A DNA stretch of 64,000 bases from Bacteroidales bacterium (lineage in GTDB: Bacteria; Bacteroidota; Bacteroidia; Bacteroidales; UBA932). The number at the start of each line of letters is the position of its first letter. Positions within the stretch are counted from its first letter, which is position 1. The notes below the pieces were generated by a model. That model was not told where the DNA came from. It saw only the letters and a program-made list of their open reading frames with translations, and did no database searches. The stretch lies in the NCBI GenBank assembly GCA_017476575.1, contig JAFUZO010000038.1, positions 2,551 through 66,550 of the forward strand, in the 5' to 3' direction. The position numbers and the translations under genes are program-made. Shown one piece after another: positions 1 to 64,000 of the stretch.

Positions 1-369
1 ACCGGCAAGATAGGGGGTCCCGCCTCCCTCGTAGACGGGATTGCCGTAAGAAGTCTGCAACCAGGGTTCCAATCCCATCGCCACAGCGTCGTCGATGATA
101 TGGTCGAGCCATCCGAAGTCATAGGTTCCCTTCTCCCTCTCGGTCTTGGCCCAGCCACCCTGGATCCGGATGAACCGCATCCCCAAGGGAACGAGATAAT
201 CCTTATATGAATCCCAGTCCGCATAGTCACGGTCCAGGCACTCGCATCCGATATGCAGGTCGTTGTGGAGACCGGACAGCGGGATGTGGGCCAGCCGGTA
301 CTCGGTATGGCCACAGGCCGCAGACAGGAGGACCGACAATACGACCGGGGCAATGGCAGAAAGTCTCAT
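1..369 (-). CDS. GH39-like (clan GH-A) glycoside hydrolase lipoprotein, 5' part; runs off the left edge and is absent from the ORF track
   Basis: Hand translation from the ATG at 369: MRLSAIAPVVLSVLLSAACGHTE...IGCECLDRDYADWDSYKDYLVPLGMRFIRIQGGWAKTEREKGTYDFGWLDHIIDDAVAMGLEPWLQTSYGNPVYEGGG. It has a lipobox (SAAC) and a GWAKTE..KG.YDF.WLD.IID motif typical of Bacteroidetes GH39-like proteins. Confidence 0.75.
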   Translation of the reverse strand, partial: MRLSAIAPVVLSVLLSAACGHTEYRLAHIPLSGLHNDLHIGCECLDRDYADWDSYKDYLVPLGMRFIRIQGGWAKTEREKGTYDFGWLDHIIDDAVAMGLEPWLQTSYGNPVYEGGGTPYLAG

Positions 370-392
370 AAAGCGTGGTGATGTTTTTCCTG

Positions 393-400
393 CAAAAATA
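393..400 (-). promoter_or_regulatory. Bacteroidetes sigma-A -7 element for the GH39-like gene
   Basis: The reverse complement reads TATTTTTG (TAnnTTTG), 24 nt upstream of the ATG. Confidence 0.55.
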
Positions 401-415
401 AAATAACAGCCGGTC

Positions 416-449
416 TTTGAGTATAAGAAGCCGAAAAGTGGTACATTTG
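416..449 (+). promoter_or_regulatory. sigma-A promoter (-33 TTTG / -7 TACATTTG) for the HTCS
   Basis: TTTG at 416-419 and TACATTTG at 442-449. Confidence 0.55.
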
Positions 450-516
450 TGTATGAAATTTTCATCCGGCGCGGACGGATTTCATCAAATTTGCCCCTGC
501 TCAGCCCTATTACAAG

Positions 517-3500
517 ATGAAAAGAATTTTGTTATCCATCCTCCTCGCGACAGTCTGGGCCTGGAGCCTCGGCGGGGCGGACCGGTCCTACCAGTTCCAC
601 CACTTCGACACCTCCTCCTCCGGGCTGTCGTTCAACGATGTACGCTGCCTGCTCCAGGACAGCCGGGGCTACGTCTGGGTAGGAACCCGGTACGGCCTCA
701 ACCGCTTCGACGGCTCCCGTTTCAAGGTCTACCACAAGGAGGAACTCGGGACGTCCTCCGATTATATCTATTGCCTGTGGGAGGACGACCTGGGCAACAT
801 CTGGGCGGGCACCGGCCGCGGGGTGGCCGTCTACGACTACGGCAGCGACCGCTTCCTGTGCCCGGCCCTCCCGGACGGCGCCGGATGCTTCGAGGAGCGG
901 ATCTTCTGCATCGGCGCGGACTCGTCCGGGCAACTGTGGATGGGCGCGGGCAACGGCTGCCTCTACTCCTGCCTCCCGCAGGAGCGCATCCTCCGGGAGC
1001 ACCGCCTGGAGGGCCGCCCCGAAGGCACGATGACGATGCGGCTCGCCATCGACCGCAACGACCATATCTTCCTGTCGCTGTACTGCGACGACCTCTACCT
1101 CTATGACCGGCAGACCGGCGGCCTGCAGCCGCTCGCCCTCGGGGAACGGCAGGGGTACTTCCACGGCGACGACATCGCCGGCATCGTGGTCCACCCCAAG
1201 TCCAACGACCTCGTCTTCGTCGCCGGCAAGCGGTCCGGCCTGTGCGAGGTAGACCTGCGCCGGGGCGGGGTCCGCACGCTGCTCCCGCCGGACAAGGACC
1301 AGAAGTACGGCAGCATCCAACTCGATGCCGCCCAGAACATCTGGCTCTCGACCACGGCGGGGCTCTACCGCTACAGCCTCAAGGACGGGAAATGCCGGCT
1401 TGTCACCGTCCGGGACGGCGACCGCTTCTCCCTGGCGGACAACGACATCTCCTGCTCCATCGTCGATTCCGGCGGCAACCTCTGGGTCGGGACCACCTGG
1501 TGCGGCCTCGACTGCGCCGCCGTCCGACAGGACATGTTCGCCAAGGTCTGGCGCACCGGGGACGGCGAGCCCCTGCATTCCTGCAACATCAAGGGCGTCG
1601 TCCAGGACAGCCGGGACCGCGTCTGGCTCGCCTCCGAGAAACTGGGCCTGCTGGAGTACCTGCCCGACACCGGGACGGTGGTCCGCCGGGGCCGGAGCAA
1701 GGCCCTGCCGGGACTGACGTCCATCTGCGTGGACGGGGACCATCTTTGGCTGGGCTCCCGGACGGGCGTCTACCGGTACAGCCCGGACCGGGACCTCCTG
1801 AGGTACTATCCCAGTTTCGCCGAGGGCGACTTCCGGGTCACGTCCCTGTGCCGGCTGATTTCCGGCCGGGTGCTCGCCGGGACCACGGGCGGGATGATGG
1901 AGTACGACCCCGCCGCCGACACCTTCCGCCAGACGGACATCGGCTGCGCCTCGGTGGACGTCATCGCCGAGGACAGTTTCGGCGTCGTGTGGATGGCCTC
2001 GTACTCCGACGGCCTGTACGCCTACGACAGCCACCAGGACCGTCTCCTGGGCCATTGGAACGGCGACGGCTTCCCCAACATGATGTCGTCAGTCATCGTC
2101 AACGACGACGACGAGGTGTGGGCCCTGAGTTTCGGCTCCGGCTTCTACCGCTACGACCGCAAGGAGGAAGCCTTCCGGAAATACGACCGCTCCACCCTCC
2201 CCGCGCTCCCCTCGGACGTGTTCTACTACGCCCTGACGGACGCGAAGGGCAACCTGTGGCTCTCCTCCGACGCCGGGCTCGTGAGTTTCAACCCCGCCTC
2301 CGGCACCGTCCGGCGGCTGGACGTGCGGGACGGCCTGCTCGACGACGCCTATTCGCAGCCCGCGCTGAAACTCTCCTCCGGGAAGTTCCTCTTCACGTCC
2401 GTGAACGGGTTCGTGGTCTTCGACCCGGCGGCCGCGCTCAGCACCGACGGCGACGTGACAGCGGACATCACCGACCTCGTGCTCCCGTCCGGCCCCGTCG
2501 TCCCGTCCCCCAAGGCGCCGGTAACCTGCAACGTCAACACGGCCGACACCATCCGGCTGGCCCCGGGCCGCAACTCCTTCAGCCTCTACGTGGCCACCCC
2601 GCGCAACCTGTTCACCCCGGTCAACCTGTTCGCGCAACTCTCCGGCCGGGAATCCCTGCCCGGGAAGGTGACCGCCTCCGGGGAAATCGGCTACGCCGAC
2701 CTGCCCCACGGGACCTACACCCTGGAACTGTTCACCGAGGGCGGATCTGGACGGCGGATTTCCGTGCACAAGCCCATCACTCTCATCGTCGACCCGCCGT
2801 TCTGGCAGTCCCCGGCCGGCGTGGCGCTCACCGCCCTGGCCGTGCTCGGGCTCATGCTGGCGCTGCTCCTGTCCATCTACCGCTCGGACCGCCGGAAACA
2901 GGCGCGGGCCCTCGCAGCCTACCAGCAGGTCAAGGAAGAGGAGATGGCCAAGGAGAAGATCGCGTTCTTCTCCAACGTCATTCATGAGATCAAGACCCCG
3001 CTCATGCTCATCCACACGCCCCTGCGGAACCTACTTTCGATGGACGAGGTCCCCCAGGCCTCCCGGGACGAACTGAACGTCATCAAGAACAGTTCGGACT
3101 ACCTGGACAACCTGGTCAAGGAACTGCTCGACTTCATCCGGATGGAAGAGTTCGGCTACCCGGTCTCCAAGCACAACATCGACCTCGTCGAGCGCCTGGA
3201 CTATATCTATCTGAATTTTGCCGATGCAGCCAAGAACCGGAACATCTCGCTGACCTTCTCGCACGAGGGGCTGGACTCCCTCGTGGTCGCCGCCGACCCA
3301 AAGGCACTGAACAAGATCGTGGACAACCTGCTCCACAACGCCGTGAAGTATGCCGAGACGCGCATCTCGGTCCGCCTCGCGCGCACGGAGGACGGGGCCG
3401 TGCAGGTACGGTTCGGCAACGACGGGCCGCCCATCCCGGCCGGACGGCGCCGGGAAATCTTCAAGCCGTTCGTCCAGTTCGGCGAGGACCAGGCCCCCTA

Positions 3501-4473
3501 CAGCCAGAACTTCGGCATCGGGCTGGCCCTCGCCCGGACCCTCGCCGAGGCCTCCGGCGGAACCCTGGAACTCGCCGACCGGGCGGAGACGGAGTTCGTG
3601 CTGACGCTGCCCTACGAGGTCCTGCCAGAGGACGTGCAGCCCTTCGCGGCCCCGGCCGCCCCGGAGGACGGCGGCGCCACGGGCAAGACCGTCCTGCTGG
3701 TCGAGGACAACGCCGACCTGCTCTCCTACCTGGCCCTCAAGGTCGGGGACGAGTACAACGTGGTCCCCGCCTCCTCGGCGGAGAGCGCGCTGGACATCGT
3801 GGACAAGCGCCGGATCGACATCATCGTGACGGACATCAGCCTCGGTGCCATGAACGGCATCGAACTGTGCCGCCGGATCTGCGCCGACTTCGAGACCTCG
3901 CATATCCCGGTCGTCATGATCTCGGCCATCTCCTCCGAACAGACCAAGATCAAGTGCATGGAGGTGGGGGCAGCGGTCTACATCGAAAAACCCTTCACCA
4001 TCGACTACCTCAAGGCCTGCATGGCCGGCATCCTCCGTTCGCGCTCGTCGCTCAAGACCATCTACAGCCTCTCGGGGGCCGAAAGTACCGACCTGTCCGC
4101 CTTCAACATCGAGGAGAAGGATTCCACCTTCCTCGCCCACCTCGAAGCCGTGGTCATGAAGCATATCGGCGACGACACCTTCTCGGTCCGCCAACTCGAG
4201 AGCGAACTGTATATGAGCCACACCGCCCTGAACAAAAAGATGAACGGCCTGCTGAACATCTCCCCCATCGACTACATCCGGACCAAGCGGCTCTCCATCG
4301 CCGCCCGCCTCATCGCCCAAGGGGAGGGACGCATCAACGAAGTATGCTATTCAGTAGGATTCACCTCCCCGTCCTACTTCACCAAATGCTTCAAGGCGGC
4401 CTACGGGCTGACTCCGACCGAATATGCCGCCACCCATGCCTCGGAACAGGGCAGGTCTGAAATTGCTACATAA
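517..4473 (+). CDS. Hybrid two-component system sensor-regulator (HTCS)
   Basis: Signal peptide, beta-propeller repeats, TM helix, HisKA H-box (HEIKTPL), HATPase (NLLHNAVKY, GIGLALAR), receiver (LLVEDN...IIVTDISL) and C-terminal AraC HTH (VGFTSPSYFTKCFK). Confidence 0.97.
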   Translation: MKRILLSILLATVWAWSLGGADRSYQFHHFDTSSSGLSFNDVRCLLQDSRGYVWVGTRYGLNRFDGSRFKVYHKEELGTSSDYIYCLWEDDLGNIWAGTGRGVAVYDYGSDRFLCPALPDGAGCFEERIFCIGADSSGQLWMGAGNGCLYSCLPQERILREHRLEGRPEGTMTMRLAIDRNDHIFLSLYCDDLYLYDRQTGGLQPLALGERQGYFHGDDIAGIVVHPKSNDLVFVAGKRSGLCEVDLRRGGVRTLLPPDKDQKYGSIQLDAAQNIWLSTTAGLYRYSLKDGKCRLVTVRDGDRFSLADNDISCSIVDSGGNLWVGTTWCGLDCAAVRQDMFAKVWRTGDGEPLHSCNIKGVVQDSRDRVWLASEKLGLLEYLPDTGTVVRRGRSKALPGLTSICVDGDHLWLGSRTGVYRYSPDRDLLRYYPSFAEGDFRVTSLCRLISGRVLAGTTGGMMEYDPAADTFRQTDIGCASVDVIAEDSFGVVWMASYSDGLYAYDSHQDRLLGHWNGDGFPNMMSSVIVNDDDEVWALSFGSGFYRYDRKEEAFRKYDRSTLPALPSDVFYYALTDAKGNLWLSSDAGLVSFNPASGTVRRLDVRDGLLDDAYSQPALKLSSGKFLFTSVNGFVVFDPAAALSTDGDVTADITDLVLPSGPVVPSPKAPVTCNVNTADTIRLAPGRNSFSLYVATPRNLFTPVNLFAQLSGRESLPGKVTASGEIGYADLPHGTYTLELFTEGGSGRRISVHKPITLIVDPPFWQSPAGVALTALAVLGLMLALLLSIYRSDRRKQARALAAYQQVKEEEMAKEKIAFFSNVIHEIKTPLMLIHTPLRNLLSMDEVPQASRDELNVIKNSSDYLDNLVKELLDFIRMEEFGYPVSKHNIDLVERLDYIYLNFADAAKNRNISLTFSHEGLDSLVVAADPKALNKIVDNLLHNAVKYAETRISVRLARTEDGAVQVRFGNDGPPIPAGRRREIFKPFVQFGEDQAPYSQNFGIGLALARTLAEASGGTLELADRAETEFVLTLPYEVLPEDVQPFAAPAAPEDGGATGKTVLLVEDNADLLSYLALKVGDEYNVVPASSAESALDIVDKRRIDIIVTDISLGAMNGIELCRRICADFETSHIPVVMISAISSEQTKIKCMEVGAAVYIEKPFTIDYLKACMAGILRSRSSLKTIYSLSGAESTDLSAFNIEEKDSTFLAHLEAVVMKHIGDDTFSVRQLESELYMSHTALNKKMNGLLNISPIDYIRTKRLSIAARLIAQGEGRINEVCYSVGFTSPSYFTKCFKAAYGLTPTEYAATHASEQGRSEIAT

Positions 4474-4537
4474 GTGAACATTTCTTTCAGAGAGTGGAAG
4501 ATGCAATGACTTACTTTGCACTCGAAACCGAAGCTGT

Positions 4538-6733
4538 ATGAAACTGATAACCGGAATCTCCCTCGCAACCCTTGCGGCCCTGTCCCTGGCGTCCTGCCGC
4601 CGGGAAGAGGCCCCGGTGCCGGATGGGGCCGGTTCCATCCGGGCCGTCATCCTGGATACCAAGGTCCACATCGAGGACGGCCGCAAATGCCGTTGGGATG
4701 TCGGGGACGCCATCAGCCTCTCGCCGCAGTCGGCCGTCCGCGTCGACAAGCCGGGCTGCACGCTGACGACCTCCGACTCGGGAACGCATGCCGTCTTCAC
4801 CGGATCCGTGCCGGAAGGGCTCAGCACCTGGTGCGCCGCCTATCCGGCCGCCGCGGTGACGTGCTGGAATCCCAAGTCCAACGACTCCGACAAGGGCCGG
4901 TGCCGGTTCCTGACCACCATCAAATCGACCCAGACCGTGAAGCGGATGTTCCTCCAGGACGGTCTCGGCGTGTATATCGACCCGGACGTCCTCTGGCTCG
5001 GCGGGTGGTCCAACGACAAGGACAACATCCCCTTCCAACCCCTGGGGACCTATCTCCGTTTCGTCGTCCCGCCCACGGCCCGGTACAGCCTCCGGAGCAT
5101 CTCGGTCTCGGCCGACGGCGCGAAGGTGGCCGGGGCGACCTGGTTCTCCTACAGCGGCGGGAAATGGGGCGAGGAGTTCCAGGGGACGCTCCCTTCTGCC
5201 ACGCTGGTCCGGGGGGAGGGCCTGCCCCTCGCTCCGGGCATCTACTACCTGGCCATCCACAAGAGCACCCAATACACAAGGCTGGATTTCGTCTTCACCG
5301 ACACGGCCGGCCAGACCGCCGGAGCGTCGGTGACGTCCTCGCAGGGAGGTTTCCCCCTGGAGATGGGGAAGATCTATGACGTCGGCACCTTGCCCGACAC
5401 CCTGTTCGGTACGGAAGCCGACCCCCCATCCGGGGACGGCGAGGGTGTGGAGACCTATGTCTATGCCCCTTCCATCGCGCATTCCACCACGTTCGCCGTC
5501 TCCGTGGAAGGCCGGGAACAGACGGTGTTCACCACCTCGGAACCGGACATCTGCGCCTTCGGCTGTCCACAGACCGTGACCGTCGAGATCTCCTTTCCCG
5601 GACGGACTGTGACGCGCGTCGACGTGCGCCCCAAGTCCCTGGACTTCTCCGAGACCTGGGACGGCACCCGCCTGACGCTCCGGATGGCGCCGAAGGACCG
5701 GGTGGTCGTGGAATGTGACGGCGACACCGGCAAACCGCTGTTCCTGTTCGCCAATCCGGTCCAGGAGAAGCCGGCAGACAACGACGACGACGTAATCGTA
5801 TTCAAGGCGGGCACCGTGTCCGATGTCGGCACGCTGGACCTTTCCTCCGGCCGCAACGTCTACATCGAAGGCGGGGCCTGGGTGACCGGCTACATCCGGG
5901 CAACCTCGGCGCAGGACATCGCCATCCGCGGCTGCGGCGTCTTCGACAGCCGGGAGACCGCCGGGGTCCCGATGCGGATCACCTCCTGCGGCAACGTGAG
6001 CCTGTCCGGTATCATCACCCTCAACCGGATTGCGCATACGACCCATTTCCAGGAATGCAGCGGCATCGATATCGACAACTACAAGGTGGTCGCCGAATAC
6101 AACACCACCTCCGGGGTGAACGGACATGAAAACGATGCCCTGAACATCCTCAGTTCGCACACGGCCTCGGTCCGGCACTGCTTCTCCTATTGCCACGACG
6201 ACGCCTTCTGCCTCAAGTCCATCGCGGGGTCCCCCGCCTACGACATCCATTACGAAGACTGCATCGCATGGAACGTACACGGCGGCAATGCCTTCGAAAT
6301 CGGCTACGAGGTCAGCAGCGACATCTACGATGTGTCATACAAGGACATCCGTTCCATCCACAGGCGGGGCAACACCAACCTCCTGCGCAGCGCCGACATC
6401 GGCATCCACAACGGAGGCTCCGCTACGGTTTCCGATGTCAGCTACGAGAATGTATACCTGGAAGAGCCTACGGACAAATATGCCCTCATGTTCCTGATTT
6501 TCGACCGCAACCAGGATGTTGACGCCTACGTGCCTGGGCATATCCGCAACGTCCAGGTCCGCAACCTGCATATCCTGGGAGAGCAGCCCTACGGCTCCCG
6601 CATCCACGGCTATGACGACAGCCACCGGATAGGGCAAGTCCAGATCGACGGAATGTATGTACTGGGGGCGCAGGTGAATACCTGCGAGGACGGAGCTGTC
6701 TCCGTCCAATATGCAGACGTAACCATCAAATGA
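4538..6733 (+). CDS. Lipoprotein: N-terminal fimbrillin/type V pilin-like domain fused to a right-handed beta-helix glycosidase (GH28/GH49-like)
   Basis: Lipobox LASC. Residues ~20-285 carry DTKV, WDVGDAISL and GKIYDVGTLP motifs shared with the 8299 and 9187 proteins. The C-terminal part has PLFLFANP, VYIEGGAWV, ENDALN and CHDDAFCLK beta-helix motifs. Confidence 0.75.
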   Translation: MKLITGISLATLAALSLASCRREEAPVPDGAGSIRAVILDTKVHIEDGRKCRWDVGDAISLSPQSAVRVDKPGCTLTTSDSGTHAVFTGSVPEGLSTWCAAYPAAAVTCWNPKSNDSDKGRCRFLTTIKSTQTVKRMFLQDGLGVYIDPDVLWLGGWSNDKDNIPFQPLGTYLRFVVPPTARYSLRSISVSADGAKVAGATWFSYSGGKWGEEFQGTLPSATLVRGEGLPLAPGIYYLAIHKSTQYTRLDFVFTDTAGQTAGASVTSSQGGFPLEMGKIYDVGTLPDTLFGTEADPPSGDGEGVETYVYAPSIAHSTTFAVSVEGREQTVFTTSEPDICAFGCPQTVTVEISFPGRTVTRVDVRPKSLDFSETWDGTRLTLRMAPKDRVVVECDGDTGKPLFLFANPVQEKPADNDDDVIVFKAGTVSDVGTLDLSSGRNVYIEGGAWVTGYIRATSAQDIAIRGCGVFDSRETAGVPMRITSCGNVSLSGIITLNRIAHTTHFQECSGIDIDNYKVVAEYNTTSGVNGHENDALNILSSHTASVRHCFSYCHDDAFCLKSIAGSPAYDIHYEDCIAWNVHGGNAFEIGYEVSSDIYDVSYKDIRSIHRRGNTNLLRSADIGIHNGGSATVSDVSYENVYLEEPTDKYALMFLIFDRNQDVDAYVPGHIRNVQVRNLHILGEQPYGSRIHGYDDSHRIGQVQIDGMYVLGAQVNTCEDGAVSVQYADVTIK

Positions 6734-6743
6734 GCAACATGTC

Positions 6744-8108
6744 ATGAGAACCCGATATCATCTTGTCTTCCCGGCTGCACTCCTGCTGCTGCCCGCCTCG
6801 CTCCCGGCCCGGGTCGAGACCTACCGGTATGCTGACGTCGTGCCGCGCTCGGAACGGTTCGAAGTGAAGGTCGACGGCGAAGTGCAGACCGTCTTCACGA
6901 CCGAAGAGCCCGACGTGTGCTGCTTCGGTTGCGACGGCCCGGTGACGGTCCAGGTGCGGCTCCAGGGAGCCCCGGCAGACTCGGTCGCCGTGCGTCCCCT
7001 CTCCATCGATTTCTCCCAGGCTTGGGACGGACAGACCCTGACGCTCACCCTTTCACCGAAGGACAGGGCCGTGGTGGAGTTCGACGGCGATACGGCCCGG
7101 CCCCTGTTCCTTTTCGCCAACGCCATCGACCCCTGCAAACCTTCTCCGAAAGACAAGGACGTGGTGTATTACAAGGCTGGTTCCCTGTGCAACGCCAGGA
7201 ACCTGAACCTGGAACCGGGGCAGACGCTGTACCTGGAAGGCGGGGCCTGGTTGATGGGCAACCTCCGCCTCGAAGGCTCGCGGCAGGTCCGGGTGAAGGG
7301 CGCCGGCATCCTGGACGCGCGCGGCACCGACGGCGTTGCGTTCCGGATCACGGACTGCGACGGCGTGGACGTGGAAGGCATCACCCTGCTCAACAGCGCC
7401 GGCCATACGACGCGCATCTACGGCAGCCGGAACCTGCACATCGACAACTACAAGGTGGTGGCGACCCGCAATCCTAGGCAGCGCAAAGGCCTTGAGAACG
7501 ACGCCCTCAACCTGATCAGTTCCAGCCATGCCGAAGTGCGCCGCTGCTTCACCTACTGCCACGACGACACCTATTGCATCAAGACGACAGAGGACGGCCC
7601 GGCCGAGGATATCCACTACGAGGACTGCATCAGCTGGAACAACATGGGCGGCAATTCTTTCGAGATCGGCTACGAGACGACCGGCGACATCCGGAACGTG
7701 ACCTACAGGCGCATGTACGCCATCCACAAGCGGGACAACCCGACCCTCGTGCGGAGTGCCGATATCGGCATCCACCATGCCTCCTGCGGGACCATCGAGG
7801 ACATCACCTACGAGGATATCTACCTGGAGGAGACGGACAACTGGACCCTTGCGCTGATGATGTTCCAGAACCCGTACAGCAAGAAGGCGTATGCAGTGAA
7901 CTGGGTACCCGGCCATATCCGCAACATCCTCTTCCGCGACATCCACGTCCTGTACCCGATGGAGAAAGGCTCCCGCATCGAGGGCGCCGACGAAGACCAC
8001 CGCATCGAAAACCTGGTCATCGACGGACTCTACGTACAGGGCAAGCGGATGCACTCCTGTGAAGAGGCCGGCATCCGGACCGCCCATGCGGAAGTAATCT
8101 TCCAATAA
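6744..8108 (+). CDS. Secreted right-handed beta-helix glycosidase (GH28/GH49-like), paralog of the C-terminal part of 4538..6733
   Basis: Cleavable signal peptide with no lipobox. Shares VFTT.EPD.C.FGC, PKDR.VVE.DGDT..PLFLFAN, ENDALN, CHDD..C.K, GGN.FEIGYE and ADIGIH with the upstream gene. Confidence 0.8.
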   Translation: MRTRYHLVFPAALLLLPASLPARVETYRYADVVPRSERFEVKVDGEVQTVFTTEEPDVCCFGCDGPVTVQVRLQGAPADSVAVRPLSIDFSQAWDGQTLTLTLSPKDRAVVEFDGDTARPLFLFANAIDPCKPSPKDKDVVYYKAGSLCNARNLNLEPGQTLYLEGGAWLMGNLRLEGSRQVRVKGAGILDARGTDGVAFRITDCDGVDVEGITLLNSAGHTTRIYGSRNLHIDNYKVVATRNPRQRKGLENDALNLISSSHAEVRRCFTYCHDDTYCIKTTEDGPAEDIHYEDCISWNNMGGNSFEIGYETTGDIRNVTYRRMYAIHKRDNPTLVRSADIGIHHASCGTIEDITYEDIYLEETDNWTLALMMFQNPYSKKAYAVNWVPGHIRNILFRDIHVLYPMEKGSRIEGADEDHRIENLVIDGLYVQGKRMHSCEEAGIRTAHAEVIFQ

Positions 8109-8134
8109 CGAAAATCATCTTAAAAACACTTATC

Positions 8135-8296
8135 ATGGAAAAACAAACTTTGAAACCACAAGCGGCATACGCCAGCCCGGATTGCCGGTTGATTGCCTTG
8201 CTGGGGACATCCGAAATCCTCAACGCCTCCACTCCCAGCCCCTCCGCAGACATCCAGGACTTCGAGGAGGATGATTCAACCCTGAAAATCTTCTGA
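8135..8296 (+). CDS. Small 53-aa peptide (YxxP...ILxxS type), missed by the ORF track
   Basis: ATG at 8135 follows an A-rich leader. Sequence: MEKQTLKPQAAYASPDCRLIALLGTSEILNASTPSPSADIQDFEEDDSTLKIF*. It fills the gap and stops 2 nt before the next ATG. Confidence 0.7.
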   Translation: MEKQTLKPQAAYASPDCRLIALLGTSEILNASTPSPSADIQDFEEDDSTLKIF

Positions 8297-8298
8297 CC

Positions 8299-9183
8299 AT
8301 GAAAAAGATACTCATCCCCGCCATCGCCATGCTGGCGCTGACCGGCTGCCAGAAGGCCGAACCCGCCAAGGAACCCGCCGCGGAAGGGCTTGACACCATC
8401 ACCGCCACCATCGACGACCAGACCAAGGCCCACCTCGAAGGGCTCAAGGGTTACTGGGATGCGAACGACCAGATTACCCTGTCTCCCCAAAGTGCAACGG
8501 AAGCCGCAGGCGCCATCTTCACGACGGAAGCCGGCGGTGCATCCGCCACCTTCACCGGCACCTTCCCAGAGACACTCACCAACGGAAAATACTGCGCCTT
8601 CTATCCGGTCAGTGCGCTCAGAACAGGCAAATGGAATCCGGGCAATAGCAGCCAGGCTTCCTCTCTGAACAAGATTGCCGCAGACCTTCCGTCCACCCAG
8701 TCGCCTTCCGAAATAACGACTGGTGTCTATATGGACCCCAAGACTTTCTGGCTCGGGGGATACTCGACCGATCCGACATCCATCAAGTTCACTCCGCTGC
8801 TATCTTATCTGAAATTTGTCGTTCCAGAAAGCACCGACTATAAGTTGAAAAAAGTGAAAATAGAAAGCACCGTTGCCCTGGCCGGAACAATCAACGTCTT
8901 GTGTAAAAGCGTATCAGGTGTAATGACTTGGTCCAATGAAACCACCTCGAGCACAAAGAGCACCATGCTGCAGGGGACGGAAGCAAACAGCAAAGTCCTG
9001 GTTGCCGGCACCTATTATCTGGCTTTCCGTCCTGTCGCTACAGCCAGCGATGTCACCATCACATTTACCAATACGAGCGAAAATACCCTTTACTCAAAGA
9101 AAGTTACGTCCATCACGACAAAGGCTGGAACCATTTATGACCTCGGTACACTTCCGACAAAAAAGGAAGATTTTCCTAACTGA
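8299..9183 (+). CDS. Fimbrillin/type V pilin-like lipoprotein
   Basis: Lipobox LTGC, QTKA, WDANDQITLSP, YLKFVVP, GTYYLA and terminal GTIYDLGTLP. Visibly more A/T-ending codons than its neighbours. Confidence 0.65.
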   Translation: MKKILIPAIAMLALTGCQKAEPAKEPAAEGLDTITATIDDQTKAHLEGLKGYWDANDQITLSPQSATEAAGAIFTTEAGGASATFTGTFPETLTNGKYCAFYPVSALRTGKWNPGNSSQASSLNKIAADLPSTQSPSEITTGVYMDPKTFWLGGYSTDPTSIKFTPLLSYLKFVVPESTDYKLKKVKIESTVALAGTINVLCKSVSGVMTWSNETTSSTKSTMLQGTEANSKVLVAGTYYLAFRPVATASDVTITFTNTSENTLYSKKVTSITTKAGTIYDLGTLPTKKEDFPN

Positions 9184-9186
9184 ACC

Positions 9187-10065
9187 ATGCGCAGCGTCGC
9201 TTTCATGACCGCCTTCCTGTGTATCGGCCTGGGTGCCGGTGCACAGGAAGGGGCGTTCACGGCCGTCATCGACCCGTCGTGCCCCCTGGCCGCCGAAGGC
9301 CTCAAGACCGGCTGGGCCCCCGACGACGCCGTGAGCGTGTCGCCCCTGTCCGGGGACCGGGAAGCCCCCGGCCTCGAAGCCCGTACCGAAGAAGGCGGGA
9401 CGGCCGCCCGGTTCGAAGGAGACCTGCCCCTGGCCGCCAAGGCCGTCTGTGCCGTGTACCCCGCCGGCGCCGTCCTGTCGTGGAACCCTTCCGGCAAGGA
9501 GACCGGCACGCTGCAGTTCCAGACCGTCATCAAGCCCCGCCAGCGCGTCGTCCGCCTGGCCGTGAAAGACGGCATCGCCCGCTATGCCGACCCCGAAGTG
9601 CTGTGGCTCGCGGCCCGGCCCTCCCGGAAAGCCCCCGCCCGGTTCCGCCAGGTCGGCACCTACCTCCGGTTCACGGTCCCCGCAGGGGCATCCTACCGGC
9701 TCCGGAAAGTCGTCATCAAGGGAACCCGCTCCACCGCCGCGGACGAGCCCGCCCCCACCATCGCCGGCAAGGTGAACTACAATCTCCGGGATGCGGAGGT
9801 CCGCGAAGGCTTCAAGGGGTCGTCCCGCCAGGTCGACGTGTCCGACGCCTTCGGACAGACCCTCCAGCCGGGCACGTATTATGTGGCCATCCGCCCGCGG
9901 TACAGCGACGACGATGCCAAGAACTACCCCGGCTTCAGCCTGCTCCTGACCGACGCAGACGGCCGGACCTGCCCCTGGGTCCCGGTCCAGAAGGCCTGGC
10001 CCGTCCTGGAACCAGGCGCCCTCTACGACCTCGGCACCCTGCCGGGAGAACTTGACTTTGAATAA
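9187..10065 (+). CDS. Fimbrillin-like secreted protein (paralog without a lipobox)
   Basis: SPI-type signal (LGAGA-Q), WAPDDAVSVSP, YLRFTVP, GTYYVA and terminal GALYDLGTLP. Confidence 0.6.
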   Translation: MRSVAFMTAFLCIGLGAGAQEGAFTAVIDPSCPLAAEGLKTGWAPDDAVSVSPLSGDREAPGLEARTEEGGTAARFEGDLPLAAKAVCAVYPAGAVLSWNPSGKETGTLQFQTVIKPRQRVVRLAVKDGIARYADPEVLWLAARPSRKAPARFRQVGTYLRFTVPAGASYRLRKVVIKGTRSTAADEPAPTIAGKVNYNLRDAEVREGFKGSSRQVDVSDAFGQTLQPGTYYVAIRPRYSDDDAKNYPGFSLLLTDADGRTCPWVPVQKAWPVLEPGALYDLGTLPGELDFE

Positions 10066-10075
10066 AATTCGTGAG

Positions 10076-13000
10076 ATGAACAAACATTGGATGCGTTATT
10101 TCGTAGTCGTCCTGGCCGCCCTCCTGCTGGCCCAGGCCGTGTCCGCGCAGCAGGTGACCGGCGTGGTCACCGACGACACCGGCGCCGCCGTGGCCGGAGC
10201 GGTCATCCGCTACAAGGGGCTGGACAAGCCCTACACGACGAGCGACGCCCAAGGCCGTTTCGCCATCGAGGCCCGGCCGGGCAAGACCCTCGTCATCAGT
10301 TGTTACGGCCTGTTGGACTATGAGGTCGCCCCGGGCAAGGGCGCGGTCCTGGACATCCGCATGACCCCGGACGCCGAGGAAATCCGCGACGCCGTGGTCA
10401 TCGGATACGGCACCCAGTCCCGCAAGGAACTCACCGGTTCCATCGCCTCCGTGAAGCCCGACGAAATCAAGCGGACAGCCTCGTCCAACCTGTTCGGCGC
10501 CCTCGAAGGCCGTGTGGCCGGCCTGAGCATCGGTTCGCAGTCCGGCGAGCCGGGGTCCGGCTACCAGATCCGCGTGCGGGGCAGCAACTCCGTCAACGCC
10601 TCCAACTCCCCGCTCATCGTCGTGGACGGCATCCAGATGGACATCGACGCCGAGAGCAGCACGGGATCGGAGTTCGACAACACCGGCACCGACCCGCTCG
10701 CCTTCCTCAACCCCAACGACATCGCCTCCATCGAAGTGCTCAAGGATGCGTCCGCCGTGGCCATCTACGGGGCCCGCGGCTCCAACGGCGTCATCCTCAT
10801 CACCACCAAGAGCGGCCTGTCCGCCGGCGGCAAGACCATCGTCACCCTCGACGCCTCCCTGAACCTGGCCTCGGTCCAGAAGCGCATCGACATGCTCGAC
10901 GGGCAGGAATGGGTCGACTACCGCTTCTGGCGGCGCGACTACGGCGGTTTCGAGGACTATGGCCGGGACACCGACGGCGACGGGGTGAACGACGCCCCGA
11001 TCGACGTGACCGGCGAGACCTGGCATAACTGGTAGGACGAAATCTACCGCACGGCGCCCACCCGGAGTTACAACCTCACGGTCCGCGGCAACATCGGCAA
11101 AGGGACCAAGGTCCTGGCCGGCGGCGGCTACACCGACCAGCAGGGCCTCATCATCGGCAACTCTTACAAACGGTATTCCGCCCGGGTCAAGGTGGACCAT
11201 CCGGTAAACGCCCGGCTCCAGGTCGGGGCCATGGCCCATTATTCCCGCAATGTCGGTGACGGGGCGATGACCTCCACGGGCGGCGGCTCCGGCTTCACCA
11301 CCGACGGCATCGTGCAGCTCGCCTACCGGGAACGCCCGATCCCGCGCATCACCGAACACGACGAGTCGTTCTACACCCTGGGCTACACGACCCTCAAGGA
11401 GTTCATCACGAAGGAGACCACGCGGAACACCCTCGCCCAGCGCGTGACGGGCAACGTCTACGCCGACTGGAAGATCGTCCCCGACCTGACCTTCCGGGCG
11501 CAGGCCAGCGGAACGGTGAGCGACGCCAACCTCAAGGAGTTCTTCACCAGCAAGAGCCGCTGGGGTTTCCAGAAGCAGGGAGTCCTCAACCTGCGGTACC
11601 AGAACACGGCCTCCTACGTGGCGACGGCCACCCTGCGGTACAAGCACAGCTGGAACCACCGCCACAACTTCGAAGCACTCGCGGGTGCCGAACTCAGCGA
11701 CTACATCTTCGACGCGGTCAAGATGTCCGCCTACAATTTCGACGACGAATCCTCAGGATTCTACAATATTGCCAAGGGCGGCGTGCAGAAGGCGCCGGAG
11801 CAGAACTATTACACCTACAGCAAGATGTCCGCGTTCGGGCGGGTCAACTACAACTACCGCTCGCGCTACTACCTGACCCTCAACTGCCGGGCCGACGCCT
11901 CGTCCCGGTTCAGCGAAGGGTCGCGGACCGGCTGGTTCCCCTCGCTCTCCGTCGGCTGGAAGCCCAGCAAGGAGCCTTTCCTCAAGCGGCAGAAATGGTT
12001 GGGGAACCTGATGCTGCGTGGCTCTGTGGGCGCCTCGGGGAACGACCGGATCACAATGTATTCCAACCTGGCCCAGATGGATGTCAACTACTATTCCCAG
12101 GGAGGCCAGGAGATCCTGGGTGTGAGTTCGGTCAGTTCGGGCAATCCGCATCTCAAATGGGAGACCACCTGGCAATATGATCTCGGCCTCGACTTCGAGG
12201 CATGGAAGGGGCGGGTGAGCCTGACGGCGGACGTCTACTACAAAGACACCCGCAACATGCTCTACCAGTCGACCCTGTCATCCCAGAGCGGATTTGCCCG
12301 GATGTGGGACAATATCGGCCGGGTGGAGAACAAGGGTATCGAGATCTCTCTCTCCACGAAGAACATCGTCCACGGAGATTTCGTCTGGGCGACCGACATC
12401 ACGTTCGACCTCAACCGGAACAAGGTGCGGGACATCGGCGAGAACCTTCCGTTCCGCGAGGTGGGCATCGCTGGCCGGATGACTGACAACATCACCCGGC
12501 TCATCGTGGGAGAGCCCATCGGCGTGATGTACGGCTATGTCGCCGACGGCGTGTACCAGTTCGACGACTTCGTCATCATGAAGGGCGACCGGGAAGTGAC
12601 CGACTATGGTGAGATCACCTCGCTCAACTATAACGACTACAGCTACACCCTCAAGGACGACGTGGTGCACATCGCCAACGTGACCACCAAGCCCGGCGAC
12701 CGCAAGTACAAGGACCTGGATGGCGACAACTCCGTCACCTCCGAGGACCGGACCGTCATCGGGCGGCCGTACCCCCTGTTCTCGGCGGGACTGGCCAATT
12801 CCTTCTCCTTCAAAGGCTTCGAACTGTACGTATTCCTGCAAGGGTCCTTCGGCAACGACATCTTCAACGAATTCAGGGCCATCACCGAGCCGGGCGCCAA
12901 CCTCGGGGTGTACCGCACGAACGTGACCCGGGAGTCCTTCTACGGAGCCTGGTCCCCCGAGAACCAGAGCAACAGCTTCGCCCGTCTGGTCAACCCGACC

Positions 13001-13273
13001 AACGGCTGGTTCTCCAGTTATTATGTCGAGGATGCCGGTTACCTGCGTCTCAAGACGCTCGCCCTGTCGTGGGTCGTCCCCGCCAGCCTGTGCAGCAAGG
13101 CGCACCTGGGCGGGCTGAAACTCACGGCCACCGTCGACAACCTGTACACGTTCACCCGGTATTCGGGCGTGGATCCCGCCGTCACCTCCGACCGGGCACT
13201 GTTCCCGTCGTGGGACCGGATGACCTATCCCCGCGCCAGGACCGTCACCCTCGGTTTCACCGCTAATTTCTGA
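10076..13273 (+). pseudogene. susC: SusC/RagA TonB-dependent transporter with a single in-frame TAG at 11033-11035
   Basis: ORFs 10052..11035 and 11192..13273 share a frame. The junction reads W-H-N-W-*-D-E-I-Y-R-T-A, where SusC proteins typically have W-Q-D-x-I-x-R-T-A. The plug motif (LKDASAVAIYGARGSNGVILITTK) and NPHLKWETT are intact. Confidence 0.9.
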
Positions 13274-13279
13274 TCGGCT

Positions 13280-15010
13280 ATGAGGAAAAACATCCTGCTG
13301 GCAGCCCTGCTCCTGCCGTTCGGCTTCCTTTCCTGCGAGAAGGCCTCCTTCCTCGACAGGAAGCCCTATTCGACCACCAGTCCCGAGAACTTTTACACCC
13401 GGGAATCCCAGTTCAAGCTGGCGCTCACCGGCTGCTATGAGGTCATCAATACAAAAAAACTGGACTTGTCGGGCAACAACTATTCCTACGGCACCTATTC
13501 GCAGGGGCTGCAATGGATCATGGGCTGCCCTTCCGACGAGATCGTCACCGCCAAGACCGGGACGGTACCCTATTATATGGGCCAGGCCAACTTCCTTGAG
13601 TCCGACGCCGGGCTCAAACAGTTCTGGACCGCCTTCTACCACGGCATCTACCGTTGCAACGAACTGCTCGACAACATCGGACGGCTGGAGACCGAGGAGC
13701 AGAAGGTGCAATACGCGGCAGAGGCGCGTTTCCTCAGGGCCTTCTACTACTATCATCTGGCCTGGGTGTACGGAGCCGTTCCTGTCGTGGACTATCCTTC
13801 GCTGGGCAAGGAACCCCGGATGCCGTTGGAACGGGTCTATGCCTGTATCCTCGACGACTTGCAGTACGCCTACGACAACCTGTCCGAGAAGGGCGTACTG
13901 ACCACTTCTTCCGCCAACCGGTACACCGCCGCAGCCTACATCGCCCGGATCTGCAATTATCTTGCGGCCTGCAAGCGCAACGACGTCGGCCGGGCCTTCC
14001 TCGGCGAACAGCCGCTCAACGATTTTTCATGGGTGGATGCCGACGCGATGAACCGCCGGGCCCTTGAGGCCTGCAAGGATGTGATCGAGAACAGTCCCTA
14101 TATCCTCATCGACAACTATTCGAACCTGTTCCGCGAAACGACCAAGGCCGACCAGTATAAAGAGTGCCTGTTCCTTTCCGATATCGCCATCAACCCGGGC
14201 TCCGGCGACTGGCCTGCGTCTTCCCGCCTGGCAGCCCCCTCCGGCTCGAGCTATACTCCCGAGGTGTACGGCGGCGCCTGTATGGCAGTGCCCAAGATAT
14301 TCCTTATGTACGACAAGGAAGACCCGCGGCGCGACCATAATTTCACCTCCGCCATGTCCGTGAACAGCGGCAAGACCATGACTTACGAAACGATAGACGG
14401 CTACGACTATCCCATCCCCTTCTATCGCAGCACCTCGTCAGCCTACAAGGAATGGTACAACAGCGATACGCAGACGTACAATCCCTACTACAGCGGTCCG
14501 TGTGCCGGGAAATACCGTCTGGTCAAGAAGGGCGCGATGGCGCATGCCAACAGCCAGCACTGCATCTCGTATCCGCTGATGCGGCTGGCCGATGTCTACC
14601 TGATGGCGGCGGAAGCGGAATACTTTGTCAGCGGGGATGCGGCCGAGGCGAGGAAGTACCTCCGTCCCGTGGTCCTGCGAGCCGCCCAAGGGGACGAAGA
14701 CCTCTGCGACAGGCTGATGACGACATATGGGAGGACCGATTTCGTCGAAGAGATCCTGGAGTCCCGTGAGCGTGAGCTTTGCTTCGAGATGTCCCGCAAA
14801 TACGACCTGATCCGGTTCGGCCGCATCGACGACGCGCTCCTGAACCTTCCTCTCGGAACTGACATCCTCCCGGGGCGGGAGTTCACGGCCAACGCCAAGA
14901 ACGGCATCACCGCAGTCCGTGAAAACTGGGAGCCACACAAGATCTGGGCCCCGATCAGCGCGGAGCAGCTGGGGGTGAACAGCAATTTGACGCAGAACGC
15001 AAGATGGTGA
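13280..15010 (+). CDS. susD: RagB/SusD family lipoprotein
   Basis: Lipobox FLSC, AEARFLRAFYY, MRLADVYLMAAEA and RERELCFEMSRKYDLIRFG. Confidence 0.95.
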   Translation: MRKNILLAALLLPFGFLSCEKASFLDRKPYSTTSPENFYTRESQFKLALTGCYEVINTKKLDLSGNNYSYGTYSQGLQWIMGCPSDEIVTAKTGTVPYYMGQANFLESDAGLKQFWTAFYHGIYRCNELLDNIGRLETEEQKVQYAAEARFLRAFYYYHLAWVYGAVPVVDYPSLGKEPRMPLERVYACILDDLQYAYDNLSEKGVLTTSSANRYTAAAYIARICNYLAACKRNDVGRAFLGEQPLNDFSWVDADAMNRRALEACKDVIENSPYILIDNYSNLFRETTKADQYKECLFLSDIAINPGSGDWPASSRLAAPSGSSYTPEVYGGACMAVPKIFLMYDKEDPRRDHNFTSAMSVNSGKTMTYETIDGYDYPIPFYRSTSSAYKEWYNSDTQTYNPYYSGPCAGKYRLVKKGAMAHANSQHCISYPLMRLADVYLMAAEAEYFVSGDAAEARKYLRPVVLRAAQGDEDLCDRLMTTYGRTDFVEEILESRERELCFEMSRKYDLIRFGRIDDALLNLPLGTDILPGREFTANAKNGITAVRENWEPHKIWAPISAEQLGVNSNLTQNARW

Positions 15011-16242
15011 AGATGTTCCTGGCAGGGCTGTTGTCCCTGGCGACCCTCCTGCCTGCCTTTGCAGACGGAGCGAACTACGACGAGTCCAAGGTACCCGCCT
15101 ACACCCTGCCTGATCCCCTGGTGTTCGACAACGGGAAGCCGGTCCGCAAAGCCCGGCAATGGAAGAAACGCAGGGCGGAACTGCTGGAGACCTTCCGGGC
15201 GGAGATGTTCGGCCGGGAGCCGGCGGCCCCCCGGTTGCGGTATGAGCTGTTGAAGGTAGTGCCGGACGCCCTCGGCGGCCTCGCCACAATGAAGGAAGTG
15301 AAGGTCCTGCTCGAACCGTCCGGGGAACATTACATGGTCCTGCTCCTGTTCGTACCCCATGCGGGGAAAAGCCCTGCCCCGGCCTTCCTGGGCCTGAACG
15401 TCTGCAACAACCACGGCACGACGTCCTTGGAGGAGGTATCCCTGCCGGACAGCCTGCAGGTCCTGCATTATGGCCCCTACTACAAGCGGATGGAGCGGGG
15501 AGAACAGACCCGGCGCTGGCCCTACGAGTATATCCTTTCGCAGGGATATGCCTGCTGCACGGTCTTCATGGACGATATCGAGCCTGACGAGCGGGACAGT
15601 TACGATTTCGGTATCCGCACGGTGTACGACCAGGGCAAGCCCCGGGCGGATTCCTGGGGTGCGGTCTCCGCCTGGGCATGGGGGCTGTCGCGGGCCCTCG
15701 ACTATCTGGCGGCGGATCCGGACGTGGATGCGGCCCGGGTGGCGGTGCACGGACATTCCCGGCTCGGCAAGACGGCCCTGTGGGCCGGAGCGGTCGACGA
15801 GCGCTTCGCCCTTGTGATCGCGAATGATTCGGGATGCAGCGGGGCGGCCCTTTCCCGCCGGGCCTTCGGCGAGACGCTCAGCCGCCTCAACCGGGTCTTC
15901 CCGTACTGGTTCTGCGACAATTATAAGCGCTATTCCGACAACGAGGCATCCCTTCCCTTCGACCAGCACGAACTCATCGCCCTCATCGCCCCCCGTCCCG
16001 TCTACGTGGCCAGCGCCAGCGAGGACCTGTGGGCCGATCCCTACGGCGAATACCTCTCCCTGGTCCACGCCACCCCTGTCTACCGGCTCCTGGGCTATGA
16101 CGGTTTCTCCTCCCTGGAAATGCCGGAGATCGAAGTTCCCAAAGTGCAGGGCCGGATGGGCCACCATATCCGCAACGGGAAACACGACATGCAGCTGTAC
16201 GACTGGCAGCAGTATGTCGCCTTCGCCAACCGGTTCTTGTAA
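15004..16242 (+). CDS. CE15-type glucuronoyl esterase / acetylxylan esterase-like alpha/beta hydrolase
   Basis: NYDESKVPAYTLPDPL, nucleophile motif GHSRLGK, NDSGCSGAALSRR..GE, PFDQHELIALIAPRP and a signal peptide. Confidence 0.85.
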   Translation: MVKMFLAGLLSLATLLPAFADGANYDESKVPAYTLPDPLVFDNGKPVRKARQWKKRRAELLETFRAEMFGREPAAPRLRYELLKVVPDALGGLATMKEVKVLLEPSGEHYMVLLLFVPHAGKSPAPAFLGLNVCNNHGTTSLEEVSLPDSLQVLHYGPYYKRMERGEQTRRWPYEYILSQGYACCTVFMDDIEPDERDSYDFGIRTVYDQGKPRADSWGAVSAWAWGLSRALDYLAADPDVDAARVAVHGHSRLGKTALWAGAVDERFALVIANDSGCSGAALSRRAFGETLSRLNRVFPYWFCDNYKRYSDNEASLPFDQHELIALIAPRPVYVASASEDLWADPYGEYLSLVHATPVYRLLGYDGFSSLEMPEIEVPKVQGRMGHHIRNGKHDMQLYDWQQYVAFANRFL

Positions 16243-16347
16243 GAGTCGTATAAGGCCGACTCAAAGACATTCACCCCAGAGCGCGCCTGTTTCGCCACAT
16301 TTTTCCGGTATTCGCCCCCGTTCCATGGCAGGTCCGGGACAAAAGTC

Positions 16348-16355
16348 TACTTTTG
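16348..16355 (+). promoter_or_regulatory. -7 element for buk
   Basis: TACTTTTG, 37 nt upstream of the ATG. Confidence 0.5.
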
Positions 16356-16392
16356 TTATTGAACGGACTGATAACAAATCAAGAGTGGACGT

Positions 16393-17529
16393 ATGAAAGG
16401 ACGTGTACTTGCCATCAACACGGGGTCGACTTCGACCAAGATCGGATATTACAAAGACGGGAAAACCCTTTTCACCCAATCGCTGGAGCATTCGGCCGAG
16501 GAAACCGGACGCTTCAGCCATGTCATGGACCAGGACCATCTGCGGCGCGATGCCATCATGGATTTCCTGGAGCAGGAGGGGATCGGACTTGATGCCATCG
16601 ACATCGTCATGGCGCGGGGCGGGCTGTTCTCCCCGGTCATCACAGGCGTCTACCGGGTGAACCGGGATATGCGGGACGTGCTGCTGACCTGCCGGGACGG
16701 CATCCATGCCTGCAACCTGAGTGCCGTCATCGCCGACGATATCGCCGACATGGTCAACGAGTACCGGCATGAGCATGGCATCGAGGCCACGGCCTGCCGG
16801 GCCTACATCGCCGACCCGCCCATGGCCGACGAGATGCTGCCGGAATGCCGCATCGGAGGCCTTCCCGAGTTTCCGCGCCGGGCCTTCCTCCATGCGTTGA
16901 ACTCCCGGGCCACGGTCCGCAAATATCTCCGCGACCACGGTCATACCACCAATGACGTCACGGCCATCGTCGCCCATATGGGCGGCGGCATCACGGTCAC
17001 CCTCCACCGCAACGGACAGGTCATCGACACGAACAACGGCCTTGGCGGCGACGGACCTTTCACGCCCGAACGCGCCGGCTCCTGCCCGGCTTTTCCGCTG
17101 ATCGAGATGTGCTTCCGGAGTGGCCTGGACGAGGCCCAAGTCAAAAAGAAGGTTCTCGGGCAGGGTGGTGCCGTGGCATTTTTCGGAACCAACGACCTCC
17201 GGGAACTGGAACAGCGTGCCGCGGCCGGGGACGAAGCCTGCAGCACCTGGCTCAAGGCCTTCAGCCTCAACGTCGCCAAATACGTCGCATCGCTGGCCGC
17301 GACAGTGGACGGACAGGTCGATATCATCCTCCTCACCGGCGGTATCGCCCATGACAGCCGGATTGTCGGGGACATCCGACGCCGTACTGCCTTCATCGCC
17401 CCCGTCGAGGTCTATGCCGGCGAGAACGAACTGGACTCCCTCGCCGAAAACGGCTACCACATCCTCGAAGGCACGGTCCGCATCCACCGCTACGACAAGA
17501 ACGCCCTCGTCCCCGACGAGAGCGAATAG
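16393..17529 (+). CDS. buk: Butyrate kinase (acetokinase family)
   Basis: LAINTGSTSTKIG, ARGGL, HACNL, HALN.RA, AHMGGGITV, GPFTPERAG and ENELDSLA. Confidence 0.93.
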   Translation: MKGRVLAINTGSTSTKIGYYKDGKTLFTQSLEHSAEETGRFSHVMDQDHLRRDAIMDFLEQEGIGLDAIDIVMARGGLFSPVITGVYRVNRDMRDVLLTCRDGIHACNLSAVIADDIADMVNEYRHEHGIEATACRAYIADPPMADEMLPECRIGGLPEFPRRAFLHALNSRATVRKYLRDHGHTTNDVTAIVAHMGGGITVTLHRNGQVIDTNNGLGGDGPFTPERAGSCPAFPLIEMCFRSGLDEAQVKKKVLGQGGAVAFFGTNDLRELEQRAAAGDEACSTWLKAFSLNVAKYVASLAATVDGQVDIILLTGGIAHDSRIVGDIRRRTAFIAPVEVYAGENELDSLAENGYHILEGTVRIHRYDKNALVPDESE

Positions 17530-17557
17530 CGCCCTTCTCCTGCATCCCCATCCCGCC

Positions 17558-17602
17558 CCGGTGTGCATTCCGGACCTGCCTTGCACACCGGATGCAATTT
17601 TT
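17558..17602 (+). terminator. Probable intrinsic terminator of buk
   Basis: 10-bp stem CCGGTGTGCA/TGCACACCGG followed shortly by TTTTT. Confidence 0.5.
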
Positions 17603-17752
17603 ATCAAAAAATTTTACCGAACCACCCTGTCGGGGCAAAGTATTGTCGTCCAAGACGATAACAACGAGCCGTTTGACGAGGGATCAAACGTTTAAGAACA
17701 GCGTAAACGTTTGATTTTGAAGTTCCGTTCCCATCCCGTATCTTCGGCATGG

Positions 17753-17798
17753 AAAAAGAGGCTGTATTCTAAGACTTTTCCAAGGAATACAGCCTCTT
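17753..17798 (-). terminator. Intrinsic terminator of the ackA-ptb operon
   Basis: Perfect 14-bp stem AAGAGGCTGTATTC/GAATACAGCCTCTT with a T-run on the minus strand. Confidence 0.7.
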
Positions 17799-17848
17799 GA
17801 AGGAAAACACCGGGCCGGAGAGGACCGGAGCATCGAAACGGCATGGAA

Positions 17849-18757
17849 TTATTTCACGGACATGGCAGCCGAGGCAATGGAATTGAGTTTCACATCGACG
17901 GAATCGGCGCGGGAGGCCAGGACGCAAGGAACCTTGGTACCCACCAGGAAGCCGGCCTGGCGGACGCCCTTGCAGAGTTTAGAGTTCGTCTTCCAGAAGA
18001 CGTTGCCGGACTCGATATTCGGGAACAAGAGGCAGTCGGCGTCCCCGCCAACGGGGCTGACCAGCTTCTTGATGCGGACCGACTCCTCATCGATGGCGAC
18101 ATCCAGGGCCAGCGGACCGTCCCCGATGCACCCCCCGATCTGGCCACGGTCGCACATCTTGGCCAGCTGGGCGGCCTCGATACAGGCCGGCATGGAATCC
18201 AGCATCTGCTCGGAGGCGGCGACGAAGGCAATCTTCGGCTTTTCGATACCGAACGAACGGGCGGTGGAAACCAGATAGTTTGCCAGTTTGACCTTCTGAC
18301 GGAAGTCCGGAAGCGGAATCACAGCCATGTCGGAGAGGAAGATAAGCTTGTGGTAGTTCGGATTCTCGATCACACCCACATGCGAAAGGACGCCCTTCGG
18401 AGGCAGCAGGCCGGTCTCCTTGTTAAGGATGGCGCGGAGGAACTTGTCCGTCGAGCAAAGGCCCTTCATGAGGATGTCCCCGTCACCATCGTGGACCAGG
18501 TGGACTGCCGTCGCAACGGCCTTAAGTTCATCCTTGATGTCCAGGATCTCGAACTTCTTGATATCGATGTCCCTCTCCTCGCACACCTTGGAAATCAAGT
18601 CGGCATCGCCCACGAGGGTCACTTTCACGAATCCCTGGTCGGAGGCGAGCGACGCCGCCTCGATGGTATGCTCGTCGACAGCCCAGGCTGCCACCATCTT
18701 CTTGCAGATGTTCTTCGCCTTGAGCTCGGCGAAGAGATCGTTGAATGTCTTTATCAT
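17849..18757 (-). CDS. ptb: Phosphate butyryl/acetyltransferase (Ptb-type)
   Basis: About 300 aa with DILMKG, LSHVGV, SDMAVIPLPD, GDGPLALDVAI, LLFPNIESGN and PCVLASRAD. Confidence 0.88.
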   Translation of the reverse strand: MIKTFNDLFAELKAKNICKKMVAAWAVDEHTIEAASLASDQGFVKVTLVGDADLISKVCEERDIDIKKFEILDIKDELKAVATAVHLVHDGDGDILMKGLCSTDKFLRAILNKETGLLPPKGVLSHVGVIENPNYHKLIFLSDMAVIPLPDFRQKVKLANYLVSTARSFGIEKPKIAFVAASEQMLDSMPACIEAAQLAKMCDRGQIGGCIGDGPLALDVAIDEESVRIKKLVSPVGGDADCLLFPNIESGNVFWKTNSKLCKGVRQAGFLVGTKVPCVLASRADSVDVKLNSIASAAMSVK

Positions 18758-18759
18758 GA

Positions 18760-19974
18760 TCAGTCTTGATTTTCCAGTACCAGATGCATCGTATCCCGCG
18801 CAATAACCAGTTCCTCGTTGGTGCAGATGAGGGCGGCCTTCACCTTCGAATCCTCCGTGGTGATGATGGCGTTCTCCTCCCAGGCGACATTGGCCTCGTA
18901 GTCGACCTTGAGACCCAGGTAGGAGAAGTTCTCCAGCACACGTCGGCGCAGGCGGCTGTTGTGCTCACCGATACCGCCGGTGAAGACGATGAGGTCGACC
19001 CCGTTCATCGCGGCCACATAGGAGCCGACGTTCTTGATGATATCGTAGGTGAACTTCTTGAGGGCCAGTTTCGCTTTCGGGTCGCCGCTGTTCGCACGTT
19101 CGTCAAGTTCGCGGGCATCGGAGGAATATTCGGAGACTCCCAGGAAACCGGACTTCCGGTTGAGGATGGTGGACATCTCGTCCGGGGTCACGCCCAGTTT
19201 CTTTTCCAGGTAGATGACGGCATTGGCATCGATGTTGCCGACCCGGGTGCCCATGATCATACCTTCCAGCGGGGAGAAGCCCATGGATGTGTCCACACAC
19301 TTGCCGTTCTGGATGGCGCAAACGGAACTGCCGGCCCCGAGGTGGCAGGTGATGATCTTGGACGACTTGATGTCCAGCCCGGCCAGCTTGGCACCGACGC
19401 CGGCCACGAACTGGTGGGAGGTGCCGTGTGCCCCGTAACGGCGGACGCGGAACTTGTCATAATATTCGTACGGAAGGCCGTACATATAGGCGTAGGAAGG
19501 CATCGTCTGGTGGAAGGCCGTGTCGAACGTCACGACCTGCGGCACGGTCGGCAGGACATGCTGGATGGCATGGATGCCGAGCAGATGGGCCGGATTGTGG
19601 AGCGGCGCGAAGTCACTGCAGAAAGCAATCTTCTCGAGCACATCGTCATTGACAAGGGCGGATCCGGAAAAGAAGTCGCCCCCCTGGACGATGCGATGGC
19701 CGACCGCCTCGATATCCTCCAAAGACTGCAGCACACCGGTCTCGGGATCGGTCAAGGCCTCGAGGATGAGTTTCATGCCCACTTTGTGGTCCGGGATGGG
19801 GAGGTCGCGCACGATCTTCTCCTTGCCGGTCGGGGCATACTGGAGGACACCCGCCGGAAGGCCGATCTTCTCCGCAATACCTTTGGCGATGATACAGAAC
19901 ACATCGTCGCTACTCATGTCCAGCAACTGATACTTGATGGAGGAGCTGCCGCAATTGATGACCAGAATAATCAT
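18760..19974 (-). CDS. ackA: Acetate kinase
   Basis: ILVINCGSSSIKYQL, GHRIVQGG, APLHNP, FDTAFHQT, RRYGAHGTSH, CHLG, FTGGIGE and TNEELVIAR. Confidence 0.97.
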   Translation of the reverse strand: MIILVINCGSSSIKYQLLDMSSDDVFCIIAKGIAEKIGLPAGVLQYAPTGKEKIVRDLPIPDHKVGMKLILEALTDPETGVLQSLEDIEAVGHRIVQGGDFFSGSALVNDDVLEKIAFCSDFAPLHNPAHLLGIHAIQHVLPTVPQVVTFDTAFHQTMPSYAYMYGLPYEYYDKFRVRRYGAHGTSHQFVAGVGAKLAGLDIKSSKIITCHLGAGSSVCAIQNGKCVDTSMGFSPLEGMIMGTRVGNIDANAVIYLEKKLGVTPDEMSTILNRKSGFLGVSEYSSDARELDERANSGDPKAKLALKKFTYDIIKNVGSYVAAMNGVDLIVFTGGIGEHNSRLRRRVLENFSYLGLKVDYEANVAWEENAIITTEDSKVKAALICTNEELVIARDTMHLVLENQD

Positions 19975-20010
19975 ATGGTAGGTTTTAATATCATTTCAGG
20001 TTGATTCCCG

Positions 20011-20018
20011 CAAAGTTA
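20011..20018 (-). promoter_or_regulatory. -7 element for ackA-ptb
   Basis: The reverse complement reads TAACTTTG. Confidence 0.55.
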
Positions 20019-20039
20019 ATAAAAAATCCACACATAAGA

Positions 20040-21059
20040 ATGGTTGGAACAAGAAACATCGAGACCGTCTCCTTCCTTTTCGGCGCCGGGGTAGCGATAG
20101 GTACGCTCATCAGAGGCTCCGGAGTCCTTGCGCCCGGCGGCCTTCTCCTGGGCATCGCAGCCTGCCTTGCCATCGGCCGGGAGCATTGGCCCGGCATTCT
20201 CAGCGCCTTCCTGTTGTGCGGCATGTTCTGCGCCCTCAACGACGCAGCCATCCTGCCATCCCTCCCTTGGGCGGAAACGGCCGTCGCCGCCTTGAGGGAG
20301 CGCATCGACCGGCTGCCTTTTGCCTCTCCCCGGACCGCACCACTCCTGAAAGCCCTCGTCACCGGTGACCGGGGCGGACTCGACCGCGAAACCGTGCAGG
20401 TTTTCCGCAATAGCGGCGCCTCCCATCTGCTCGCCCTCTCCGGTCTTCATATCGGTATCCTCTACATGCTGCTGGACCGATCGACCTGGATCTTCGGGCG
20501 GACCCCCGCGACGCGACGCATCCGTTCGGAATGCACCATCCTCCTCGCCGGCTTCTATGCCCTTATGACCGGCGCCTCCCCTTCCATCGTCCGCGCCTTC
20601 CTGTTCATCACCATCAACGAAATCCAGAGACTGCTCAACCGGCGGGCTTCTTCTCTCCAGGTTCTCAGCCTTGCCCTTCTGGTCCAGCTGGTCCTCTGTC
20701 CATCGGCCATCCGCAGCACCGGATTCCAGCTCTCCTATCTCGCCATGGCCGGTATCTTCCTGTTGTATCCCCGCCTACGGGACTGGTATCCCGAAGGCCG
20801 CCGCCCTAACCCGGTCCGCTGGATCTGGCGCACGGCAGCACTATCCCTTTCCTGCCAAGTCTTCACAGGCCCGCTGGCCTGGTACCGTTTCCGGACGTTC
20901 CCGCCCTGGTTCCTCCTGACAAACCTCCTCGCCATCCCGCTCACGACTTCCATCATGGCCTGCGCCCTGTTCACCTTGGCGACAGGATGGGCCTGCGGCC
21001 TCACCGACCGCCTCTGCAACATGCTCCTATGGGTATTGGAGATTATTTCGACAATGTGA
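20040..21059 (+). CDS. comEC: ComEC/Rec2 family membrane protein (competence domain)
   Basis: GASHLLALSGLHIGIL, TGASPSIVRA, GFQLSYLAM and LTNLLAIP. The ATG at 20040 is preferred over the TTG at 20001, which overlaps the ackA promoter. Confidence 0.85.
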   Translation: MVGTRNIETVSFLFGAGVAIGTLIRGSGVLAPGGLLLGIAACLAIGREHWPGILSAFLLCGMFCALNDAAILPSLPWAETAVAALRERIDRLPFASPRTAPLLKALVTGDRGGLDRETVQVFRNSGASHLLALSGLHIGILYMLLDRSTWIFGRTPATRRIRSECTILLAGFYALMTGASPSIVRAFLFITINEIQRLLNRRASSLQVLSLALLVQLVLCPSAIRSTGFQLSYLAMAGIFLLYPRLRDWYPEGRRPNPVRWIWRTAALSLSCQVFTGPLAWYRFRTFPPWFLLTNLLAIPLTTSIMACALFTLATGWACGLTDRLCNMLLWVLEIISTM

Positions 21060-22065
21060 AGCCAGGCGTAGCCCATTCGGACATGGTACCGTCTTCCGCC
21101 GTGTAAATCAGATACCCCTCCAAGGCAGGATCACCTGCAAGAAGCGCCTGTGCCTCCGTCAATCCGACAACCATGCACCAGGTCGCAAGGGCATCCGCAT
21201 CTGCTGCCCCGGCCGAAGACACGACAGTGGCACTGAGGAGGTTATGCTGCACCGGATAACCGGACCGCGGATCGATGGAATGGGCATATTTCCGGCCGTC
21301 CTGGACATAGAACTTGCGGTAGTTTCCGGAGGTGACGATGCCGCAGGGGGCTCCGGCATTGTCCCAGATGCCGTCGAGGTCCGCACCCGGCGTATCGTTA
21401 CCGTCGAAGGGGCGGTCCACACCGACCGACCAAGGGCGGCCGTCCGGGTTGAAGCCGTCGCACCAGATTTCGCCGATGTCTACGAGCATGTCCCTGGCGC
21501 CGATGCCATAGAGATACCTGGCAATCAGATCGCACGTGTAGCCCTGGGCAATGGCGTTGTAGTTGAGCCGGGGAAAACCCAGGTCCGCGGGATCCAGCCG
21601 CCCGCCGTCAACCGGCAGTTCGTGCGGCAGACGGCCCATCCCGCATCCCGCCAGCAGCGCCTGCACCTCTTCCTCCGAAGGCAGGGACCCCTTCTTGAAC
21701 CCGAAACCCCAAGCGTCGAACAATGGTCCCGCCGCGAAATCCAGCACGCCGCCCGAACGTTTGTACCATTGGTATGCCATACGGTACATGTCCAGGAACA
21801 GGGCATCCGGCCGGATGGCCTCCCCGGCGTTGAACCGGGAGAGTTGGGAACCCTTGTTATAGCCCGACAAAGTCGTGTCGACATGCATCAGGATGGCTTC
21901 CACACTGTCCCGCACTGTGGCGGGAGCAACCCGCACCCCTTTGAGGTTGACTTTCACGCTGTACACGCCGCCCTGGGCATAACCCGACACCTGGACATAC
22001 CGGTCCCGCTCCCCGCATCCCGCGAGGGCAAGAAGGAGCCCTGCTATGAGTATCCGCGGCCTCAT
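21043..22065 (-). CDS. apbE: FAD:protein FMN transferase lipoprotein
   Basis: Lipobox LAGC, S.LSRFN, GPLFDAWGFG, NAIAQGY, VTSGNYRKF, HSIDPRSGYP and ADALAT. Confidence 0.93.
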   Translation of the reverse strand: MRPRILIAGLLLALAGCGERDRYVQVSGYAQGGVYSVKVNLKGVRVAPATVRDSVEAILMHVDTTLSGYNKGSQLSRFNAGEAIRPDALFLDMYRMAYQWYKRSGGVLDFAAGPLFDAWGFGFKKGSLPSEEEVQALLAGCGMGRLPHELPVDGGRLDPADLGFPRLNYNAIAQGYTCDLIARYLYGIGARDMLVDIGEIWCDGFNPDGRPWSVGVDRPFDGNDTPGADLDGIWDNAGAPCGIVTSGNYRKFYVQDGRKYAHSIDPRSGYPVQHNLLSATVVSSAGAADADALATWCMVVGLTEAQALLAGDPALEGYLIYTAEDGTMSEWATPGFTLSK

Positions 22066-22652
22066 AGCAGGGCTTCCAGCCGGGTCCGGATCCGTGCAAA
22101 TTCGGACTCGAAATTCGGGGTGAGCACATCCATACCCGTCGCCGCCTCGATTTCATCCGGGGTCCACCAGCGGCCTTCGGATACTTCTGTCTCATTGGGA
22201 TGCAAGTCGAAATGGCCGACCGCCGCAAACATGACGACCAGCTCGTTGTCCCGGTCGGTCTCCCAGGCGTAAAAGCCCAGGTAGGCCGGATGGAAGGCGG
22301 TGAGCCCGATCTCTTCGGATGCTTCGCGATAAAGGGCCTCCTGGGCCGTCTCGCCGTAGGTCACATGCCCGCCGACGGCTGTATCCCAGTAGCCGGGAAG
22401 GAGGTCTTTGTCATCCGCGCGCTTCTGCAGGTAGATGCGGCCCTCCCGGTCGATGATATGCAGGTGTACGACCGGATGCAGGACCTTCGATCCGCTGTGG
22501 CACCAAGCCCGGGCCGCTTGTCCATAGACCAGGCCGCTGGGCTCCACGAGGGGCAGCATTTCTGCGGCATCGGAAGGTGCCGGACCAGGACGGTCGGCAG
22601 AAGGGCGGGGAAAGAGCGGGGCAGGATCTGCAGGGTAGACCAGTTCGAACAT
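22062..22652 (-). CDS. NUDIX hydrolase (Idi-like)
   Basis: LHPVVHLHI, LQKRA..K...PG.WDTAVGGH and the Nudix box GET...ALYREASEEIG. Confidence 0.9.
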   Translation of the reverse strand: MFELVYPADPAPLFPRPSADRPGPAPSDAAEMLPLVEPSGLVYGQAARAWCHSGSKVLHPVVHLHIIDREGRIYLQKRADDKDLLPGYWDTAVGGHVTYGETAQEALYREASEEIGLTAFHPAYLGFYAWETDRDNELVVMFAAVGHFDLHPNETEVSEGRWWTPDEIEAATGMDVLTPNFESEFARIRTRLEALL

Positions 22653-22655
22653 AGG

Positions 22656-24341
22656 CTATGCGAGGGCAATCAGGATAAGTACTTGGGCAACCAGCACCCG
22701 CATGAACATCGAAAGCGGGTAAACCGTCGCGTAATTAACAGATGTATAATCACTTCCGTACATTCCTTGTGCGAAGGCAAGCACTGGCGGATTGGTGCAG
22801 GAGCCGGACAGCAGGCCGAGGATCTGGTAGAAATTCAGATGACAGGACAGCCGGGCCACGATGAAGGTGACGCTCAACGGAACCAGGGTGATCAGTGCGC
22901 CGTACAGGATCCACCAGTAGCCACCGCCGACGATGGAGCTGACAAAGTTCTCGCCGGCCCCGAGACCCACCGCCGCCAGGAAGAGTGAGATGCCGATCTC
23001 GCGGATCATCAGATTGGCGCTGGCCGTAGTGTAAGTCGTAATCTTGTACCGGGGGCCGAAGTGGCCGAGCAGGATGGCGATGATGAGCGGGCCGCCGGCC
23101 AGACCGAGTTTGATGGCCTGCGGGACACCGGGGAAACGGAGCGGCAGCGATCCGAAGATGATACCGACGACGATGCCAAGGAAGATGGGCACGAGGTTCG
23201 GCTTGTTGAGGGCGGCGCTGGCGTTGCCGACCTTCTCCGCCACCCGGGCAATGTTGTCCTCAGGACCGACACAGAACAACCCGTCTCCCATCTGGAGGAA
23301 CAGGTCGGGACGGGCGACCAGTTCAACGCCGGCCCGGATGACGCGGGTCACGCTGACCCCGTAGGCCCCGCGGAAATGCAGGTCCTTCAGTTTCTTGCCG
23401 GTCAGGGAGGACTTGGTGACGGTGATGCGCCGGGTCACAAGGTGGTGGTCCTTCTCGACCCAGTCCTGCACATGCAGAGGGACCTCCTGGCCGAAGAGGA
23501 TGCGGATCTTGTCCACATCGTTCTGGCAGGTGACAACAAGCAGCTTGTCGCCCTCGTCCAGGACGGTGTCTCCCGTCGGGAAGAGGATATCGTCACCCTT
23601 CATAATCCGGGATACCACGAAATCGCCGCCGAACTCGTGGAGGACATCGTAGAGTTTCTTGCCGAAGATGGCCGGATTCTCCACAGCCACATGCATGCGG
23701 CGGGCCTGGGCGGAATTGTCCTCCTCCGCCTCCAACTGTTTCAGTTCCTGTTTCGGGTCGATCTTGAAGAGGCCTTTGAAAAGGATGATGACGAGAATGA
23801 CCCCCAGCACGCCGACCGGATAGGCCACGGCATAGCCCGAGGCCAGGTTGGAGGCCTCCAAGGAAGCCGCCGCTGCACCCATGCCGCCGGCTGTAGAAAC
23901 ATCGATGTAGGTCTGCTGGGCAGCGCCGAGACCCGGAGTATTGGTCACGGCTCCCGACATGACGCCTACCAGCGTCGGAAGGCTCTCGCCGGTCGCGGCG
24001 GAGAGTCCCCAGGTGATGGCTACCGCCAACAGGATGTTCATGACAGCCAGGAGGTTCATGGCCACGCCGCCGTGCTTGAAACTGTGGAAGAAACCCGGTC
24101 CGACCTGGAGGCCGATCGAGAAGACGAACAGGATCAGGCCGAACTCTTTGACGAAGTGGAGGATTCCGGGATCGGCCTGGAAGCCGAAGTGGCTGACGAG
24201 AATGCCGACGAACAGAATCCAGGTCGATCCGAGAGAGATGCCCTTCACCTTGAAACGGCCCAGATACAGGCCGGAGCCGATCACAAAAGCCAGCAGCAGG
24301 ATGGAATGGGCGATTCCCGTTCCGAAAAACAATTCATTCAT
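22656..24341 (-). CDS. AspT/YidE/YbjL family antiporter with TrkA-C domains
   Basis: GLILFVFSIGLQVGPGFF, GAVTNTPGLGAA, KLGLAGGPLI and YATVYPL. Confidence 0.92.
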   Translation of the reverse strand: MNELFFGTGIAHSILLLAFVIGSGLYLGRFKVKGISLGSTWILFVGILVSHFGFQADPGILHFVKEFGLILFVFSIGLQVGPGFFHSFKHGGVAMNLLAVMNILLAVAITWGLSAATGESLPTLVGVMSGAVTNTPGLGAAQQTYIDVSTAGGMGAAAASLEASNLASGYAVAYPVGVLGVILVIILFKGLFKIDPKQELKQLEAEEDNSAQARRMHVAVENPAIFGKKLYDVLHEFGGDFVVSRIMKGDDILFPTGDTVLDEGDKLLVVTCQNDVDKIRILFGQEVPLHVQDWVEKDHHLVTRRITVTKSSLTGKKLKDLHFRGAYGVSVTRVIRAGVELVARPDLFLQMGDGLFCVGPEDNIARVAEKVGNASAALNKPNLVPIFLGIVVGIIFGSLPLRFPGVPQAIKLGLAGGPLIIAILLGHFGPRYKITTYTTASANLMIREIGISLFLAAVGLGAGENFVSSIVGGGYWWILYGALITLVPLSVTFIVARLSCHLNFYQILGLLSGSCTNPPVLAFAQGMYGSDYTSVNYATVYPLSMFMRVLVAQVLILIALA

Positions 24342-24344
24342 AGG

Positions 24345-25106
24345 TCAATAGACAATTTTGACGCAGAAGGCTGACTTGCCATCGACCCGACCTTCCACAT
24401 AACAGGCAAGGTTCCCTTCCTCCTCCCGGCGCAGGCGGAAGAGGTGGACCGTCTCACCCGGGGTGGTTTCCCTGTTGAAATTGATGTACACATCCTTGAC
24501 GCGGTGCGACGATACGGTCTCATAATCGACGGCATCCATCGCCCAGACGACATAGCGGGCATTGTTGGTATGGCCGAGGATGTCGATGTCGGAATAGGCG
24601 ACGACGTGCTCTCCGCAAGGTTCCCCCTCTCCGTCCCGCGGCAGGACGACCTTCGGGGCCGGTTCCACGATGGCATCATCCACCGTCCCGTCGATATGCA
24701 GCAGATGCTGCATCTCATCCGGGCGGACGAAATGGCGGGTCCGCTCGTCGATGACAACCCAGGAACTGGTGCAGGTCACCAGTGGTTCTCCTTGCGGAGA
24801 GAGGAGTTCGAAATCACGGAGATAGAACAGGCCGCCCGCGCCCTTGTGCCAGGTCTTGAGGATGACCTCGTCCCGCCACTTCGGCGGATTCTCGAAATGG
24901 AAATGCATCCGGGAAAGCACCCAGGCTACGTGGTGGACATGGAGGTCGTCATAGCCGAAACCCAGCATCTGTGCAGCCCAGTAGGCGATTTCCTGAGCCA
25001 TGTCCATGAAGGCGGCAGGCTTCAGATAGAAGGCGGCATCCGTCTCATAACAGGGTATACAAATATCTTGACAGAACTTATAGCTGTCCTTGCGAACTTC
25101 ACTCAT
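24345..25106 (-). CDS. Acyl-ACP thioesterase
   Basis: YETD, WVLSRM and DID.LGHTNNARY, consistent with a double hotdog fold. Confidence 0.9.
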   Translation of the reverse strand: MSEVRKDSYKFCQDICIPCYETDAAFYLKPAAFMDMAQEIAYWAAQMLGFGYDDLHVHHVAWVLSRMHFHFENPPKWRDEVILKTWHKGAGGLFYLRDFELLSPQGEPLVTCTSSWVVIDERTRHFVRPDEMQHLLHIDGTVDDAIVEPAPKVVLPRDGEGEPCGEHVVAYSDIDILGHTNNARYVVWAMDAVDYETVSSHRVKDVYINFNRETTPGETVHLFRLRREEEGNLACYVEGRVDGKSAFCVKIVY

Positions 25107-25136
25107 GTTGCACTACTAACTTTTCGTTCAGCGGTG

Positions 25137-25144
25137 CAAAAATA
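25137..25144 (-). promoter_or_regulatory. -7 element for the thioesterase-AspT-NUDIX-apbE run
   Basis: The reverse complement reads TATTTTTG. Confidence 0.5.
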
Positions 25145-25147
25145 GCA

Positions 25148-26026
25148 TTAATAACGGAGAATTTCAAGTTCATCGGCGGAATACAGAAGACGGTCGACCA
25201 TTTCCGGAGCCACACGCCCGAGCACCGCCCAAATTACAATCGCCAGCACGACCACACCCAGCAATATTCCCAGCACAACAAGCCATATCTTCCTCCCCTT
25301 CCGGGCTTCCACCTCCTCGTCATGCCCGGGGAGAGCGGGCCTTCCTTCCTCTGCCGCAACAACCGGTTCCTCCACCTTTTCCACCAAAGCCTCCTCTTCC
25401 GCCGCGGCAACCGGAGCATCCTTCCCTTCCACGACGACCGGATCTTCCTCCTTTGTCATAACAATCTGATCTTTCTCCTTCGTCACGACGGCCGAAGCCC
25501 CACCCTCTGTCATTTCTAGCGGAGCCGAGAAATCTCCTTCCTCCGACATCTCCACCAGTTCCGCCAGGCCAGCGACGGCAGAAGCCACCTCGTCCGATGT
25601 CTCTACATGCGTCTTGAGCGAGACCGGTTCCAGACCGAAACCACCCGGATAGATGTCCAAATCCTCGTCCGCGACGAAGAAGAAGTGGTTCTCCCGTGTC
25701 GCCCGCAAGCGCCCCAATCCCGGGAACATAATTGTCTTCCGGACCTTGAGCACTTCTTTCATCTCCGAAAGAAAATCTCCGACAATCCGTTCCGCCGTGC
25801 TCCGGTCCACGTCGTTGGAACGGGCATACAGATCCACCAACAGCGTATCGCTCCCCTGCTTCGGAGAAAAATACAACCGCCGGTAAGGAGGATGGATGGT
25901 ATACCCCTTGTCCGAAAAGGCGGACGGTACCAAGTCCGCCACAAAAGAGCCGACACCCGGCAGGGTTACGGCATCATTGTCCAGGATCATCTCCTTGACC
26001 ATCTTGGCTAACAGATCGATATCCAT
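25148..26026 (-). CDS. HU-like (HU-CCDC81-type) domain protein with an acidic linker and a C-terminal TM helix
   Basis: VTLPGVGSF and FPGLGRL HU-like motifs, a Glu-rich linker and a hydrophobic IWLVVLGILLGVVVLAIVIWAVL segment. Confidence 0.75.
   Translation of the reverse strand: MDIDLLAKMVKEMILDNDAVTLPGVGSFVADLVPSAFSDKGYTIHPPYRRLYFSPKQGSDTLLVDLYARSNDVDRSTAERIVGDFLSEMKEVLKVRKTIMFPGLGRLRATRENHFFFVADEDLDIYPGGFGLEPVSLKTHVETSDEVASAVAGLAELVEMSEEGDFSAPLEMTEGGASAVVTKEKDQIVMTKEEDPVVVEGKDAPVAAAEEEALVEKVEEPVVAAEEGRPALPGHDEEVEARKGRKIWLVVLGILLGVVVLAIVIWAVLGRVAPEMVDRLLYSADELEILRY
25319..25535. repeat. Degenerate 27-nt (9-aa) tandem units and REP-like GTCAT palindromes inside the coding linker
   Basis: GTCA starts at 25455, 25482 and 25509 (27-nt spacing). 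GTCATTTCTAGCGGAGCCGAGAAATCT lies at 25509-25535 and CGTCATGCCCGGGAGAGCGGGC at 25318-25339. Confidence 0.5.
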
Positions 26027-26054
26027 CGTCAGGGGCAGTTTCTGATTCCGGACG

Positions 26055-26125
26055 CAAAGATAGTGAAAAAATGACGAAAAAAGTTGAAAAAAGTTTGGCT
26101 GGTTCGGAAAAAAGGACTACCTTTG
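26055..26125. promoter_or_regulatory. Divergent sigma-A promoters (HU-like gene / tRNA-Asn)
   Basis: TATCTTTG on the minus strand at 26055-26062 and TACCTTTG on the plus strand at 26118-26125. Confidence 0.65.
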
Positions 26126-26164
26126 CATTCCCGATAAACGAATCGGCTGCCAGAAGGCAAAAAT

Positions 26165-26238
26165 TCCTCAATAGCTCAGTTGGTTAGAGCATCTGACTGT
26201 TAATCAGAGGGTCGTAGGTTCAAGTCCTACTTGAGGAG
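26165..26238 (+). tRNA. tRNA-Asn (GTT)
   Basis: Acceptor TCCTCAA/TTGAGGA, D-arm GCTC/GAGC, anticodon arm TCTGA-CTGTTAA-TCAGA and T-arm GTAGG-TTCAAGT-CCTAC. Confidence 0.98.
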
Positions 26239-26243
26239 CATCC

Positions 26244-26272
26244 AAGCCCCGCACTGTGATGCGGGGCTTTTC
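26244..26272 (+). terminator. Intrinsic terminator after tRNA-Asn (could also serve the convergent rpn)
   Basis: Stem AAGCCCCGCA/TGCGGGGCTT followed by a T-rich tail. Confidence 0.75.
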
Positions 26273-26278
26273 ATTTCT

Positions 26279-27367
26279 TCACCCTTCTTCCATCACCCGT
26301 GCGATGACTTCGGGAGAAATACCTGCCTCTACCATCCTCCGGACCCATTCTTCTTTCATCTTCTCCCGTCCCAACAGTATCCCCTTTTCCAGACCGATCT
26401 GTTCGCCTTTTTCCAGACCGATCTGTTCGCCTTTTTCCAGGCCGAGCCGTTCACCTTTTTCCAGACCGAGCCGTTCGCCTCGCTCCATGGCATAGTCGAT
26501 CCTTGCCACCTCATCAATGTACGTTGTCATATCATGGTCATAATTTTCCCGTTCATCTTTCGTCATGTTGGCCAGTTCCGCCGCATGGAACAGACGGCGG
26601 AAAAACTCCTCGCTGAACTCCAATGGCCTGTCCTCCAGAAAACTGATATACTTCAAGGCGAAGGCCAATTTCTCCAGCAGCGTGCGGCATCTCCCCATCT
26701 CCGTCACCCCGTAGGGCAGCCGCCCCAGTTCCAAGTAGATGAAGTGGAGCGCATCTGTCATCTGTTCATTCCCCTCATCGCTCCGCAGCGAATAGGAACT
26801 GACCAGCCCCTCGCGCAGGCAGGACACATCCTCATGCGGAAGCGTGAAGTTCAGGATGCTGACCATGTACACCGGGTTCAAATGGTAATTCCGGATCTGT
26901 TTCTTGCGGCCCCGTCGCAGGCTCTTCCGCTCTTCCAACGGCGTGATCAACTGCTCCCGCAACGGATACGTCGCGTAGAACAGCGCGCGCTCTGTGAAAT
27001 ACGTCTCGCCGCTCAACTGCATCTCCACGACGAATGTCTCCCCCTCCGGGGTCTTGCAATACAGGTCGAAGATGGTCTTCTTCTCGATGACGAAGAAACC
27101 CGGAATCTCTTTGTCGTGGAATTCCAGCCTGGCAATCTTCTTGTCCGGAATCAGGCACTCCAGTAACGCAATCATGATATCCATGTTCGCCGCCGAACCG
27201 AAGACCATTTTGAACGCTGAGTCGATCATGATGTCGGCATAGCGCTGGCACGTCCCATAAAGGGGATGGGCGATGCGCGGTTCTTCCAAACAGCCGGAAT
27301 GACTATCCTCCGGCCAACCATACGTGTACGTGTGTACTCCCATAGCATACAGGATTTGATGAAACAT
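26279..27367 (-). CDS. Rpn family recombination-promoting nuclease / PD-(D/E)XK putative transposase (start uncertain)
   Basis: D.AFK.VFG, FDLYCK...TFVVEMQ, ERALFYA, PVYMVSILNF, FIYLEL and a C-terminal G..xGLEK repeat tail. Confidence 0.9.
   Translation of the reverse strand: MFHQILYAMGVHTYTYGWPEDSHSGCLEEPRIAHPLYGTCQRYADIMIDSAFKMVFGSAANMDIMIALLECLIPDKKIARLEFHDKEIPGFFVIEKKTIFDLYCKTPEGETFVVEMQLSGETYFTERALFYATYPLREQLITPLEERKSLRRGRKKQIRNYHLNPVYMVSILNFTLPHEDVSCLREGLVSSYSLRSDEGNEQMTDALHFIYLELGRLPYGVTEMGRCRTLLEKLAFALKYISFLEDRPLEFSEEFFRRLFHAAELANMTKDERENYDHDMTTYIDEVARIDYAMERGERLGLEKGERLGLEKGEQIGLEKGEQIGLEKGILLGREKMKEEWVRRMVEAGISPEVIARVMEEG
26383..26478 (-). repeat. 4 x 24-nt in-frame tandem repeat (GERLGLEK x2, GEQIGLEK x2)
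   Basis: Units of C[C/T]TTTTCCAG[A/G]CCGA..[T/C]GTTC[G/A]C read directly from the sequence. Confidence 0.9.
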
Positions 27368-27583
27368 GTCCCCGCACCGGCACTTCCGATGCGGTGTTAC
27401 GTATAAATCCCGGATGCTGCGGCTCTGGGAAAAGGCGCCCGCATGCGGAATGGCAGCTCTGGAATCTACTGCTGCCCCCGGCCATGCCGCTCTTCACGGT
27501 CCAGCCCCGCGAAGTTCCTCTGGGTCCCCGTAACTGGGTTTCTATCACTACCTCCCTTTCCCTTCTCAGCCATCAGATTGATG

Positions 27584-27591
27584 CAAAGATA
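27584..27591 (-). promoter_or_regulatory. -7 element upstream of rpn
   Basis: The reverse complement reads TATCTTTG, about 215 nt upstream of the first rpn ATG. Confidence 0.6.
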
Positions 27592-27656
27592 AGACAATTA
27601 TCGCTCAAAAGCAACGCTTCCGAGGTGTAAGTCTCCTTTCATGGGCACAAATGCCG

Positions 27657-28757
27657 CTACACCTTCAGGAAAATGCCGCGACGATAGAGAAGACGGAGGA
27701 TGAAAAAAAGGATTGTGACATTGCCGAAGACGATGAGGACGGGATACCCGGCCCATCCGCTGAACCCGTGCAGAAGGGAGGCGGAGACGGAAGAGAAGTC
27801 GACGACCTCGCCTATGCAGTACGCAGCGATGGAGTTCATGCCATAGTACTTGAGCCAATCCAAGCCGCGATGCCAGCCGTGTACATCCACAAGGTAATAC
27901 GTCAAGGCAATGAGCAGGAAACAGAGGCCGCCCGAGAACAGGGTCATGGAACTGCTCCAGATTTTTTTCACGATGGGGAACAGCGGGTCCAGTGCCAGGC
28001 CGGCCAGCACGAGGACGGCACCGGACAGCGCCAGGAACCCGGCCCGGGCCTCCGGACGGCGGCCGTTCCGCAGGATTTCCCCGGCAAAGCACCCCAGCAT
28101 CACCGTCACTGCGAAATTGAGGCTGGAAAGGATCCAGGTGTACTGGTATTCCCCGTCATAGCGCCATGAACCATCCGCCTTCCAGGTCACCCCGTCCCGG
28201 TGGGAGCCCAGGACGGCCTTGTCGACCAGCATGGCGATATTCCCCTGCGGGTCGAGGTCCATGCTGCCGGACAGGACGAAGGCCAGCGCGTACAAGGCGA
28301 AGAAACCAGCGCAGAAGGCGGCCTGGGCGCGCCAGTCGAAATGGATGAACAGCAGCGCCGCCACCACGTACCCCACGGCGATCGCCTGCAGGGTGTTGGC
28401 GAACGGATGGAACTGTTTCCAGTCGAAAGCCAGCAGGTTGCCCTGCACGACCCAGCCGAGGAAGAACAGGAGACAGAAGCGTCGCAGCAGTTTCAGGTAG
28501 AACGCCCGGTCCGGACGCAGACCGTCGCGGTACTTCCCCATCGAGAAGGGAATCGTGATGCCGGACATGAACAGGAAGAGCGGCATAATGATGTCCCACA
28601 GCACGAAACCGTGCCAGGGGACATGCTCGATCTGGTGCTGCAAGCCGGTCAGGCCGGGACAGACCTCCACCAGAGCGGCCGCCACCGGTCCAAAGAACAG
28701 CAGCAGCCAGAGGTCCGCCCCCCGCAGGATGTCCAGCGAAGCCAGCCGCCGGTTCAT
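27657..28757 (-). CDS. HGSNAT-like / DUF5009 transmembrane acyltransferase
   Basis: RLASLDILRG, H..W.GF.LWD.IMPLFLFMSG, TLQAIA, P.VKKIWSSS and GMNSI. The ATG at 28757 forms an ATGA overlap with the upstream stop. Confidence 0.85.
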   Translation of the reverse strand: MNRRLASLDILRGADLWLLLFFGPVAAALVEVCPGLTGLQHQIEHVPWHGFVLWDIIMPLFLFMSGITIPFSMGKYRDGLRPDRAFYLKLLRRFCLLFFLGWVVQGNLLAFDWKQFHPFANTLQAIAVGYVVAALLFIHFDWRAQAAFCAGFFALYALAFVLSGSMDLDPQGNIAMLVDKAVLGSHRDGVTWKADGSWRYDGEYQYTWILSSLNFAVTVMLGCFAGEILRNGRRPEARAGFLALSGAVLVLAGLALDPLFPIVKKIWSSSMTLFSGGLCFLLIALTYYLVDVHGWHRGLDWLKYYGMNSIAAYCIGEVVDFSSVSASLLHGFSGWAGYPVLIVFGNVTILFFILRLLYRRGIFLKV

Positions 28758-30160
28758 CGTGCCGTAAAGGTTGCAAGCACGTTCAGCCCCGTCGCCTCGT
28801 CCCACACTCCCTCGTTGGCGAGCCGGACGGCGAATTCAGGGTCGTCGTGCAGCGTCTCCGCCTCGTCCGGCATCCAGAGCGACACCCGGTAGGTCTGTCC
28901 GGCCTTCAGGCCGGCGGGCAGGGAGAGGGTCTCGGCATACTCATACGTATGTCCGCCCTTCCATTCCCGGGGGTCCTTCGGCGAGACGATCTCGTAACGC
29001 TCCGAAGGGTCGGCTGCATTGGAGAGCACCCAGACGAGCGGCCGCCGGTTGATCAGGGAAGCGAAGCCGACGTTCTTGAAATGGAGCCGGAGGGTCCAGG
29101 ACGCACCGGCGCGGAAATCCCCGTCGAACGCGGCACCCAGCAGCACGAACCGGTAGCCCAGCCGCTTCACGATGTCGTCGTAGCAGCCCTCGGAGGCCCA
29201 GACATTGTGCGTCTTCTTGTTGTAGGCTTCGTTGAGATAGGTCCAATGGTACTTCTCCAAGTTCTCATACGTGCTCAGACAGTTGCAGTAGGCCGTCGGC
29301 GCATCGCAGGTCTCGCCGCCCATCGAGACATAGTTCGTCTCGGCCGCCCACATCTCCCGGTCGGCACTGGACTTGTACGTCCCCACGTCGTCGGAACTGG
29401 ACACGAAACAGTCGTTGAAGGCGGCCACACGCGCGATGTCCCCCGGACCGAAGGCGGTCGCCGCCGTGATCGTGTCCGCGAGGGTGGTGCCGAGGATGCC
29501 CCGCTTGTAGCCGGCATAGCGGACGGCCACCTGCCGGGAGACCGGGACCGCATCCAGCAAGGCTGCCATCAAGGCGCGCCGGGGCTTGTAATCCTCATCC
29601 GTCCTCGGGTTCATCCCGTAGTTGTCGGTATAATAGCCCTCACCCCAGGAGCCCACGAAACCATATTGGACGACGTAGATGATATCCGCATATTCTTGGA
29701 AGAGCGGCTTGAGTTGTTCGACGTGCCGGAGGGTCTGGACCAAGGTCGCATCCCAGGGATGATCGCTCTCGGCATAGCCGTCCGAATACGCGAACCGGAC
29801 GATGGTCTTCACACCGGCCGTGCGATGGGCCTCCAGCGTGCTCCGGATGGATTGCAAGGCCTCCTCGCTGAGGTCCTTGTCCACAAACTCCATGATATAG
29901 AACTCCGAATAACTGAAGGTCTTGCCGGAGCGCCGGATGTTGCGGAGGGCGGCCGGCGTGCTGGGAGACGGGACCCTTCCGTTCCGGAAATAGAAGATAT
30001 TGGGAACGTAGAGGCCGCGTTCGGGGTTGCAGAAGTTATCCGTGTCCTCCACGTAGGAAACATCGTACCGGAAAGGAGTATCCACGGACGGCTCCTCCGT
30101 CGGCGTCTTGCCGCAGGCCGCCAGCACAGCGGCACAGAATAGAAGCAAAAACTTTTTCAT
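28754..30160 (-). CDS. DUF4832/DUF4874 lipoprotein, putative TIM-barrel glycoside hydrolase
   Basis: Lipobox LAAC, NPERG.Y, G.K.IVRFAY, GF.GSWGE, NDCFVSS.DD.GTY, GGETC and LGYRF.L. Confidence 0.8.
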   Translation of the reverse strand: MKKFLLLFCAAVLAACGKTPTEEPSVDTPFRYDVSYVEDTDNFCNPERGLYVPNIFYFRNGRVPSPSTPAALRNIRRSGKTFSYSEFYIMEFVDKDLSEEALQSIRSTLEAHRTAGVKTIVRFAYSDGYAESDHPWDATLVQTLRHVEQLKPLFQEYADIIYVVQYGFVGSWGEGYYTDNYGMNPRTDEDYKPRRALMAALLDAVPVSRQVAVRYAGYKRGILGTTLADTITAATAFGPGDIARVAAFNDCFVSSSDDVGTYKSSADREMWAAETNYVSMGGETCDAPTAYCNCLSTYENLEKYHWTYLNEAYNKKTHNVWASEGCYDDIVKRLGYRFVLLGAAFDGDFRAGASWTLRLHFKNVGFASLINRRPLVWVLSNAADPSERYEIVSPKDPREWKGGHTYEYAETLSLPAGLKAGQTYRVSLWMPDEAETLHDDPEFAVRLANEGVWDEATGLNVLATFTAR

Positions 30161-30867
30161 GGTTCATTGAAAGTCCCTGACACTTCCATTGAATAGGTCC
30201 TTTCTCCATCATGGAGTGTCACGGTAAAAATATGTTCGGGGATGGCTGGTGTCTCAATAAAAACCAGCAGGATTTCATGGGGCCAAATCAGGTACAAATC
30301 TTCCGGCGCAACATCTGAAACCCTCTTGCAAACCGGATAGAATTCCGTATTCAAATATTTACGGAACATACTGAGGTCCTGTGGAACGGAGGTAATGTCG
30401 AATTTATAGTTTCCCTTTCCGTCAATAACCGGTAACGCCCGGCTTGCCACTATCCACGTTTTTTCATTCAAAGATGCTCCCGCAGGAATTTCATTGAAAT
30501 CGGACGAACTGACAATCTCAATCAGGTTGAAGGGATTGACAAGGGCATCATACAAAGAAGGATTTTCCTGTTTGAGAAAATGCCCGGAGTTGTCTCCAAT
30601 CTCGTCACGCAGGGAAGCAGCCTCTTCTACTGACAGATACTTCGGGATACCCTTGAAACAGAGAAAATGATATGGAGATACACTCCGTAGACCGTCGGCA
30701 ATCGGGACGAGTCCTTCTATTTGGGCATATCCATCGATGAAATAACTGGAAGTGACCTCCTTTCCGGGAACAATGTCCACTTTTTCTTCCGATGAAACCG
30801 CCTCTGTCCTGTTGCAGGCAAGGGCCAGCAACATCATCATAACCCAACTGATTCTTTTTATCATCAT
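30157..30867 (-). CDS. Hypothetical lipoprotein (AT-richer than its neighbours)
   Basis: Lipobox LALAC. Operonic, with an ATGA overlap at the downstream gene. No recognised motif. Confidence 0.7.
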   Translation of the reverse strand: MMIKRISWVMMMLLALACNRTEAVSSEEKVDIVPGKEVTSSYFIDGYAQIEGLVPIADGLRSVSPYHFLCFKGIPKYLSVEEAASLRDEIGDNSGHFLKQENPSLYDALVNPFNLIEIVSSSDFNEIPAGASLNEKTWIVASRALPVIDGKGNYKFDITSVPQDLSMFRKYLNTEFYPVCKRVSDVAPEDLYLIWPHEILLVFIETPAIPEHIFTVTLHDGERTYSMEVSGTFNEP

Positions 30868-30908
30868 TCAAAAGATTATGGCCGGATACCGTCTACGATT
30901 TTCAGGAC

Positions 30909-32483
30909 TTATTGTTTTTTAAAATAAGGCAGCCGGTCCAGGGGAACGGTGATGTCATGGCTTCCGCCTTCATAGATGACGCCGTCGTCGGAACACCAGG
31001 TTCCTTCCGGGAGAAGGACGGTCCGGGTGGTGCCGGGGGTGAGCATCGGGGCGACCAGGATGCTGTCTCCGAGCATGAACTGGTCGGTCACGGTAGCAAA
31101 TCCCTGGTGCGGGAACACATATTCAAGCGGACGGACGACGGGATCTCCCGTCTCCGCCGCATGGAGATAGAGCGCTTCGATGACATCCATCAGCGACTCC
31201 CGCACCGAGACCGCCTTCAGGACGGCCTGGTAGTGCGCCGCGTCCAGCACCCGCCAGGGGGCCAGGGAGAACTGCATCATCGGCATGAGGGCATGGACCT
31301 GGGCGGACCGGACGACGAGGTCCGGGTCGGTCTCCCCGTCGAGGAAGGTCTGGAAACTGCCTCCGCCGACCATGTCGGGGCAGGAGAAAGCGTAGCCCAT
31401 CAGCCCTTCCGCCAGCATCTCCGGAATGAGTTTGCCGAGGTCGGCCCAGGAATGCTCCTTGTCGTGAAGGCGCTGGACCACCGCCTCACCGGCATGCCGC
31501 CAGCCTGCCCGGAGTTCGTTGTAGGGATACTTCCGGGCCAGTTCCACGAAGCGGGAGCACTGTTCATAGCCGGGGACATCCCCGCCACAGGCCAGGGCAT
31601 CGGAAGGATAGAAGCCGAAATCGGCGGCATCGAACTTGAACCCGTCGATGCCGTAGTCGTCCATCAGCCGCTGCAACTGGCGGTCAAACCAGGCGACGGA
31701 CTCGGCGTTGGAGAAGTCCAGCACGGCGGACGTCCCGTTCCACCAGCGGACCGGATACGGATCGGACGCCTCCGCCCAGGTCGGTGCGCCGGACAGGAGG
31801 AAGCCCTTGAACGACATGATGTCCCGGCAGACGAGGTACTGGTCCATGCTGACGAAGGGGCAGACCCACAGCATGACCTTGAAGCCCATCCCGTGCAGGG
31901 CGTCGACCATCGCCTTGGGGTCCGGGAAGCGGCCCGGTTCGAACTCCCAGCGGCCGTAATCCGCCTGCCAGGTATCGTCGATCATCAGGATGCCCGGCGG
32001 AAGGCCGTGGTCGAGGATGCCCCGGGCATATTGCAGCACCCCTTCCTGGTTCTGGTCGTACATGAGTTCGATCCAGGTATTGTACTGCGGCATCCGGTAG
32101 AACTCCGCCGGAGGCAGGGTGCCGTCGGCGGGGAAGAAGCGTTCCGAGGCCGCCCGAAAAGCACCGGCCAGGTCCGAGGCCGGTTTCTCCGTCACCACCG
32201 CCGTACCGTCGATGACAATCCGGCGGCCGTCGATGCGGAAGCGGAAGGGGGTCTCGCTCCAGACATACCGTCCCTCGCTCGTCAGCAGCAACGGATTGAC
32301 CTGGTTTTCGGCATTGTCCGCACCGTCGGCGGAGAATCCGTCCGGGAAGGGCATGGCGCTGCCATCCTTGATCCGGCAACCCCAGACCCGCTCGCCGTCG
32401 GAAAGGGGGATGACCGTCTGCGGGGCCGTACAGGCCGCCGCCAGGAGAAGCATCGCCACGAAGGAAGGGAACTTGGTCTGCAT
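30909..32483 (-). CDS. Glycoside hydrolase family 31 (MYORG/KIAA1161-like clade)
   Basis: YNTWIEL, ILMIDDTWQ..YG, nucleophile motif GIDGFKFDAAD, PDMVGGG, MQFSLAPW and DQFMLGD.ILVAP. Confidence 0.9.
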   Translation of the reverse strand: MQTKFPSFVAMLLLAAACTAPQTVIPLSDGERVWGCRIKDGSAMPFPDGFSADGADNAENQVNPLLLTSEGRYVWSETPFRFRIDGRRIVIDGTAVVTEKPASDLAGAFRAASERFFPADGTLPPAEFYRMPQYNTWIELMYDQNQEGVLQYARGILDHGLPPGILMIDDTWQADYGRWEFEPGRFPDPKAMVDALHGMGFKVMLWVCPFVSMDQYLVCRDIMSFKGFLLSGAPTWAEASDPYPVRWWNGTSAVLDFSNAESVAWFDRQLQRLMDDYGIDGFKFDAADFGFYPSDALACGGDVPGYEQCSRFVELARKYPYNELRAGWRHAGEAVVQRLHDKEHSWADLGKLIPEMLAEGLMGYAFSCPDMVGGGSFQTFLDGETDPDLVVRSAQVHALMPMMQFSLAPWRVLDAAHYQAVLKAVSVRESLMDVIEALYLHAAETGDPVVRPLEYVFPHQGFATVTDQFMLGDSILVAPMLTPGTTRTVLLPEGTWCSDDGVIYEGGSHDITVPLDRLPYFKKQ

Positions 32484-32493
32484 GAGATTCAGG

Positions 32494-32520
32494 AAAAAAG
32501 GGGGAGGTGCCGGCCTCCCC
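32494..32520 (-). terminator. Intrinsic terminator within PUL2, after the surface lipoprotein gene
   Basis: The minus strand reads GGGGAGG-CCGGCA-CCTCCCC-CTTTTTT. Confidence 0.7.
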
Positions 32521-32531
32521 CGGGAAAAGAT

Positions 32532-33350
32532 TTAGTCGAGGGCAGGAAGGTCGACGGACAGGAGGGCCGTCTTGGCGAGGGACTCGCCGGCCGTCTGCTT
32601 GGCAGTCGGGAGCAGGCCCACCAGCGTCCAGTTCGAACTCTGGACGATGACACCGATGTTGATCTTGTTGCCGGTGATCTTCGGCATGAAGGCACGGACG
32701 AAACTGATCTCATACTTGATGATGTTGCCTTCGCGGACGCCGGCGCCCTTGAAGAGACCGTCGCGGGTCACGTCCTCGCGGGCCGGAGGGTTGACGGCCC
32801 AGATGTCCGTTCCGTCAGCACCGGTGAACTGGAAGAGCGCACCGTCGGAGAGGTCGCCCGGCTGGTCGCCGAAGATGGTCGCGGACTCGAAGAAATACTC
32901 CCAGCCGGCCGGTTCTTCCCAGCACCAGTTGATGCCGCCGGTCGCCGTGTTGGCGTCCGCATCGAAATAGATGTCGATCGGGCCCGCCGCGGCCTTGCCC
33001 AGCGTGGAGCCGTCCCAGTTGACACCGCCCTGGTATTCTACGGACATGTCGACCTCCACATACACATAGATGTAGGTGCCGTCCGCCGTGACCTTCAGGG
33101 TCTTCAAGGCATCGACCCGCTGGTTGTCGGGCTGTGCCCAGCCGACATTGGCGGCGTCGAGGGTGGCAGTCACCGCATTGGCCTTTGCCCAGTCGTCGAA
33201 CTTGCCGTCGATGGTGATGGCGAACTCGGTGTCATCGCCCTCGTCATCGTCTCCTTTCTTCTTGTTGTCGTCACTCTTGCTGCAGGCAAGGAACGAGACC
33301 GCGGCGGTCATCATGACCGCGGCTGCGAGAAATGAAAAATTACGCTTCAT
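32532..33350 (-). CDS. Surface lipoprotein, probable SusE/F-like glycan-binding protein
   Basis: Lipobox FLAC followed by an acidic KSDD export-like signal and ITIDGKFDDW. Lies directly after susD. Confidence 0.6.
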   Translation of the reverse strand: MKRNFSFLAAAVMMTAAVSFLACSKSDDNKKKGDDDEGDDTEFAITIDGKFDDWAKANAVTATLDAANVGWAQPDNQRVDALKTLKVTADGTYIYVYVEVDMSVEYQGGVNWDGSTLGKAAAGPIDIYFDADANTATGGINWCWEEPAGWEYFFESATIFGDQPGDLSDGALFQFTGADGTDIWAVNPPAREDVTRDGLFKGAGVREGNIIKYEISFVRAFMPKITGNKINIGVIVQSSNWTLVGLLPTAKQTAGESLAKTALLSVDLPALD

Positions 33351-33403
33351 GTAAATGGTGGTTAATGGGTTGATGTTTTTGTTATTGATTCAGATGGTAC
33401 ACT

Positions 33404-35113
33404 TTATCGTTCGTTCTGCGGGATGTGACTCACGGACACCTCGCCGTAGGGAATCTGGTAGGGAATCCGCTTGTCATCGGGGGCGATGACACCCCACGGC
33501 TGGCAGCCGCCGTACCGGCGGTCCAGCGACTTCTTGTTGCGGAACTGGTCCATCGGACGGTGTCCCTCGAAGCAGAGTTCCATCCGGCGCTCGTCGAGCA
33601 CGAGGTCCACGATGTCGTCGTAGCCCCGCTCCGCCATGTTGGCCGCCGTCATCTCCGCCTCGCCGGTGAGTCCGGCCCGTTCCCGGATGACCTTCACGTC
33701 CTGGAGGGCGCCCGCCGTGTTGCCCAGGTGGGCATAGGCCTCGGCACGGTTCAGGATGACCTCGGCCCAGCGGATGACGATCGGGGAATTGAGCACGTTG
33801 ACCCCGCCGTCCATGTTGGCGAACTTCTTCATGTAGATGGTCGGGAAGGTCCGGTTGAGATAGCACTGGTCGGACACGCTGACCTTGATGTCCTCGCCGC
33901 CGTAGGTGATGTAGGTCTCCGGGTAGGTGTTGACGATGCGGGTCTTGACGGTATAGGAGCCGCCGTCCGGGCCCTTGCAGACATACGCGCCGTCCGCGCT
34001 CCGCGTCGGGGCGGTGTCCGACCACATGGAACGGTAATCGGTGCTCGCGTCGGCGATCGGCCAGTAGACCATCTTCCGGTCGGCATTGTGCTGGTAGGGC
34101 TCGGCCATCGTCCGGTAGCGGAGGTCCTGCGGATAGCGGTTGAACAGGTCGATGAGCGGCTGTGAATAGTAGATCTCGCCCCATCCGCCGGCGCCCGGAC
34201 CGGCCGTCGTACCGGTCTCGCTGCTGTAGGAATAGAACATGGAGCCCATCGAACCCTTCTGGTCGGTCCAGTCGGACGGAATCATCGCCACGCACCAGAG
34301 CACTTCCTTGGAGGTCTTGGACTTCCAGAACAGGTTCTCGTAGTCCGGGTCCAGTTTGGAAGCCGGGTCGGCGCCGGCCAGCACCTCGTCCACCACGTCG
34401 ATGCAGTCCTGCCAGCGTTCCTCGTAGAGATAGACGCGCGACAGGATGCCCATCGCCGCCTCGTAACTGGCATAGCCGTTGTTGCCGCGGCGGCTTCCTC
34501 CCTTCATCAGTTCCGCCGCCTTCTTCAGGTCCGCCTCGACCTGGTCGTAGCATTCGCCGACCGTGGAGCGGTGGGTCTCGGAGCAGTCCGTGGAGGTGCG
34601 CAGGACCACGCCGAGGTTGTCCCGGCCGTGGGAATACGGGAAGGAATAGATCTGGAGGAGGTGGAGGTGGACCACGGCCCGGATGAAGTAGTTCTCACCC
34701 AGGATATGGCGCGACACAGCATCCCCGTCCTCCGGGATGGCGTCGATCATCGCGTTGGCGCTGAACAGGATCTTGTAGGCGATCCACCAGAAATAGCCGG
34801 TGTTGCCCTCCGTGGACACATCCTTGTAGATGATTGCGGAGTTCAGCGGGTCGGTCGTGTAGCCGCACAGGGTGATGTTGTCGCCCCGGAACTCCGCCAT
34901 CTGGAAGTAGTGGCGGACATAGGAGTTGGCCGAATAGACCATGCCGTCGTACATCAGGATGGCCTTGAACATGGCATAGGTGCCGTCCGTGACGACGGTC
35001 GAGTTGGACGGGTCCTTCATCGATTCGGACGAGAGGGCATCGGACGGGAACTTGTCGAGGTTGCAGGAGACCGCCGCAAGCAGGGCGCCCAGCATATAGA
35101 GTATCTTCTTCAT
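33404..35113 (-). CDS. susD: RagB/SusD family lipoprotein
   Basis: Lipobox AVSC, GENYFIRA, RWAEVILNRAEA and ERRMELCFEGHR. Confidence 0.95.
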   Translation of the reverse strand: MKKILYMLGALLAAVSCNLDKFPSDALSSESMKDPSNSTVVTDGTYAMFKAILMYDGMVYSANSYVRHYFQMAEFRGDNITLCGYTTDPLNSAIIYKDVSTEGNTGYFWWIAYKILFSANAMIDAIPEDGDAVSRHILGENYFIRAVVHLHLLQIYSFPYSHGRDNLGVVLRTSTDCSETHRSTVGECYDQVEADLKKAAELMKGGSRRGNNGYASYEAAMGILSRVYLYEERWQDCIDVVDEVLAGADPASKLDPDYENLFWKSKTSKEVLWCVAMIPSDWTDQKGSMGSMFYSYSSETGTTAGPGAGGWGEIYYSQPLIDLFNRYPQDLRYRTMAEPYQHNADRKMVYWPIADASTDYRSMWSDTAPTRSADGAYVCKGPDGGSYTVKTRIVNTYPETYITYGGEDIKVSVSDQCYLNRTFPTIYMKKFANMDGGVNVLNSPIVIRWAEVILNRAEAYAHLGNTAGALQDVKVIRERAGLTGEAEMTAANMAERGYDDIVDLVLDERRMELCFEGHRPMDQFRNKKSLDRRYGGCQPWGVIAPDDKRIPYQIPYGEVSVSHIPQNER

Positions 35114-35118
35114 CGTTG

Positions 35119-38100
35119 TCAGAATTTAAGGTTGATGCCCAGGGTGACCGCCCGGCCGACGGGATAGTTCATGGAGTACATGCCCGCCAATTCATACATC
35201 GTGCTTTCCAGCCGGACCTCCGGGTCCATACCGGAGAAACGGGTGTAGGTGTAGAGGTTGTCGCCGGAGATGAAGACCTTGGCGCCCTGCAGGTGGATGC
35301 GCCGACAGACGGCCTTCGGCAGGTCGTAACCCAGCGTGACGTTCTTCAGGCGCAGGAAACTGCCGTTCTCCAGGTAGCGCGAACTGATGCCGTCGGCGTT
35401 GTGGTTGCCGCCGGACACGGCCTTCGGGTGCGTGGCGATGTCGCCCGGCTGCTCCCAGCGGCTCCAGCCGAGCCCGTTGTCGATGGACATCTGGTTGTAG
35501 TCGGTATAGTGGCCGTCCGTATCCATGGTTACGCGGGTGTAGTTGAAGATCTTGTTGCCGACCACGTAGTTGAAGTTGACCGCCAGGCTGAAAGGCCCGT
35601 AGGTGAACGTGTTCACCAGGCCGCCGCTGAACAGCGGGGAAGCGCAGCCCACAATCTGCGAATCGTTGTCGGGGTCGAAGACGTTGGTGAGTTCCGTTCC
35701 GGTCACGTTGCCTTCTGCATCCTTGATAAGATGCTCCCATTGAGGATCGCCGTTTTCAGGATTGACGCCCATCCACTTAGGCATGTACCAGGAATACAGG
35801 GATTCACCCTCGCGGATGATCTGCCGGGCGCTGTTGCTGCCGACGGTCTGGATGATGTCCTCGCCGTCCGGAAGCGTCAGGACAGTGTTCCGGTTGAAGC
35901 CGATGTTGAAGCCGGTCGTCCAGGTGAAAGCCCGCTTCCGGATGTTCGTGGAGTTGACGGCCACCTCGACGCCCCGGTTCCGGATGGCGCCCATGTTCTT
36001 GGTGATGCTGGAGAAGCCGGTGGAAGGGGCCGTCGGCACATCGAGCAGCAGGTCGTCGTTGAGGATCTGGTAAAAGTCCAGGTTGACCTCCAGGAAGTCC
36101 TTGACATTCAGGTCCAGACCGAGGTTGGTCATCCGGGCGACCTCCCAATGGAGGTAGGGGTTCTCCTGCTTTTCCGGATACATGCCCACGACGCCCTGGT
36201 ACTGGACGGCACTCTCGGCGGCATAGGTGGAAAGGTAGGAATACGGGTCGATGCCGGAGTTGCCGGTCTCACCGTAACTGGCACGCAGTTTCAGGAAGGT
36301 GATGGCGGGGAAGTCCTTCATGAATTCCTCGCCGGTGGCCAGCCACGCGGCCGAGACGGACGGAAAATAACCGATCCGCTGCTTGGGGGCGAACACCGAA
36401 TTGGCATCGGCCCGGAGAGAGGCGGTGGCGATGTACTTCTCCTTGTAACTGTATTGGGCCTGTCCGAAGAGGGACCAGCCCTCCCCTTCGACCCAATAGC
36501 CGCCCACACTGTTCGGGGAGGCCGCATTCAGGACGGTCAGGCCGCTCTTCATCCCGACGCCTTCCGCCCAGGTGTAGTCGTTCTTCCACAGGCCCCATTC
36601 CTGGCCGAGCATGGCCGTGACATGGTGGTCCTCCGCGAAAGTCTCCGTGTATTTGAGCAGGTTGGAGGTGGAGAAACTGCGACCGGTGACGACATTCTTC
36701 TGAATCACGCCGTCCGGATACGAGGCACTGGCCGTCCGCGGGTCGATGACCAGTTTCCAGGTGGAGGCGGAGGTCCCGTAGCGGTTGGTCGTCGTGAAAC
36801 TGAGGTGGTCGGTGATGCGCCAGAGCAGTTGCAGGTCCGCCGTCAGGCCGTGGCCATTGGACTTGGAGGAGTTGTAGAGTTCGTTATGGAAGATGTTGAT
36901 CTTGTCGTGGGAATACCACGGCTGGCCGTTGTCGGAACGGGTGCCGCTCGACACCATCAGGTATTCGCCGGTGTTCACATCGTACGGATTGTCCCACGGC
37001 GACATCCGGTAGGCCGATTCGAGGGTGACATAACTCGACGTCCCCTGGTTGTTCTCGTCGTTGAAATGGAGCCGGAGGTTCATGTCCACCGCCTTCGAAA
37101 GTTTCAGGCCGAGGTTCACACGGCCGGTCGTGCGGGCGAAATCCGTGTTGATGAGGGTGCCCTTCTCCCGGTAATGGTCCAGGCTGACGAAATAGGTGGC
37201 ATTGTCCGAACTGCCGGCCACGGAAGCGTAGTAGTCCTGCGTCGAGCCGAGCCGGAAGGCCTCGTCCATCCAGCTGAAGTCCTGGTCGAGCAGGGTCTTC
37301 GGATACAGGATGTTAAAGATAGCCTTTGGATAGATGGACTTGCTCAGGTCGTAGAGTTCTTCGGAATTCATGGGACGGAAACGCCCGCTGAGGGCCTGCT
37401 TGACACCGGCCTGGGCCTTGAACTCGACCGCGGTCTTCTGGCCGGGGGTAGCCTTCTTCGTCGTGACAACGATGACCCCGCCCGCCGCATCGGACCCATA
37501 AATGGCGGTGGCCCCGGCATCCTTGAGGACGGTCAGGGTCTCGACGTCGTTCGGGTTGAAGGATCCGCCCGGGATGCCGTCCACCACATAGAGCGGGGCG
37601 GCGTTGGCGGTGATGGAGCCGGTGCCGCGGACCCGGATCTGGGCCGCCTCGCCGGGTTGTCCGGAGGCGTTGTAGACCAGCACGCCCGCGACCTTGCCCT
37701 GGAGCATGTTGCCGACGTCCGGCGTGGCCACATCGCGCAGGGTCTCGCCCTGGACGGTGACGACGGAACTGGAGAGTTCGGTCTTCTTGGCGCTGGAGTA
37801 GCCCATCATGACGACGGCATCCAGGAGGTTCAGTTCGGGTTCCATGGCGACGTCGAGGACGGTGCGGCTGCCGACGGGCACAGAGACGGTCCGGTAGCCG
37901 AGGTAACTGAACTCGAGGATGCCGTCCGGGGCGACTTCCACCGTGTAGCGGCCGTCGACGTCCGTGAAGGCGCCGGTCTGGGTGCCCTGGACGAAGACGC
38001 CGGCCCCGATGACGGGCTGGCCGGCGGCAGCGTCGGTGACGGTGCCGCGGACGGTCCGCCGGGCCGGTTTCGCCGGGGTGGCGGACGGGGCGTCACCCTT

Positions 38101-38379
38101 TTTCAGGATGATTTCCTTGCCCTGGATCCGGTAGTCGATACCAGTCTCGCGGAACAGGGCGGACAGGACCTCGGAAAGGGTGCCGCTGTAGTCCATGTTG
38201 CGGACCGCCGCACCGGAGAGGTCGTCGGCATTGTAGAAGAACGTGTAGTCCGTCGCCCCTTCGATCTGCCGGATGGCCTGTTCCAGGGTCAGGGCGCGTC
38301 CTTTGACAGCGACCTGGGCCGGACACCAGACCGATGCCGCCAGCAGCAGGGTCAGGACCGTAGTAAGGAAACGGTTCAT
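35119..38379 (-). CDS. susC: SusC/RagA TonB-dependent transporter with an N-terminal STN signalling domain
   Basis: STN domain (TLEQAIRQIE..TDYTFFY), LKDAGATAIYGS.AAGGVI.VTTK, NPYLHWE and terminal LGINLKF. Confidence 0.97.
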   Translation of the reverse strand: MNRFLTTVLTLLLAASVWCPAQVAVKGRALTLEQAIRQIEGATDYTFFYNADDLSGAAVRNMDYSGTLSEVLSALFRETGIDYRIQGKEIILKKGDAPSATPAKPARRTVRGTVTDAAAGQPVIGAGVFVQGTQTGAFTDVDGRYTVEVAPDGILEFSYLGYRTVSVPVGSRTVLDVAMEPELNLLDAVVMMGYSSAKKTELSSSVVTVQGETLRDVATPDVGNMLQGKVAGVLVYNASGQPGEAAQIRVRGTGSITANAAPLYVVDGIPGGSFNPNDVETLTVLKDAGATAIYGSDAAGGVIVVTTKKATPGQKTAVEFKAQAGVKQALSGRFRPMNSEELYDLSKSIYPKAIFNILYPKTLLDQDFSWMDEAFRLGSTQDYYASVAGSSDNATYFVSLDHYREKGTLINTDFARTTGRVNLGLKLSKAVDMNLRLHFNDENNQGTSSYVTLESAYRMSPWDNPYDVNTGEYLMVSSGTRSDNGQPWYSHDKINIFHNELYNSSKSNGHGLTADLQLLWRITDHLSFTTTNRYGTSASTWKLVIDPRTASASYPDGVIQKNVVTGRSFSTSNLLKYTETFAEDHHVTAMLGQEWGLWKNDYTWAEGVGMKSGLTVLNAASPNSVGGYWVEGEGWSLFGQAQYSYKEKYIATASLRADANSVFAPKQRIGYFPSVSAAWLATGEEFMKDFPAITFLKLRASYGETGNSGIDPYSYLSTYAAESAVQYQGVVGMYPEKQENPYLHWEVARMTNLGLDLNVKDFLEVNLDFYQILNDDLLLDVPTAPSTGFSSITKNMGAIRNRGVEVAVNSTNIRKRAFTWTTGFNIGFNRNTVLTLPDGEDIIQTVGSNSARQIIREGESLYSWYMPKWMGVNPENGDPQWEHLIKDAEGNVTGTELTNVFDPDNDSQIVGCASPLFSGGLVNTFTYGPFSLAVNFNYVVGNKIFNYTRVTMDTDGHYTDYNQMSIDNGLGWSRWEQPGDIATHPKAVSGGNHNADGISSRYLENGSFLRLKNVTLGYDLPKAVCRRIHLQGAKVFISGDNLYTYTRFSGMDPEVRLESTMYELAGMYSMNYPVGRAVTLGINLKF

Positions 38380-38391
38380 GGATGGGATGGT

Positions 38392-39243
38392 TTATAGGTA
38401 CAATTGATAGGTCTGTCCATCGCGGCGGTAGCGGAGGCCGAACACGTAGCCGACCTTGTCCAGGACGGATTCGAGGCTCTCGTCATGGCCGATGATGCCG
38501 GTCACCTTCGCCCCGCCGTCGTCGAAGCGCCGGGGCAGGGTGATGTCCACGCCGTATTTCCAGTGCACGAAGGCCAGCACCTCCCGGAGCGGCATGTTCT
38601 CCAGTTTGAAGCGGCCGGAGGACCACCGGGCATGGTCGAAGAAGGGGGTGACCTCGACCTGGCCGCCGCTGCACACCAGTTGCTGCAGCGGTTCGAGCGA
38701 GACCCGCTCCTGCTCCGTCACGAAATCCACCGCACCCTCGTACAGCGCGACCGCGACGGTCCCGGGCAGGTCCTGCCGGACGGAGAAACTGGTCCCGTGG
38801 ACCTCGACATAGCCCTCCGGGAGGTTGACGACGAAACGGGCGGCATCCTCCTGGCGGACCACCTCGAAACTGGCGCTGCCGTCCAGCCAGACCTGCCGGT
38901 CCTCGCTGAACCGGTCGCTGTAGCGGAGGCGGCTTCCCCCGTCCATCCAGACCCGGGAGCCGTCGGGCAGCAACTGGGCGCCGTTGTCGGCAACGACCCA
39001 GACGTACTGGTTGTCCGGCACGGGCGCGGCCGCCTTGCGTTGCAGGCGGGTCCCCGCCCAGATGCCGACGAGGAGGCAGGCGGCCATGGAGACGGTGGTC
39101 ACCAGGCCCCGGAACAGGAGATGGCGGCGCCGGGCGCGGTTCCTTTCCCGGTCGATGGAGTGCCAGATACGCTCTTTCCGGACGGCATCCCCCTCGGTCG
39201 GGAGCGACGTCCACTGGCGGTAGGTATAGGAAAACAAAGACAT
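38392..39243 (-). CDS. FecR family anti-sigma factor
   Basis: TM helix, LPDGSRVW, LDGSA.FEV, VHGTSF and W..G.F..ENMPL. Confidence 0.93.
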   Translation of the reverse strand: MSLFSYTYRQWTSLPTEGDAVRKERIWHSIDRERNRARRRHLLFRGLVTTVSMAACLLVGIWAGTRLQRKAAAPVPDNQYVWVVADNGAQLLPDGSRVWMDGGSRLRYSDRFSEDRQVWLDGSASFEVVRQEDAARFVVNLPEGYVEVHGTSFSVRQDLPGTVAVALYEGAVDFVTEQERVSLEPLQQLVCSGGQVEVTPFFDHARWSSGRFKLENMPLREVLAFVHWKYGVDITLPRRFDDGGAKVTGIIGHDESLESVLDKVGYVFGLRYRRDGQTYQLYL

Positions 39244-39295
39244 CGTGTTACGTGGTTACTGATATAAATACCGCCAGCAACCCCGTACCCCTACA

Positions 39296-39850
39296 TCAAC
39301 CGGCAACAAAAAAGAGGAAAAGGGGGAGATGCGTCTTCAAAAACTTGAGAGCGAGGTGGATGTTCCGCTCGACACCCTTTTCGGAGATGCGCATGCGGGT
39401 AGCGATTTCTGCATAGGTAAGGCCCTCCTCCCGGCTCAGGAGGAAAGCTTCCCGCTGCCGGGGTGGAAGGGCACTGACAAGCCGGTCCACGTAGCGGCGC
39501 AGGTCTTCGGCTTCCGGGAAGGTTCCGTCGTCCGTCACCTCGGCCTCCCGCCGGAGAGCCTCTTTCACAGCCTCTTCATTGAGGGAACGATGGGCCCGGT
39601 TGAAGATGAAGTTCCGGGTGAGGATGAACAGGAGGCCGTCCAGTCCCAGCTCCGGGTCAAGACGTCCACGCATCTCCCACAGCCGGATGAAGACCTGCTG
39701 GACGGTTTCCTCCTGCTCATAGCCGTCCTTCAGATAGAGGGCAGCGAAATGCAGGACCTTGGCCCAATAGTGGTCATACAGACGCCGGTAGGCTTCTGTG
39801 TCTCCGCTTCTGAGGAGGAGAATATCGGTCTTGATTTCATTCGCGTCCAT
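39296..39850 (-). CDS. ECF sigma-70 factor
   Basis: VQQVFIRLWE and LPPRQREAFLLSREEGLTYAEIA. The start was trimmed to the ATG at 39850. Confidence 0.93.
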   Translation of the reverse strand: MDANEIKTDILLLRSGDTEAYRRLYDHYWAKVLHFAALYLKDGYEQEETVQQVFIRLWEMRGRLDPELGLDGLLFILTRNFIFNRAHRSLNEEAVKEALRREAEVTDDGTFPEAEDLRRYVDRLVSALPPRQREAFLLSREEGLTYAEIATRMRISEKGVERNIHLALKFLKTHLPLFLFFVAG

Positions 39851-39931
39851 CAGGACGGTAAAGATAGTGATTTTTCCGGACATATCGCCCGGTATACAGA
39901 AACAGGCCGGGAGAAACCCCCTGGCCTGCTG

Positions 39932-40005
39932 TCGAGATGATCCGACTCGAACGGACGACCCCCACGTCCCGAACGTGGTGCGCTAGCCAACTGCGCTACA
40001 TCTCG
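39932..40005 (-). tRNA. tRNA-Pro (CGG)
   Basis: Acceptor CGAGATG/CATCTCG, anticodon arm CCACG-TTCGGGA-CGTGG and T-loop TTCGAGT. Confidence 0.97.
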
Positions 40006-40042
40006 ATGTACCCTGTAGAGCCGGGTCGGCTGGATGTCAAAC

Positions 40043-40297
40043 TTAGGCGAGTTTGTTGATGTAGACGGCGAGACCGCTCTTGAGGTTGGCAGCCTTGTTC
40101 TTGTGGATGACACCGATCTTTGCAAGCTTGTCGATCATGGCGTAGACCTTCGGAGCATTCTCTTCGGCGGCCTTCTTGTCGGTGGTGTTGCGGAGGTCGC
40201 GGATCGCGTTCCGCGTCGTCTTTGCATAGTACTTGGTATGCAATCTGTGCCTTTCGCTCTGGCGTACGGCTTTCTGTGCAGATTTTGTGTTTGCCAT
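40043..40297 (-). CDS. rpsT: 30S ribosomal protein S20
   Basis: [13 protein letters not shown]...[22 protein letters not shown]. Confidence 0.99.
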
Positions 40298-40315
40298 TGT
40301 CTTACTTTTTATATT

Positions 40316-40390
40316 TGGTAGTGGGTAGGAGAATCGAACTCCTATTGCGGGAATGAAAATCCCGAGTACTAACCGTTATACGAACCCACC
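40316..40390 (-). tRNA. tRNA-Glu (TTC), CCA encoded
   Basis: Acceptor GGTGGGT/ACCCACT, anticodon arm CGGGA-TTTTCAT-TCCCG and T-arm AGGAG-TTCGATT-CTCCT. Confidence 0.96.
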
Positions 40391-40427
40391 AGACTTGTCA
40401 AACCCTACCGGTTTCCGTAGGGGAATG

Positions 40428-40435
40428 CAAAGGTA
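40428..40435 (-). promoter_or_regulatory. -7 element for tRNA-Glu/rpsT
   Basis: The reverse complement reads TACCTTTG. Confidence 0.65.
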
Positions 40436-40466
40436 TGGATTTTTTTTGACCCGGCAAAATTATTTT

Positions 40467-41471
40467 TCATTTTTTGCCGGGTTCTTTCCATTCGAAGGAA
40501 TAGAGCAGCGACTCCACCTGACGGAGGTACTGACGCTTGTCATACTTCGGGGCATAGACAAAGGCCTCCAGGACAATGATGTCGCGCCCGTCCTGACTGT
40601 AGAAGGAGTGGGAAACGAATGGACCACCCATGAAGTCGCCTTCGACCTCCCAGAAGCCCCGTGTCTCCACGAAATCGATGCCGTGGTAGCGGAGCGAACG
40701 GACGGTCGGCTGGACGGCGGTGGATGTCGTCATGTAAGTCCCGTCGAACATGCCGGGGACATTCTCCTGCATGATCCGGTTCCGGACCTCGATGATGTTC
40801 TCCACGGTGAAGTTTCCCTCCGGCAGGGCTGGATAGCGGTAGATGAGGACAGTCTGGTTGCTATACTGTTTCTCGTCGGCGACCCAGAGGAAGGTAGCGG
40901 TCGACTTGCGCAACTTGTAACCGGACGGGAAGTACATGATGCCGCCTGTGAGCTTTTCTACGGCCGGCCGCATCGACGTCTCCTCGTACAGGGCCGCATT
41001 GGCGACGATACGGTCCCGCTCGGACTGTTCGAAGAACTCCGGCAGTTTCTCCCCGGCGTCGGCGAGGATGTCCAGAGCCCCTTCCTCGTCGTAGGCATTG
41101 ATCTGCGCCACCGATTGCGGGCGGGCCCACTGGTCTTTCCGGTAGACCATCCCGGCCGTCTGGTTCTGCGGATTGATGTTCAGGATAATGATATTGCGGT
41201 GGATCTTGAACAGGTTGGTGAAACTGCCCGGCGGCACGTTGGCCAGGGTGAACAGCGGTTCCCGCTGGGCGAGATACGGGCAGTCACCGGCCAGCATCTC
41301 GCGGAGGGCGTTGCCGATATTGCCCTCCCAATTGTCCTTGTCGATGACGACCACGATCTCCCCCGCCTTCCCGCTGACGTTCGGAAGCAGGGTGCCTTTC
41401 TTCTGGTGGCCGCAGCCTGCGACAATGGCGGCGAGAGCCAGGAAGGCGAATGCCTTGGATAACGGTTTCAT
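40467..41471 (-). CDS. DUF4837 family lipoprotein
   Basis: Lipobox VAGC, LAQREPLF, ETRG.WEV.GDFMGGPFVS and FVYAPK..KR; conserved next to rseP in Bacteroidetes. Confidence 0.85.
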   Translation of the reverse strand: MKPLSKAFAFLALAAIVAGCGHQKKGTLLPNVSGKAGEIVVVIDKDNWEGNIGNALREMLAGDCPYLAQREPLFTLANVPPGSFTNLFKIHRNIIILNINPQNQTAGMVYRKDQWARPQSVAQINAYDEEGALDILADAGEKLPEFFEQSERDRIVANAALYEETSMRPAVEKLTGGIMYFPSGYKLRKSTATFLWVADEKQYSNQTVLIYRYPALPEGNFTVENIIEVRNRIMQENVPGMFDGTYMTTSTAVQPTVRSLRYHGIDFVETRGFWEVEGDFMGGPFVSHSFYSQDGRDIIVLEAFVYAPKYDKRQYLRQVESLLYSFEWKEPGKK

Positions 41472-41476
41472 ATCTT

Positions 41477-42811
41477 CTATCGGATTAATCTTGCGATGTC
41501 GTTGCCAAAGGCGAGGACCATCAGGAGGAGCAGCAGGACCATGCCCACCATCTGCGCCGCCAGGATGAACCGGTCGCCCGGCTTGCGGCCCGTCACCATC
41601 TCGTAGAGGCAGAACACGATGTGCCCACCGTCCAGCGCCGGTATCGGCAGGAGGTTCATCACCCCGAGCATGATGGAGAGAAGGGCCAGGATATAGAGGA
41701 ACTGATACCAGTTCCAGGAACTCGGGAAGACCTGGCCGATGGCGATGAAACTGCCCACGGACTTGTACGCCTCGGTCCGCGGAGTCGCCACCAGCCGGAG
41801 ATCCCGCAGGTAGCCGCCCACCGTGCCGCCCATCAGCCGGATCCCGGCCGGAATGGCAGCGAGGACGCCATAACTGCGGTGCTCGTAACCGGGGAAGACG
41901 GTCATGACACCGATCCGGCCGAGAGTGTCGACCCGGACGGACAACGAGAGGGAATCGGCCCCACGCAGGACCTCTACCGGGACACTGCGGCCGGCATGCT
42001 CCGTCAGGAGCGGACGGCTGTCCTGCAGATACGTGACCGGCTGCCCGGCCACCGAGAGCACCCGGTCCCCGTTCCGGAGCAGACCGGCGTTCGGCGACTC
42101 TGCGAGGACCGTGTCGATGATGAACGGCACGGCGAGGTCGAACATGCCCGGCGTCTCCAGCACCTCGCCGATGCGGCTCTGGTCGATGTAGATGTCAAGG
42201 GTGTCCGCCCCGCGCAGGACAGTGGCCTTATGGACATCCCGGCGGGCCAGGTCTACCTGGAGCATGGAGAAATCATCGGGGACATAGTCGTCGAAGCGCA
42301 GGATCCGGTCGCCCGTACGGAAACCCATCTCGTAGGCAAGGTCGTTGACATAGACGGCATTGCCCTCGTTGCGGAGATAGTCCTCCCCCCAGATACCGAG
42401 CAGGACGATGTACAGCAGGGCTGCCAGGATGAAGTTGTAGAGCACCCCGCCGGCCATCACCAAGAGGCGCTGCCAAGCCGGGCGGGTCCGGAACTCCCAT
42501 GGCTGGGGTTCCTGCCGCAGGGTCTCCATGTCCAACGATTCGTCGATCATGCCGGCAATCTTGCAATAGCCGCCGAGGGGCAGCCAGCCGATGCCGTATT
42601 CCGTCTCCCATCGTGCTGCCTTGGGACAGAGCCGGACGAACCATCCCGACTTCGTGGAAAACAGCTTCACCCCGCCGGCATCGAAGAACAAGAAGAACTT
42701 GTCCACCCGGATATGGAAGATCTTGGCAAAAGTGAAGTGGCCGCACTCATGGATAAGGATAAGCACGGACAGGGCCAGGATGACCTGGAGGATTTTCAAC
42801 AGTACTGCCAT
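41477..42811 (-). CDS. rseP: RIP metalloprotease RseP
   Basis: HECGH, GWLPLGGYCKI, PDZ region and NLLPIPALDGG. Confidence 0.96.
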   Translation of the reverse strand: MAVLLKILQVILALSVLILIHECGHFTFAKIFHIRVDKFFLFFDAGGVKLFSTKSGWFVRLCPKAARWETEYGIGWLPLGGYCKIAGMIDESLDMETLRQEPQPWEFRTRPAWQRLLVMAGGVLYNFILAALLYIVLLGIWGEDYLRNEGNAVYVNDLAYEMGFRTGDRILRFDDYVPDDFSMLQVDLARRDVHKATVLRGADTLDIYIDQSRIGEVLETPGMFDLAVPFIIDTVLAESPNAGLLRNGDRVLSVAGQPVTYLQDSRPLLTEHAGRSVPVEVLRGADSLSLSVRVDTLGRIGVMTVFPGYEHRSYGVLAAIPAGIRLMGGTVGGYLRDLRLVATPRTEAYKSVGSFIAIGQVFPSSWNWYQFLYILALLSIMLGVMNLLPIPALDGGHIVFCLYEMVTGRKPGDRFILAAQMVGMVLLLLLMVLAFGNDIARLIR

Positions 42812-43962
42812 ATCAATTCTTGGGCATGGGCGTACGCCCGTTCATGGGTGGCGAAGATGTCGTCCAAGGACGGTTCCGCCACAAAATCCACGCCGGAGGC
42901 GACTTCCGCACAGACGGAGGCGATGTCATAGAAGCCGATCCGGTCACGGAGATACGCAGCCACGGCAGCTTCATTGGCCGCGTTGAGGGCACACGGGACA
43001 TTCCCGCCGCGGCCGACGGCGTCGAAGGCGAGCTGCAGGCAGGGGAACTTTTCCCGGTCCGGTTCATAGAAGGTCAGGCTGCCGAGGACGCTGAAATCCA
43101 GTTTCCGGTTGTCAAGGGGGAGCCGCTGCGGCCAGGAAAGGGCCAGCTGGATCGGTCCGCGCATGTCCGGACAGCCCAGCTGGGCGATGACAGCCCCGTC
43201 CTCGAACTCGACCATCGAATGGATCACGGATTCAGGATGCACGACGACATGGATGCGCTCCGGGGCGGTGTCGAAGAGCCATTTTGCCTCGATGACCTCG
43301 AAGCCTTTGTTCATCATGGTCGCTGAGTCGATCGTGATCTTGGCGCCCATGCTCCAGTTGGGATGTTTCAGGGCCATATCCTTGGTAGCGGCGGCGACAG
43401 CGTCGCGGTCCCAGGTGCGGAACGGGCCGCCGGAAGCCGTCAGATGGAGGAGCCGGGGGCGGTTGTCCCCTGCTCCCTGGAGGCATTGGAAGATGGCGGA
43501 ATGCTCGGAATCGACCGGCAGGATGCGGACACCGTACCGCAGGGCCGCGCCCATCACGAGGGAACCGGCAGCGACCAGGGTCTCCTTGTTGGCCAGGGCG
43601 ATGTCCTTGCCTGCCTGGATGGCGGCAAGGGTCGGTCTGAGGCCGCTGAATCCGACCATCGAGGCGACGACGATGTCCACCCGGTCTCCGGTCACGAGGT
43701 CGCATGCGGCCTGGATGCCCGCATGGACCTCGGCTGCTGTATCCGACAAGGCGCCCTTCACGTCCGTATACTTGTCCGGGTTGCAGATGACTACCTGCGG
43801 TATCCCGAACTCCCGAACCTGCTCTGCCACGAGGGCTGCATTGTTGTTGGCCGTGACCAGTTCCACTTCGAACCGGTCAGGATGCTGCCTCACCACGTCG
43901 AGGGTCTGTCGGCCGATCGAGCCGGTCGAGCCCAGGATGGCAATCCGTTTCTTCTTTTCCAT
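42796..43962 (-). CDS. dxr: 1-deoxy-D-xylulose-5-phosphate reductoisomerase
   Basis: LGSTGSIG, LANKETLV, PVDSEHSAIFQ, HPNWSMGAKITIDSATMMNKG. Confidence 0.98.
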   Translation of the reverse strand: MEKKKRIAILGSTGSIGRQTLDVVRQHPDRFEVELVTANNNAALVAEQVREFGIPQVVICNPDKYTDVKGALSDTAAEVHAGIQAACDLVTGDRVDIVVASMVGFSGLRPTLAAIQAGKDIALANKETLVAAGSLVMGAALRYGVRILPVDSEHSAIFQCLQGAGDNRPRLLHLTASGGPFRTWDRDAVAAATKDMALKHPNWSMGAKITIDSATMMNKGFEVIEAKWLFDTAPERIHVVVHPESVIHSMVEFEDGAVIAQLGCPDMRGPIQLALSWPQRLPLDNRKLDFSVLGSLTFYEPDREKFPCLQLAFDAVGRGGNVPCALNAANEAAVAAYLRDRIGFYDIASVCAEVASGVDFVAEPSLDDIFATHERAYAHAQELIWQYC

Positions 43963-43971
43963 CCAGCGTTC

Positions 43972-44823
43972 CTAAAAATTGATATACTGGGCCGGATCCA
44001 CCGCCTCGCCCTTGTACCAGAGTTCAAAATGGAGATGGTCTCCTGTCGTCAACGAGCCGGAATTGCCCACGAGGGCGATCGGAGTACCGGCCTTGACCCG
44101 GTCCCCGATGCCGTGGAGCAGTTTCTGGTTGTGTTTGTAGATAGACAGGATATCCCCAGCATGCTGCACGGCGACGGTATAGCCGGCGGCATCGTCCCAG
44201 CCCGAAAAGACGACGGCCCCGTCCAGCACTGCCATCACGACCGAATTGGCCGGTGCTGTAATATCTATATAAGGGTGCAGGGCACGGTCGAACCCCTGTG
44301 AAACCACGCCTTTGAGAGGCGTGAAGAAGGAGACGGCCTCGATCGGCAGAGTCCGCGGCGTCCCGGACACGCCGAACTGTTCCTCCCCTGCCACTTCCGC
44401 CCGGAGCAGGGAATCCCGTCCGGCCAGGAAGGCAGGGTCTCCTCCCCGCTCTACTGCGGCCTGCCGCTGCAGGATCAGGCTGTCCAGCCGGATGGGAGGC
44501 TCGCCAGCAACGACCTTCCGCAGATTCTCCGTGTACAGTTCCCACTGGAGGATACGGGTTTCCAGGGAGTCGATGCGCAGGACGTTCTGGACAGCCTGAC
44601 GCTTCGAATGCGCATCCGGATAGCCGGGGATGAAGGTTCTCATCGGGGTGAAGGCGACAAGGCAGAAAATGCCGGTGACCAGCAAGACCACCGCCGAAAT
44701 CCCCGCGATGACGATGCCGGTGCGGCTGAATGAATAGGTCCACAGCCGCTCGTGGGTGGCCGCGTCGATCAGGGAAAAGCGATATTTCCGGGTCTTTCCG
44801 GCCTTATTGTTGTCCGTTGCCAT
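43972..44823 (-). CDS. M23 family peptidase-like protein
   Basis: N-terminal TM and coiled segment, IDITA, YKHN and TG.HLHFELW. The start was trimmed to the ATG at 44823. Confidence 0.9.
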   Translation of the reverse strand: MATDNNKAGKTRKYRFSLIDAATHERLWTYSFSRTGIVIAGISAVVLLVTGIFCLVAFTPMRTFIPGYPDAHSKRQAVQNVLRIDSLETRILQWELYTENLRKVVAGEPPIRLDSLILQRQAAVERGGDPAFLAGRDSLLRAEVAGEEQFGVSGTPRTLPIEAVSFFTPLKGVVSQGFDRALHPYIDITAPANSVVMAVLDGAVVFSGWDDAAGYTVAVQHAGDILSIYKHNQKLLHGIGDRVKAGTPIALVGNSGSLTTGDHLHFELWYKGEAVDPAQYINF

Positions 44824-44857
44824 ATACGGTCCAAAAAATATTCGTAACTTTGCATCA

Positions 44858-45343
44858 ATGGACAGACTCATCGGAATAGACTACGGACGCAGACGCACCG
44901 GCCTCGCCGCGAGCGACCCGCTGGGTATCTTCGCTTCCGCCCTTGATACGGTCGATTCTACAAAGATAATAGATTATCTCAAAAAGTACGCCGAAAAAGA
45001 GACAATCTCCCGTTTTATCGTAGGATATCCGGTCAACCTGGACGGTTCGCCCGCCCAGGCGCAGGCCGACGTCGATACCTTCCTCAAGGTCCTTGCGAAA
45101 GCCTTCCCGGACATTCCTGTCAGCCTGGAAGACGAACGGTTCACCTCCGTCCTCGCCCACCGGTTCATGATCGACGGCGGGATGAAGGCGAAGGACCGGC
45201 GCGACAAAAAGTCCGTAGACCGCATCAGCGCCGCCATCATCCTCCAGGGCTACCTGGACCGGATGTCGGGCGCAACTTTTTCAGGAGCCCCCGATGCCGT
45301 TCCGGACAGCCTGTCCCGCAACATAACCAGAAAGAAACGATGA
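44858..45343 (+). CDS. ruvX: Holliday junction resolvase-like / pre-16S rRNA nuclease YqgF
   Basis: IGIDYG.RRTGLA.SD, DERFTS and D.ISAAIILQ. The ATG at 44858 follows TAACTTTG at 44845-44852. Confidence 0.95.
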   Translation: MDRLIGIDYGRRRTGLAASDPLGIFASALDTVDSTKIIDYLKKYAEKETISRFIVGYPVNLDGSPAQAQADVDTFLKVLAKAFPDIPVSLEDERFTSVLAHRFMIDGGMKAKDRRDKKSVDRISAAIILQGYLDRMSGATFSGAPDAVPDSLSRNITRKKR

Positions 45344-45894
45344 TCCAACCGATTTACCTGTACGGATCCGAGGTGCTCCGCAAGAAGGCGGAGGAAGCCG
45401 ACCTCGGCAAGAAGGAGGAGCTGACCGCGCTCGTCCAGGACCTCAAGGACACCCTCGCCCACGCCGACGGATGCGGGTTGGCCGCCCCCCAGATCGGGGT
45501 GAGCCTCAGGGTCGTCATTGTGGATGGCGATGTCGTCTCCGACATGTACGACTATCTCAAAGGCTTCAGGCGGGTGTTCATCAACCCGGTCGTCACCTGG
45601 GAGAGCGACGAAAAGACGACCTATCAAGAAGGTTGCCTGAGCATCCCGAACATCTACTGCGACGTCGTCCGGCCCGCCCGGATCACCGTCGAATACTACA
45701 ACGAGCACTTCGAGAAAGTTACGGAAAACTTCGACAAGTTCGCCTGCCGGATGATCCAGCACGAACTCTCGCACCTGGACGGCAACCTGTTCGTCGACAA
45801 CGTTCCTCCCATCCGCAAGAAGATGATCGCCGGGAAACTCAACAATATCGCCAAGGGCAAGGTCCATCCCCATTACAACTCGAAACTCAAATAG
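45340..45894 (+). CDS. def: Peptide deformylase
   Basis: GCGLAAPQIG, EGCLSIP and QHELSHLDG. Confidence 0.97.
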   Translation: MIQPIYLYGSEVLRKKAEEADLGKKEELTALVQDLKDTLAHADGCGLAAPQIGVSLRVVIVDGDVVSDMYDYLKGFRRVFINPVVTWESDEKTTYQEGCLSIPNIYCDVVRPARITVEYYNEHFEKVTENFDKFACRMIQHELSHLDGNLFVDNVPPIRKKMIAGKLNNIAKGKVHPHYNSKLK

Positions 45895-45903
45895 AGACCG
45901 ATA

Positions 45904-45972
45904 AGATTCTTCACTTTGTTCAGAATGACAACCTCATGTCATTCCGAGGCAGGTTCACCTGCCGAAGAATCT
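45904..45972. repeat. Inverted pair of REP-like GTCAT...GAAGAATCT palindromic units
   Basis: AGATTCTTCACTTTGTTCAGAATGAC (reverse unit) is followed 8 nt later by GTCATTCCGAGGCAGGTTCACCTGCCGAAGAATCT (forward unit). Confidence 0.6.
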
Positions 45973-46113
45973 ACTTTTTGGTTGGCCCCATCCCCTTTTC
46001 GCAGCACCTGCCACGTTGCAGCACAATCACTTACACGTCTTCGGGTGCAATTATCCTTGCACGCGAAAAGCTATTGATGACTGGCAGTCAGCCGGATAAG
46101 TGCCGAATAAGGC

Positions 46114-47148
46114 CTACCGGACCCGGAGGCGGCGCCCGATCTGGAGGGTCGTGGTCTGCTTGATACCGTTGAGACGGCAGAGGGCACCTACGGTCGTGTG
46201 GTATTTCTTCGCGATGCCGGACAAAGTGTCACCCGAGCGGACAGTATGGTACTTGATGGCAGCCCGTTCGGCAGCGGCGCGGGCAGCAGCCTCCTTCCTG
46301 GCCTGCTCTTCTGCCAGGAGACGGTCCTCTTCATCGGTGCGGAAGATCTCGTCCTCGTCATCGATGGTCTGGACATAGCGGCTGTTGGGATTGAAATACC
46401 AGCTGCGGAGGCGCAGCAGGCGGTGCCGAAGGGTGCCGGTCTGGAAGTCGATCAGCCAGGCCGGGTCGAAGGCATAACCCTTGTAGCGCGTTTCGAAATG
46501 CAGGTGCGGGCCGGTGGAACGTCCGGTGGAACCGCCGAGGCCGATCACGTCGCCGGCATTCACCCAGTCACCCGGCTGCACATCGCGGCGGGACATGTGG
46601 CCGTAGAAGGTCTCCAGGCCGTTGGCATGACGGATGACGACAAGGTTGCCGTAGCCACCGACATAGTCGGATACCCGGACCTTGCCGTCAAAGGCGGCAT
46701 AGACCGGAGTGCCTGTAGGGTAAGGCAGGTCGATGCCCTGGTGCCGGCGGCCGTGCCGGTAGCCGAACTTGGAGGACGGAGCGGTCTGGTTCGGGCAGCA
46801 ATAGGAATCGAGCGTATCGACGATCCAGAGCGTGAACCGGTCCGGAAGCGGATCGTTGTCATGGTACGGGTTGACACTGCGCGTATCCCAATTCTCCGTA
46901 AAGATCTTCTCGTCGGCCACAGCCTTCGGGTCCTTGACATACCGGTAGGTACCGTTGCTGAACAAGAGTACCTTGACTTCGGGATTGCCCGTGTCGAGAG
47001 TGTCTGCGTAAGGGGTGGCAGTACCACGCGAGGACCGCACGTGCTGTCGCCCGAAGGCATGCCGGAGCGAGTCCGCTTCATGGTCCTGTGCCTGCAGGGA
47101 AAGGCTGGCGAGACCAGCCAGGAGGAAGATAAGGGATTTCCGGTCCAT
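46114..47148 (-). CDS. M23 peptidase with a C-terminal LysM domain
   Basis: HQGIDL, YGHMS, TGRSTGPHLHFE and HTVRSGDTLSGIAKKY. Confidence 0.93.
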   Translation of the reverse strand: MDRKSLIFLLAGLASLSLQAQDHEADSLRHAFGRQHVRSSRGTATPYADTLDTGNPEVKVLLFSNGTYRYVKDPKAVADEKIFTENWDTRSVNPYHDNDPLPDRFTLWIVDTLDSYCCPNQTAPSSKFGYRHGRRHQGIDLPYPTGTPVYAAFDGKVRVSDYVGGYGNLVVIRHANGLETFYGHMSRRDVQPGDWVNAGDVIGLGGSTGRSTGPHLHFETRYKGYAFDPAWLIDFQTGTLRHRLLRLRSWYFNPNSRYVQTIDDEDEIFRTDEEDRLLAEEQARKEAAARAAAERAAIKYHTVRSGDTLSGIAKKYHTTVGALCRLNGIKQTTTLQIGRRLRVR

Positions 47149-47149
47149 G

Positions 47150-48517
47150 CTACTGGCGTTTGGCTCCGAAACGGACGGCGAGAATCTCCTCGGTCCCGGC
47201 TATCTTCTCTTTCAGGAGCTCCTCCGACGTAGCTTCGCAGATAAAGCGGAGATAAGGCTCGGTATTGGACGGACGGATGTTGAACCACCAGTCAGGGAAT
47301 TCAACGCGGTAGCCGTCGAAGTCCATGAAGGCTGTAGCCTGTTCCTGGGCCGTGAAATGGTCCTTGACGGCATCCATGGCTCCCTTCTTGTCCTCGACAC
47401 GGAAGTTGATCTCGCCGGAATTCTTGTAGCGGACGATGCCGGCGATGGCCTGGCTGAGGGTCTTTCCCTCCTTCTTGAGGCCGGCGACGATGCCCAGCAC
47501 GATCATCGATGCCAGAAGACCGCTGTCACTGTAGAAAAAATCGCGGAAATAATAGTGTCCCGCCAGTTCCCCGCCCCAGACACCGTCGATTTCGCGGAGG
47601 CGGGCGGCGGCGAAGGCGCGTCCCACCTTCCAAGTGCGCATCTCGCAGCCCATCGGAGCCAGGTATTCCCCCACCGCCTTGGAGGAACGGATGTCCTGCA
47701 GGACGATGCCTTTCTCACCGCGTTCTCCCACGAAGTAGCGGCCCATGAGGGCGATTATGAGGTCCGGAGAGATGAAGGCGCCCTTCTCGTCGACGAACAT
47801 CACGCGGTCCGCATCGCCGTCGTAGATGACGCCGACGTCGGCACCCTCCTTGCGGACAAGGGCTTCGAGCGGGAGGACGTTCTTCTCGATCAGCGGATTC
47901 GGCTCATGGTTGGGGAAACGGCCGTCCAGCGTGTCGAAGAGAAAGTGGATATTCCCCCCTTCGCCGAAAATCTCCTTGGCAAAGAGGTTCGCCATGCCGT
48001 TGGACAGGTCCATCGCGATGGTAAGCGAAGAAAGGTCCTTGGAGAACCGCTTCATGAAAGCGAGATAATCCGGCAGGATGTCCTTCTGGAAGACCCGCCC
48101 CTTGACTGCGGCGACCGGTGTCGGAACCCCTTCGTCGATCCAGGCCTTGATCTGCCCCAGGCCGGCATCGAAGCCGACGGCCTGGGCGCCGGTAGTGGAT
48201 ACCTTCATGCCGTTGTACTCGGCCGGGTTATGCGAGGCCGTGATCTGGACAGAGGCGTCGAATTCATAGTTGGCCGTTCCGAAGTAGACCATCGGGGTCG
48301 AACTGAGGCCGATGTCATAGACGTCGGCACCGGCATCGGTAATGCCTTGGACGACGGCGTCATGGATCTCGTCGGAGGAGATGCGGCAGTCGCGTCCGAC
48401 CAGGACCTTCCCGGCCTTCAGCAGCCTCGGGATGAAATAACCGACTTTATAAGCAATGTCGCGGTCCCAGTCGGTGCCGTAGATACCGCGGATGTCGTAT
48501 GCGTGGAATGCTCCCAT
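47150..48517 (-). CDS. Phosphomannomutase/phosphoglucomutase
   Basis: AYDIRG, ITASHNP, DGDADR and GGELAGHYYF. A promoter TATCTTTG lies at 48546-48553 on the minus strand. Confidence 0.95.
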   Translation of the reverse strand: MGAFHAYDIRGIYGTDWDRDIAYKVGYFIPRLLKAGKVLVGRDCRISSDEIHDAVVQGITDAGADVYDIGLSSTPMVYFGTANYEFDASVQITASHNPAEYNGMKVSTTGAQAVGFDAGLGQIKAWIDEGVPTPVAAVKGRVFQKDILPDYLAFMKRFSKDLSSLTIAMDLSNGMANLFAKEIFGEGGNIHFLFDTLDGRFPNHEPNPLIEKNVLPLEALVRKEGADVGVIYDGDADRVMFVDEKGAFISPDLIIALMGRYFVGERGEKGIVLQDIRSSKAVGEYLAPMGCEMRTWKVGRAFAAARLREIDGVWGGELAGHYYFRDFFYSDSGLLASMIVLGIVAGLKKEGKTLSQAIAGIVRYKNSGEINFRVEDKKGAMDAVKDHFTAQEQATAFMDFDGYRVEFPDWWFNIRPSNTEPYLRFICEATSEELLKEKIAGTEEILAVRFGAKRQ

Positions 48518-48574
48518 GATGAATCTGTGTTATTAGTCAAGAAGACAAAGATACGAAAAAATCCGGGAAACCCA

Positions 48575-49732
48575 TCAGTCCCGATCGACATCGAAGACAG
48601 AGGCGGGCAGCGGGCGGCAGTTATACTGCGACGCCATGGATTCACCGTAGGCTCCTGCCGAACGGATCGCGATGAAATCTCCCCGATGGCATTCGTTGAG
48701 GACCACGCCCTTTCCGAACACATCCGAACTCTCACAGACGGGCCCCACGACATCATACGTCCGCTCCGGACCGTCGGAAGAAAGGTTCTCGATGCGGTGG
48801 AAGGCATGGTAGAGGGCCGGCCGGACCAGATCGTTCATTCCGGCATCCACAATGGCGAATTCCCGGGAGACGCCTTCCTTGACATACAAGACCCGGGTGA
48901 TAAGCGTCCCGCAGGGTGCCACGATGCTCCGTCCCAATTCGAAATGGAGCGGACGCCGCCCTTGGAGCAGCCGCTTGAACACCGCGAAGTAGGCCTTGAA
49001 ATCCGCGACGGGAAGATGGTTCGGATGCTCGTACTCGATGCCCAGGCCGCCGCCCACATTGATATCGCCCACGGGGATGCGGAGACGTTCCAGCCGGGAG
49101 ACCAGGTCGTTGATCCGGTTGCAGAGCGCGGCGAAATCGGAAAGGTCCAGGATCTGGGAGCCGATATGGAAATGGAGCCCCTCGAAATGCACGGACGGAA
49201 GGGCGAGCGCCTCCCGGATTACCGCCTCCACGTCGCGGTGGTAGATGCCGAACTTGTTTTCCGCCAGCCCGGTCGTGATACCCGAAAGCGTATGGGCGCC
49301 GATGTCCGGGTTGACCCGGAGGCTCACCGGTACCGTAAGTCCCTTGGTCGCTGCCCGTTCCGCAATCACACGCAGTTCGGCGGCGGATTCTACGTTGAAA
49401 CGCCCGATACCGGCCTCCAGCGCCAGGTCGATTTCCCAGTCTGCCTTACCGACACCGGCATAGACGATATCCGGAGCATGGAACCCGGCGGCGAGGGCCG
49501 CCTGGATTTCTCCGCCACTCACACAATCAGCCCCGAACCCGGCCCGGGCGACCTGGGCTAGCAGCCGGGGGTTGTGGTTGGCTTTCACGGCATAGTGGAC
49601 CTTCCACGACGGCCGGTCTGCGATGGCGGCGCCAACGGCCTCCAAGGTCTCGGCCAGCAAACCGGTATCGTAATAATAGAAAGGGGTCCGCAAGCCGGAG
49701 AACCGGTCCAGGGGGTAACGACCTTTCAACAT
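48575..49732 (-). CDS. lysA: Diaminopimelate decarboxylase
   Basis: HYAVKAN, SGGE, ENKFG, HFHIGSQ, ELGRS and GPVCES.D. The start was trimmed to the ATG at 49732, overlapping the lysC stop. Confidence 0.96.
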   Translation of the reverse strand: MLKGRYPLDRFSGLRTPFYYYDTGLLAETLEAVGAAIADRPSWKVHYAVKANHNPRLLAQVARAGFGADCVSGGEIQAALAAGFHAPDIVYAGVGKADWEIDLALEAGIGRFNVESAAELRVIAERAATKGLTVPVSLRVNPDIGAHTLSGITTGLAENKFGIYHRDVEAVIREALALPSVHFEGLHFHIGSQILDLSDFAALCNRINDLVSRLERLRIPVGDINVGGGLGIEYEHPNHLPVADFKAYFAVFKRLLQGRRPLHFELGRSIVAPCGTLITRVLYVKEGVSREFAIVDAGMNDLVRPALYHAFHRIENLSSDGPERTYDVVGPVCESSDVFGKGVVLNECHRGDFIAIRSAGAYGESMASQYNCRPLPASVFDVDRD

Positions 49733-51039
49733 TCCTGGAACAGATGACGGCTGAGGCCCTGCAAGGCGCGGACCTTGTCCTCGCTCCGGACCAACAGGGA
49801 AATGTTGTAGTTGCTGCCGCCATACCCCACCATACGCACGGGGATGTCCTTCATGGCCGCCAGCACGCGGGACTCGAAACCGACATTCTCCCAGTCCATA
49901 TCCCCGACGACGCAGACGATGCACATGTCCAGGTCCACTGTCACCGTGCCGTAGTGCTTGAGTTCATGGACGATCTCGCTGAGGTAGCGGGTCTGGTCTA
50001 CCGTCAGGGAAACACCGACTTCCGAAGTGCAGATCATGTCGATAGGCGTCCGGTAACTTTCAAAGATCTCGAACACCTTGCGCAGGAAACCGTGGGCAAG
50101 GAGCATCCGGGAACTCTTGATCTTGATGGCGGTGATATTATCCTTGGCCGCCACGGCCTTGATGGTACCAGGCTCGGGATTGTTGTCGATCAGTGTGCCC
50201 GGGGCCTGTGGCTCCAGGGTGTTGAGCAGCCGGACCGGAATATTGGCATGTTTGGCCGGCTGGATGCAGGTCGGATGCAGGATCTTCGCCCCGAAATAGG
50301 CCAGTTCCGCCGCCTCCTCGAAGTGAAGGTGCCGCACTGCAGCCGTGTGCTCCACGATGCGCGGATCGTTGTTGTGCATCCCGTCGATATCGGTCCAGAT
50401 CTGGATTTCCTCGGCCGTGAGAGCCGCTCCGATGAGTGAGGCGGTATAGTCGCTCCCGCCCCGCTGGAGATTGTCCACCTCGTTGTCGGCATTGCGGCAG
50501 ATATACCCCTGCGTAAGATAGACGTCGGCCTTACGCTCCATCATCGGCAGCAGGTGCTCCCGGATATAATCCAGGTCCGGTTCTCCCTGGGCGTCCAGCT
50601 TCATGAAAGACAATGCGGGCAGCAGCAGCACATCCACCCCGGTCTCTTTCAGGTATAATTCCATCAGGCGGGTGGACAAGAGTTCTCCCTGCGCCAGGAC
50701 GATACGCTCCTGGACAGGCCCGAAGAGCTCCCTGGTAAGGGACAGAAGGGAAGAGAAGGTCTCGCGGATGCCATTTTCGGCCTCCGCCCGGGAAGAAGGG
50801 TCGGAGAAGAGTTCCGCAGCAATCTTCAAGTATTTGTCCTCCAGCAGCTTGATGGTATCCTTCGCACCGTCGCGGTTCCGGTTGTGCAGGTAATCTGCCA
50901 CCTCGGACAGCGTGTTGGTCGTCCCCGACATGGCGGAGAGTACCACCACGTTACGGCCGGCCTCCCGGATCAATTGCGCCACGTGGCGGATGCGGTCGGA
51001 CGTTCCTACCGACGTCCCGCCGAATTTCAACACCTTCAT
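49726..51039 (-). CDS. lysC: Aspartate kinase
   Basis: KFGGTSVG, SAMSGTTN, RGGSDYTA, GAKILHP and ACT domains. Confidence 0.97.
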   Translation of the reverse strand: MKVLKFGGTSVGTSDRIRHVAQLIREAGRNVVVLSAMSGTTNTLSEVADYLHNRNRDGAKDTIKLLEDKYLKIAAELFSDPSSRAEAENGIRETFSSLLSLTRELFGPVQERIVLAQGELLSTRLMELYLKETGVDVLLLPALSFMKLDAQGEPDLDYIREHLLPMMERKADVYLTQGYICRNADNEVDNLQRGGSDYTASLIGAALTAEEIQIWTDIDGMHNNDPRIVEHTAAVRHLHFEEAAELAYFGAKILHPTCIQPAKHANIPVRLLNTLEPQAPGTLIDNNPEPGTIKAVAAKDNITAIKIKSSRMLLAHGFLRKVFEIFESYRTPIDMICTSEVGVSLTVDQTRYLSEIVHELKHYGTVTVDLDMCIVCVVGDMDWENVGFESRVLAAMKDIPVRMVGYGGSNYNISLLVRSEDKVRALQGLSRHLFQEC

Positions 51040-51040
51040 G

Positions 51041-52315
51041 TCAGAAGGTGAATTTCACCATCTGCTCGATGCGGTGGTTCAGGATCCACTTGCTGTCGGA
51101 GAAGAGGCCGTGGGCATCACGTTCGCCGCGGCCGAACTCGGCGGCGGTGCAATCGTATTCGAGCGAGAGGGTCAGCTTGCCGAGGTTATAGGCGAGGGTC
51201 GGGGTGACGCGCACCGCCTGCTGGATCTTGGTATCGGCAGCAGTGTTCAGCCAGAGCCGGCCGTCAAAGACTTCTTTTGTCGTGCCGAGCTGCTTCATGT
51301 AGCCGAGCATGCCGAGCACCTGCCACTTCTTGCCGTAGGAGGCGGAGACGAAGGAGGCCCAATCCTGCATCGGGGTGTACTCATACTTATGCTTGGCGGT
51401 ATCGTAGGAAGACACACCGTAGCCGGACAGGAGGTTCATGTGCTCGCCGCTCTGCGCCAGGATGCTCTTGGCCCGCAGCTGGAACATCTTGTCGCGGGAG
51501 GTATACTGGGCGAAAACGAAGGGGGATACGGCCGTCATCAGGCCCTTGGCCTTCACTTCGCCGTCAAGACGCATGGGTTTCGTATCCAGCACATCCACAC
51601 CGGCCTTCACATACCAGGATGCGTTCTTCCAGGCGGCACCAAGGTACAGTTCAGGAAGGCCGTACTTGTAAGGATTGACGGACTTCGTCGACGTATTGGC
51701 GGAAGCCTGTGCGTCAACCGGAAGGTACTGGCTCAGGTAGAGCATCCCGCCCGTGAAGGTCCAGGCGCCGGTCGTATAGTGGGCCATGACCTGCGGGCTG
51801 CGGTTGAACGGATTGAACGGAGCTCCGGTCTCGAGGTTCGTGATATGCGGCATGTCTGCGGCCATCGGATGCCAGGTCTGGCCGACATTCACCGTCAGCT
51901 TATCCCCGTCGCGGAGATCCCAGCCGAGAGCGACATATGCCTGGCGGAGACGGAGCTGGGCGATGGTGGAGGCAGACGTGGTGCCGTTGAGGCTGTAGAA
52001 GTCGGCCTCGACGGCTCCGGACACCTTCGTTTCGCCGAAGCGGTAGCCGGAGACATTGACACCCAGACGCGTCGTCAAAGCAAGGGACTTCCAGTTCCAG
52101 CCGTCGTTCAGGTCGTCACCAAGAGCGTTCGGGTTCTCGTCCTTCGGCATATAGAAAAAAAGGTCGCCGGTACCGCCGTTCACCTCGCGGGAGTCGACGA
52201 CGGTATAGTTACGGATGAAACCGTAGAGTTTGAAATTCGCAGGGGTTTCCTCCTGCGCAAAAGCTGCGCTACCGACCAGGAGCGCAGCCATCGGGATGAT
52301 GATATACTTTTTCAT
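51041..52315 (-). CDS. DcaP-like outer membrane porin
   Basis: Signal peptide, LYGFIR, EADF, LRLRQAY, GQTWHPM and a terminal Phe. Confidence 0.75.
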   Translation of the reverse strand: MKKYIIIPMAALLVGSAAFAQEETPANFKLYGFIRNYTVVDSREVNGGTGDLFFYMPKDENPNALGDDLNDGWNWKSLALTTRLGVNVSGYRFGETKVSGAVEADFYSLNGTTSASTIAQLRLRQAYVALGWDLRDGDKLTVNVGQTWHPMAADMPHITNLETGAPFNPFNRSPQVMAHYTTGAWTFTGGMLYLSQYLPVDAQASANTSTKSVNPYKYGLPELYLGAAWKNASWYVKAGVDVLDTKPMRLDGEVKAKGLMTAVSPFVFAQYTSRDKMFQLRAKSILAQSGEHMNLLSGYGVSSYDTAKHKYEYTPMQDWASFVSASYGKKWQVLGMLGYMKQLGTTKEVFDGRLWLNTAADTKIQQAVRVTPTLAYNLGKLTLSLEYDCTAAEFGRGERDAHGLFSDSKWILNHRIEQMVKFTF

Positions 52316-52319
52316 GATA

Positions 52320-53774
52320 TTATGCGAACGGGAACAGTTTCGTCAGCCAGAAGAAACCGAGGAGGAATCCCACGGCACCGATGATGATCCCGACCCTGGC
52401 CATGTCCTTGGTCTCCACGAGGCCCGTGGAGGCGGCGATGGCGTTCGGAGGGGTGGAGATCGGGAAGAGCATGGCGATGGAGGCGCAGACCGCGATGAAC
52501 ACGATCATGGCCTGGGTGCCGCCGAGGGCCAGGAACTGGGCATTGTTGGCAGCCGCCGGGTCGGCCATGCCTTCAGCGACCACGATGAGGATCGGGATGA
52601 GCAGGGCAGCCGTGGCGGAATTGGAGATGAAGTTTGACAGGAAATAGCACACCAGGCCGGCGATCACAAGCACCAGCACCACGGACATGCTGCCGAACGG
52701 GATGGCGTTGATGAGCACCTTGGCGAGGCCCGTACCCTGCAGGCAGGTCCCGAGGGCAAAACCGCCGGCCACGAGCCACAGCACGCTCCAGTTGATTTCC
52801 TTGATATCATCCTTGGTGAAGATGCCGCAGGCGGTAAGGACGCCGAGCGGGATGAGGGCGACGATGTTGGAGTTGATCTTGGTGATACTCTCGGTCATCC
52901 ACAAGAGGATGGTACCGACGAAAGTAATCCATACCACCGTGGACTTCCAGCTCTTCTCCTTCTTGTTCTCAGGGATTTCTAGCACGAGTTTCTGGGTCTT
53001 GAAGGGGAAGAAGAACTGCAGGAGCAGCCAGGCCACGAAAATCATCACCGCGACATAGGGGATCATGTGGATCATCCAGTCCATGAAAGAGATCTCGGCA
53101 TTTGCCTCGGCCAGGAAACGGACGGCCGTCGCGTTGGGCGGCGTACCGATCGGGGTGCCGATACCGCCGAGGTTGGCCGCCACCGGGATGGAAAGGGCCA
53201 GGCCGATCTTTCCCTTGTCGTCAGAGGGAAGCGTCGCGAGTACCGGAGCCAGGAAGGCCAGCATCATGGCGGCCGTAGCGGTGTTCGACATGAACATGGA
53301 GAAGATGGAGATCACGATCAGGAAGCCCAACAGCACGATTTTCGGCTTGGTTCCGAACAGGCTCAGCAGGGCGCGTCCCATGGTGACATCCAGGCCGTAT
53401 TTCTCAGCCATGATGGCGAGGACGAAACCGCCCATGAAAAGCATGACCACCGGGTCGGCGAACGAAGCCATGATGCTCTTGAAGCCCACCAGCTGGCCAT
53501 ACTGCGGATTACAGAAGAATCCGAGTCCCTTGTCGGAGACGGTCAGCAGGGATATGACAATGACCAGGAGCGAAGTGGTCCAGTTCGGGATGATCTCGAA
53601 AATCCACATCAGAGCCGCGAAGACGAAGAGCGCGATGACCCGCTGCTGGACGACGGTGAGGGCTTCGATGCCGTACCACTGGATGGGCATCGCCCAGAGG
53701 ATGATTGTGATGGCAAGCACGATGGGCAGGAACACACAATACTTCAGGTTCAGTTTGTTGGTAGCCATTATCAT
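52320..53774 (-). CDS. DASS/SLC13 family anion:sodium symporter
   Basis: SMFMSNTAT, ANLGGIGTPIGTPPN, SNFISNSAT and PISTPPNA. Confidence 0.93.
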   Translation of the reverse strand: MIMATNKLNLKYCVFLPIVLAITIILWAMPIQWYGIEALTVVQQRVIALFVFAALMWIFEIIPNWTTSLLVIVISLLTVSDKGLGFFCNPQYGQLVGFKSIMASFADPVVMLFMGGFVLAIMAEKYGLDVTMGRALLSLFGTKPKIVLLGFLIVISIFSMFMSNTATAAMMLAFLAPVLATLPSDDKGKIGLALSIPVAANLGGIGTPIGTPPNATAVRFLAEANAEISFMDWMIHMIPYVAVMIFVAWLLLQFFFPFKTQKLVLEIPENKKEKSWKSTVVWITFVGTILLWMTESITKINSNIVALIPLGVLTACGIFTKDDIKEINWSVLWLVAGGFALGTCLQGTGLAKVLINAIPFGSMSVVLVLVIAGLVCYFLSNFISNSATAALLIPILIVVAEGMADPAAANNAQFLALGGTQAMIVFIAVCASIAMLFPISTPPNAIAASTGLVETKDMARVGIIIGAVGFLLGFFWLTKLFPFA

Positions 53775-53803
53775 GTTCTGTTGTTACTATCCATTTTGGC
53801 CCG

Positions 53804-53863
53804 CAAATTTAGTCATTATTTGTGTAATTCCAATTGACTTTAAGCGATAAATGTGTAAATTTG
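53804..53863. promoter_or_regulatory. Divergent -7 elements (DASS operon / M49-like gene)
   Basis: TAAATTTG on the minus strand at 53804-53811 and on the plus strand at 53856-53863. Confidence 0.6.
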
Positions 53864-53900
53864 CAGCCCGAAAAACGGAACAGATTGAAATCAACCCGCC

Positions 53901-55502
53901 ATGAAAAGAGCCATCATCATCGCCCTCCTTGCCCCCGCCGCCTTCGCCGCGTGTGACAAGACTGCCAAGTCCGACCTCCAGAAGAAGGTGGACGAGTATG
54001 CCGTCGTGAAAATCACCGCCCCGGACCTCTCCGGTATCACCGACAACGGCAAGGAAGTGCTCCGCCTCTACCGCTGGGCCGCCGACGAGGCTGACCAGAT
54101 CTATTGGAAACAGATGGTCGGGACGACGGGCTTCGCCGAGACCCTCTCCGACCCGGCCGCAAAGGAATACGCCCAGATCAACTACGGCCCCTGGGACCGG
54201 ATCGACGGAAAACCCTTCGTGGAAGGCTATGGCGAGCGTCCCGCCGGTGCCGGGTTCTATCCGGCCGACATGACGGCCTCCGAGTTCGAGGCCCTCTCCG
54301 ACCCGGCCAAGGACAGCCCCTACACCCTCATCGGACGGGATGCGGACGGCAATCTCCAGGTCGTACCCTTCCATGAGGAATATGCGGAGAACATCCAGAA
54401 GATCTGTTCCTTCCTCCAGAGTGCCGCCGACCTGACCATCAAGCCGAGCGTGCGCGCATATCTCTTGAAGAAGATCGAAGCCCTCCGTACCGACGACTAT
54501 TTCGAGAGCGACCTCGCCTGGCTGGACATGACCGACTCCAAGATGGACCTCATCATCGGCCCGAACGAGACCGAGGACGACCAGCTCTACGGCCGCAAGG
54601 CTTCCTACGGAGCCTTCGTCCTCTTGAAGGAGCTCAAGAAAACGGAAGAGATCGACCGGCTGACTTCCATGCTCCCCGAGCTCCAGGCTTCCCTGCCATG
54701 CGACCCGGCCTACAAGACCTTCATCCCCGGCACGGAGTCCGACATCTACGCCTACGACGCCCTCTACTATGCGGGCAACTACAACGCCGGCATCAAGGTT
54801 ATCGCCGTCAACCTCCCCTACGACGAGCGCGTCCAGGCCGAGAAGGGCACCCGGACCGTCCTCCTGAACAACATCATGAAGGAGAAGTTCAACCGTATCG
54901 TATTCCCGATCGGCAACCTGCTGATCACCCCCGACCAGGCCGCCCACCTCAACGACGACGCCTTCTTCTGGAACATCGCCTTCCGCGAGGTCGCCCACGG
55001 CCTCGGTGTCAAGGAGACGGTGAACGGCTGCGGGACGGTCACCCAGGCCCTCGGCAACGAGGCCCTCACCATCGAGGAGATCAAGGGCAATATCGTCGGA
55101 CTTTACCTGGCCTGCAACCTCATCGACACCCACAAGCTCAGCGGTATCGTCACCAAGGAGGACGCCCTCACCACATACATCGCCAGCCTCGTCCGCTCCG
55201 AGCGTTTCGGGGAAGGTAGCGCCCTGGGCCGTGCCAACATCATCATCTACAACTACCTGGCCGAGAACGGCGCCATCTCCCGCAACGAGAGCGGCAAGTA
55301 TGTCATCGACTACGCCCGGGCCCAGGAAGTCGTCACCCTCCTCGCCGGAGAGGTCCTGACCATCCAGGCCACCGGTGACTACGAGTCCGCCGCCACACTC
55401 GAGCAGCAGTATGGCACCCGGACCGATGCCTTCAAGGGAGACCTCCGCAACATCCGTCTCGAAGGAATCCCCGCCGACCTCCGCTTCGAGTTCGAGAAAT
55501 AG
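53901..55502 (+). CDS. Peptidase M49 / dipeptidyl-peptidase III-like lipoprotein with a degenerate Zn motif
   Basis: Lipobox FAAC, NYGPWDR, IGP.ETEDD.LYG.K.S, IAVNLP.DE and KG.R. It has REVAHGLG where the family has HEVAHGLG. Confidence 0.85.
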   Translation: MKRAIIIALLAPAAFAACDKTAKSDLQKKVDEYAVVKITAPDLSGITDNGKEVLRLYRWAADEADQIYWKQMVGTTGFAETLSDPAAKEYAQINYGPWDRIDGKPFVEGYGERPAGAGFYPADMTASEFEALSDPAKDSPYTLIGRDADGNLQVVPFHEEYAENIQKICSFLQSAADLTIKPSVRAYLLKKIEALRTDDYFESDLAWLDMTDSKMDLIIGPNETEDDQLYGRKASYGAFVLLKELKKTEEIDRLTSMLPELQASLPCDPAYKTFIPGTESDIYAYDALYYAGNYNAGIKVIAVNLPYDERVQAEKGTRTVLLNNIMKEKFNRIVFPIGNLLITPDQAAHLNDDAFFWNIAFREVAHGLGVKETVNGCGTVTQALGNEALTIEEIKGNIVGLYLACNLIDTHKLSGIVTKEDALTTYIASLVRSERFGEGSALGRANIIIYNYLAENGAISRNESGKYVIDYARAQEVVTLLAGEVLTIQATGDYESAATLEQQYGTRTDAFKGDLRNIRLEGIPADLRFEFEK

Positions 55503-55508
55503 AGTCTG

Positions 55509-56045
55509 TCAGTTCTTCAGTTTTCCGGCGGAAGGCTGGAACGTGAACGGAACCGGGTCGGGAGCGGCTGTCTCCAGGACCCGGTTCATGTCTTCCATGA
55601 ACGTATAGCAATAAAGGATGCGGGAGCGGAAGTCGACCCCCTCGATATAGACGTAGTCGGGAGCGGTGAAGTCCAAGGTGGGGACGGTGAGTTCGTAGAG
55701 GAATTCCCCGTTGCGGAATTCGGGATGGGTGACTTCGCAGCGGGTATCGCGCCTCAGCTGGGCGACGAACCGGCGGATGCGGGGATCGTCAGTATCCATA
55801 TTCCAAGACTGGACATAGTCTTTCACGGCATCCAGCTGGCCGATCAGGGTGACCGTTCCCTTGACGACATCCACCTCGCCCACCTTCAGCACCTCGGGCA
55901 GTTCGGCCAGGGGGATGCTTCCGGTCCCCCGCTCGGGAACCAGTTCCACGGCCACCAGTCCGCCGTCCACCGTCACGCCTTTCACGACCGAGCCCGTAAG
56001 CTGGGCCACGCAGTCCGCCAACCGTTTTTCAAATCCTGTTTTCAT
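55509..56045 (-). CDS. Hypothetical protein (178 aa)
   Basis: Coding-like codon bias. The ATG at 56045 follows a TACCTTTG element at 56068-56075. No family recognised. Confidence 0.7.
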   Translation of the reverse strand: MKTGFEKRLADCVAQLTGSVVKGVTVDGGLVAVELVPERGTGSIPLAELPEVLKVGEVDVVKGTVTLIGQLDAVKDYVQSWNMDTDDPRIRRFVAQLRRDTRCEVTHPEFRNGEFLYELTVPTLDFTAPDYVYIEGVDFRSRILYCYTFMEDMNRVLETAAPDPVPFTFQPSAGKLKN

Positions 56046-56172
56046 CTCTTTCGGAATTGAGTGTGTGCAAAGGTAAGCATTTTCAGGACATTCTGGCAGA
56101 AAAAACGCCCTTTTCCCGACCAAACGGATCTGAAATGACGATGAGGACGGAAAAGAGGGCATTTTCCCGTCC

Positions 56173-56206
56173 AAAATAAGGGATGCCCGGAAATCCGGAC
56201 ATCCCT
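56173..56206 (-). terminator. Intrinsic terminator of gdhA
   Basis: Stem AGGGATG.CCGG/CCGG.CATCCCT followed by TATTTT on the minus strand. Confidence 0.7.
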
Positions 56207-56231
56207 CGATAGACCCGATAGGGGGGAGGAT

Positions 56232-57575
56232 TCAGATTGTGCCCTGCTCAAGCATGGCGGTGGCGACCTTCATGAAGCCGGCGATGTTGGCACCTTTCAC
56301 GTAATCGACACTGCCGTCCGGCCGGGTGCCGAACTTGACGCACTGCTCATGGATGCTCTTCATGATGAAATGGAGCTTGGCATCCACCTCGGAAGCATCC
56401 CAGGAGATATGCTCGGCATTCTGGGTCATTTCAAGGCCGGAAGTAGCCACGCCGCCGGCATTGACCGCCTTGCCGGGGGCGAAGAGGATACCATTATGCT
56501 GGAAGAAGTGGATGGCACCCGGCTGGCAGCCCATGTTGGACACTTCGCAGCAGCACCAGCAACCATTCGCCTTGAGTTCCCTGGCATCGTCCTCGGAGAG
56601 TTCGTTCTGGAAAGCGCACGGGAGGGCGATATCACACGGGACGCTCCAAGCCTTCTTGCCCGGGATGAAGCGGGCGAGGCCCGGGAACTTCACGGCCATG
56701 TCCTCGACCTTGTTGCGGTTCGAGGCACGCATGTCCAGCATATAGTCGATCATCTCGGGCGTAATGCCGTCCGGAATCTCGCAGACACCGTCAGGGCCGG
56801 AGATGGCGACGACCTGGGCCCCGAGTTCACGGGCTTTCGTGGCAGCCCCCCACGCGACATTTCCGAAGCCCGAGAGGGCGACCTTCTTGCCCTTGATGTC
56901 CTTGCCGGCCTTCTCCAGCAGGTGCTGGGTGAAATACAAGGCCCCGAAACCGGTGGCTTCCGGACGGAGGATCGAACCTCCCCAGGTGCTTCCCTTGCCG
57001 GTCAGGACGCCGGTGTTGTACTGGCGGGCCAGTTTCTTGTACATCCCGTAGAGGTAGCCGATCTCCCGGCCGCCGACGCCCACGTCACCAGCCGGGATGT
57101 CCTGGTCGGGACCGATGCAGTTCCAGAGTTCCAGCATGAAAGCCTGGCAGAAGCGCATGATCTCGTCGTTGGTCTTGCCCACAGGGTCGAAGTCGGAACC
57201 GCCCTTGGCTCCGCCCATCGGAAGGGTGGTGAGCGCGTTCTTGAAGGTCTGCTCGAAACCGAGGAACTTCAGCATCGACGGGGTCACGGCCTTGTGGAAG
57301 CGGAGACCGCCCTTATAGGGACCGATGGCGCTGTTGAACTGGATCCGGTAGCCGGTATTGGTCTGCACTTCGCCCCGGTCGTCGATCCAGGTGACACGGA
57401 AGGTGAAGATACGGTCGGGTTCGACGATTCTTTCCACAATCTTCGCCTTTTCGAATTCGGGATGCTGATTGTAGACGTCCTCGATGGACTCCAGGACTTC
57501 CTGTACGGCCTGCAGGTACTCTTTCTCCCCCGGGTACTTGGCCTGGAGACGGGCCATGATGTCTTGTGTTCTCAT
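56232..57575 (-). CDS. gdhA: NAD(P)-specific glutamate dehydrogenase
   Basis: GPYKGGLRFH, GGAKGGSDF, DIPAGD.GVG, RPEATGFG, GFGNVA and KAVNAGGV. A promoter TACATTTG lies at 57637-57644 on the minus strand. Confidence 0.97.
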   Translation of the reverse strand: MRTQDIMARLQAKYPGEKEYLQAVQEVLESIEDVYNQHPEFEKAKIVERIVEPDRIFTFRVTWIDDRGEVQTNTGYRIQFNSAIGPYKGGLRFHKAVTPSMLKFLGFEQTFKNALTTLPMGGAKGGSDFDPVGKTNDEIMRFCQAFMLELWNCIGPDQDIPAGDVGVGGREIGYLYGMYKKLARQYNTGVLTGKGSTWGGSILRPEATGFGALYFTQHLLEKAGKDIKGKKVALSGFGNVAWGAATKARELGAQVVAISGPDGVCEIPDGITPEMIDYMLDMRASNRNKVEDMAVKFPGLARFIPGKKAWSVPCDIALPCAFQNELSEDDARELKANGCWCCCEVSNMGCQPGAIHFFQHNGILFAPGKAVNAGGVATSGLEMTQNAEHISWDASEVDAKLHFIMKSIHEQCVKFGTRPDGSVDYVKGANIAGFMKVATAMLEQGTI

Positions 57576-57795
57576 GATAGAATCAGTCGTTTAGTGTTAC
57601 TATTATAAAAAATCAGGAATTCTCCTTTTTTTCTCACAAATGTAAAGAATAAAAAGAGAATTCCCAATAAAAATCAAGAGATTTCTCGGCGTCGCCCGAA
57701 AGGGCGGGAGGAGAGGCCGGACCGGGCCGTGCACGATAGCAGCCGACCATACCGGGACCTGCCATGCAGATAAGATATGCCCTCTGTCCCGGGTA

Positions 57796-58974
57796 CTACT
57801 GGTCATATTTTCCCTGCAGCACATCCCGGACCGCCTCCAGATAGCCGTATCCGTGAAGACGGTCTGGCAGCAGATAACTGCCTTCCACCCACTCGTTCCA
57901 TGCATTGATCATGATGAACGGCGGTTGTGTGGCACGATGGCCATCAGCATAATCCTTGGCGGCCTTGAGACCGGCAGCAAACGCTTGGGGCGTCTGGTGG
58001 AACCGGGTCACATCTGCCGCCCCCTTCGTCGGGAAACGAGGCGTATCATCCCAGCCGACAGAGACCGTGGGGAAAAGCGGGATACCATATAGCGTATCCA
58101 CCCGGTCGCGGATGCGGGCAGCCATCTCCGCATGGATGAGATAGTCGCAATTGAAGCCGCCCATATTATAGAAGGCGATACTGTTGATACCCAGCAGACG
58201 GATGTTGCCGTTCATTTTGGACCGGGCCCGCTCGGAGGGATCGCTCCCTCCGCCGGGAGTCAATTGCAGATGCAGTCCCGGGAAGCCGGCTTTACGCACT
58301 TCGGCACGGAAATAGTCCATGGCTTCCTCCGCCTCCTCCTCACTGGAGAAGCCCTGCCTGAAATTGTCGGCATTGAACATCGCGAACACCGGACAGCCGT
58401 CGATCTTCACATAGTTCGGAAGATGGAAATAGTGTGTGATGACACGGTGTACGACTTTCTTCCAATCTTCCATTCCGATGCGCGGATTGAACAACAGGGA
58501 ATCGGCCCCTTCCCAGCGGTGGCAATTCCAATAGCTGTACTTCACATCGTGGTTGGCATACATCAGGTAGAAGTTCATCTTGCGGTTGGACGGAGCTTTC
58601 AGGAAACCGTTGTCCAACGCCCCTTCCAGGAAGGGGCCGCTGTATCCGCCAGGGGCCTTGAACCAGTACCAATCGTAGATGAAGGTATTCACCCCGTACT
58701 TGAGCGCCGTACGGATCCATTTTTCCACCACTTCGGGATCATCGTCCCGTTCATAGCCCCACAACGGTCGACGGGGTTGGTAATGCCCCTCGAAACGGGG
58801 ACTGCCTTTGCGGATGACCTCCCACTCCCCCTCTCCATCAGGCCACAGCCACTGATGTGCCAGGGAGTCGTCGTGGCAGGAAGGCCAGACATAGGCACAC
58901 ACATAATAGTCCGCTTTCCTGGATGTACAAGCAGACAAGGCAATCAGCAGGCAGCCGACCAAAAGTCTTTTCAT
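57796..58974 (-). CDS. GH99-like / WbsX family lipoprotein, putative glycoside hydrolase
   Basis: Lipobox LSAC, PLWGY, FIYDWYW, YANHD and the GH99-type NAWNEWVEGSYL.P motif. Confidence 0.8.
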   Translation of the reverse strand: MKRLLVGCLLIALSACTSRKADYYVCAYVWPSCHDDSLAHQWLWPDGEGEWEVIRKGSPRFEGHYQPRRPLWGYERDDDPEVVEKWIRTALKYGVNTFIYDWYWFKAPGGYSGPFLEGALDNGFLKAPSNRKMNFYLMYANHDVKYSYWNCHRWEGADSLLFNPRIGMEDWKKVVHRVITHYFHLPNYVKIDGCPVFAMFNADNFRQGFSSEEEAEEAMDYFRAEVRKAGFPGLHLQLTPGGGSDPSERARSKMNGNIRLLGINSIAFYNMGGFNCDYLIHAEMAARIRDRVDTLYGIPLFPTVSVGWDDTPRFPTKGAADVTRFHQTPQAFAAGLKAAKDYADGHRATQPPFIMINAWNEWVEGSYLLPDRLHGYGYLEAVRDVLQGKYDQ

Positions 58975-59121
58975 TATAACCATCTATTTATTTCACGAAA
59001 ACTGCTCCCAACGGTCTTTTGGGAATATTTTCCTGAAACCTCGGGACAGCGCCTGCCGTCCTCCTGCCAGCTCAGAAAAATCTTCTCAAAAATCCCTGTA
59101 TAAATAAAAATGCCCGTCCTT

Positions 59122-59943
59122 TCAAAACAGCCCCTGCTTCGGAAGGCCGAAAACCGCGGAGATTTCCTGCATCTGGGCCTCCGACATCCCTTCCGGCTCG
59201 AAGCCCATGCTACGGGCAGCGATGTAGATCTGTGCTGCCTTATTCAGAACATCTACCTGGTCGAAAGCGGACATGATATCCACATCCACGGCAAAGACGC
59301 CATGCTTCTCCCACATCACGACATCATAATCCCCATCGATGGCACGGATGGTGGCATCGGCCAGTTCCACACTGGAAGGAAGCAGGTATGGAACCATTCC
59401 GAGACCCCGCGGACAGAAGGCCTTGGTTTCAGGAATCATGGACCAGAGCATCCGTGTGGCCACATCTTTCTCCAACCATCTTCGGCTGTGGGTCAGGGCC
59501 ACCAGTTCGATGGGATGCGTATGGAGTGACGCACGGTACGGCGACCCCTTCGCGAGGAGATAGTCGTGGACGGCCAGATGGGACGGCAACTCGGAAGTCG
59601 GCGCAACCAGGGCGTCGGCAACGATTTCATAGCTTGCCGCACCGGGCAGGATGCGGATGATGGAACCGTTTGCCATAGGGGCCCGGGCAAGGTCCCGCAT
59701 CCGTTTTTGTGTGCCTTTGCAGTAGAACCAGCATCCTTCCAGGCGGGGAAGGACCTTTCCGATAGGGCGAGGAGCGCCGAGGGCCGGTAAGGACCTCATC
59801 ACATCGTCCACATGCTCCGTGATGTTCACGGTGATGTTTCCTCCATTCCGTTCGGCCCAGCCTTTTTCCCAAAGATAGCCGGCTACTTCGGCGATTCTGT
59901 CGATTCCGGCCTTCAAGGCCGGTCTGTTGTCTAAGATACCCAT
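59122..59943 (-). CDS. rhaD: Rhamnulose-1-phosphate aldolase
   Basis: GWAERNGGN, PTSELPSH, HTHP and WEKHGV. Confidence 0.96.
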   Translation of the reverse strand: MGILDNRPALKAGIDRIAEVAGYLWEKGWAERNGGNITVNITEHVDDVMRSLPALGAPRPIGKVLPRLEGCWFYCKGTQKRMRDLARAPMANGSIIRILPGAASYEIVADALVAPTSELPSHLAVHDYLLAKGSPYRASLHTHPIELVALTHSRRWLEKDVATRMLWSMIPETKAFCPRGLGMVPYLLPSSVELADATIRAIDGDYDVVMWEKHGVFAVDVDIMSAFDQVDVLNKAAQIYIAARSMGFEPEGMSEAQMQEISAVFGLPKQGLF

Positions 59944-60012
59944 ATTGTTTTTTTCCGTTCCAAAAGGTCAGGATCGGCGGGAGCCGGGGTATCGGCCCCC
60001 GGCCCTCTTCCG

Positions 60013-61020
60013 CTAGATTATTTGAGGTAGGAATGTGCTGATTATCAACACAATGATGCCTATCAGCAAAACAGTGACGGTTTTGCGGGAGACGCCTTTC
60101 CATTCTTGGAGGAGGATGCCCCAGACGTTGGAGAAGACGACGTTGAGAGACATGAGGATACACCAGCTGAAGGTAATCAGGACCGGATAGCCGGCCAAGA
60201 AGCCTTTGCCGAGGCTGAGGCCGAAGAACTGGCTGTACCAGAGAAGGCCGGCAAGAGCACAGAACAGGAGGTTATGGCCCCAGAGGGAGCCTTGCCTGTA
60301 ATCTCCCCAGGTCTTGTTCCTGCTGTTCTGGAAGAAGCAATAGCAGGCGTTGGTCAGGAAGCCGCCGAAGGTCACAAGGAGGGTGGCGGGCAGGGTGGCG
60401 AAGACAGGTCGGGTCGCTGTCCATGTGAGGAGGGCTCCGAAACTGAGGCCGATATTGAAGCAGGCACTCATGAAGCCGGCAAGCAGGGCCACAGCGATAC
60501 CTTTGCCGAAGTTGAAGTCTTTGACGGCCTTCCTTTTCTCTTCTTCCGGAAGAGCGGTGGATTTCATGCCGCCGGCAATGCCGATGACGGCAATACCGAC
60601 GAGGGTCACGACCACGCCGATAATGACGGAACGGGTGAGGTCGGCGGCATGGCCGGTAAAGACGGGGCCGAGGACAGCGCCGAGGGCGGAGCAGGTGCCG
60701 AGGGCGATGCTTTGGCCGAGGGCGACGCCGAGATAACGCATACTGAGGCCGAAGGTGAGGCCGCCGACACCCCACAGGATGCCGGAGAAGACGGTGAGAA
60801 GACTCTCCCTGGGATGGGCCGCATACATCCCCGTCAGGCTCTCTCCGGCGGGAACGGCCAGGAGGGCGCCAAGCAGCGGGAACACCAGCCAGGCGAACAC
60901 GCCCTGGACCATCCAGTAGCTCTCCCAGCTCCAGGATCTGACCTTGTTGATGGGAACGTAGCTGCTGCTTTGGCAGAAGGCGCCGACGGCGATGATCAGT
61001 AAACCAAGTATCAGTTCCAT
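60013..61020 (-). CDS. rhaT: L-rhamnose/proton symporter
   Basis: WSWES.W, WGVGGLTFG.SMRYLG and SNVWGI.L.EWKG. Confidence 0.95.
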   Translation of the reverse strand: MELILGLLIIAVGAFCQSSSYVPINKVRSWSWESYWMVQGVFAWLVFPLLGALLAVPAGESLTGMYAAHPRESLLTVFSGILWGVGGLTFGLSMRYLGVALGQSIALGTCSALGAVLGPVFTGHAADLTRSVIIGVVVTLVGIAVIGIAGGMKSTALPEEEKRKAVKDFNFGKGIAVALLAGFMSACFNIGLSFGALLTWTATRPVFATLPATLLVTFGGFLTNACYCFFQNSRNKTWGDYRQGSLWGHNLLFCALAGLLWYSQFFGLSLGKGFLAGYPVLITFSWCILMSLNVVFSNVWGILLQEWKGVSRKTVTVLLIGIIVLIISTFLPQII

Positions 61021-61036
61021 ACTACCTTCCTTCCAT

Positions 61037-62287
61037 TCATCGCTTGGAGGTTACGTCTCTTTCGTATCGTTCGATGACGGGGATGAATTCTTCACCGACA
61101 GGAACGCCGTTCTTGTAGTTGAAGTAGTCGAAGACGGCACCGAAGGGCAGGGTCTTGGCTTCCTCGAGGAGGGCCAGACGCTGGAAGCCCCGGCCTTCAG
61201 CCTCGTAGTCACGGAGTCTGGCGAGAGGTTCAAGGAGGGCGGAAAGGATGCACTTCTGGGTGGCGCGGGTACCGATGATATAGGCGCCGATGCGGTTGAT
61301 CGAGGCATCGAAATAGTCGAGACCGACATGGGCGCGGTCGAGGCCATCGGCACGGACGAGCTCCTTGAAGAGGTCCTGGGTCTGGTCGTTCATGATGGTC
61401 ACGTGGTCGGAATCCCAACGGACAGGGCGGCTCACGTGGAGCATCAATTCGGGAACATAGAGAAGGAGCGATGCGACTTTGTCAGCCACATTCTCGGTCT
61501 GCTCATAGTGGCCGGTATCGAGGGTGTACATCACGTTGCGGGTAGCGCAATAGCCTTCGTAGAAATCCATGGAGCCGACAGTATAGCTCTCAAGGCCGAT
61601 ACCGAAGAGCTTGGCCTCCACGCAGGATTTCATGCCGGGCAGGTCTTCGGCGAGGATTTCGTCGAGGGAGGCGGCAAGGATCTCGCGGTAGCGCCTGCGG
61701 TTGACGGTGAGATCCTTGGACCCGTCGTGGACCCAGATGTTCATAATGCAAGGGTCGCCCTGGGCCTTCCCCATCGCATCGGCGATGCGGCGGCAACGCT
61801 TGGTGTGCTCGATCCAGAATCCGCGGATGGCAGGGTCGGGATTGCTCAGGGAGAGGTCGCCGCTCTTCGGATGCGAGAAGGACGTGGAGTTGAAGTCGAG
61901 TTTGAAACCATTGGCACGGGCCCATTCGATCCAGCTTTGGAAGTGCTCCGGGCCGACCTGGTCGCGGTCGACGGACCAGCCGCCGAAGTCGCCGTAGATT
62001 TCATGGAGGTTCACGCGGTGATGACCGGCGAGGAGGGTCTTCACGAACTCGAGGTCGGCTCGGACTTCGTCTATGTTCCGGGCACGGCCGGGATAGTTGC
62101 CGGTGGTCTGGATACCGCCGGAGAGGGCGTCATTGCGCTCGAAACCCACCACATCGTCAGTCTGCCAGCAGTGGAGGGAAATCTGTTGTTTTTCCAATCG
62201 GGCGACAGCCTGGTCGGTATCGACACCGAGGGCGGCATAACGTTCCCGGGCTATCTCGTAGGCTTTCAGGATTTGTGCTTCTTTCAT
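61037..62287 (-). CDS. rhaA: L-rhamnose isomerase
   Basis: SLHCWQTDDV.GFE, NYPG.AR, HVSRPVRWDSDHV and DYFDASINR. Confidence 0.97.
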   Translation of the reverse strand: MKEAQILKAYEIARERYAALGVDTDQAVARLEKQQISLHCWQTDDVVGFERNDALSGGIQTTGNYPGRARNIDEVRADLEFVKTLLAGHHRVNLHEIYGDFGGWSVDRDQVGPEHFQSWIEWARANGFKLDFNSTSFSHPKSGDLSLSNPDPAIRGFWIEHTKRCRRIADAMGKAQGDPCIMNIWVHDGSKDLTVNRRRYREILAASLDEILAEDLPGMKSCVEAKLFGIGLESYTVGSMDFYEGYCATRNVMYTLDTGHYEQTENVADKVASLLLYVPELMLHVSRPVRWDSDHVTIMNDQTQDLFKELVRADGLDRAHVGLDYFDASINRIGAYIIGTRATQKCILSALLEPLARLRDYEAEGRGFQRLALLEEAKTLPFGAVFDYFNYKNGVPVGEEFIPVIERYERDVTSKR

Positions 62288-62299
62288 GGTATGTCAATT

Positions 62300-63694
62300 T
62301 TACTTTCGGGGCATGAAGGTTTCGACCGGGAAGGTCTTGGCAATAAGGCGACGGATGTCCCACCGGTCGGAGAGCAGGCCGGCCGCCTTGGCCTGGACCA
62401 TGACATTGCCGATGGCCGTAGCCTCGACGGGCCCGGCGACGACGGGAAGGCCGATGGCATCGGCCGTCCATTGGTTCAAAAGGGCATTGGCAGAGCCGCC
62501 GCCGATGATATGGAGTTGGTCGATCCGGAAGGGGGCGAAGCCTTGCAGCATTGCCAGGACATCGCGGTAGCGTCCGGCCAGGGAATGGTAGATGCAGCTC
62601 ACCATCTGGGCATCAGTGACATACTGACCCAGGGCCGCAGTGATTTCGGCGACCATGTCGCCCGGATGGGCAAAGCGCGGATCGTCGGGATCGATGCGCC
62701 CCTGGAAGGCCGCTTCGGCACGGGCCATTTCCACCAGGGTTTCATAACTGTAGTCCTTACCCTCCTCCTTCCAAACCCTGCGACACTGCTCCAGAAGCCA
62801 CATGCCGGTAATATTTTTCAGGAAACGGGTGGTGCCTTCGACGCCTCCTTCATTGGTGAAATTCAGCCGCGAAGAGTCTTCATCGACAATCGCGCCCTTC
62901 GTTTCAATGCCCATCAGGCTCCAGGTTCCGCTGGAGAGGTAGGCAAAGTGCGGATCGGCGGCCGGGACGGCGACAATGGCCGAAGCGGTGTCGTGTCCGG
63001 CGACAGTAATGACCGGGACCGGTCCGAGGCCGGTCCTTCCGGCCATCTCCGGCTTCAGCACACCGAGCCGGTACCCGGGTTCTACGATACGGCCGAACAT
63101 CTCCGGCGCGACCCCGGCAAGGGCGCACACCTCCGGATCGAGCCGGGCGGTCCCCGCCCGGGTCAACGAGGCCGTCGACAGGATGGTCTTCTCCGTCACC
63201 TTCTCCCCTGTCAATAAATAGCCGATGGCATCCGGCAGGAAAAGGACATATTCCGTTGCCGGATATTGTCCTTTCTGCGCATAGAACTGGAAGACCGAAT
63301 TGAAATCCATGATCTGGATGCCGGTGCGCCGGAAGAGGGCTTCGCGCGGCATTTCCGCAAAAAACCGGTCCGGAACGCCGGCCGTGTAAGGATCCCGATA
63401 GGAGCGCGGCTGGTCCACCAGCGCGCCGTCGGCATCGAAGCGGGCAAAATCCACGCCCCATGTGTCAATGCCGATGGACGTCACACTTACCCCACGTTCC
63501 CCTGCCACACGGAGCCCCTCCACCACCGAGTCGCACATCTGCTCCAGGTCCCAATGATAACGTCCATCCTTCTCCAGAAGCGGTGTCGGAAAACGGTGCA
63601 GGGTCTCGAGGGCGAAACCCTGCCCTCCCAGCGAGGCCAGCATGACGCGCCCGCTGGTGGCACCGAAATCCACCGCGATAAAATGCTTCATCAT
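62300..63694 (-). CDS. rhaB: Rhamnulokinase
   Basis: AVDFGATSGR, IGIDTWGVDF, HDTASA, SSGTWSL, GGGS.N.LLNQ and GPVEATAIGN. Confidence 0.95.
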   Translation of the reverse strand: MMKHFIAVDFGATSGRVMLASLGGQGFALETLHRFPTPLLEKDGRYHWDLEQMCDSVVEGLRVAGERGVSVTSIGIDTWGVDFARFDADGALVDQPRSYRDPYTAGVPDRFFAEMPREALFRRTGIQIMDFNSVFQFYAQKGQYPATEYVLFLPDAIGYLLTGEKVTEKTILSTASLTRAGTARLDPEVCALAGVAPEMFGRIVEPGYRLGVLKPEMAGRTGLGPVPVITVAGHDTASAIVAVPAADPHFAYLSSGTWSLMGIETKGAIVDEDSSRLNFTNEGGVEGTTRFLKNITGMWLLEQCRRVWKEEGKDYSYETLVEMARAEAAFQGRIDPDDPRFAHPGDMVAEITAALGQYVTDAQMVSCIYHSLAGRYRDVLAMLQGFAPFRIDQLHIIGGGSANALLNQWTADAIGLPVVAGPVEATAIGNVMVQAKAAGLLSDRWDIRRLIAKTFPVETFMPRK

Positions 63695-63696
63695 CC

Positions 63697-64000
63697 TTAT
63701 CGACGGATTTCGTATTGTCCGGCGCCGTATTCCTGGCTCTGGCTTTCACCCGGCAGCGTCACGCTGGCCGTGGCACCCTCGGGAATCGTGAATTTCCATA
63801 CCCAGCCTCCTTCGTCATACTTCCAGGCACTCCGGATAACGCCGGCGGCCGAACGATACTCCGCTGAAAGGGACCCCAGGCGTTTGTCGGGAACCGGTTT
63901 CATGATGATATGCCGGAAACCTGGTGCCGCCGGGTCTGCAGCGATGCCGGCAGCCGTTTCCCAGATCCATTGACATACACAACCGTAGGCGTAATGGTTG
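63697..64000 (-). CDS. Alpha-L-rhamnosidase (GH78), C-terminal fragment; the gene starts beyond the right edge
   Basis: Hand translation gives NHYAYGCVCQWIWETAAGIAADPAAPGFRHIIMKPVPDKRLG...S.W, the GH78 C-terminal signature. Confidence 0.88.
   Translation of the reverse strand, partial: NHYAYGCVCQWIWETAAGIAADPAAPGFRHIIMKPVPDKRLGSLSAEYRSAAGVIRSAWKYDEGGWVWKFTIPEGATASVTLPGESQSQEYGAGQYEIRR

Follow-up and report, generated by a model that had tools for sequence, protein, structure and literature searches.

The analysed window comprises 64,000 nucleotides of a Bacteroidales bacterium genome (GCA_017476575.1, contig JAFUZO010000038.1, positions 2,551 to 66,550 of the forward strand), and the feature under study lies in a tightly packed polysaccharide utilisation locus (PUL) operon that follows a hybrid two-component regulator. 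The operon consists of a lipoprotein with a pilin-like N-terminal domain fused to a GH28-like beta-helix (4538-6733, +), a second GH28-like gene (6744-8108, +), a micro-ORF of 53 codons (8135-8296, +), two paralogous pilin-like lipoproteins (8299-9183, +, and 9187-10065, +, the latter without a micro-ORF of its own), and susC and susD, with gaps between the genes of 10, 26, 2, 3, and -14 nt. The spacer between the GH28-like gene and the micro-ORF is 26 nt long and A-rich (CGAAAATCATCTTAAAAACACTTATC) and seems too short to hold a promoter, so that the micro-ORF is probably co-transcribed with the PUL genes. The micro-ORF encodes MEKQTLKPQAAYASPDCRLIALLGTSEILNASTPSPSADIQDFEEDDSTLKIF, its TGA stop codon is located at 8294-8296, and after the dinucleotide CC the lipoprotein gene starts with an ATG at 8299. 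As read from the sequence, the N-terminus of the peptide is hydrophilic and Lys-rich without a signal-peptide h-region, and the reading of a secreted protein with a signal peptide was rejected. The observation in the initial annotation, i.e., a 53-aa peptide with a YxxP motif ending 2 nt before a pilin-like lipoprotein gene, was thus confirmed.

Conspecific metagenome contigs (loci L155–L158) were compared with the window, and the gene callers of four metagenome assemblies had called the identical 53-aa gene in the same PUL. Between these strains the flanks and the micro-ORF are 100% identical in DNA, which precluded Ka/Ks estimates, and the GH28 genes are 99.5–99.8% identical in protein, while the distal two-thirds of the lipoprotein gene (window 8600-9170, residues from about 100 onward) drop to 42–70% DNA identity (67.6% protein identity overall). 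This looks like an allelic cassette or a recombination hot spot, and an invariant peptide next to a lipoprotein that differs by 32% argues against tight pairwise co-evolution. The in-frame stop that splits susC in the window (11033-11035) is absent from the conspecific contigs, where one SusC of 1060 aa is called (L155: 5792 onward), and the window copy is either a strain-specific pseudogene or an assembly or sequencing error.

Homologues of the peptide, whose absence had been named beforehand as grounds for rejection, were reached by profiles only. A word-indexed search with the single sequence returned the peptide itself, and phmmer against 1.84 billion predicted proteins (representatives) returned the peptide itself plus spurious eukaryotic repeat proteins. 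Six-frame searches of related genomes gave weak hits, which on inspection shared one pattern. A profile of six sequences then matched 103 of 151 genomes of the genus in six-frame search, many of them with several copies, and the open frames clustered at 43–75 aa. In the 2.6-Mb genome of the window, a 31-member profile found at least 16 paralogues of 38–56 aa with the same motif. As the profile was built from one genus and is insensitive to distant clades, these distribution figures are lower bounds. None of 44 members matched any Pfam or NCBIfam model. A chance ORF was therefore rejected.

To determine the motif, 59 members were anchored on the Tyr (position 0), which is kept in 58 of 59, followed by P at position 3 (59 of 59), hydrophobic residues alternating with Glu at positions 5 (hydrophobic in 85%), 7, 8, and 10, E at position 13, a hydrophobic residue at position 16 (98%), C or L at position 17, S, G, or A at position 19 (54 of 59), and S at position 20 (47%). 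The resulting head is Y-x-x-P, h-E-h-h-E-h, E-G, h, [C/L]-x-[S/G/A] (consensus Y-x-x-P-E-C-E-V-I-E-L-x-x-E-G-x-h-[C/L]-x-[S/G/A]-S), and the variable tail has a mean net charge of -4.4 with an aromatic residue within the last three positions in 48 of 59. The window peptide fits without gaps (Y12, P15, I28-L29, A31, S32). Its predicted leader (residues 1–31, 8135-8227) consists of the Lys-rich N-terminus, Y12-A-S-P15 (8168-8179) followed by D and the hydrophobic C17 at P+2, the strand D-C-R-L-I-A-L-L, and I28-L29-N30-A31, and its predicted core or tail (residues 32–53, 8228-8293) is STPSPSADIQDFEEDDSTLKIF, which is acidic and ends in an aromatic residue. The layout is that of a leader peptide bound by a lasso-type RRE. 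At locus L044 (G070:C13, minus strand), the leader motif (…KAYESPLSELIYILPEGVICNASG…) forms the N-terminus of a repeat-rich open frame of at least 538 aa that lacks a lipobox and runs off the locus, suggesting that the leader can be attached to a large protein.

All 16 paralogues in this genome are followed on the same strand by a lipoprotein gene, of which 15 start within -17 to +21 nt and one starts 126 nt downstream, and in other Bacteroidales 27 of 29 family members are followed by a lipoprotein. The claim of the initial annotation that such micro-ORFs recur ahead of fimbrillin-like genes in gut and rumen Bacteroidales without an assigned function was thereby supported. The partner lipoproteins of this genome share an N-terminal domain of about 270 aa, whereas their C-termini vary between DUF285/BspA-type LRR, an endonuclease/exonuclease/phosphatase domain, beta-helix regions, and a GH28-like domain (e.g., contigs C19:~21050, C80:~28080, and C59:~56180), a pattern that suggests a common stalk displaying varied cargo. 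Pfam searches of the partners gave only these C-terminal domains and one Mfa_like_1 hit below the cut-off (E 0.0038), and the products of 8299 and 9187 had no Pfam hit to the fimbrillin models (PF13149, PF06321, PF08842). A fold search was hence used. The 294-aa product of 8299 carries a lipoprotein signal with a lipobox Cys (...LTGC; MKKILIPAIAMLALTGC; LPAM_1), and its AlphaFold2 model (pLDDT 81.7, pTM 0.79) matched in Foldseek the Bacteroides “putative cell adhesion proteins” 3UFI (E 9.8e-9), 3T2L, 5CAG, 4H40, and 3PAY (TM 0.40–0.48), with a weak profile hit to 3T2L also by sequence. These entries belong to the type V pilin (FimA/Mfa) superfamily with its two-domain beta-sandwich fold. A domain profile hit the products of 9187-10065 (E 1.8e-63) and 4538-6733 (E 2.8e-74). 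Of 32 proteins carrying this domain in the genome, 31 have a lipobox and 17 are headed by a micro-ORF, and several of the rest directly follow another pilin-like gene. In the paralogue alignment, the first strand is followed by a conserved T-[K/R]. Type V pili of Bacteroidales are built from lipoprotein pilins by protease-triggered strand exchange, with Arg/Lys-specific removal of the N-terminal strand. No small peptide component is known in Fim or Mfa operons, nor was any found in a literature search on type V pili, and many of the partners described here carry C-terminal enzyme or repeat domains and sit inside PULs.

The initial annotation proposed that the peptide is a donor strand or chaperone for the pilin groove, or a regulatory leader peptide. 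The former, in which the unprocessed peptide would act independently of RiPP enzymes, is compatible with the adjacency, with the tails ending in short hydrophobic or aromatic segments, and with the type V hallmarks of the lipoproteins. However, nothing in this analysis shows such a role, and it is considered unlikely, as a peptide without a signal peptide cannot meet a periplasmic or surface lipoprotein without an exporter, the most conserved part is the YxxP head and not the tail, one copy (L144, see below) is followed by a kinase gene and no lipoprotein, and the peptide is unchanged where two-thirds of the lipoprotein is swapped. The latter, in which translation of the micro-ORF would mainly load ribosomes onto, or gate translation of, the lipoprotein gene while the peptide itself would have no function, is supported by the short gaps and by an SD-like GGAGG/AGGA 6–16 nt before the lipoprotein ATG in seven of 16 pairs (e.g., on contigs C19, C59, C79, and C78), often right after the stop (TAG-GAGG, TAA-GGAGG), against 10.7% of 450 other lipobox ORFs (p 7e-4). 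This is unusual, as Bacteroidota normally lack SD-led initiation. The window pair itself lacks such an element, the amino-acid motif is conserved across paralogues with diverged DNA, the peptide co-occurs with the RRE and is a member of the enzyme operon (see below), and the copy at L144 has no lipoprotein after it, so that a purely regulatory role fits poorly and is likewise deemed unlikely. In SecM-secA and TnaC-tnaA type control a tiny ORF also abuts the start of the regulated gene, but the conserved feature here is an RRE-type motif and not an arrest motif, and the family is tied to modifying and export enzymes.

The initial annotation noted the similarity of YxxP to lasso leaders but set it aside because no RiPP enzymes lie nearby. 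This holds true within the window, yet the genome encodes a matching gene set elsewhere. Contig C45:172-3692 (the window is on contig C10) carries one operon of an S26 peptidase (172-651; Peptidase_S26 23.2 bits against a cut-off of 22.9, with the YSM and MHR motifs), a PqqD-type RRE (686-949; 52 bits; best solved relative the lasso RRE TfuB1), an NTP transferase (NTP_transf_5, PF14907; 123.7 bits), and an ABC exporter (ABC_membrane plus ABC_tran), henceforth called S, B, N, and D. The operon lies next to pdxA, wza- and wzc-like genes, a capsule phosphatase, and rmlD/C/B (C45:1-12000). A scan with the HprK model PF07475 gave only a false hit inside a SusC-like gene, whereas tblastn with cluster-encoded kinases (K) of other genera identified a homologue standing alone at contig C20:7364-8455 (E 1e-52), the model of which folds like PEPCK and HprK/P.

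This gene set corresponds to the pathway of linear polyphosphorylated peptides (LPPs) described for Bacillota, i.e., lppA-K-B-S-D-N of Paenibacillus alginolyticus DSM5050 (Popov et al., Nat Commun 2026;17:6633, PMC13381572). There, the precursor LppA has an N-terminal YxxP leader and a variable C-terminus, the discrete RRE LppB binds the leader and presents it to the SpI-like peptidase LppS, the HprK-like kinase LppK polyphosphorylates Ser3 of the core, and LppN (NTP transferase) and LppD (MsbA-like ABC exporter) complete the cluster, which lacks a lasso cyclase and often sits in capsule loci. The full LPP leader consensus YxxPxVLxHQxIxFETxxS is not matched by the family, as only the YxxP-h part and the overall layout agree. 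In addition, precursors are dispersed in many copies away from the enzymes, each is coupled to a pilin-like lipoprotein gene, the kinase is unlinked in this genome, and N is optional within the genus. Phosphorylated or glycosylated lasso peptide clusters (paeninodin, pseudomycoidin; A, B1 (PqqD), B2, C, D, K, N) share a [Y/W]xxP leader bound by a discrete RRE, the HprK-like kinase, NTP transferase, and ABC exporter. A classic lasso peptide was rejected, however, as no macrolactam synthetase (C) or cysteine protease (B2) lies next to the RRE. The leader peptidase is S26-type, and the product is presumably linear. Since the reference set (S, B, N, D, K) cannot recognise C or B2, the ORFs on C45 were read directly, where the operon holds only S, B, N, and D; in 80 related loci the recognised genes abut one another, leaving little room for further genes.

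These 80 loci were retrieved from named genomes using the N protein as query. The closest loci derive from uncultured rumen and gut Bacteroidales MAGs (RUG and RGIG series), i.e., the group of the window itself, and show S-B-N-D with no peptide nearby. In other genera, family members lie directly in or against the cluster. In Parabacteroides sp. (L144), the peptide overlaps the start of K by 7 nt, followed by S-B-N-D; in Dysgonomonas termitidis (L109), Proteiniphilum (L114, L120, L122, L135), and a Bacteroides MAG (L113), the order is peptide, lipoprotein, then K-S-B-N-D; and in L115 and L132 the peptide-lipoprotein pair directly follows N. This amounts to about 11 of 38 such loci, with p 1e-4 to 1e-10 for assumed (not measured) densities of one copy per 50–200 kb. 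The lipoprotein in the L109 cluster is homologous to the pilin-like domain of the window (hhalign 95%, E 1.9e-8). Cluster architecture varies by clade (e.g., L148, L150, L152, and L154 of the same genus, and L093–L106 of Muribaculaceae and others) between S-B-N-D with a separate K (this genome), K-S-B-D or S-B-D without N, N-K-S-B-D, and K-S-B-N-D, with RRE, peptidase, and exporter as the constant core. Across 251 genomes sampled over the order, 10 of 11 peptide-positive genomes have the RRE against 16 of 240 others (odds ratio 140, p 2.4e-10; counted by genus, p 1.4e-6, without further phylogenetic correction). Within the genus, peptide presence correlates only weakly with N (odds ratio 1.3–2.5) because N is dispensable; 14 of 16 peptide-rich genomes lacking N keep the RRE in K-S-B-D or S-B-D clusters.

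Taken together, the interpretation of the initial annotation is supported in part, and the micro-ORF is best explained, with moderate confidence, as a dispersed precursor peptide (LppA-like) of a Bacteroidales version of the LPP-type RiPP pathway, processed by enzymes encoded elsewhere. The family, its motif, the pairing with lipoproteins, the enzyme set in this genome, the linkage on the same DNA in other genera, and the co-occurrence with the RRE are established by the present data. Every step of maturation, in contrast, is inferred by analogy with Paenibacillus and from sequence alone, in the absence of biochemical or expression evidence: the RRE would bind the YxxP strand and present the leader to the S26 peptidase, a Ser or Thr near the new N-terminus would be phosphorylated and possibly further decorated, and the 22-residue acidic core would be exported by the ABC pump. 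As [C/L]17-x-[S/G/A]19 fits the -3/-1 rule of type I signal peptidases, cleavage is predicted after A31; if the spacing instead follows LPP (three residues before the conserved Ser), the cut would be after I28. The position homologous to the phospho-Ser is uncertain, as position 19 is often G or A and some cluster-linked cores contain no Ser. Against this explanation also stand the lack of linkage between precursor and enzymes in this genome, with the kinase separate from S-B-N-D, and the leader differences beyond YxxP. In this view, at least 16 precursors in this genome would each be co-transcribed with, and probably translationally coupled to, a type V pilin-like surface lipoprotein, here inside a PUL operon, and the mature peptide is inferred to act together with that lipoprotein, although the RiPP model does not explain the pairing. 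Peptide similarity tracks that of the lipoprotein N-domains only weakly in a Mantel test (r 0.15–0.20), so that any interaction would involve conserved features, or there may be none. An exported modified peptide with a function of its own (a signal, an antagonist, or a capsule- or biofilm-related factor), next to lipoprotein genes merely through shared regulation or modular duplication, would agree with this weak co-variation, with the machinery and exporter present, and with the neighbouring capsule genes. It is nonetheless regarded as improbable, as a pairing with a lipoprotein that holds in 16 of 16 and 27 of 29 cases across distant genera, with near-zero spacing, is hard to explain without a functional tie.

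The LPP study describes LPPs and paeninodins as restricted to Bacillota and mentions neither Bacteroidota nor lipoproteins, and a RiPP-mining study of Bacteroidales (PMC10352776) and a rumen lasso survey (PMC7533575) do not describe this system. Genome annotation misses a whole class of genes in gut and rumen Bacteroidales, and the family appears to extend LPP-type modified peptides to another phylum, with a new architecture in which many dispersed precursors share one enzyme set. A more speculative and rather doubtful possibility, which would be of high interest if true, is that this maturation line (RRE, S26 leader peptidase, kinase and/or NTP transferase, ABC exporter) supplies processed acidic peptides that become physical partners of the type V pilin-like lipoproteins as a donor strand, a cap, an anchor, or a covalent tag. 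Peptide modification would then be a so far unknown step in assembling or anchoring the surface proteins of PULs in Bacteroidales and might link them to the capsule machinery next to which the enzyme operon sits. The pairing of precursors with pilin-like surface lipoproteins, often inside a PUL, makes a link between peptide modification and the surface display of glycan-degrading proteins directly testable in cultivable relatives with the linked operon (Dysgonomonas, Proteiniphilum, Parabacteroides, Bacteroides), and this association offers a lead to the biological role of LPPs.

Follow-up and report, generated by a model that had tools for sequence, protein, structure and literature searches.

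The GalNAc-rich polymer Pel is attacked by the alpha-1,4-N-acetylgalactosaminidases PelA and Sph3 (PMC12345266). In Gram-positive bacteria, pel clusters are accompanied by DUF4832 genes. The DUF4832 protein SIR_1591, encoded in the pel operon of Streptococcus intermedius and described in 2025, also dissolves aggregates of GalNAc-rich (alpha-1,4-GalNAc) Pel, a result that documents aggregate dispersal rather than cleavage of a defined bond (PMC12345266). Bacteroidota build their canonical PULs from an STN-SusC transporter, SusD, a surface lipoprotein and downstream glycosidases, under the control of an ECF sigma factor and its FecR anti-sigma factor. In Bacteroides, ECF-sigma PULs often serve for host glycans. 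Two further systems are relevant here: bacterial NagX (NF046061), which is required together with NagA for growth on glucosamine (PMC9007349), and human HGSNAT (PDB 8vkj, 8jkv, 8tu9), which is paired with NAGLU.

The window, that is, the whole stretch of 64,000 nucleotides of Bacteroidales DNA analysed here, carries a PUL with all the canonical parts. It differs from the canonical type in its enzymes, a GH31 of the MYORG clade and a DUF4874/DUF4832 protein, and in a putative transmembrane acetyltransferase; a literature search returned no described PUL with this set.

Layout of the locus

The PUL occupies the minus strand from 27657 to 39883. Its SusC, FecR and ECF sigma genes lie outside the 27657-35113 range to which a preliminary description was devoted. 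In the order of transcription, the features are as follows.

39931-40005: tRNA-Pro, immediately upstream of the ECF sigma gene
39296..39883, minus strand: ECF sigma factor, with which the PUL begins (Pfam Sigma70_r4_2 1.4e-18, Sigma70_ECF 2.1e-9)
38392..39243, minus strand: FecR-type anti-sigma factor (Pfam FecR 4.2e-12, FecR_C 8.2e-6)
35119..38379, minus strand: SusC-like TonB-dependent transporter, STN signalling domain at the N-terminus (Pfam STN, CarboxypepD_reg, Plug)
33404..35113, minus strand: SusD-like lipoprotein (Pfam SusD_RagB 2e-30, SusD-like_3 3.3e-18)
32532..33350, minus strand: 272-aa lipoprotein, lipobox FLAC followed by SKSDDNKKKGDDDEGDD
32494..32521, minus strand: intrinsic-terminator-like hairpin and T6, at the boundary between transport and enzyme genes
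30909..32483, minus strand: GH31 lipoprotein, 524 aa (Pfam TIM barrel 1.3e-28, C-terminal domain 1.2e-15)
30157..30867, minus strand: 236-aa lipoprotein, encoded on a low-GC inserted cassette
28754..30160, minus strand: DUF4874/DUF4832 lipoprotein, 468 aa (Pfam DUF4874 E 3.6e-39, DUF4832 E 1.4e-54)
27657..28757, minus strand: polytopic membrane protein of the NagX/HGSNAT type, 366 aa (full-length match to NCBIfam NagX_SO_3504, E 6.3e-45)

The preliminary description had recognized in the distal part a sub-operon made of GH31, DUF4832 and acyltransferase genes, placed behind an internal terminator. The three genes and their family assignments stand, while the gene of the 236-aa lipoprotein had been overlooked. 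The last three genes are coupled by ATGA overlaps at two places: at 30160-30157 the open reading frame of the 236-aa lipoprotein overlaps the DUF4874/DUF4832 gene, and at 28757-28754, as had been noticed, the stop of the latter overlaps the acyltransferase start. Since four-base overlaps are common in operons, they are unremarkable alone.

The hairpin, an eight-pair stem (32521-32500, seven pairs being G-C) followed by TTTTTT, sits between the stop of the 272-aa lipoprotein gene (32532) and the start of GH31 (32483). Terminator-like sites are not in excess in the region (9, for 10.0 expected from shuffles) and this one is the strongest of them. The terminator is further upheld by five related loci (L008-L012), where a G+C-rich hairpin with a T-run, of other sequence, occupies the same position. 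Such a structure past the lipoprotein gene would limit read-through, so that the transport and binding genes would be expressed above the enzyme genes.

The 272-aa lipoprotein, with an acidic stretch directly past the lipobox cysteine, is a probable surface glycan-binding protein. Its gene lies downstream of SusD in nearly all related loci; a Pfam search gave no match, and the ESM Atlas yielded no more than a weak resemblance to CBM9 (score 0.88). The PUL is bordered by tRNA genes and a transposase-like gene, and it is absent from the three other genomes of the genus that were searched.

The enzyme genes

The predicted structure of the DUF4874/DUF4832 protein (AF2, pLDDT 93.5) is a TIM barrel followed by a C-terminal beta-sandwich. 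A profile search matched no solved structure; comparison of folds gave a flat list of TIM-barrel glycosidases headed by GH5 and beta-amylase (Z 13-14). Glutamates E47, E174 and E283 are invariant in 62 sequences, as are D159 and D250. SIR_1591 (PMC12345266; PMC7112168) shares with this protein the DUF4832 domain, a length of 468 aa and a predicted TIM barrel then beta-sandwich, and fold comparison, in the published work as here, leads first to beta-amylase and other TIM-barrel glycosidases. By contrast, SIR_1591 has a transmembrane helix as its anchor and is encoded in a biosynthetic operon, while the present protein is a lipoprotein of a catabolic SusC/SusD locus. We consider it a putative TIM-barrel glycoside hydrolase and a candidate alpha-1,4-(N-acetyl)galactosaminidase. 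This is the activity of the PelA hydrolase domain (GH166), Sph3 (GH135) and Ega3 (GH114) on Pel or galactosaminogalactan, and these enzymes are also (beta/alpha)-barrels (PMC12345266); unlike it, they belong to the biosynthetic clusters of producers rather than to a consumer's PUL, and no sequence relation to DUF4874/DUF4832 was detected.

The GH31 lipoprotein is akin to the bacterial GH31 alpha-galactosidases of known structure (PDB 8j50-8j53), aligning end to end with 8j50 (residues 24-523, E 3.8e-154). Like these it is short, devoid of a large N-terminal domain, and its catalytic-region motifs, including KFDA and CPDM, are conserved. The 8j50 enzymes are reportedly specific for alpha-1,4-galactobiose. 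Human MYORG (PDB 7qqf, E 6e-61), whose substrate is Gal-alpha-1,4-Glc (PMC9491548), is also a relative. The proposed link to the alpha-galactosidase clade is thus borne out, and because of this close relationship the enzyme probably removes alpha-galactose. The idea that acetylation would be needed for GH31 to act finds no support here.

The longest reading frame of the acyltransferase gene opens at GTG 28805; ATG 28757 begins the conserved N-terminus (M-N-R-R-L-A-S-L-D-I-L-R-G), and the protein read from there is covered at 100% by homologues of 366-368 aa. With many hydrophobic segments, it matches the NagX model (NF046061) over its full length, with a score of 154 bits that is far under the equivalog cut-off of 480, and its genomic context favours galactosamine over glucosamine. 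The profile of its clade finds HGSNAT (E 1.5e-38), the match extending over the two halves of the membrane domain. Its H45, invariant in the clade, is aligned with the catalytic H297 of HGSNAT, and D9 and R12, which do not vary either, make up the DxxR motif shared with the human enzyme (as defined in PMC12423673), which differs by a luminal N-terminal domain missing here. The protein is therefore a candidate transmembrane hexosamine N-acetyltransferase, as judged from its sequence. The periplasmic N-acetylation initially proposed gains from these conserved residues and from the genetic support for NagX-type proteins in glucosamine use (PMC9007349).

Related loci and signals of galactosamine metabolism

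A core of SusC, SusD, lipoprotein and DUF4832 genes is conserved across related loci, often with a GH31 of the MYORG-like clade, and orthologues of SusC (45-77% identity) stand at their head. The order SusC-SusD-lipoprotein-GH31-DUF4832 is kept in L008, L009, L011 and L012, while L010 has the core without GH31. The acetyltransferase gene is downstream in L009 and L011, and upstream of GH31 in L013; in genome G252, DUF4832 is followed by the acetyltransferase gene, one further gene and GH31. The same parts recur in a deep second lineage (L060, L068, L090). The acetyltransferase gene is found in three of six close loci and three of 80 more distant metagenome loci, many of the 80 being truncated. 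It belongs to the accessory rather than the core components of DUF4832 PULs, and most members of its clade are in unrelated contexts (GH2, GH16, GH43, housekeeping genes).

The co-occurrence is non-random: in the acetyltransferase tree, the members from DUF4832 PULs fall into three well-supported separate clades. In a sample of 400 further genomes of the order, 17 have DUF4832 and 20 the MYORG-clade GH31; seven have both, against 0.85 expected, and in four of these seven the two genes are at most 7 kb apart. Of the 17 genomes with DUF4832, 11 have a member of the NagX family, compared with 69 of the 400 overall; within this sample, the acetyltransferase gene directly adjoins DUF4832 only in G252.

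Several neighbours point to GalNAc or GalN. Genes of GH109, a family of alpha-N-acetylgalactosaminidases, adjoin the DUF4832 locus in L009, L012, L042 and L068, and the acetyltransferase gene in L016 and L020. DeoR, SIS (AgaS-like) and GatZ/KbaZ-like genes lie upstream of SusC in seven to nine loci; a search for these AgaS, KbaZ and DeoR genes in the present genome returned none. In L060 the acetyltransferase gene is followed by those of an APH kinase, an MFS transporter and a NagB-like protein. In the present genome, a second DUF4832/GH31 locus (contig C59) comprises GH109, GH20, an M64 peptidase and two DUF4832 genes, tandem DUF4832 paralogues being found in related loci. Another contig (C17) couples an APH kinase with GH3 and a nucleotidyltransferase, a context that also fits AmgK/MurU-type recycling of cell-wall sugars. 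In G252, a second acetyltransferase copy is located directly downstream of a GH89 NAGLU gene, an arrangement that mirrors the lysosomal HGSNAT-NAGLU pair; relatives of the present protein are, more generally, paired with alpha-N-acetylhexosaminidases.

Substrate and order of reactions

An alpha-linked galacto-configured amino-sugar glycan, that is, a GalN/GalNAc exopolysaccharide or fungal wall polymer, is well supported as the substrate class because SIR_1591 disperses Pel (PMC12345266) and because DUF4832 PULs recur with GH109, APH-type kinases and DeoR, AgaS-like and KbaZ-like genes. This part of the earlier interpretation holds, together with the sequence observations once corrected. The analysis shows which genes are present and to which families they belong, that catalytic residues are conserved and that synteny with GalNAc-related genes recurs; from this we infer all activities, the substrate, the lipoprotein locations and the order of acetylation and cleavage. 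We lean towards an ECF-sigma/anti-sigma PUL for a polymer of this kind with amino groups both N-acetylated and free, likeliest an alpha-1,4-linked chain of Gal, GalNAc and GalN of the fungal galactosaminogalactan or bacterial Pel type. Pel being without galactose, the GH31 fits galactosaminogalactan better. We know of no reported abundance of galactosaminogalactan in rumen or gut. Most likely, this is the PUL of a rumen or gut Bacteroidales that digests alpha-linked galactose/galactosamine polymers from other microbes, restoring missing acetyls across the inner membrane. The polymer would be bound by SusD and the 272-aa lipoprotein, its alpha-1,4-GalNAc-rich stretches cut by the DUF4874/DUF4832 hydrolase and the fragments imported via SusC. 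In the periplasm GH31 would trim terminal alpha-1,4-galactose, and the acetyltransferase would restore acetyl groups, on the chain end or on the released sugar. Enzymes requiring the N-acetyl group would complete the process: the GH109 enzymes encoded elsewhere in the genome, the APH-type sugar kinase and perhaps the DUF4832 enzyme. GH109 or the DUF4832 enzyme is more likely than GH31 to be the N-acetyl-dependent partner of the acetyltransferase.

Acetylation might instead follow cleavage. As proposed for Shewanella-type NagX, the protein would act solely on free periplasmic GalN or GlcN, yielding GalNAc or GlcNAc for an importer and a kinase, without unblocking any glycosidase and without an HGSNAT-style step. 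We regard this as possible rather than probable. The sole experimental data on the NagX family concern growth on free glucosamine (PMC9007349), the genes downstream in L060 are what such a route would use, many contexts of the clade lack any alpha-HexNAc-ase, and a tree unsorted by context suggests a broad acceptor. In contrast, the gene repeatedly adjoins exo-enzymes that need an N-acetyl group on the terminal alpha residue (GH109 in L009, L016, L020 and L068, GH89 in L015), which is the lysosomal logic, and the locus has no recognizable exo-alpha-galactosaminidase to release GalN. That the protein would be no acetyltransferase at all, and rather the inner-membrane importer of the locus, as the putative MurNAc transporter MurT of Tannerella forsythia, to which NagX is distantly related (PMC9007349), is quite improbable. 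The PUL indeed has no other inner-membrane transporter, and none of the DUF5009/NagX proteins has been biochemically assayed (PMC12423673); against this, the catalytic histidine and the DxxR motif, which acyl-transferring members carry, do not vary within the clade, L060 has a separate MFS transporter beside the gene, and the need for NagA in glucosamine use speaks for acetylation (PMC9007349).

The target might also be no microbial polymer but a glycoconjugate from the host or the diet, bearing alpha-GalNAc and Gal-alpha-1,4-Gal epitopes (mucin-type O-glycans, blood-group-A-like, globo-series or Forssman-type), on which DUF4832 would act as an endo- or exo-enzyme. The contents of the C59 locus, the control by ECF sigma/anti-sigma with STN-SusC and the origin of related loci in rumen, marmot and human gut metagenomes would suit this view, which we find unlikely: such glycans seldom contain free amino sugars, leaving little work for an N-acetyltransferase, the locus is without fucosidase, sialidase or sulfatase genes, tandem DUF4832 paralogues suggest depolymerization of a long homopolymer-like chain, and the only DUF4832 protein tested acts on Pel (PMC12345266). 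It is, finally, very doubtful that a general hexosamine-salvage gene simply landed at the 3' end of the operon and works independently of DUF4832 and GH31. The accessory status of the gene, the location of most of its clade elsewhere and signs of mosaic assembly (the low-GC cassette, the tRNA and transposase-like genes at the borders, the absence from the three congeners searched) are in keeping with such an accident; the translational coupling, the recurrence in three clades with differing gene orders and the excess of the NagX family in DUF4832 genomes speak against it.

The low-GC cassette

The gene of the 236-aa lipoprotein forms a sharp-edged block (GC 0.45 and GC3 0.48, versus 0.62 and 0.83 for its neighbours). 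Its predicted structure (AF2, pLDDT 89) is a beta-sandwich with helices, for which fold comparison gave no clear relative (top Z about 7), and 86 remote relatives of the protein were retrieved from 1.84 billion representatives.

Organization and borders of the locus

The genes considered here all lie on the minus strand and form one PUL of the SusC/SusD type: a susC-like gene for a TonB-dependent transporter adjoins a susD-like gene, co-oriented genes for GH31 and DUF4874/DUF4832 proteins follow downstream, and the ECF sigma/FecR regulators stand upstream.

Features of the PUL and its borders (window coordinates)
39931-40005, tRNA-Pro, one border of the PUL
39296-39883, minus, ECF sigma factor, upstream of SusC
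38392-39243, minus, FecR anti-sigma factor
35119-38379, minus, SusC with STN domain (Pfam Plug/CarboxypepD_reg/STN)
33404-35113, minus, SusD (Pfam SusD_RagB)
32532-33350, minus, 272-aa lipoprotein
32521-32494, minus, hairpin and T-run
30909-32483, minus, GH31 (524 aa, lipobox)
30157-30867, minus, 236-aa lipoprotein
28754-30160, minus, DUF4874/DUF4832 protein
27657-28757, minus, NagX/HGSNAT-like membrane protein (candidate acetyltransferase)
26279-27367, PD-(D/E)XK transposase-like gene, the other border, together with a tRNA-Asn

DUF4832 and the acyltransferase, which the preliminary description placed in a sub-operon with GH31, do overlap by ATGA. A second ATGA overlap joins DUF4832 to the 236-aa gene, which that description did not mention, and GH31, DUF4832 and the acetyltransferase are united in one translationally coupled sub-operon. 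Ahead of it stands the hairpin, with 8 pairs (7 G-C) and six T behind them; no other terminator-like site of the region is as strong. Five related loci (L008-L012) carry a G+C-rich hairpin and T-run at the same place after the lipoprotein gene, so that across these six loci the position has been kept and the sequence has not. This recurrence makes it a conserved feature dividing uptake genes from enzyme genes, and its role would be either to terminate transcription within the operon or to stabilise the RNA end.

The 236-aa lipoprotein gene is an inserted cassette, since in relatives GH31 directly abuts DUF4832 with no gene between. The gene itself (30150-30950) forms a low-GC block with sharp edges, GC being 0.45 and GC3 0.48, against 0.62 and 0.83 in the neighbours. 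The family is small and fast-evolving, and comparison of its fold gave no convincing relative (Foldseek E above 0.003, best Z 7.2). The PUL as a whole looks horizontally acquired; neither DUF4832 nor this GH31 clade was found in the three other genomes of the genus and the one other of the family that were searched. There are tRNA genes on both sides, and a transposase-like gene at one end (26165-27367; 39931-40390).

The hydrolases

The GH31 protein combines a catalytic TIM barrel (PF01055, 1.3e-28) with a C-terminal beta domain (PF21365, 1.2e-15). Its nearest solved relatives are the short GH31 alpha-galactosidases of entries 8j50-8j53, aligned end to end with E values of 1e-147 to 1e-154 (best 3.8e-154); MYORG comes second at 6e-61, and every other GH31 structure stands at 1e-21 or weaker. 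Aligned with 8j50, it has the same GIDGFKFDA and CPDM(V/I)GGG motifs in the catalytic region; these hold the catalytic aspartates, the nucleophile Asp and the acid/base Asp being assigned as is general for GH31. The 8j50-8j53 enzymes are reportedly specific for alpha-1,4-galactobiose. The end-to-end match and the identical motifs therefore make this protein most probably an alpha-galactosidase of the MYORG-like clade, a prediction from homology under which no N-acetyl group would be needed for cleavage. The proposal that GH31 is the beneficiary of acetylation was accordingly not borne out. The 272-aa ORF and the GH31 ORF share a frame, with one TAA between them, as if a single GH31 gene had been split. 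This was rejected because the 272-aa protein has a lipobox of its own and no GH31 match, the terminator sits between both ORFs, the two genes are kept in relatives, and the solved relatives are just as short (532-541 aa).

The DUF4874/DUF4832 protein contains both Pfam domains in order and above cut-offs (PF16173, 134 bits; PF16116, 186 bits). Its AF2 model (pLDDT 93.5) shows a TIM barrel of eight beta/alpha units, followed by the C-terminal strands of a beta-sandwich (338-466), and all 62 sequences of an alignment keep the glutamates E47, E174 and E283. Comparison of folds with Foldseek and VIA-align places GH5 enzymes and beta-amylases (GH14) closest, at Z 13-14, in a flat list. Sequence and profile searches against PDB chains returned no match. 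The structural comparison envisaged in the preliminary description thus yielded TIM-barrel glycosidase folds and invariant glutamates but no specific family that could be named, and assignment to any one glycosidase family was dropped, the list being flat. With such a list and no sequence relative in the PDB, DUF4874/DUF4832 looks like a family of its own. The sole member tested so far, SIR_1591 of the Streptococcus intermedius pel operon, dissolves aggregates held by GalNAc-rich, alpha-1,4-linked Pel, the evidence being aggregate dispersal (PMC12345266). More generally, Gram-positive pel clusters are accompanied by DUF4832 genes (PMC7112168).

A candidate transmembrane acetyltransferase

The last gene of the sub-operon codes for a member of the HGSNAT/NagX branch (DUF5009/PF07786) of the transmembrane acyltransferase (TmAT) superfamily, for which acetyl-CoA-dependent N-acetylation of a hexosamine across the membrane is predicted. 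The NagX_SO_3504 model spans residues 3-366 of 366 (E 6.3e-45), and the clade profile matches HGSNAT (E 1.5e-38) in two stretches covering both halves. An invariant histidine, H45, is aligned with the catalytic H297 of HGSNAT, whose equivalent in Shewana3_3111 is His72 (PMC9007349). The first transmembrane helix displays the DxxR motif of the superfamily (PMC12423673), with D9 and R12 invariant in 34 sequences. The view that NagX N-acetylates glucosamine across the membrane is backed by fitness data from five bacteria (PMC9007349). The present protein reaches 153.8 bits with the corresponding equivalog model NF046061, below the curated cut-off of 480 bits; it is a family member and not an equivalog, so that its acceptor may differ. 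That this NagX-like membrane protein would be a transporter is improbable, next to the histidine and DxxR residues that it keeps.

Could its place in the PUL be incidental? Many of its relatives do lie in unrelated contexts. Yet the acetyltransferases linked to DUF4832 fall into three separate, well-supported clades of a maximum-likelihood tree, so the two must have come together, or stayed together, more than once; fortuitous linkage appears just as improbable as a transporter, and the protein is an accessory module. Elsewhere, close relatives of the acetyltransferase adjoin GH109 (L016 and L020). In L015 (G252:C1:1055000-1074500), a locus of another genome of the order, a copy 49% identical directly follows the gene for a GH89 alpha-N-acetylglucosaminidase (NAGLU), which parallels in a bacterium the HGSNAT-NAGLU pair of the lysosome. 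L015 is itself a SusC/D locus with GH20. In L060, the acetyltransferase precedes an APH kinase, an MFS transporter and a NagB-like gene. The periplasmic N-acetylation first proposed for this PUL gains support from the fitness data on NagX and from the His45 and DxxR motif kept here.

Related loci and paralogues

A contig scan yielded six related loci in species genomes, all rumen or gut MAGs. A SusC-SusD-lipoprotein-DUF4832 core recurs in them, accompanied by GH31 (5/6), the acetyltransferase (3/6, in one case upstream of GH31) and GH109 (2/6). Eighty metagenome loci were also compared, their DUF4832 proteins being 35-48% identical to that of the window. DUF4832 paralogues often stand in tandem there; 17 of the loci have an adjacent GH31 of this clade, three contain the acetyltransferase and two contain GH109. 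In seven to nine related loci, genes for a DeoR regulator, a SIS-domain protein and a GatZ/KbaZ-like protein stand ahead of SusC, which we take to be the GalNAc/GalN catabolism genes (AgaR, AgaS, KbaZ) of enterobacteria and Shewanella. Queries with the relatives' companion genes did not find AgaS, KbaZ, DeoR, EamA, alkaline phosphatase or the other companions in the genome carrying the PUL; the APH kinase was the sole match.

Of 400 other genomes of the order, sampled evenly and including few close relatives, 17 held DUF4832 and 20 held this GH31 clade. Seven held both, against 0.85 expected (at most 7 kb apart in four), and the NagX family occurred in 11 of the 17 with DUF4832 as compared with 69 of all 400; these ratios overstate significance because related genomes are not independent. 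Adjacency of NagX and DUF4832 was seen in this sample only in the genome of L015.

The genome carrying the PUL has a second locus on another contig (C59, about 72000-98259), in the order SusC/D, M64 peptidase, GH20, GH109, a relative of the 272-aa lipoprotein, DUF4832, an 891-aa protein of unknown function, GH31, DUF4832 and SusC/D. Its GH31, 62-63% identical to that of the window, has an N-terminal thioredoxin-like extension. The enzyme families are thus those of the PUL, with GalNAc-ases and a peptidase in addition. A BACON-domain protein is also present. On a further contig (C17), another GH109 stands beside an APH-type sugar kinase. This cluster (10690-16790) also comprises a nucleotidyltransferase and GH3, and its kinase is 83% identical to one beside DUF4832 in L012; it represents either GalNAc salvage to UDP-sugar or an AmgK/MurU-like set for recycling cell-wall sugars.

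The likely target

Together, these lines of evidence point to a galacto-configured glycan with alpha linkages, containing GalNAc and free GalN. The alpha-linked amino-sugar glycan of the preliminary description fits well with the precedent of SIR_1591 and Pel, and with the GH109 and DeoR/SIS/KbaZ-like companions. That the GH31 alpha-galactosidase is so frequent points to galactose in the chain as well. With such a composition galactosaminogalactan (alpha-1,4 Gal/GalNAc/GalN) fits best and Pel (GalNAc/GalN) second. A host glycan as the target is unlikely, if slightly less so than the transporter or fortuitous linkage; the loci do come from gut and rumen, and a peptidase and GH20 stand in the C59 paralogue.

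For an amino-sugar polymer of the Pel or galactosaminogalactan kind, the acetyltransferase would give the cell access to the de-N-acetylated part. Repeated adjacency to GH109 or GH89 slightly favours acetylation of chain ends, followed by cleavage, over cleavage followed by acetylation of free GalN. Tentatively, these elements can be joined as follows. Gut and rumen Bacteroidales may have rebuilt the lysosomal HGSNAT-then-NAGLU logic for alpha-galactosaminides: the transmembrane acetyltransferase would restore N-acetyl groups to the ends of Pel or galactosaminogalactan fragments that were imported in a partly de-N-acetylated state, a step required before GH109 exo-alpha-N-acetylgalactosaminidases and DUF4874/DUF4832 could act. 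DUF4874/DUF4832 would then constitute a new family of glycoside hydrolases with alpha-1,4-N-acetylgalactosaminidase activity, and the bacterial MYORG-like GH31 alpha-1,4-galactosidases would have in these polymers their long-sought natural substrate.

Pel and galactosaminogalactan serve bacteria and fungi as polymers of biofilm formation and virulence. To our knowledge, hydrolases for them come only from producers, and we know of no described consumer pathway. If the PUL does act on them, the orphan DUF4874/DUF4832 family, abundant in rumen and gut metagenomes, would acquire a role and the bacterial MYORG-like GH31 enzymes a physiological context. HGSNAT-type transmembrane acetylation, which is lost in Sanfilippo syndrome type C, could then be studied in a tractable bacterial model, and new enzymes would become available for dispersing Pel and galactosaminogalactan biofilms.

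Other companions of DUF4832

An alkaline phosphatase accompanies DUF4832 PULs in six metagenome loci, and a phytase-like/SdiA-regulated beta-propeller protein in 14 (phosphatase and propeller sites include L080:10731-11867 and L045:13240-14865). In Gram-positive pel operons, CotH kinase and polyphosphate-polymerase-like genes adjoin DUF4832. Taken together, these companions suggest that the target polymer may be phosphorylated.

A thioredoxin-like/DUF5106 lipoprotein of about 235-250 aa occurs in 19 DUF4832 loci (such as L010:12768-13475, L009:12527-13279 and L011:12437-13138), and in the C59 paralogue (87422-88290) this part is fused to the N-terminus of GH31. Finally, a 671-aa protein without Pfam match lies between DUF4832 or GH31 and the acetyltransferase in L090:10135-12150, L060:13306-15321 and L048:13295-15319 (second locus lineage). 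In the ESM Atlas it is near GH36/melibiase-like TIM barrels (score 0.96), and it may represent another family of alpha-galactosidase-like enzymes.
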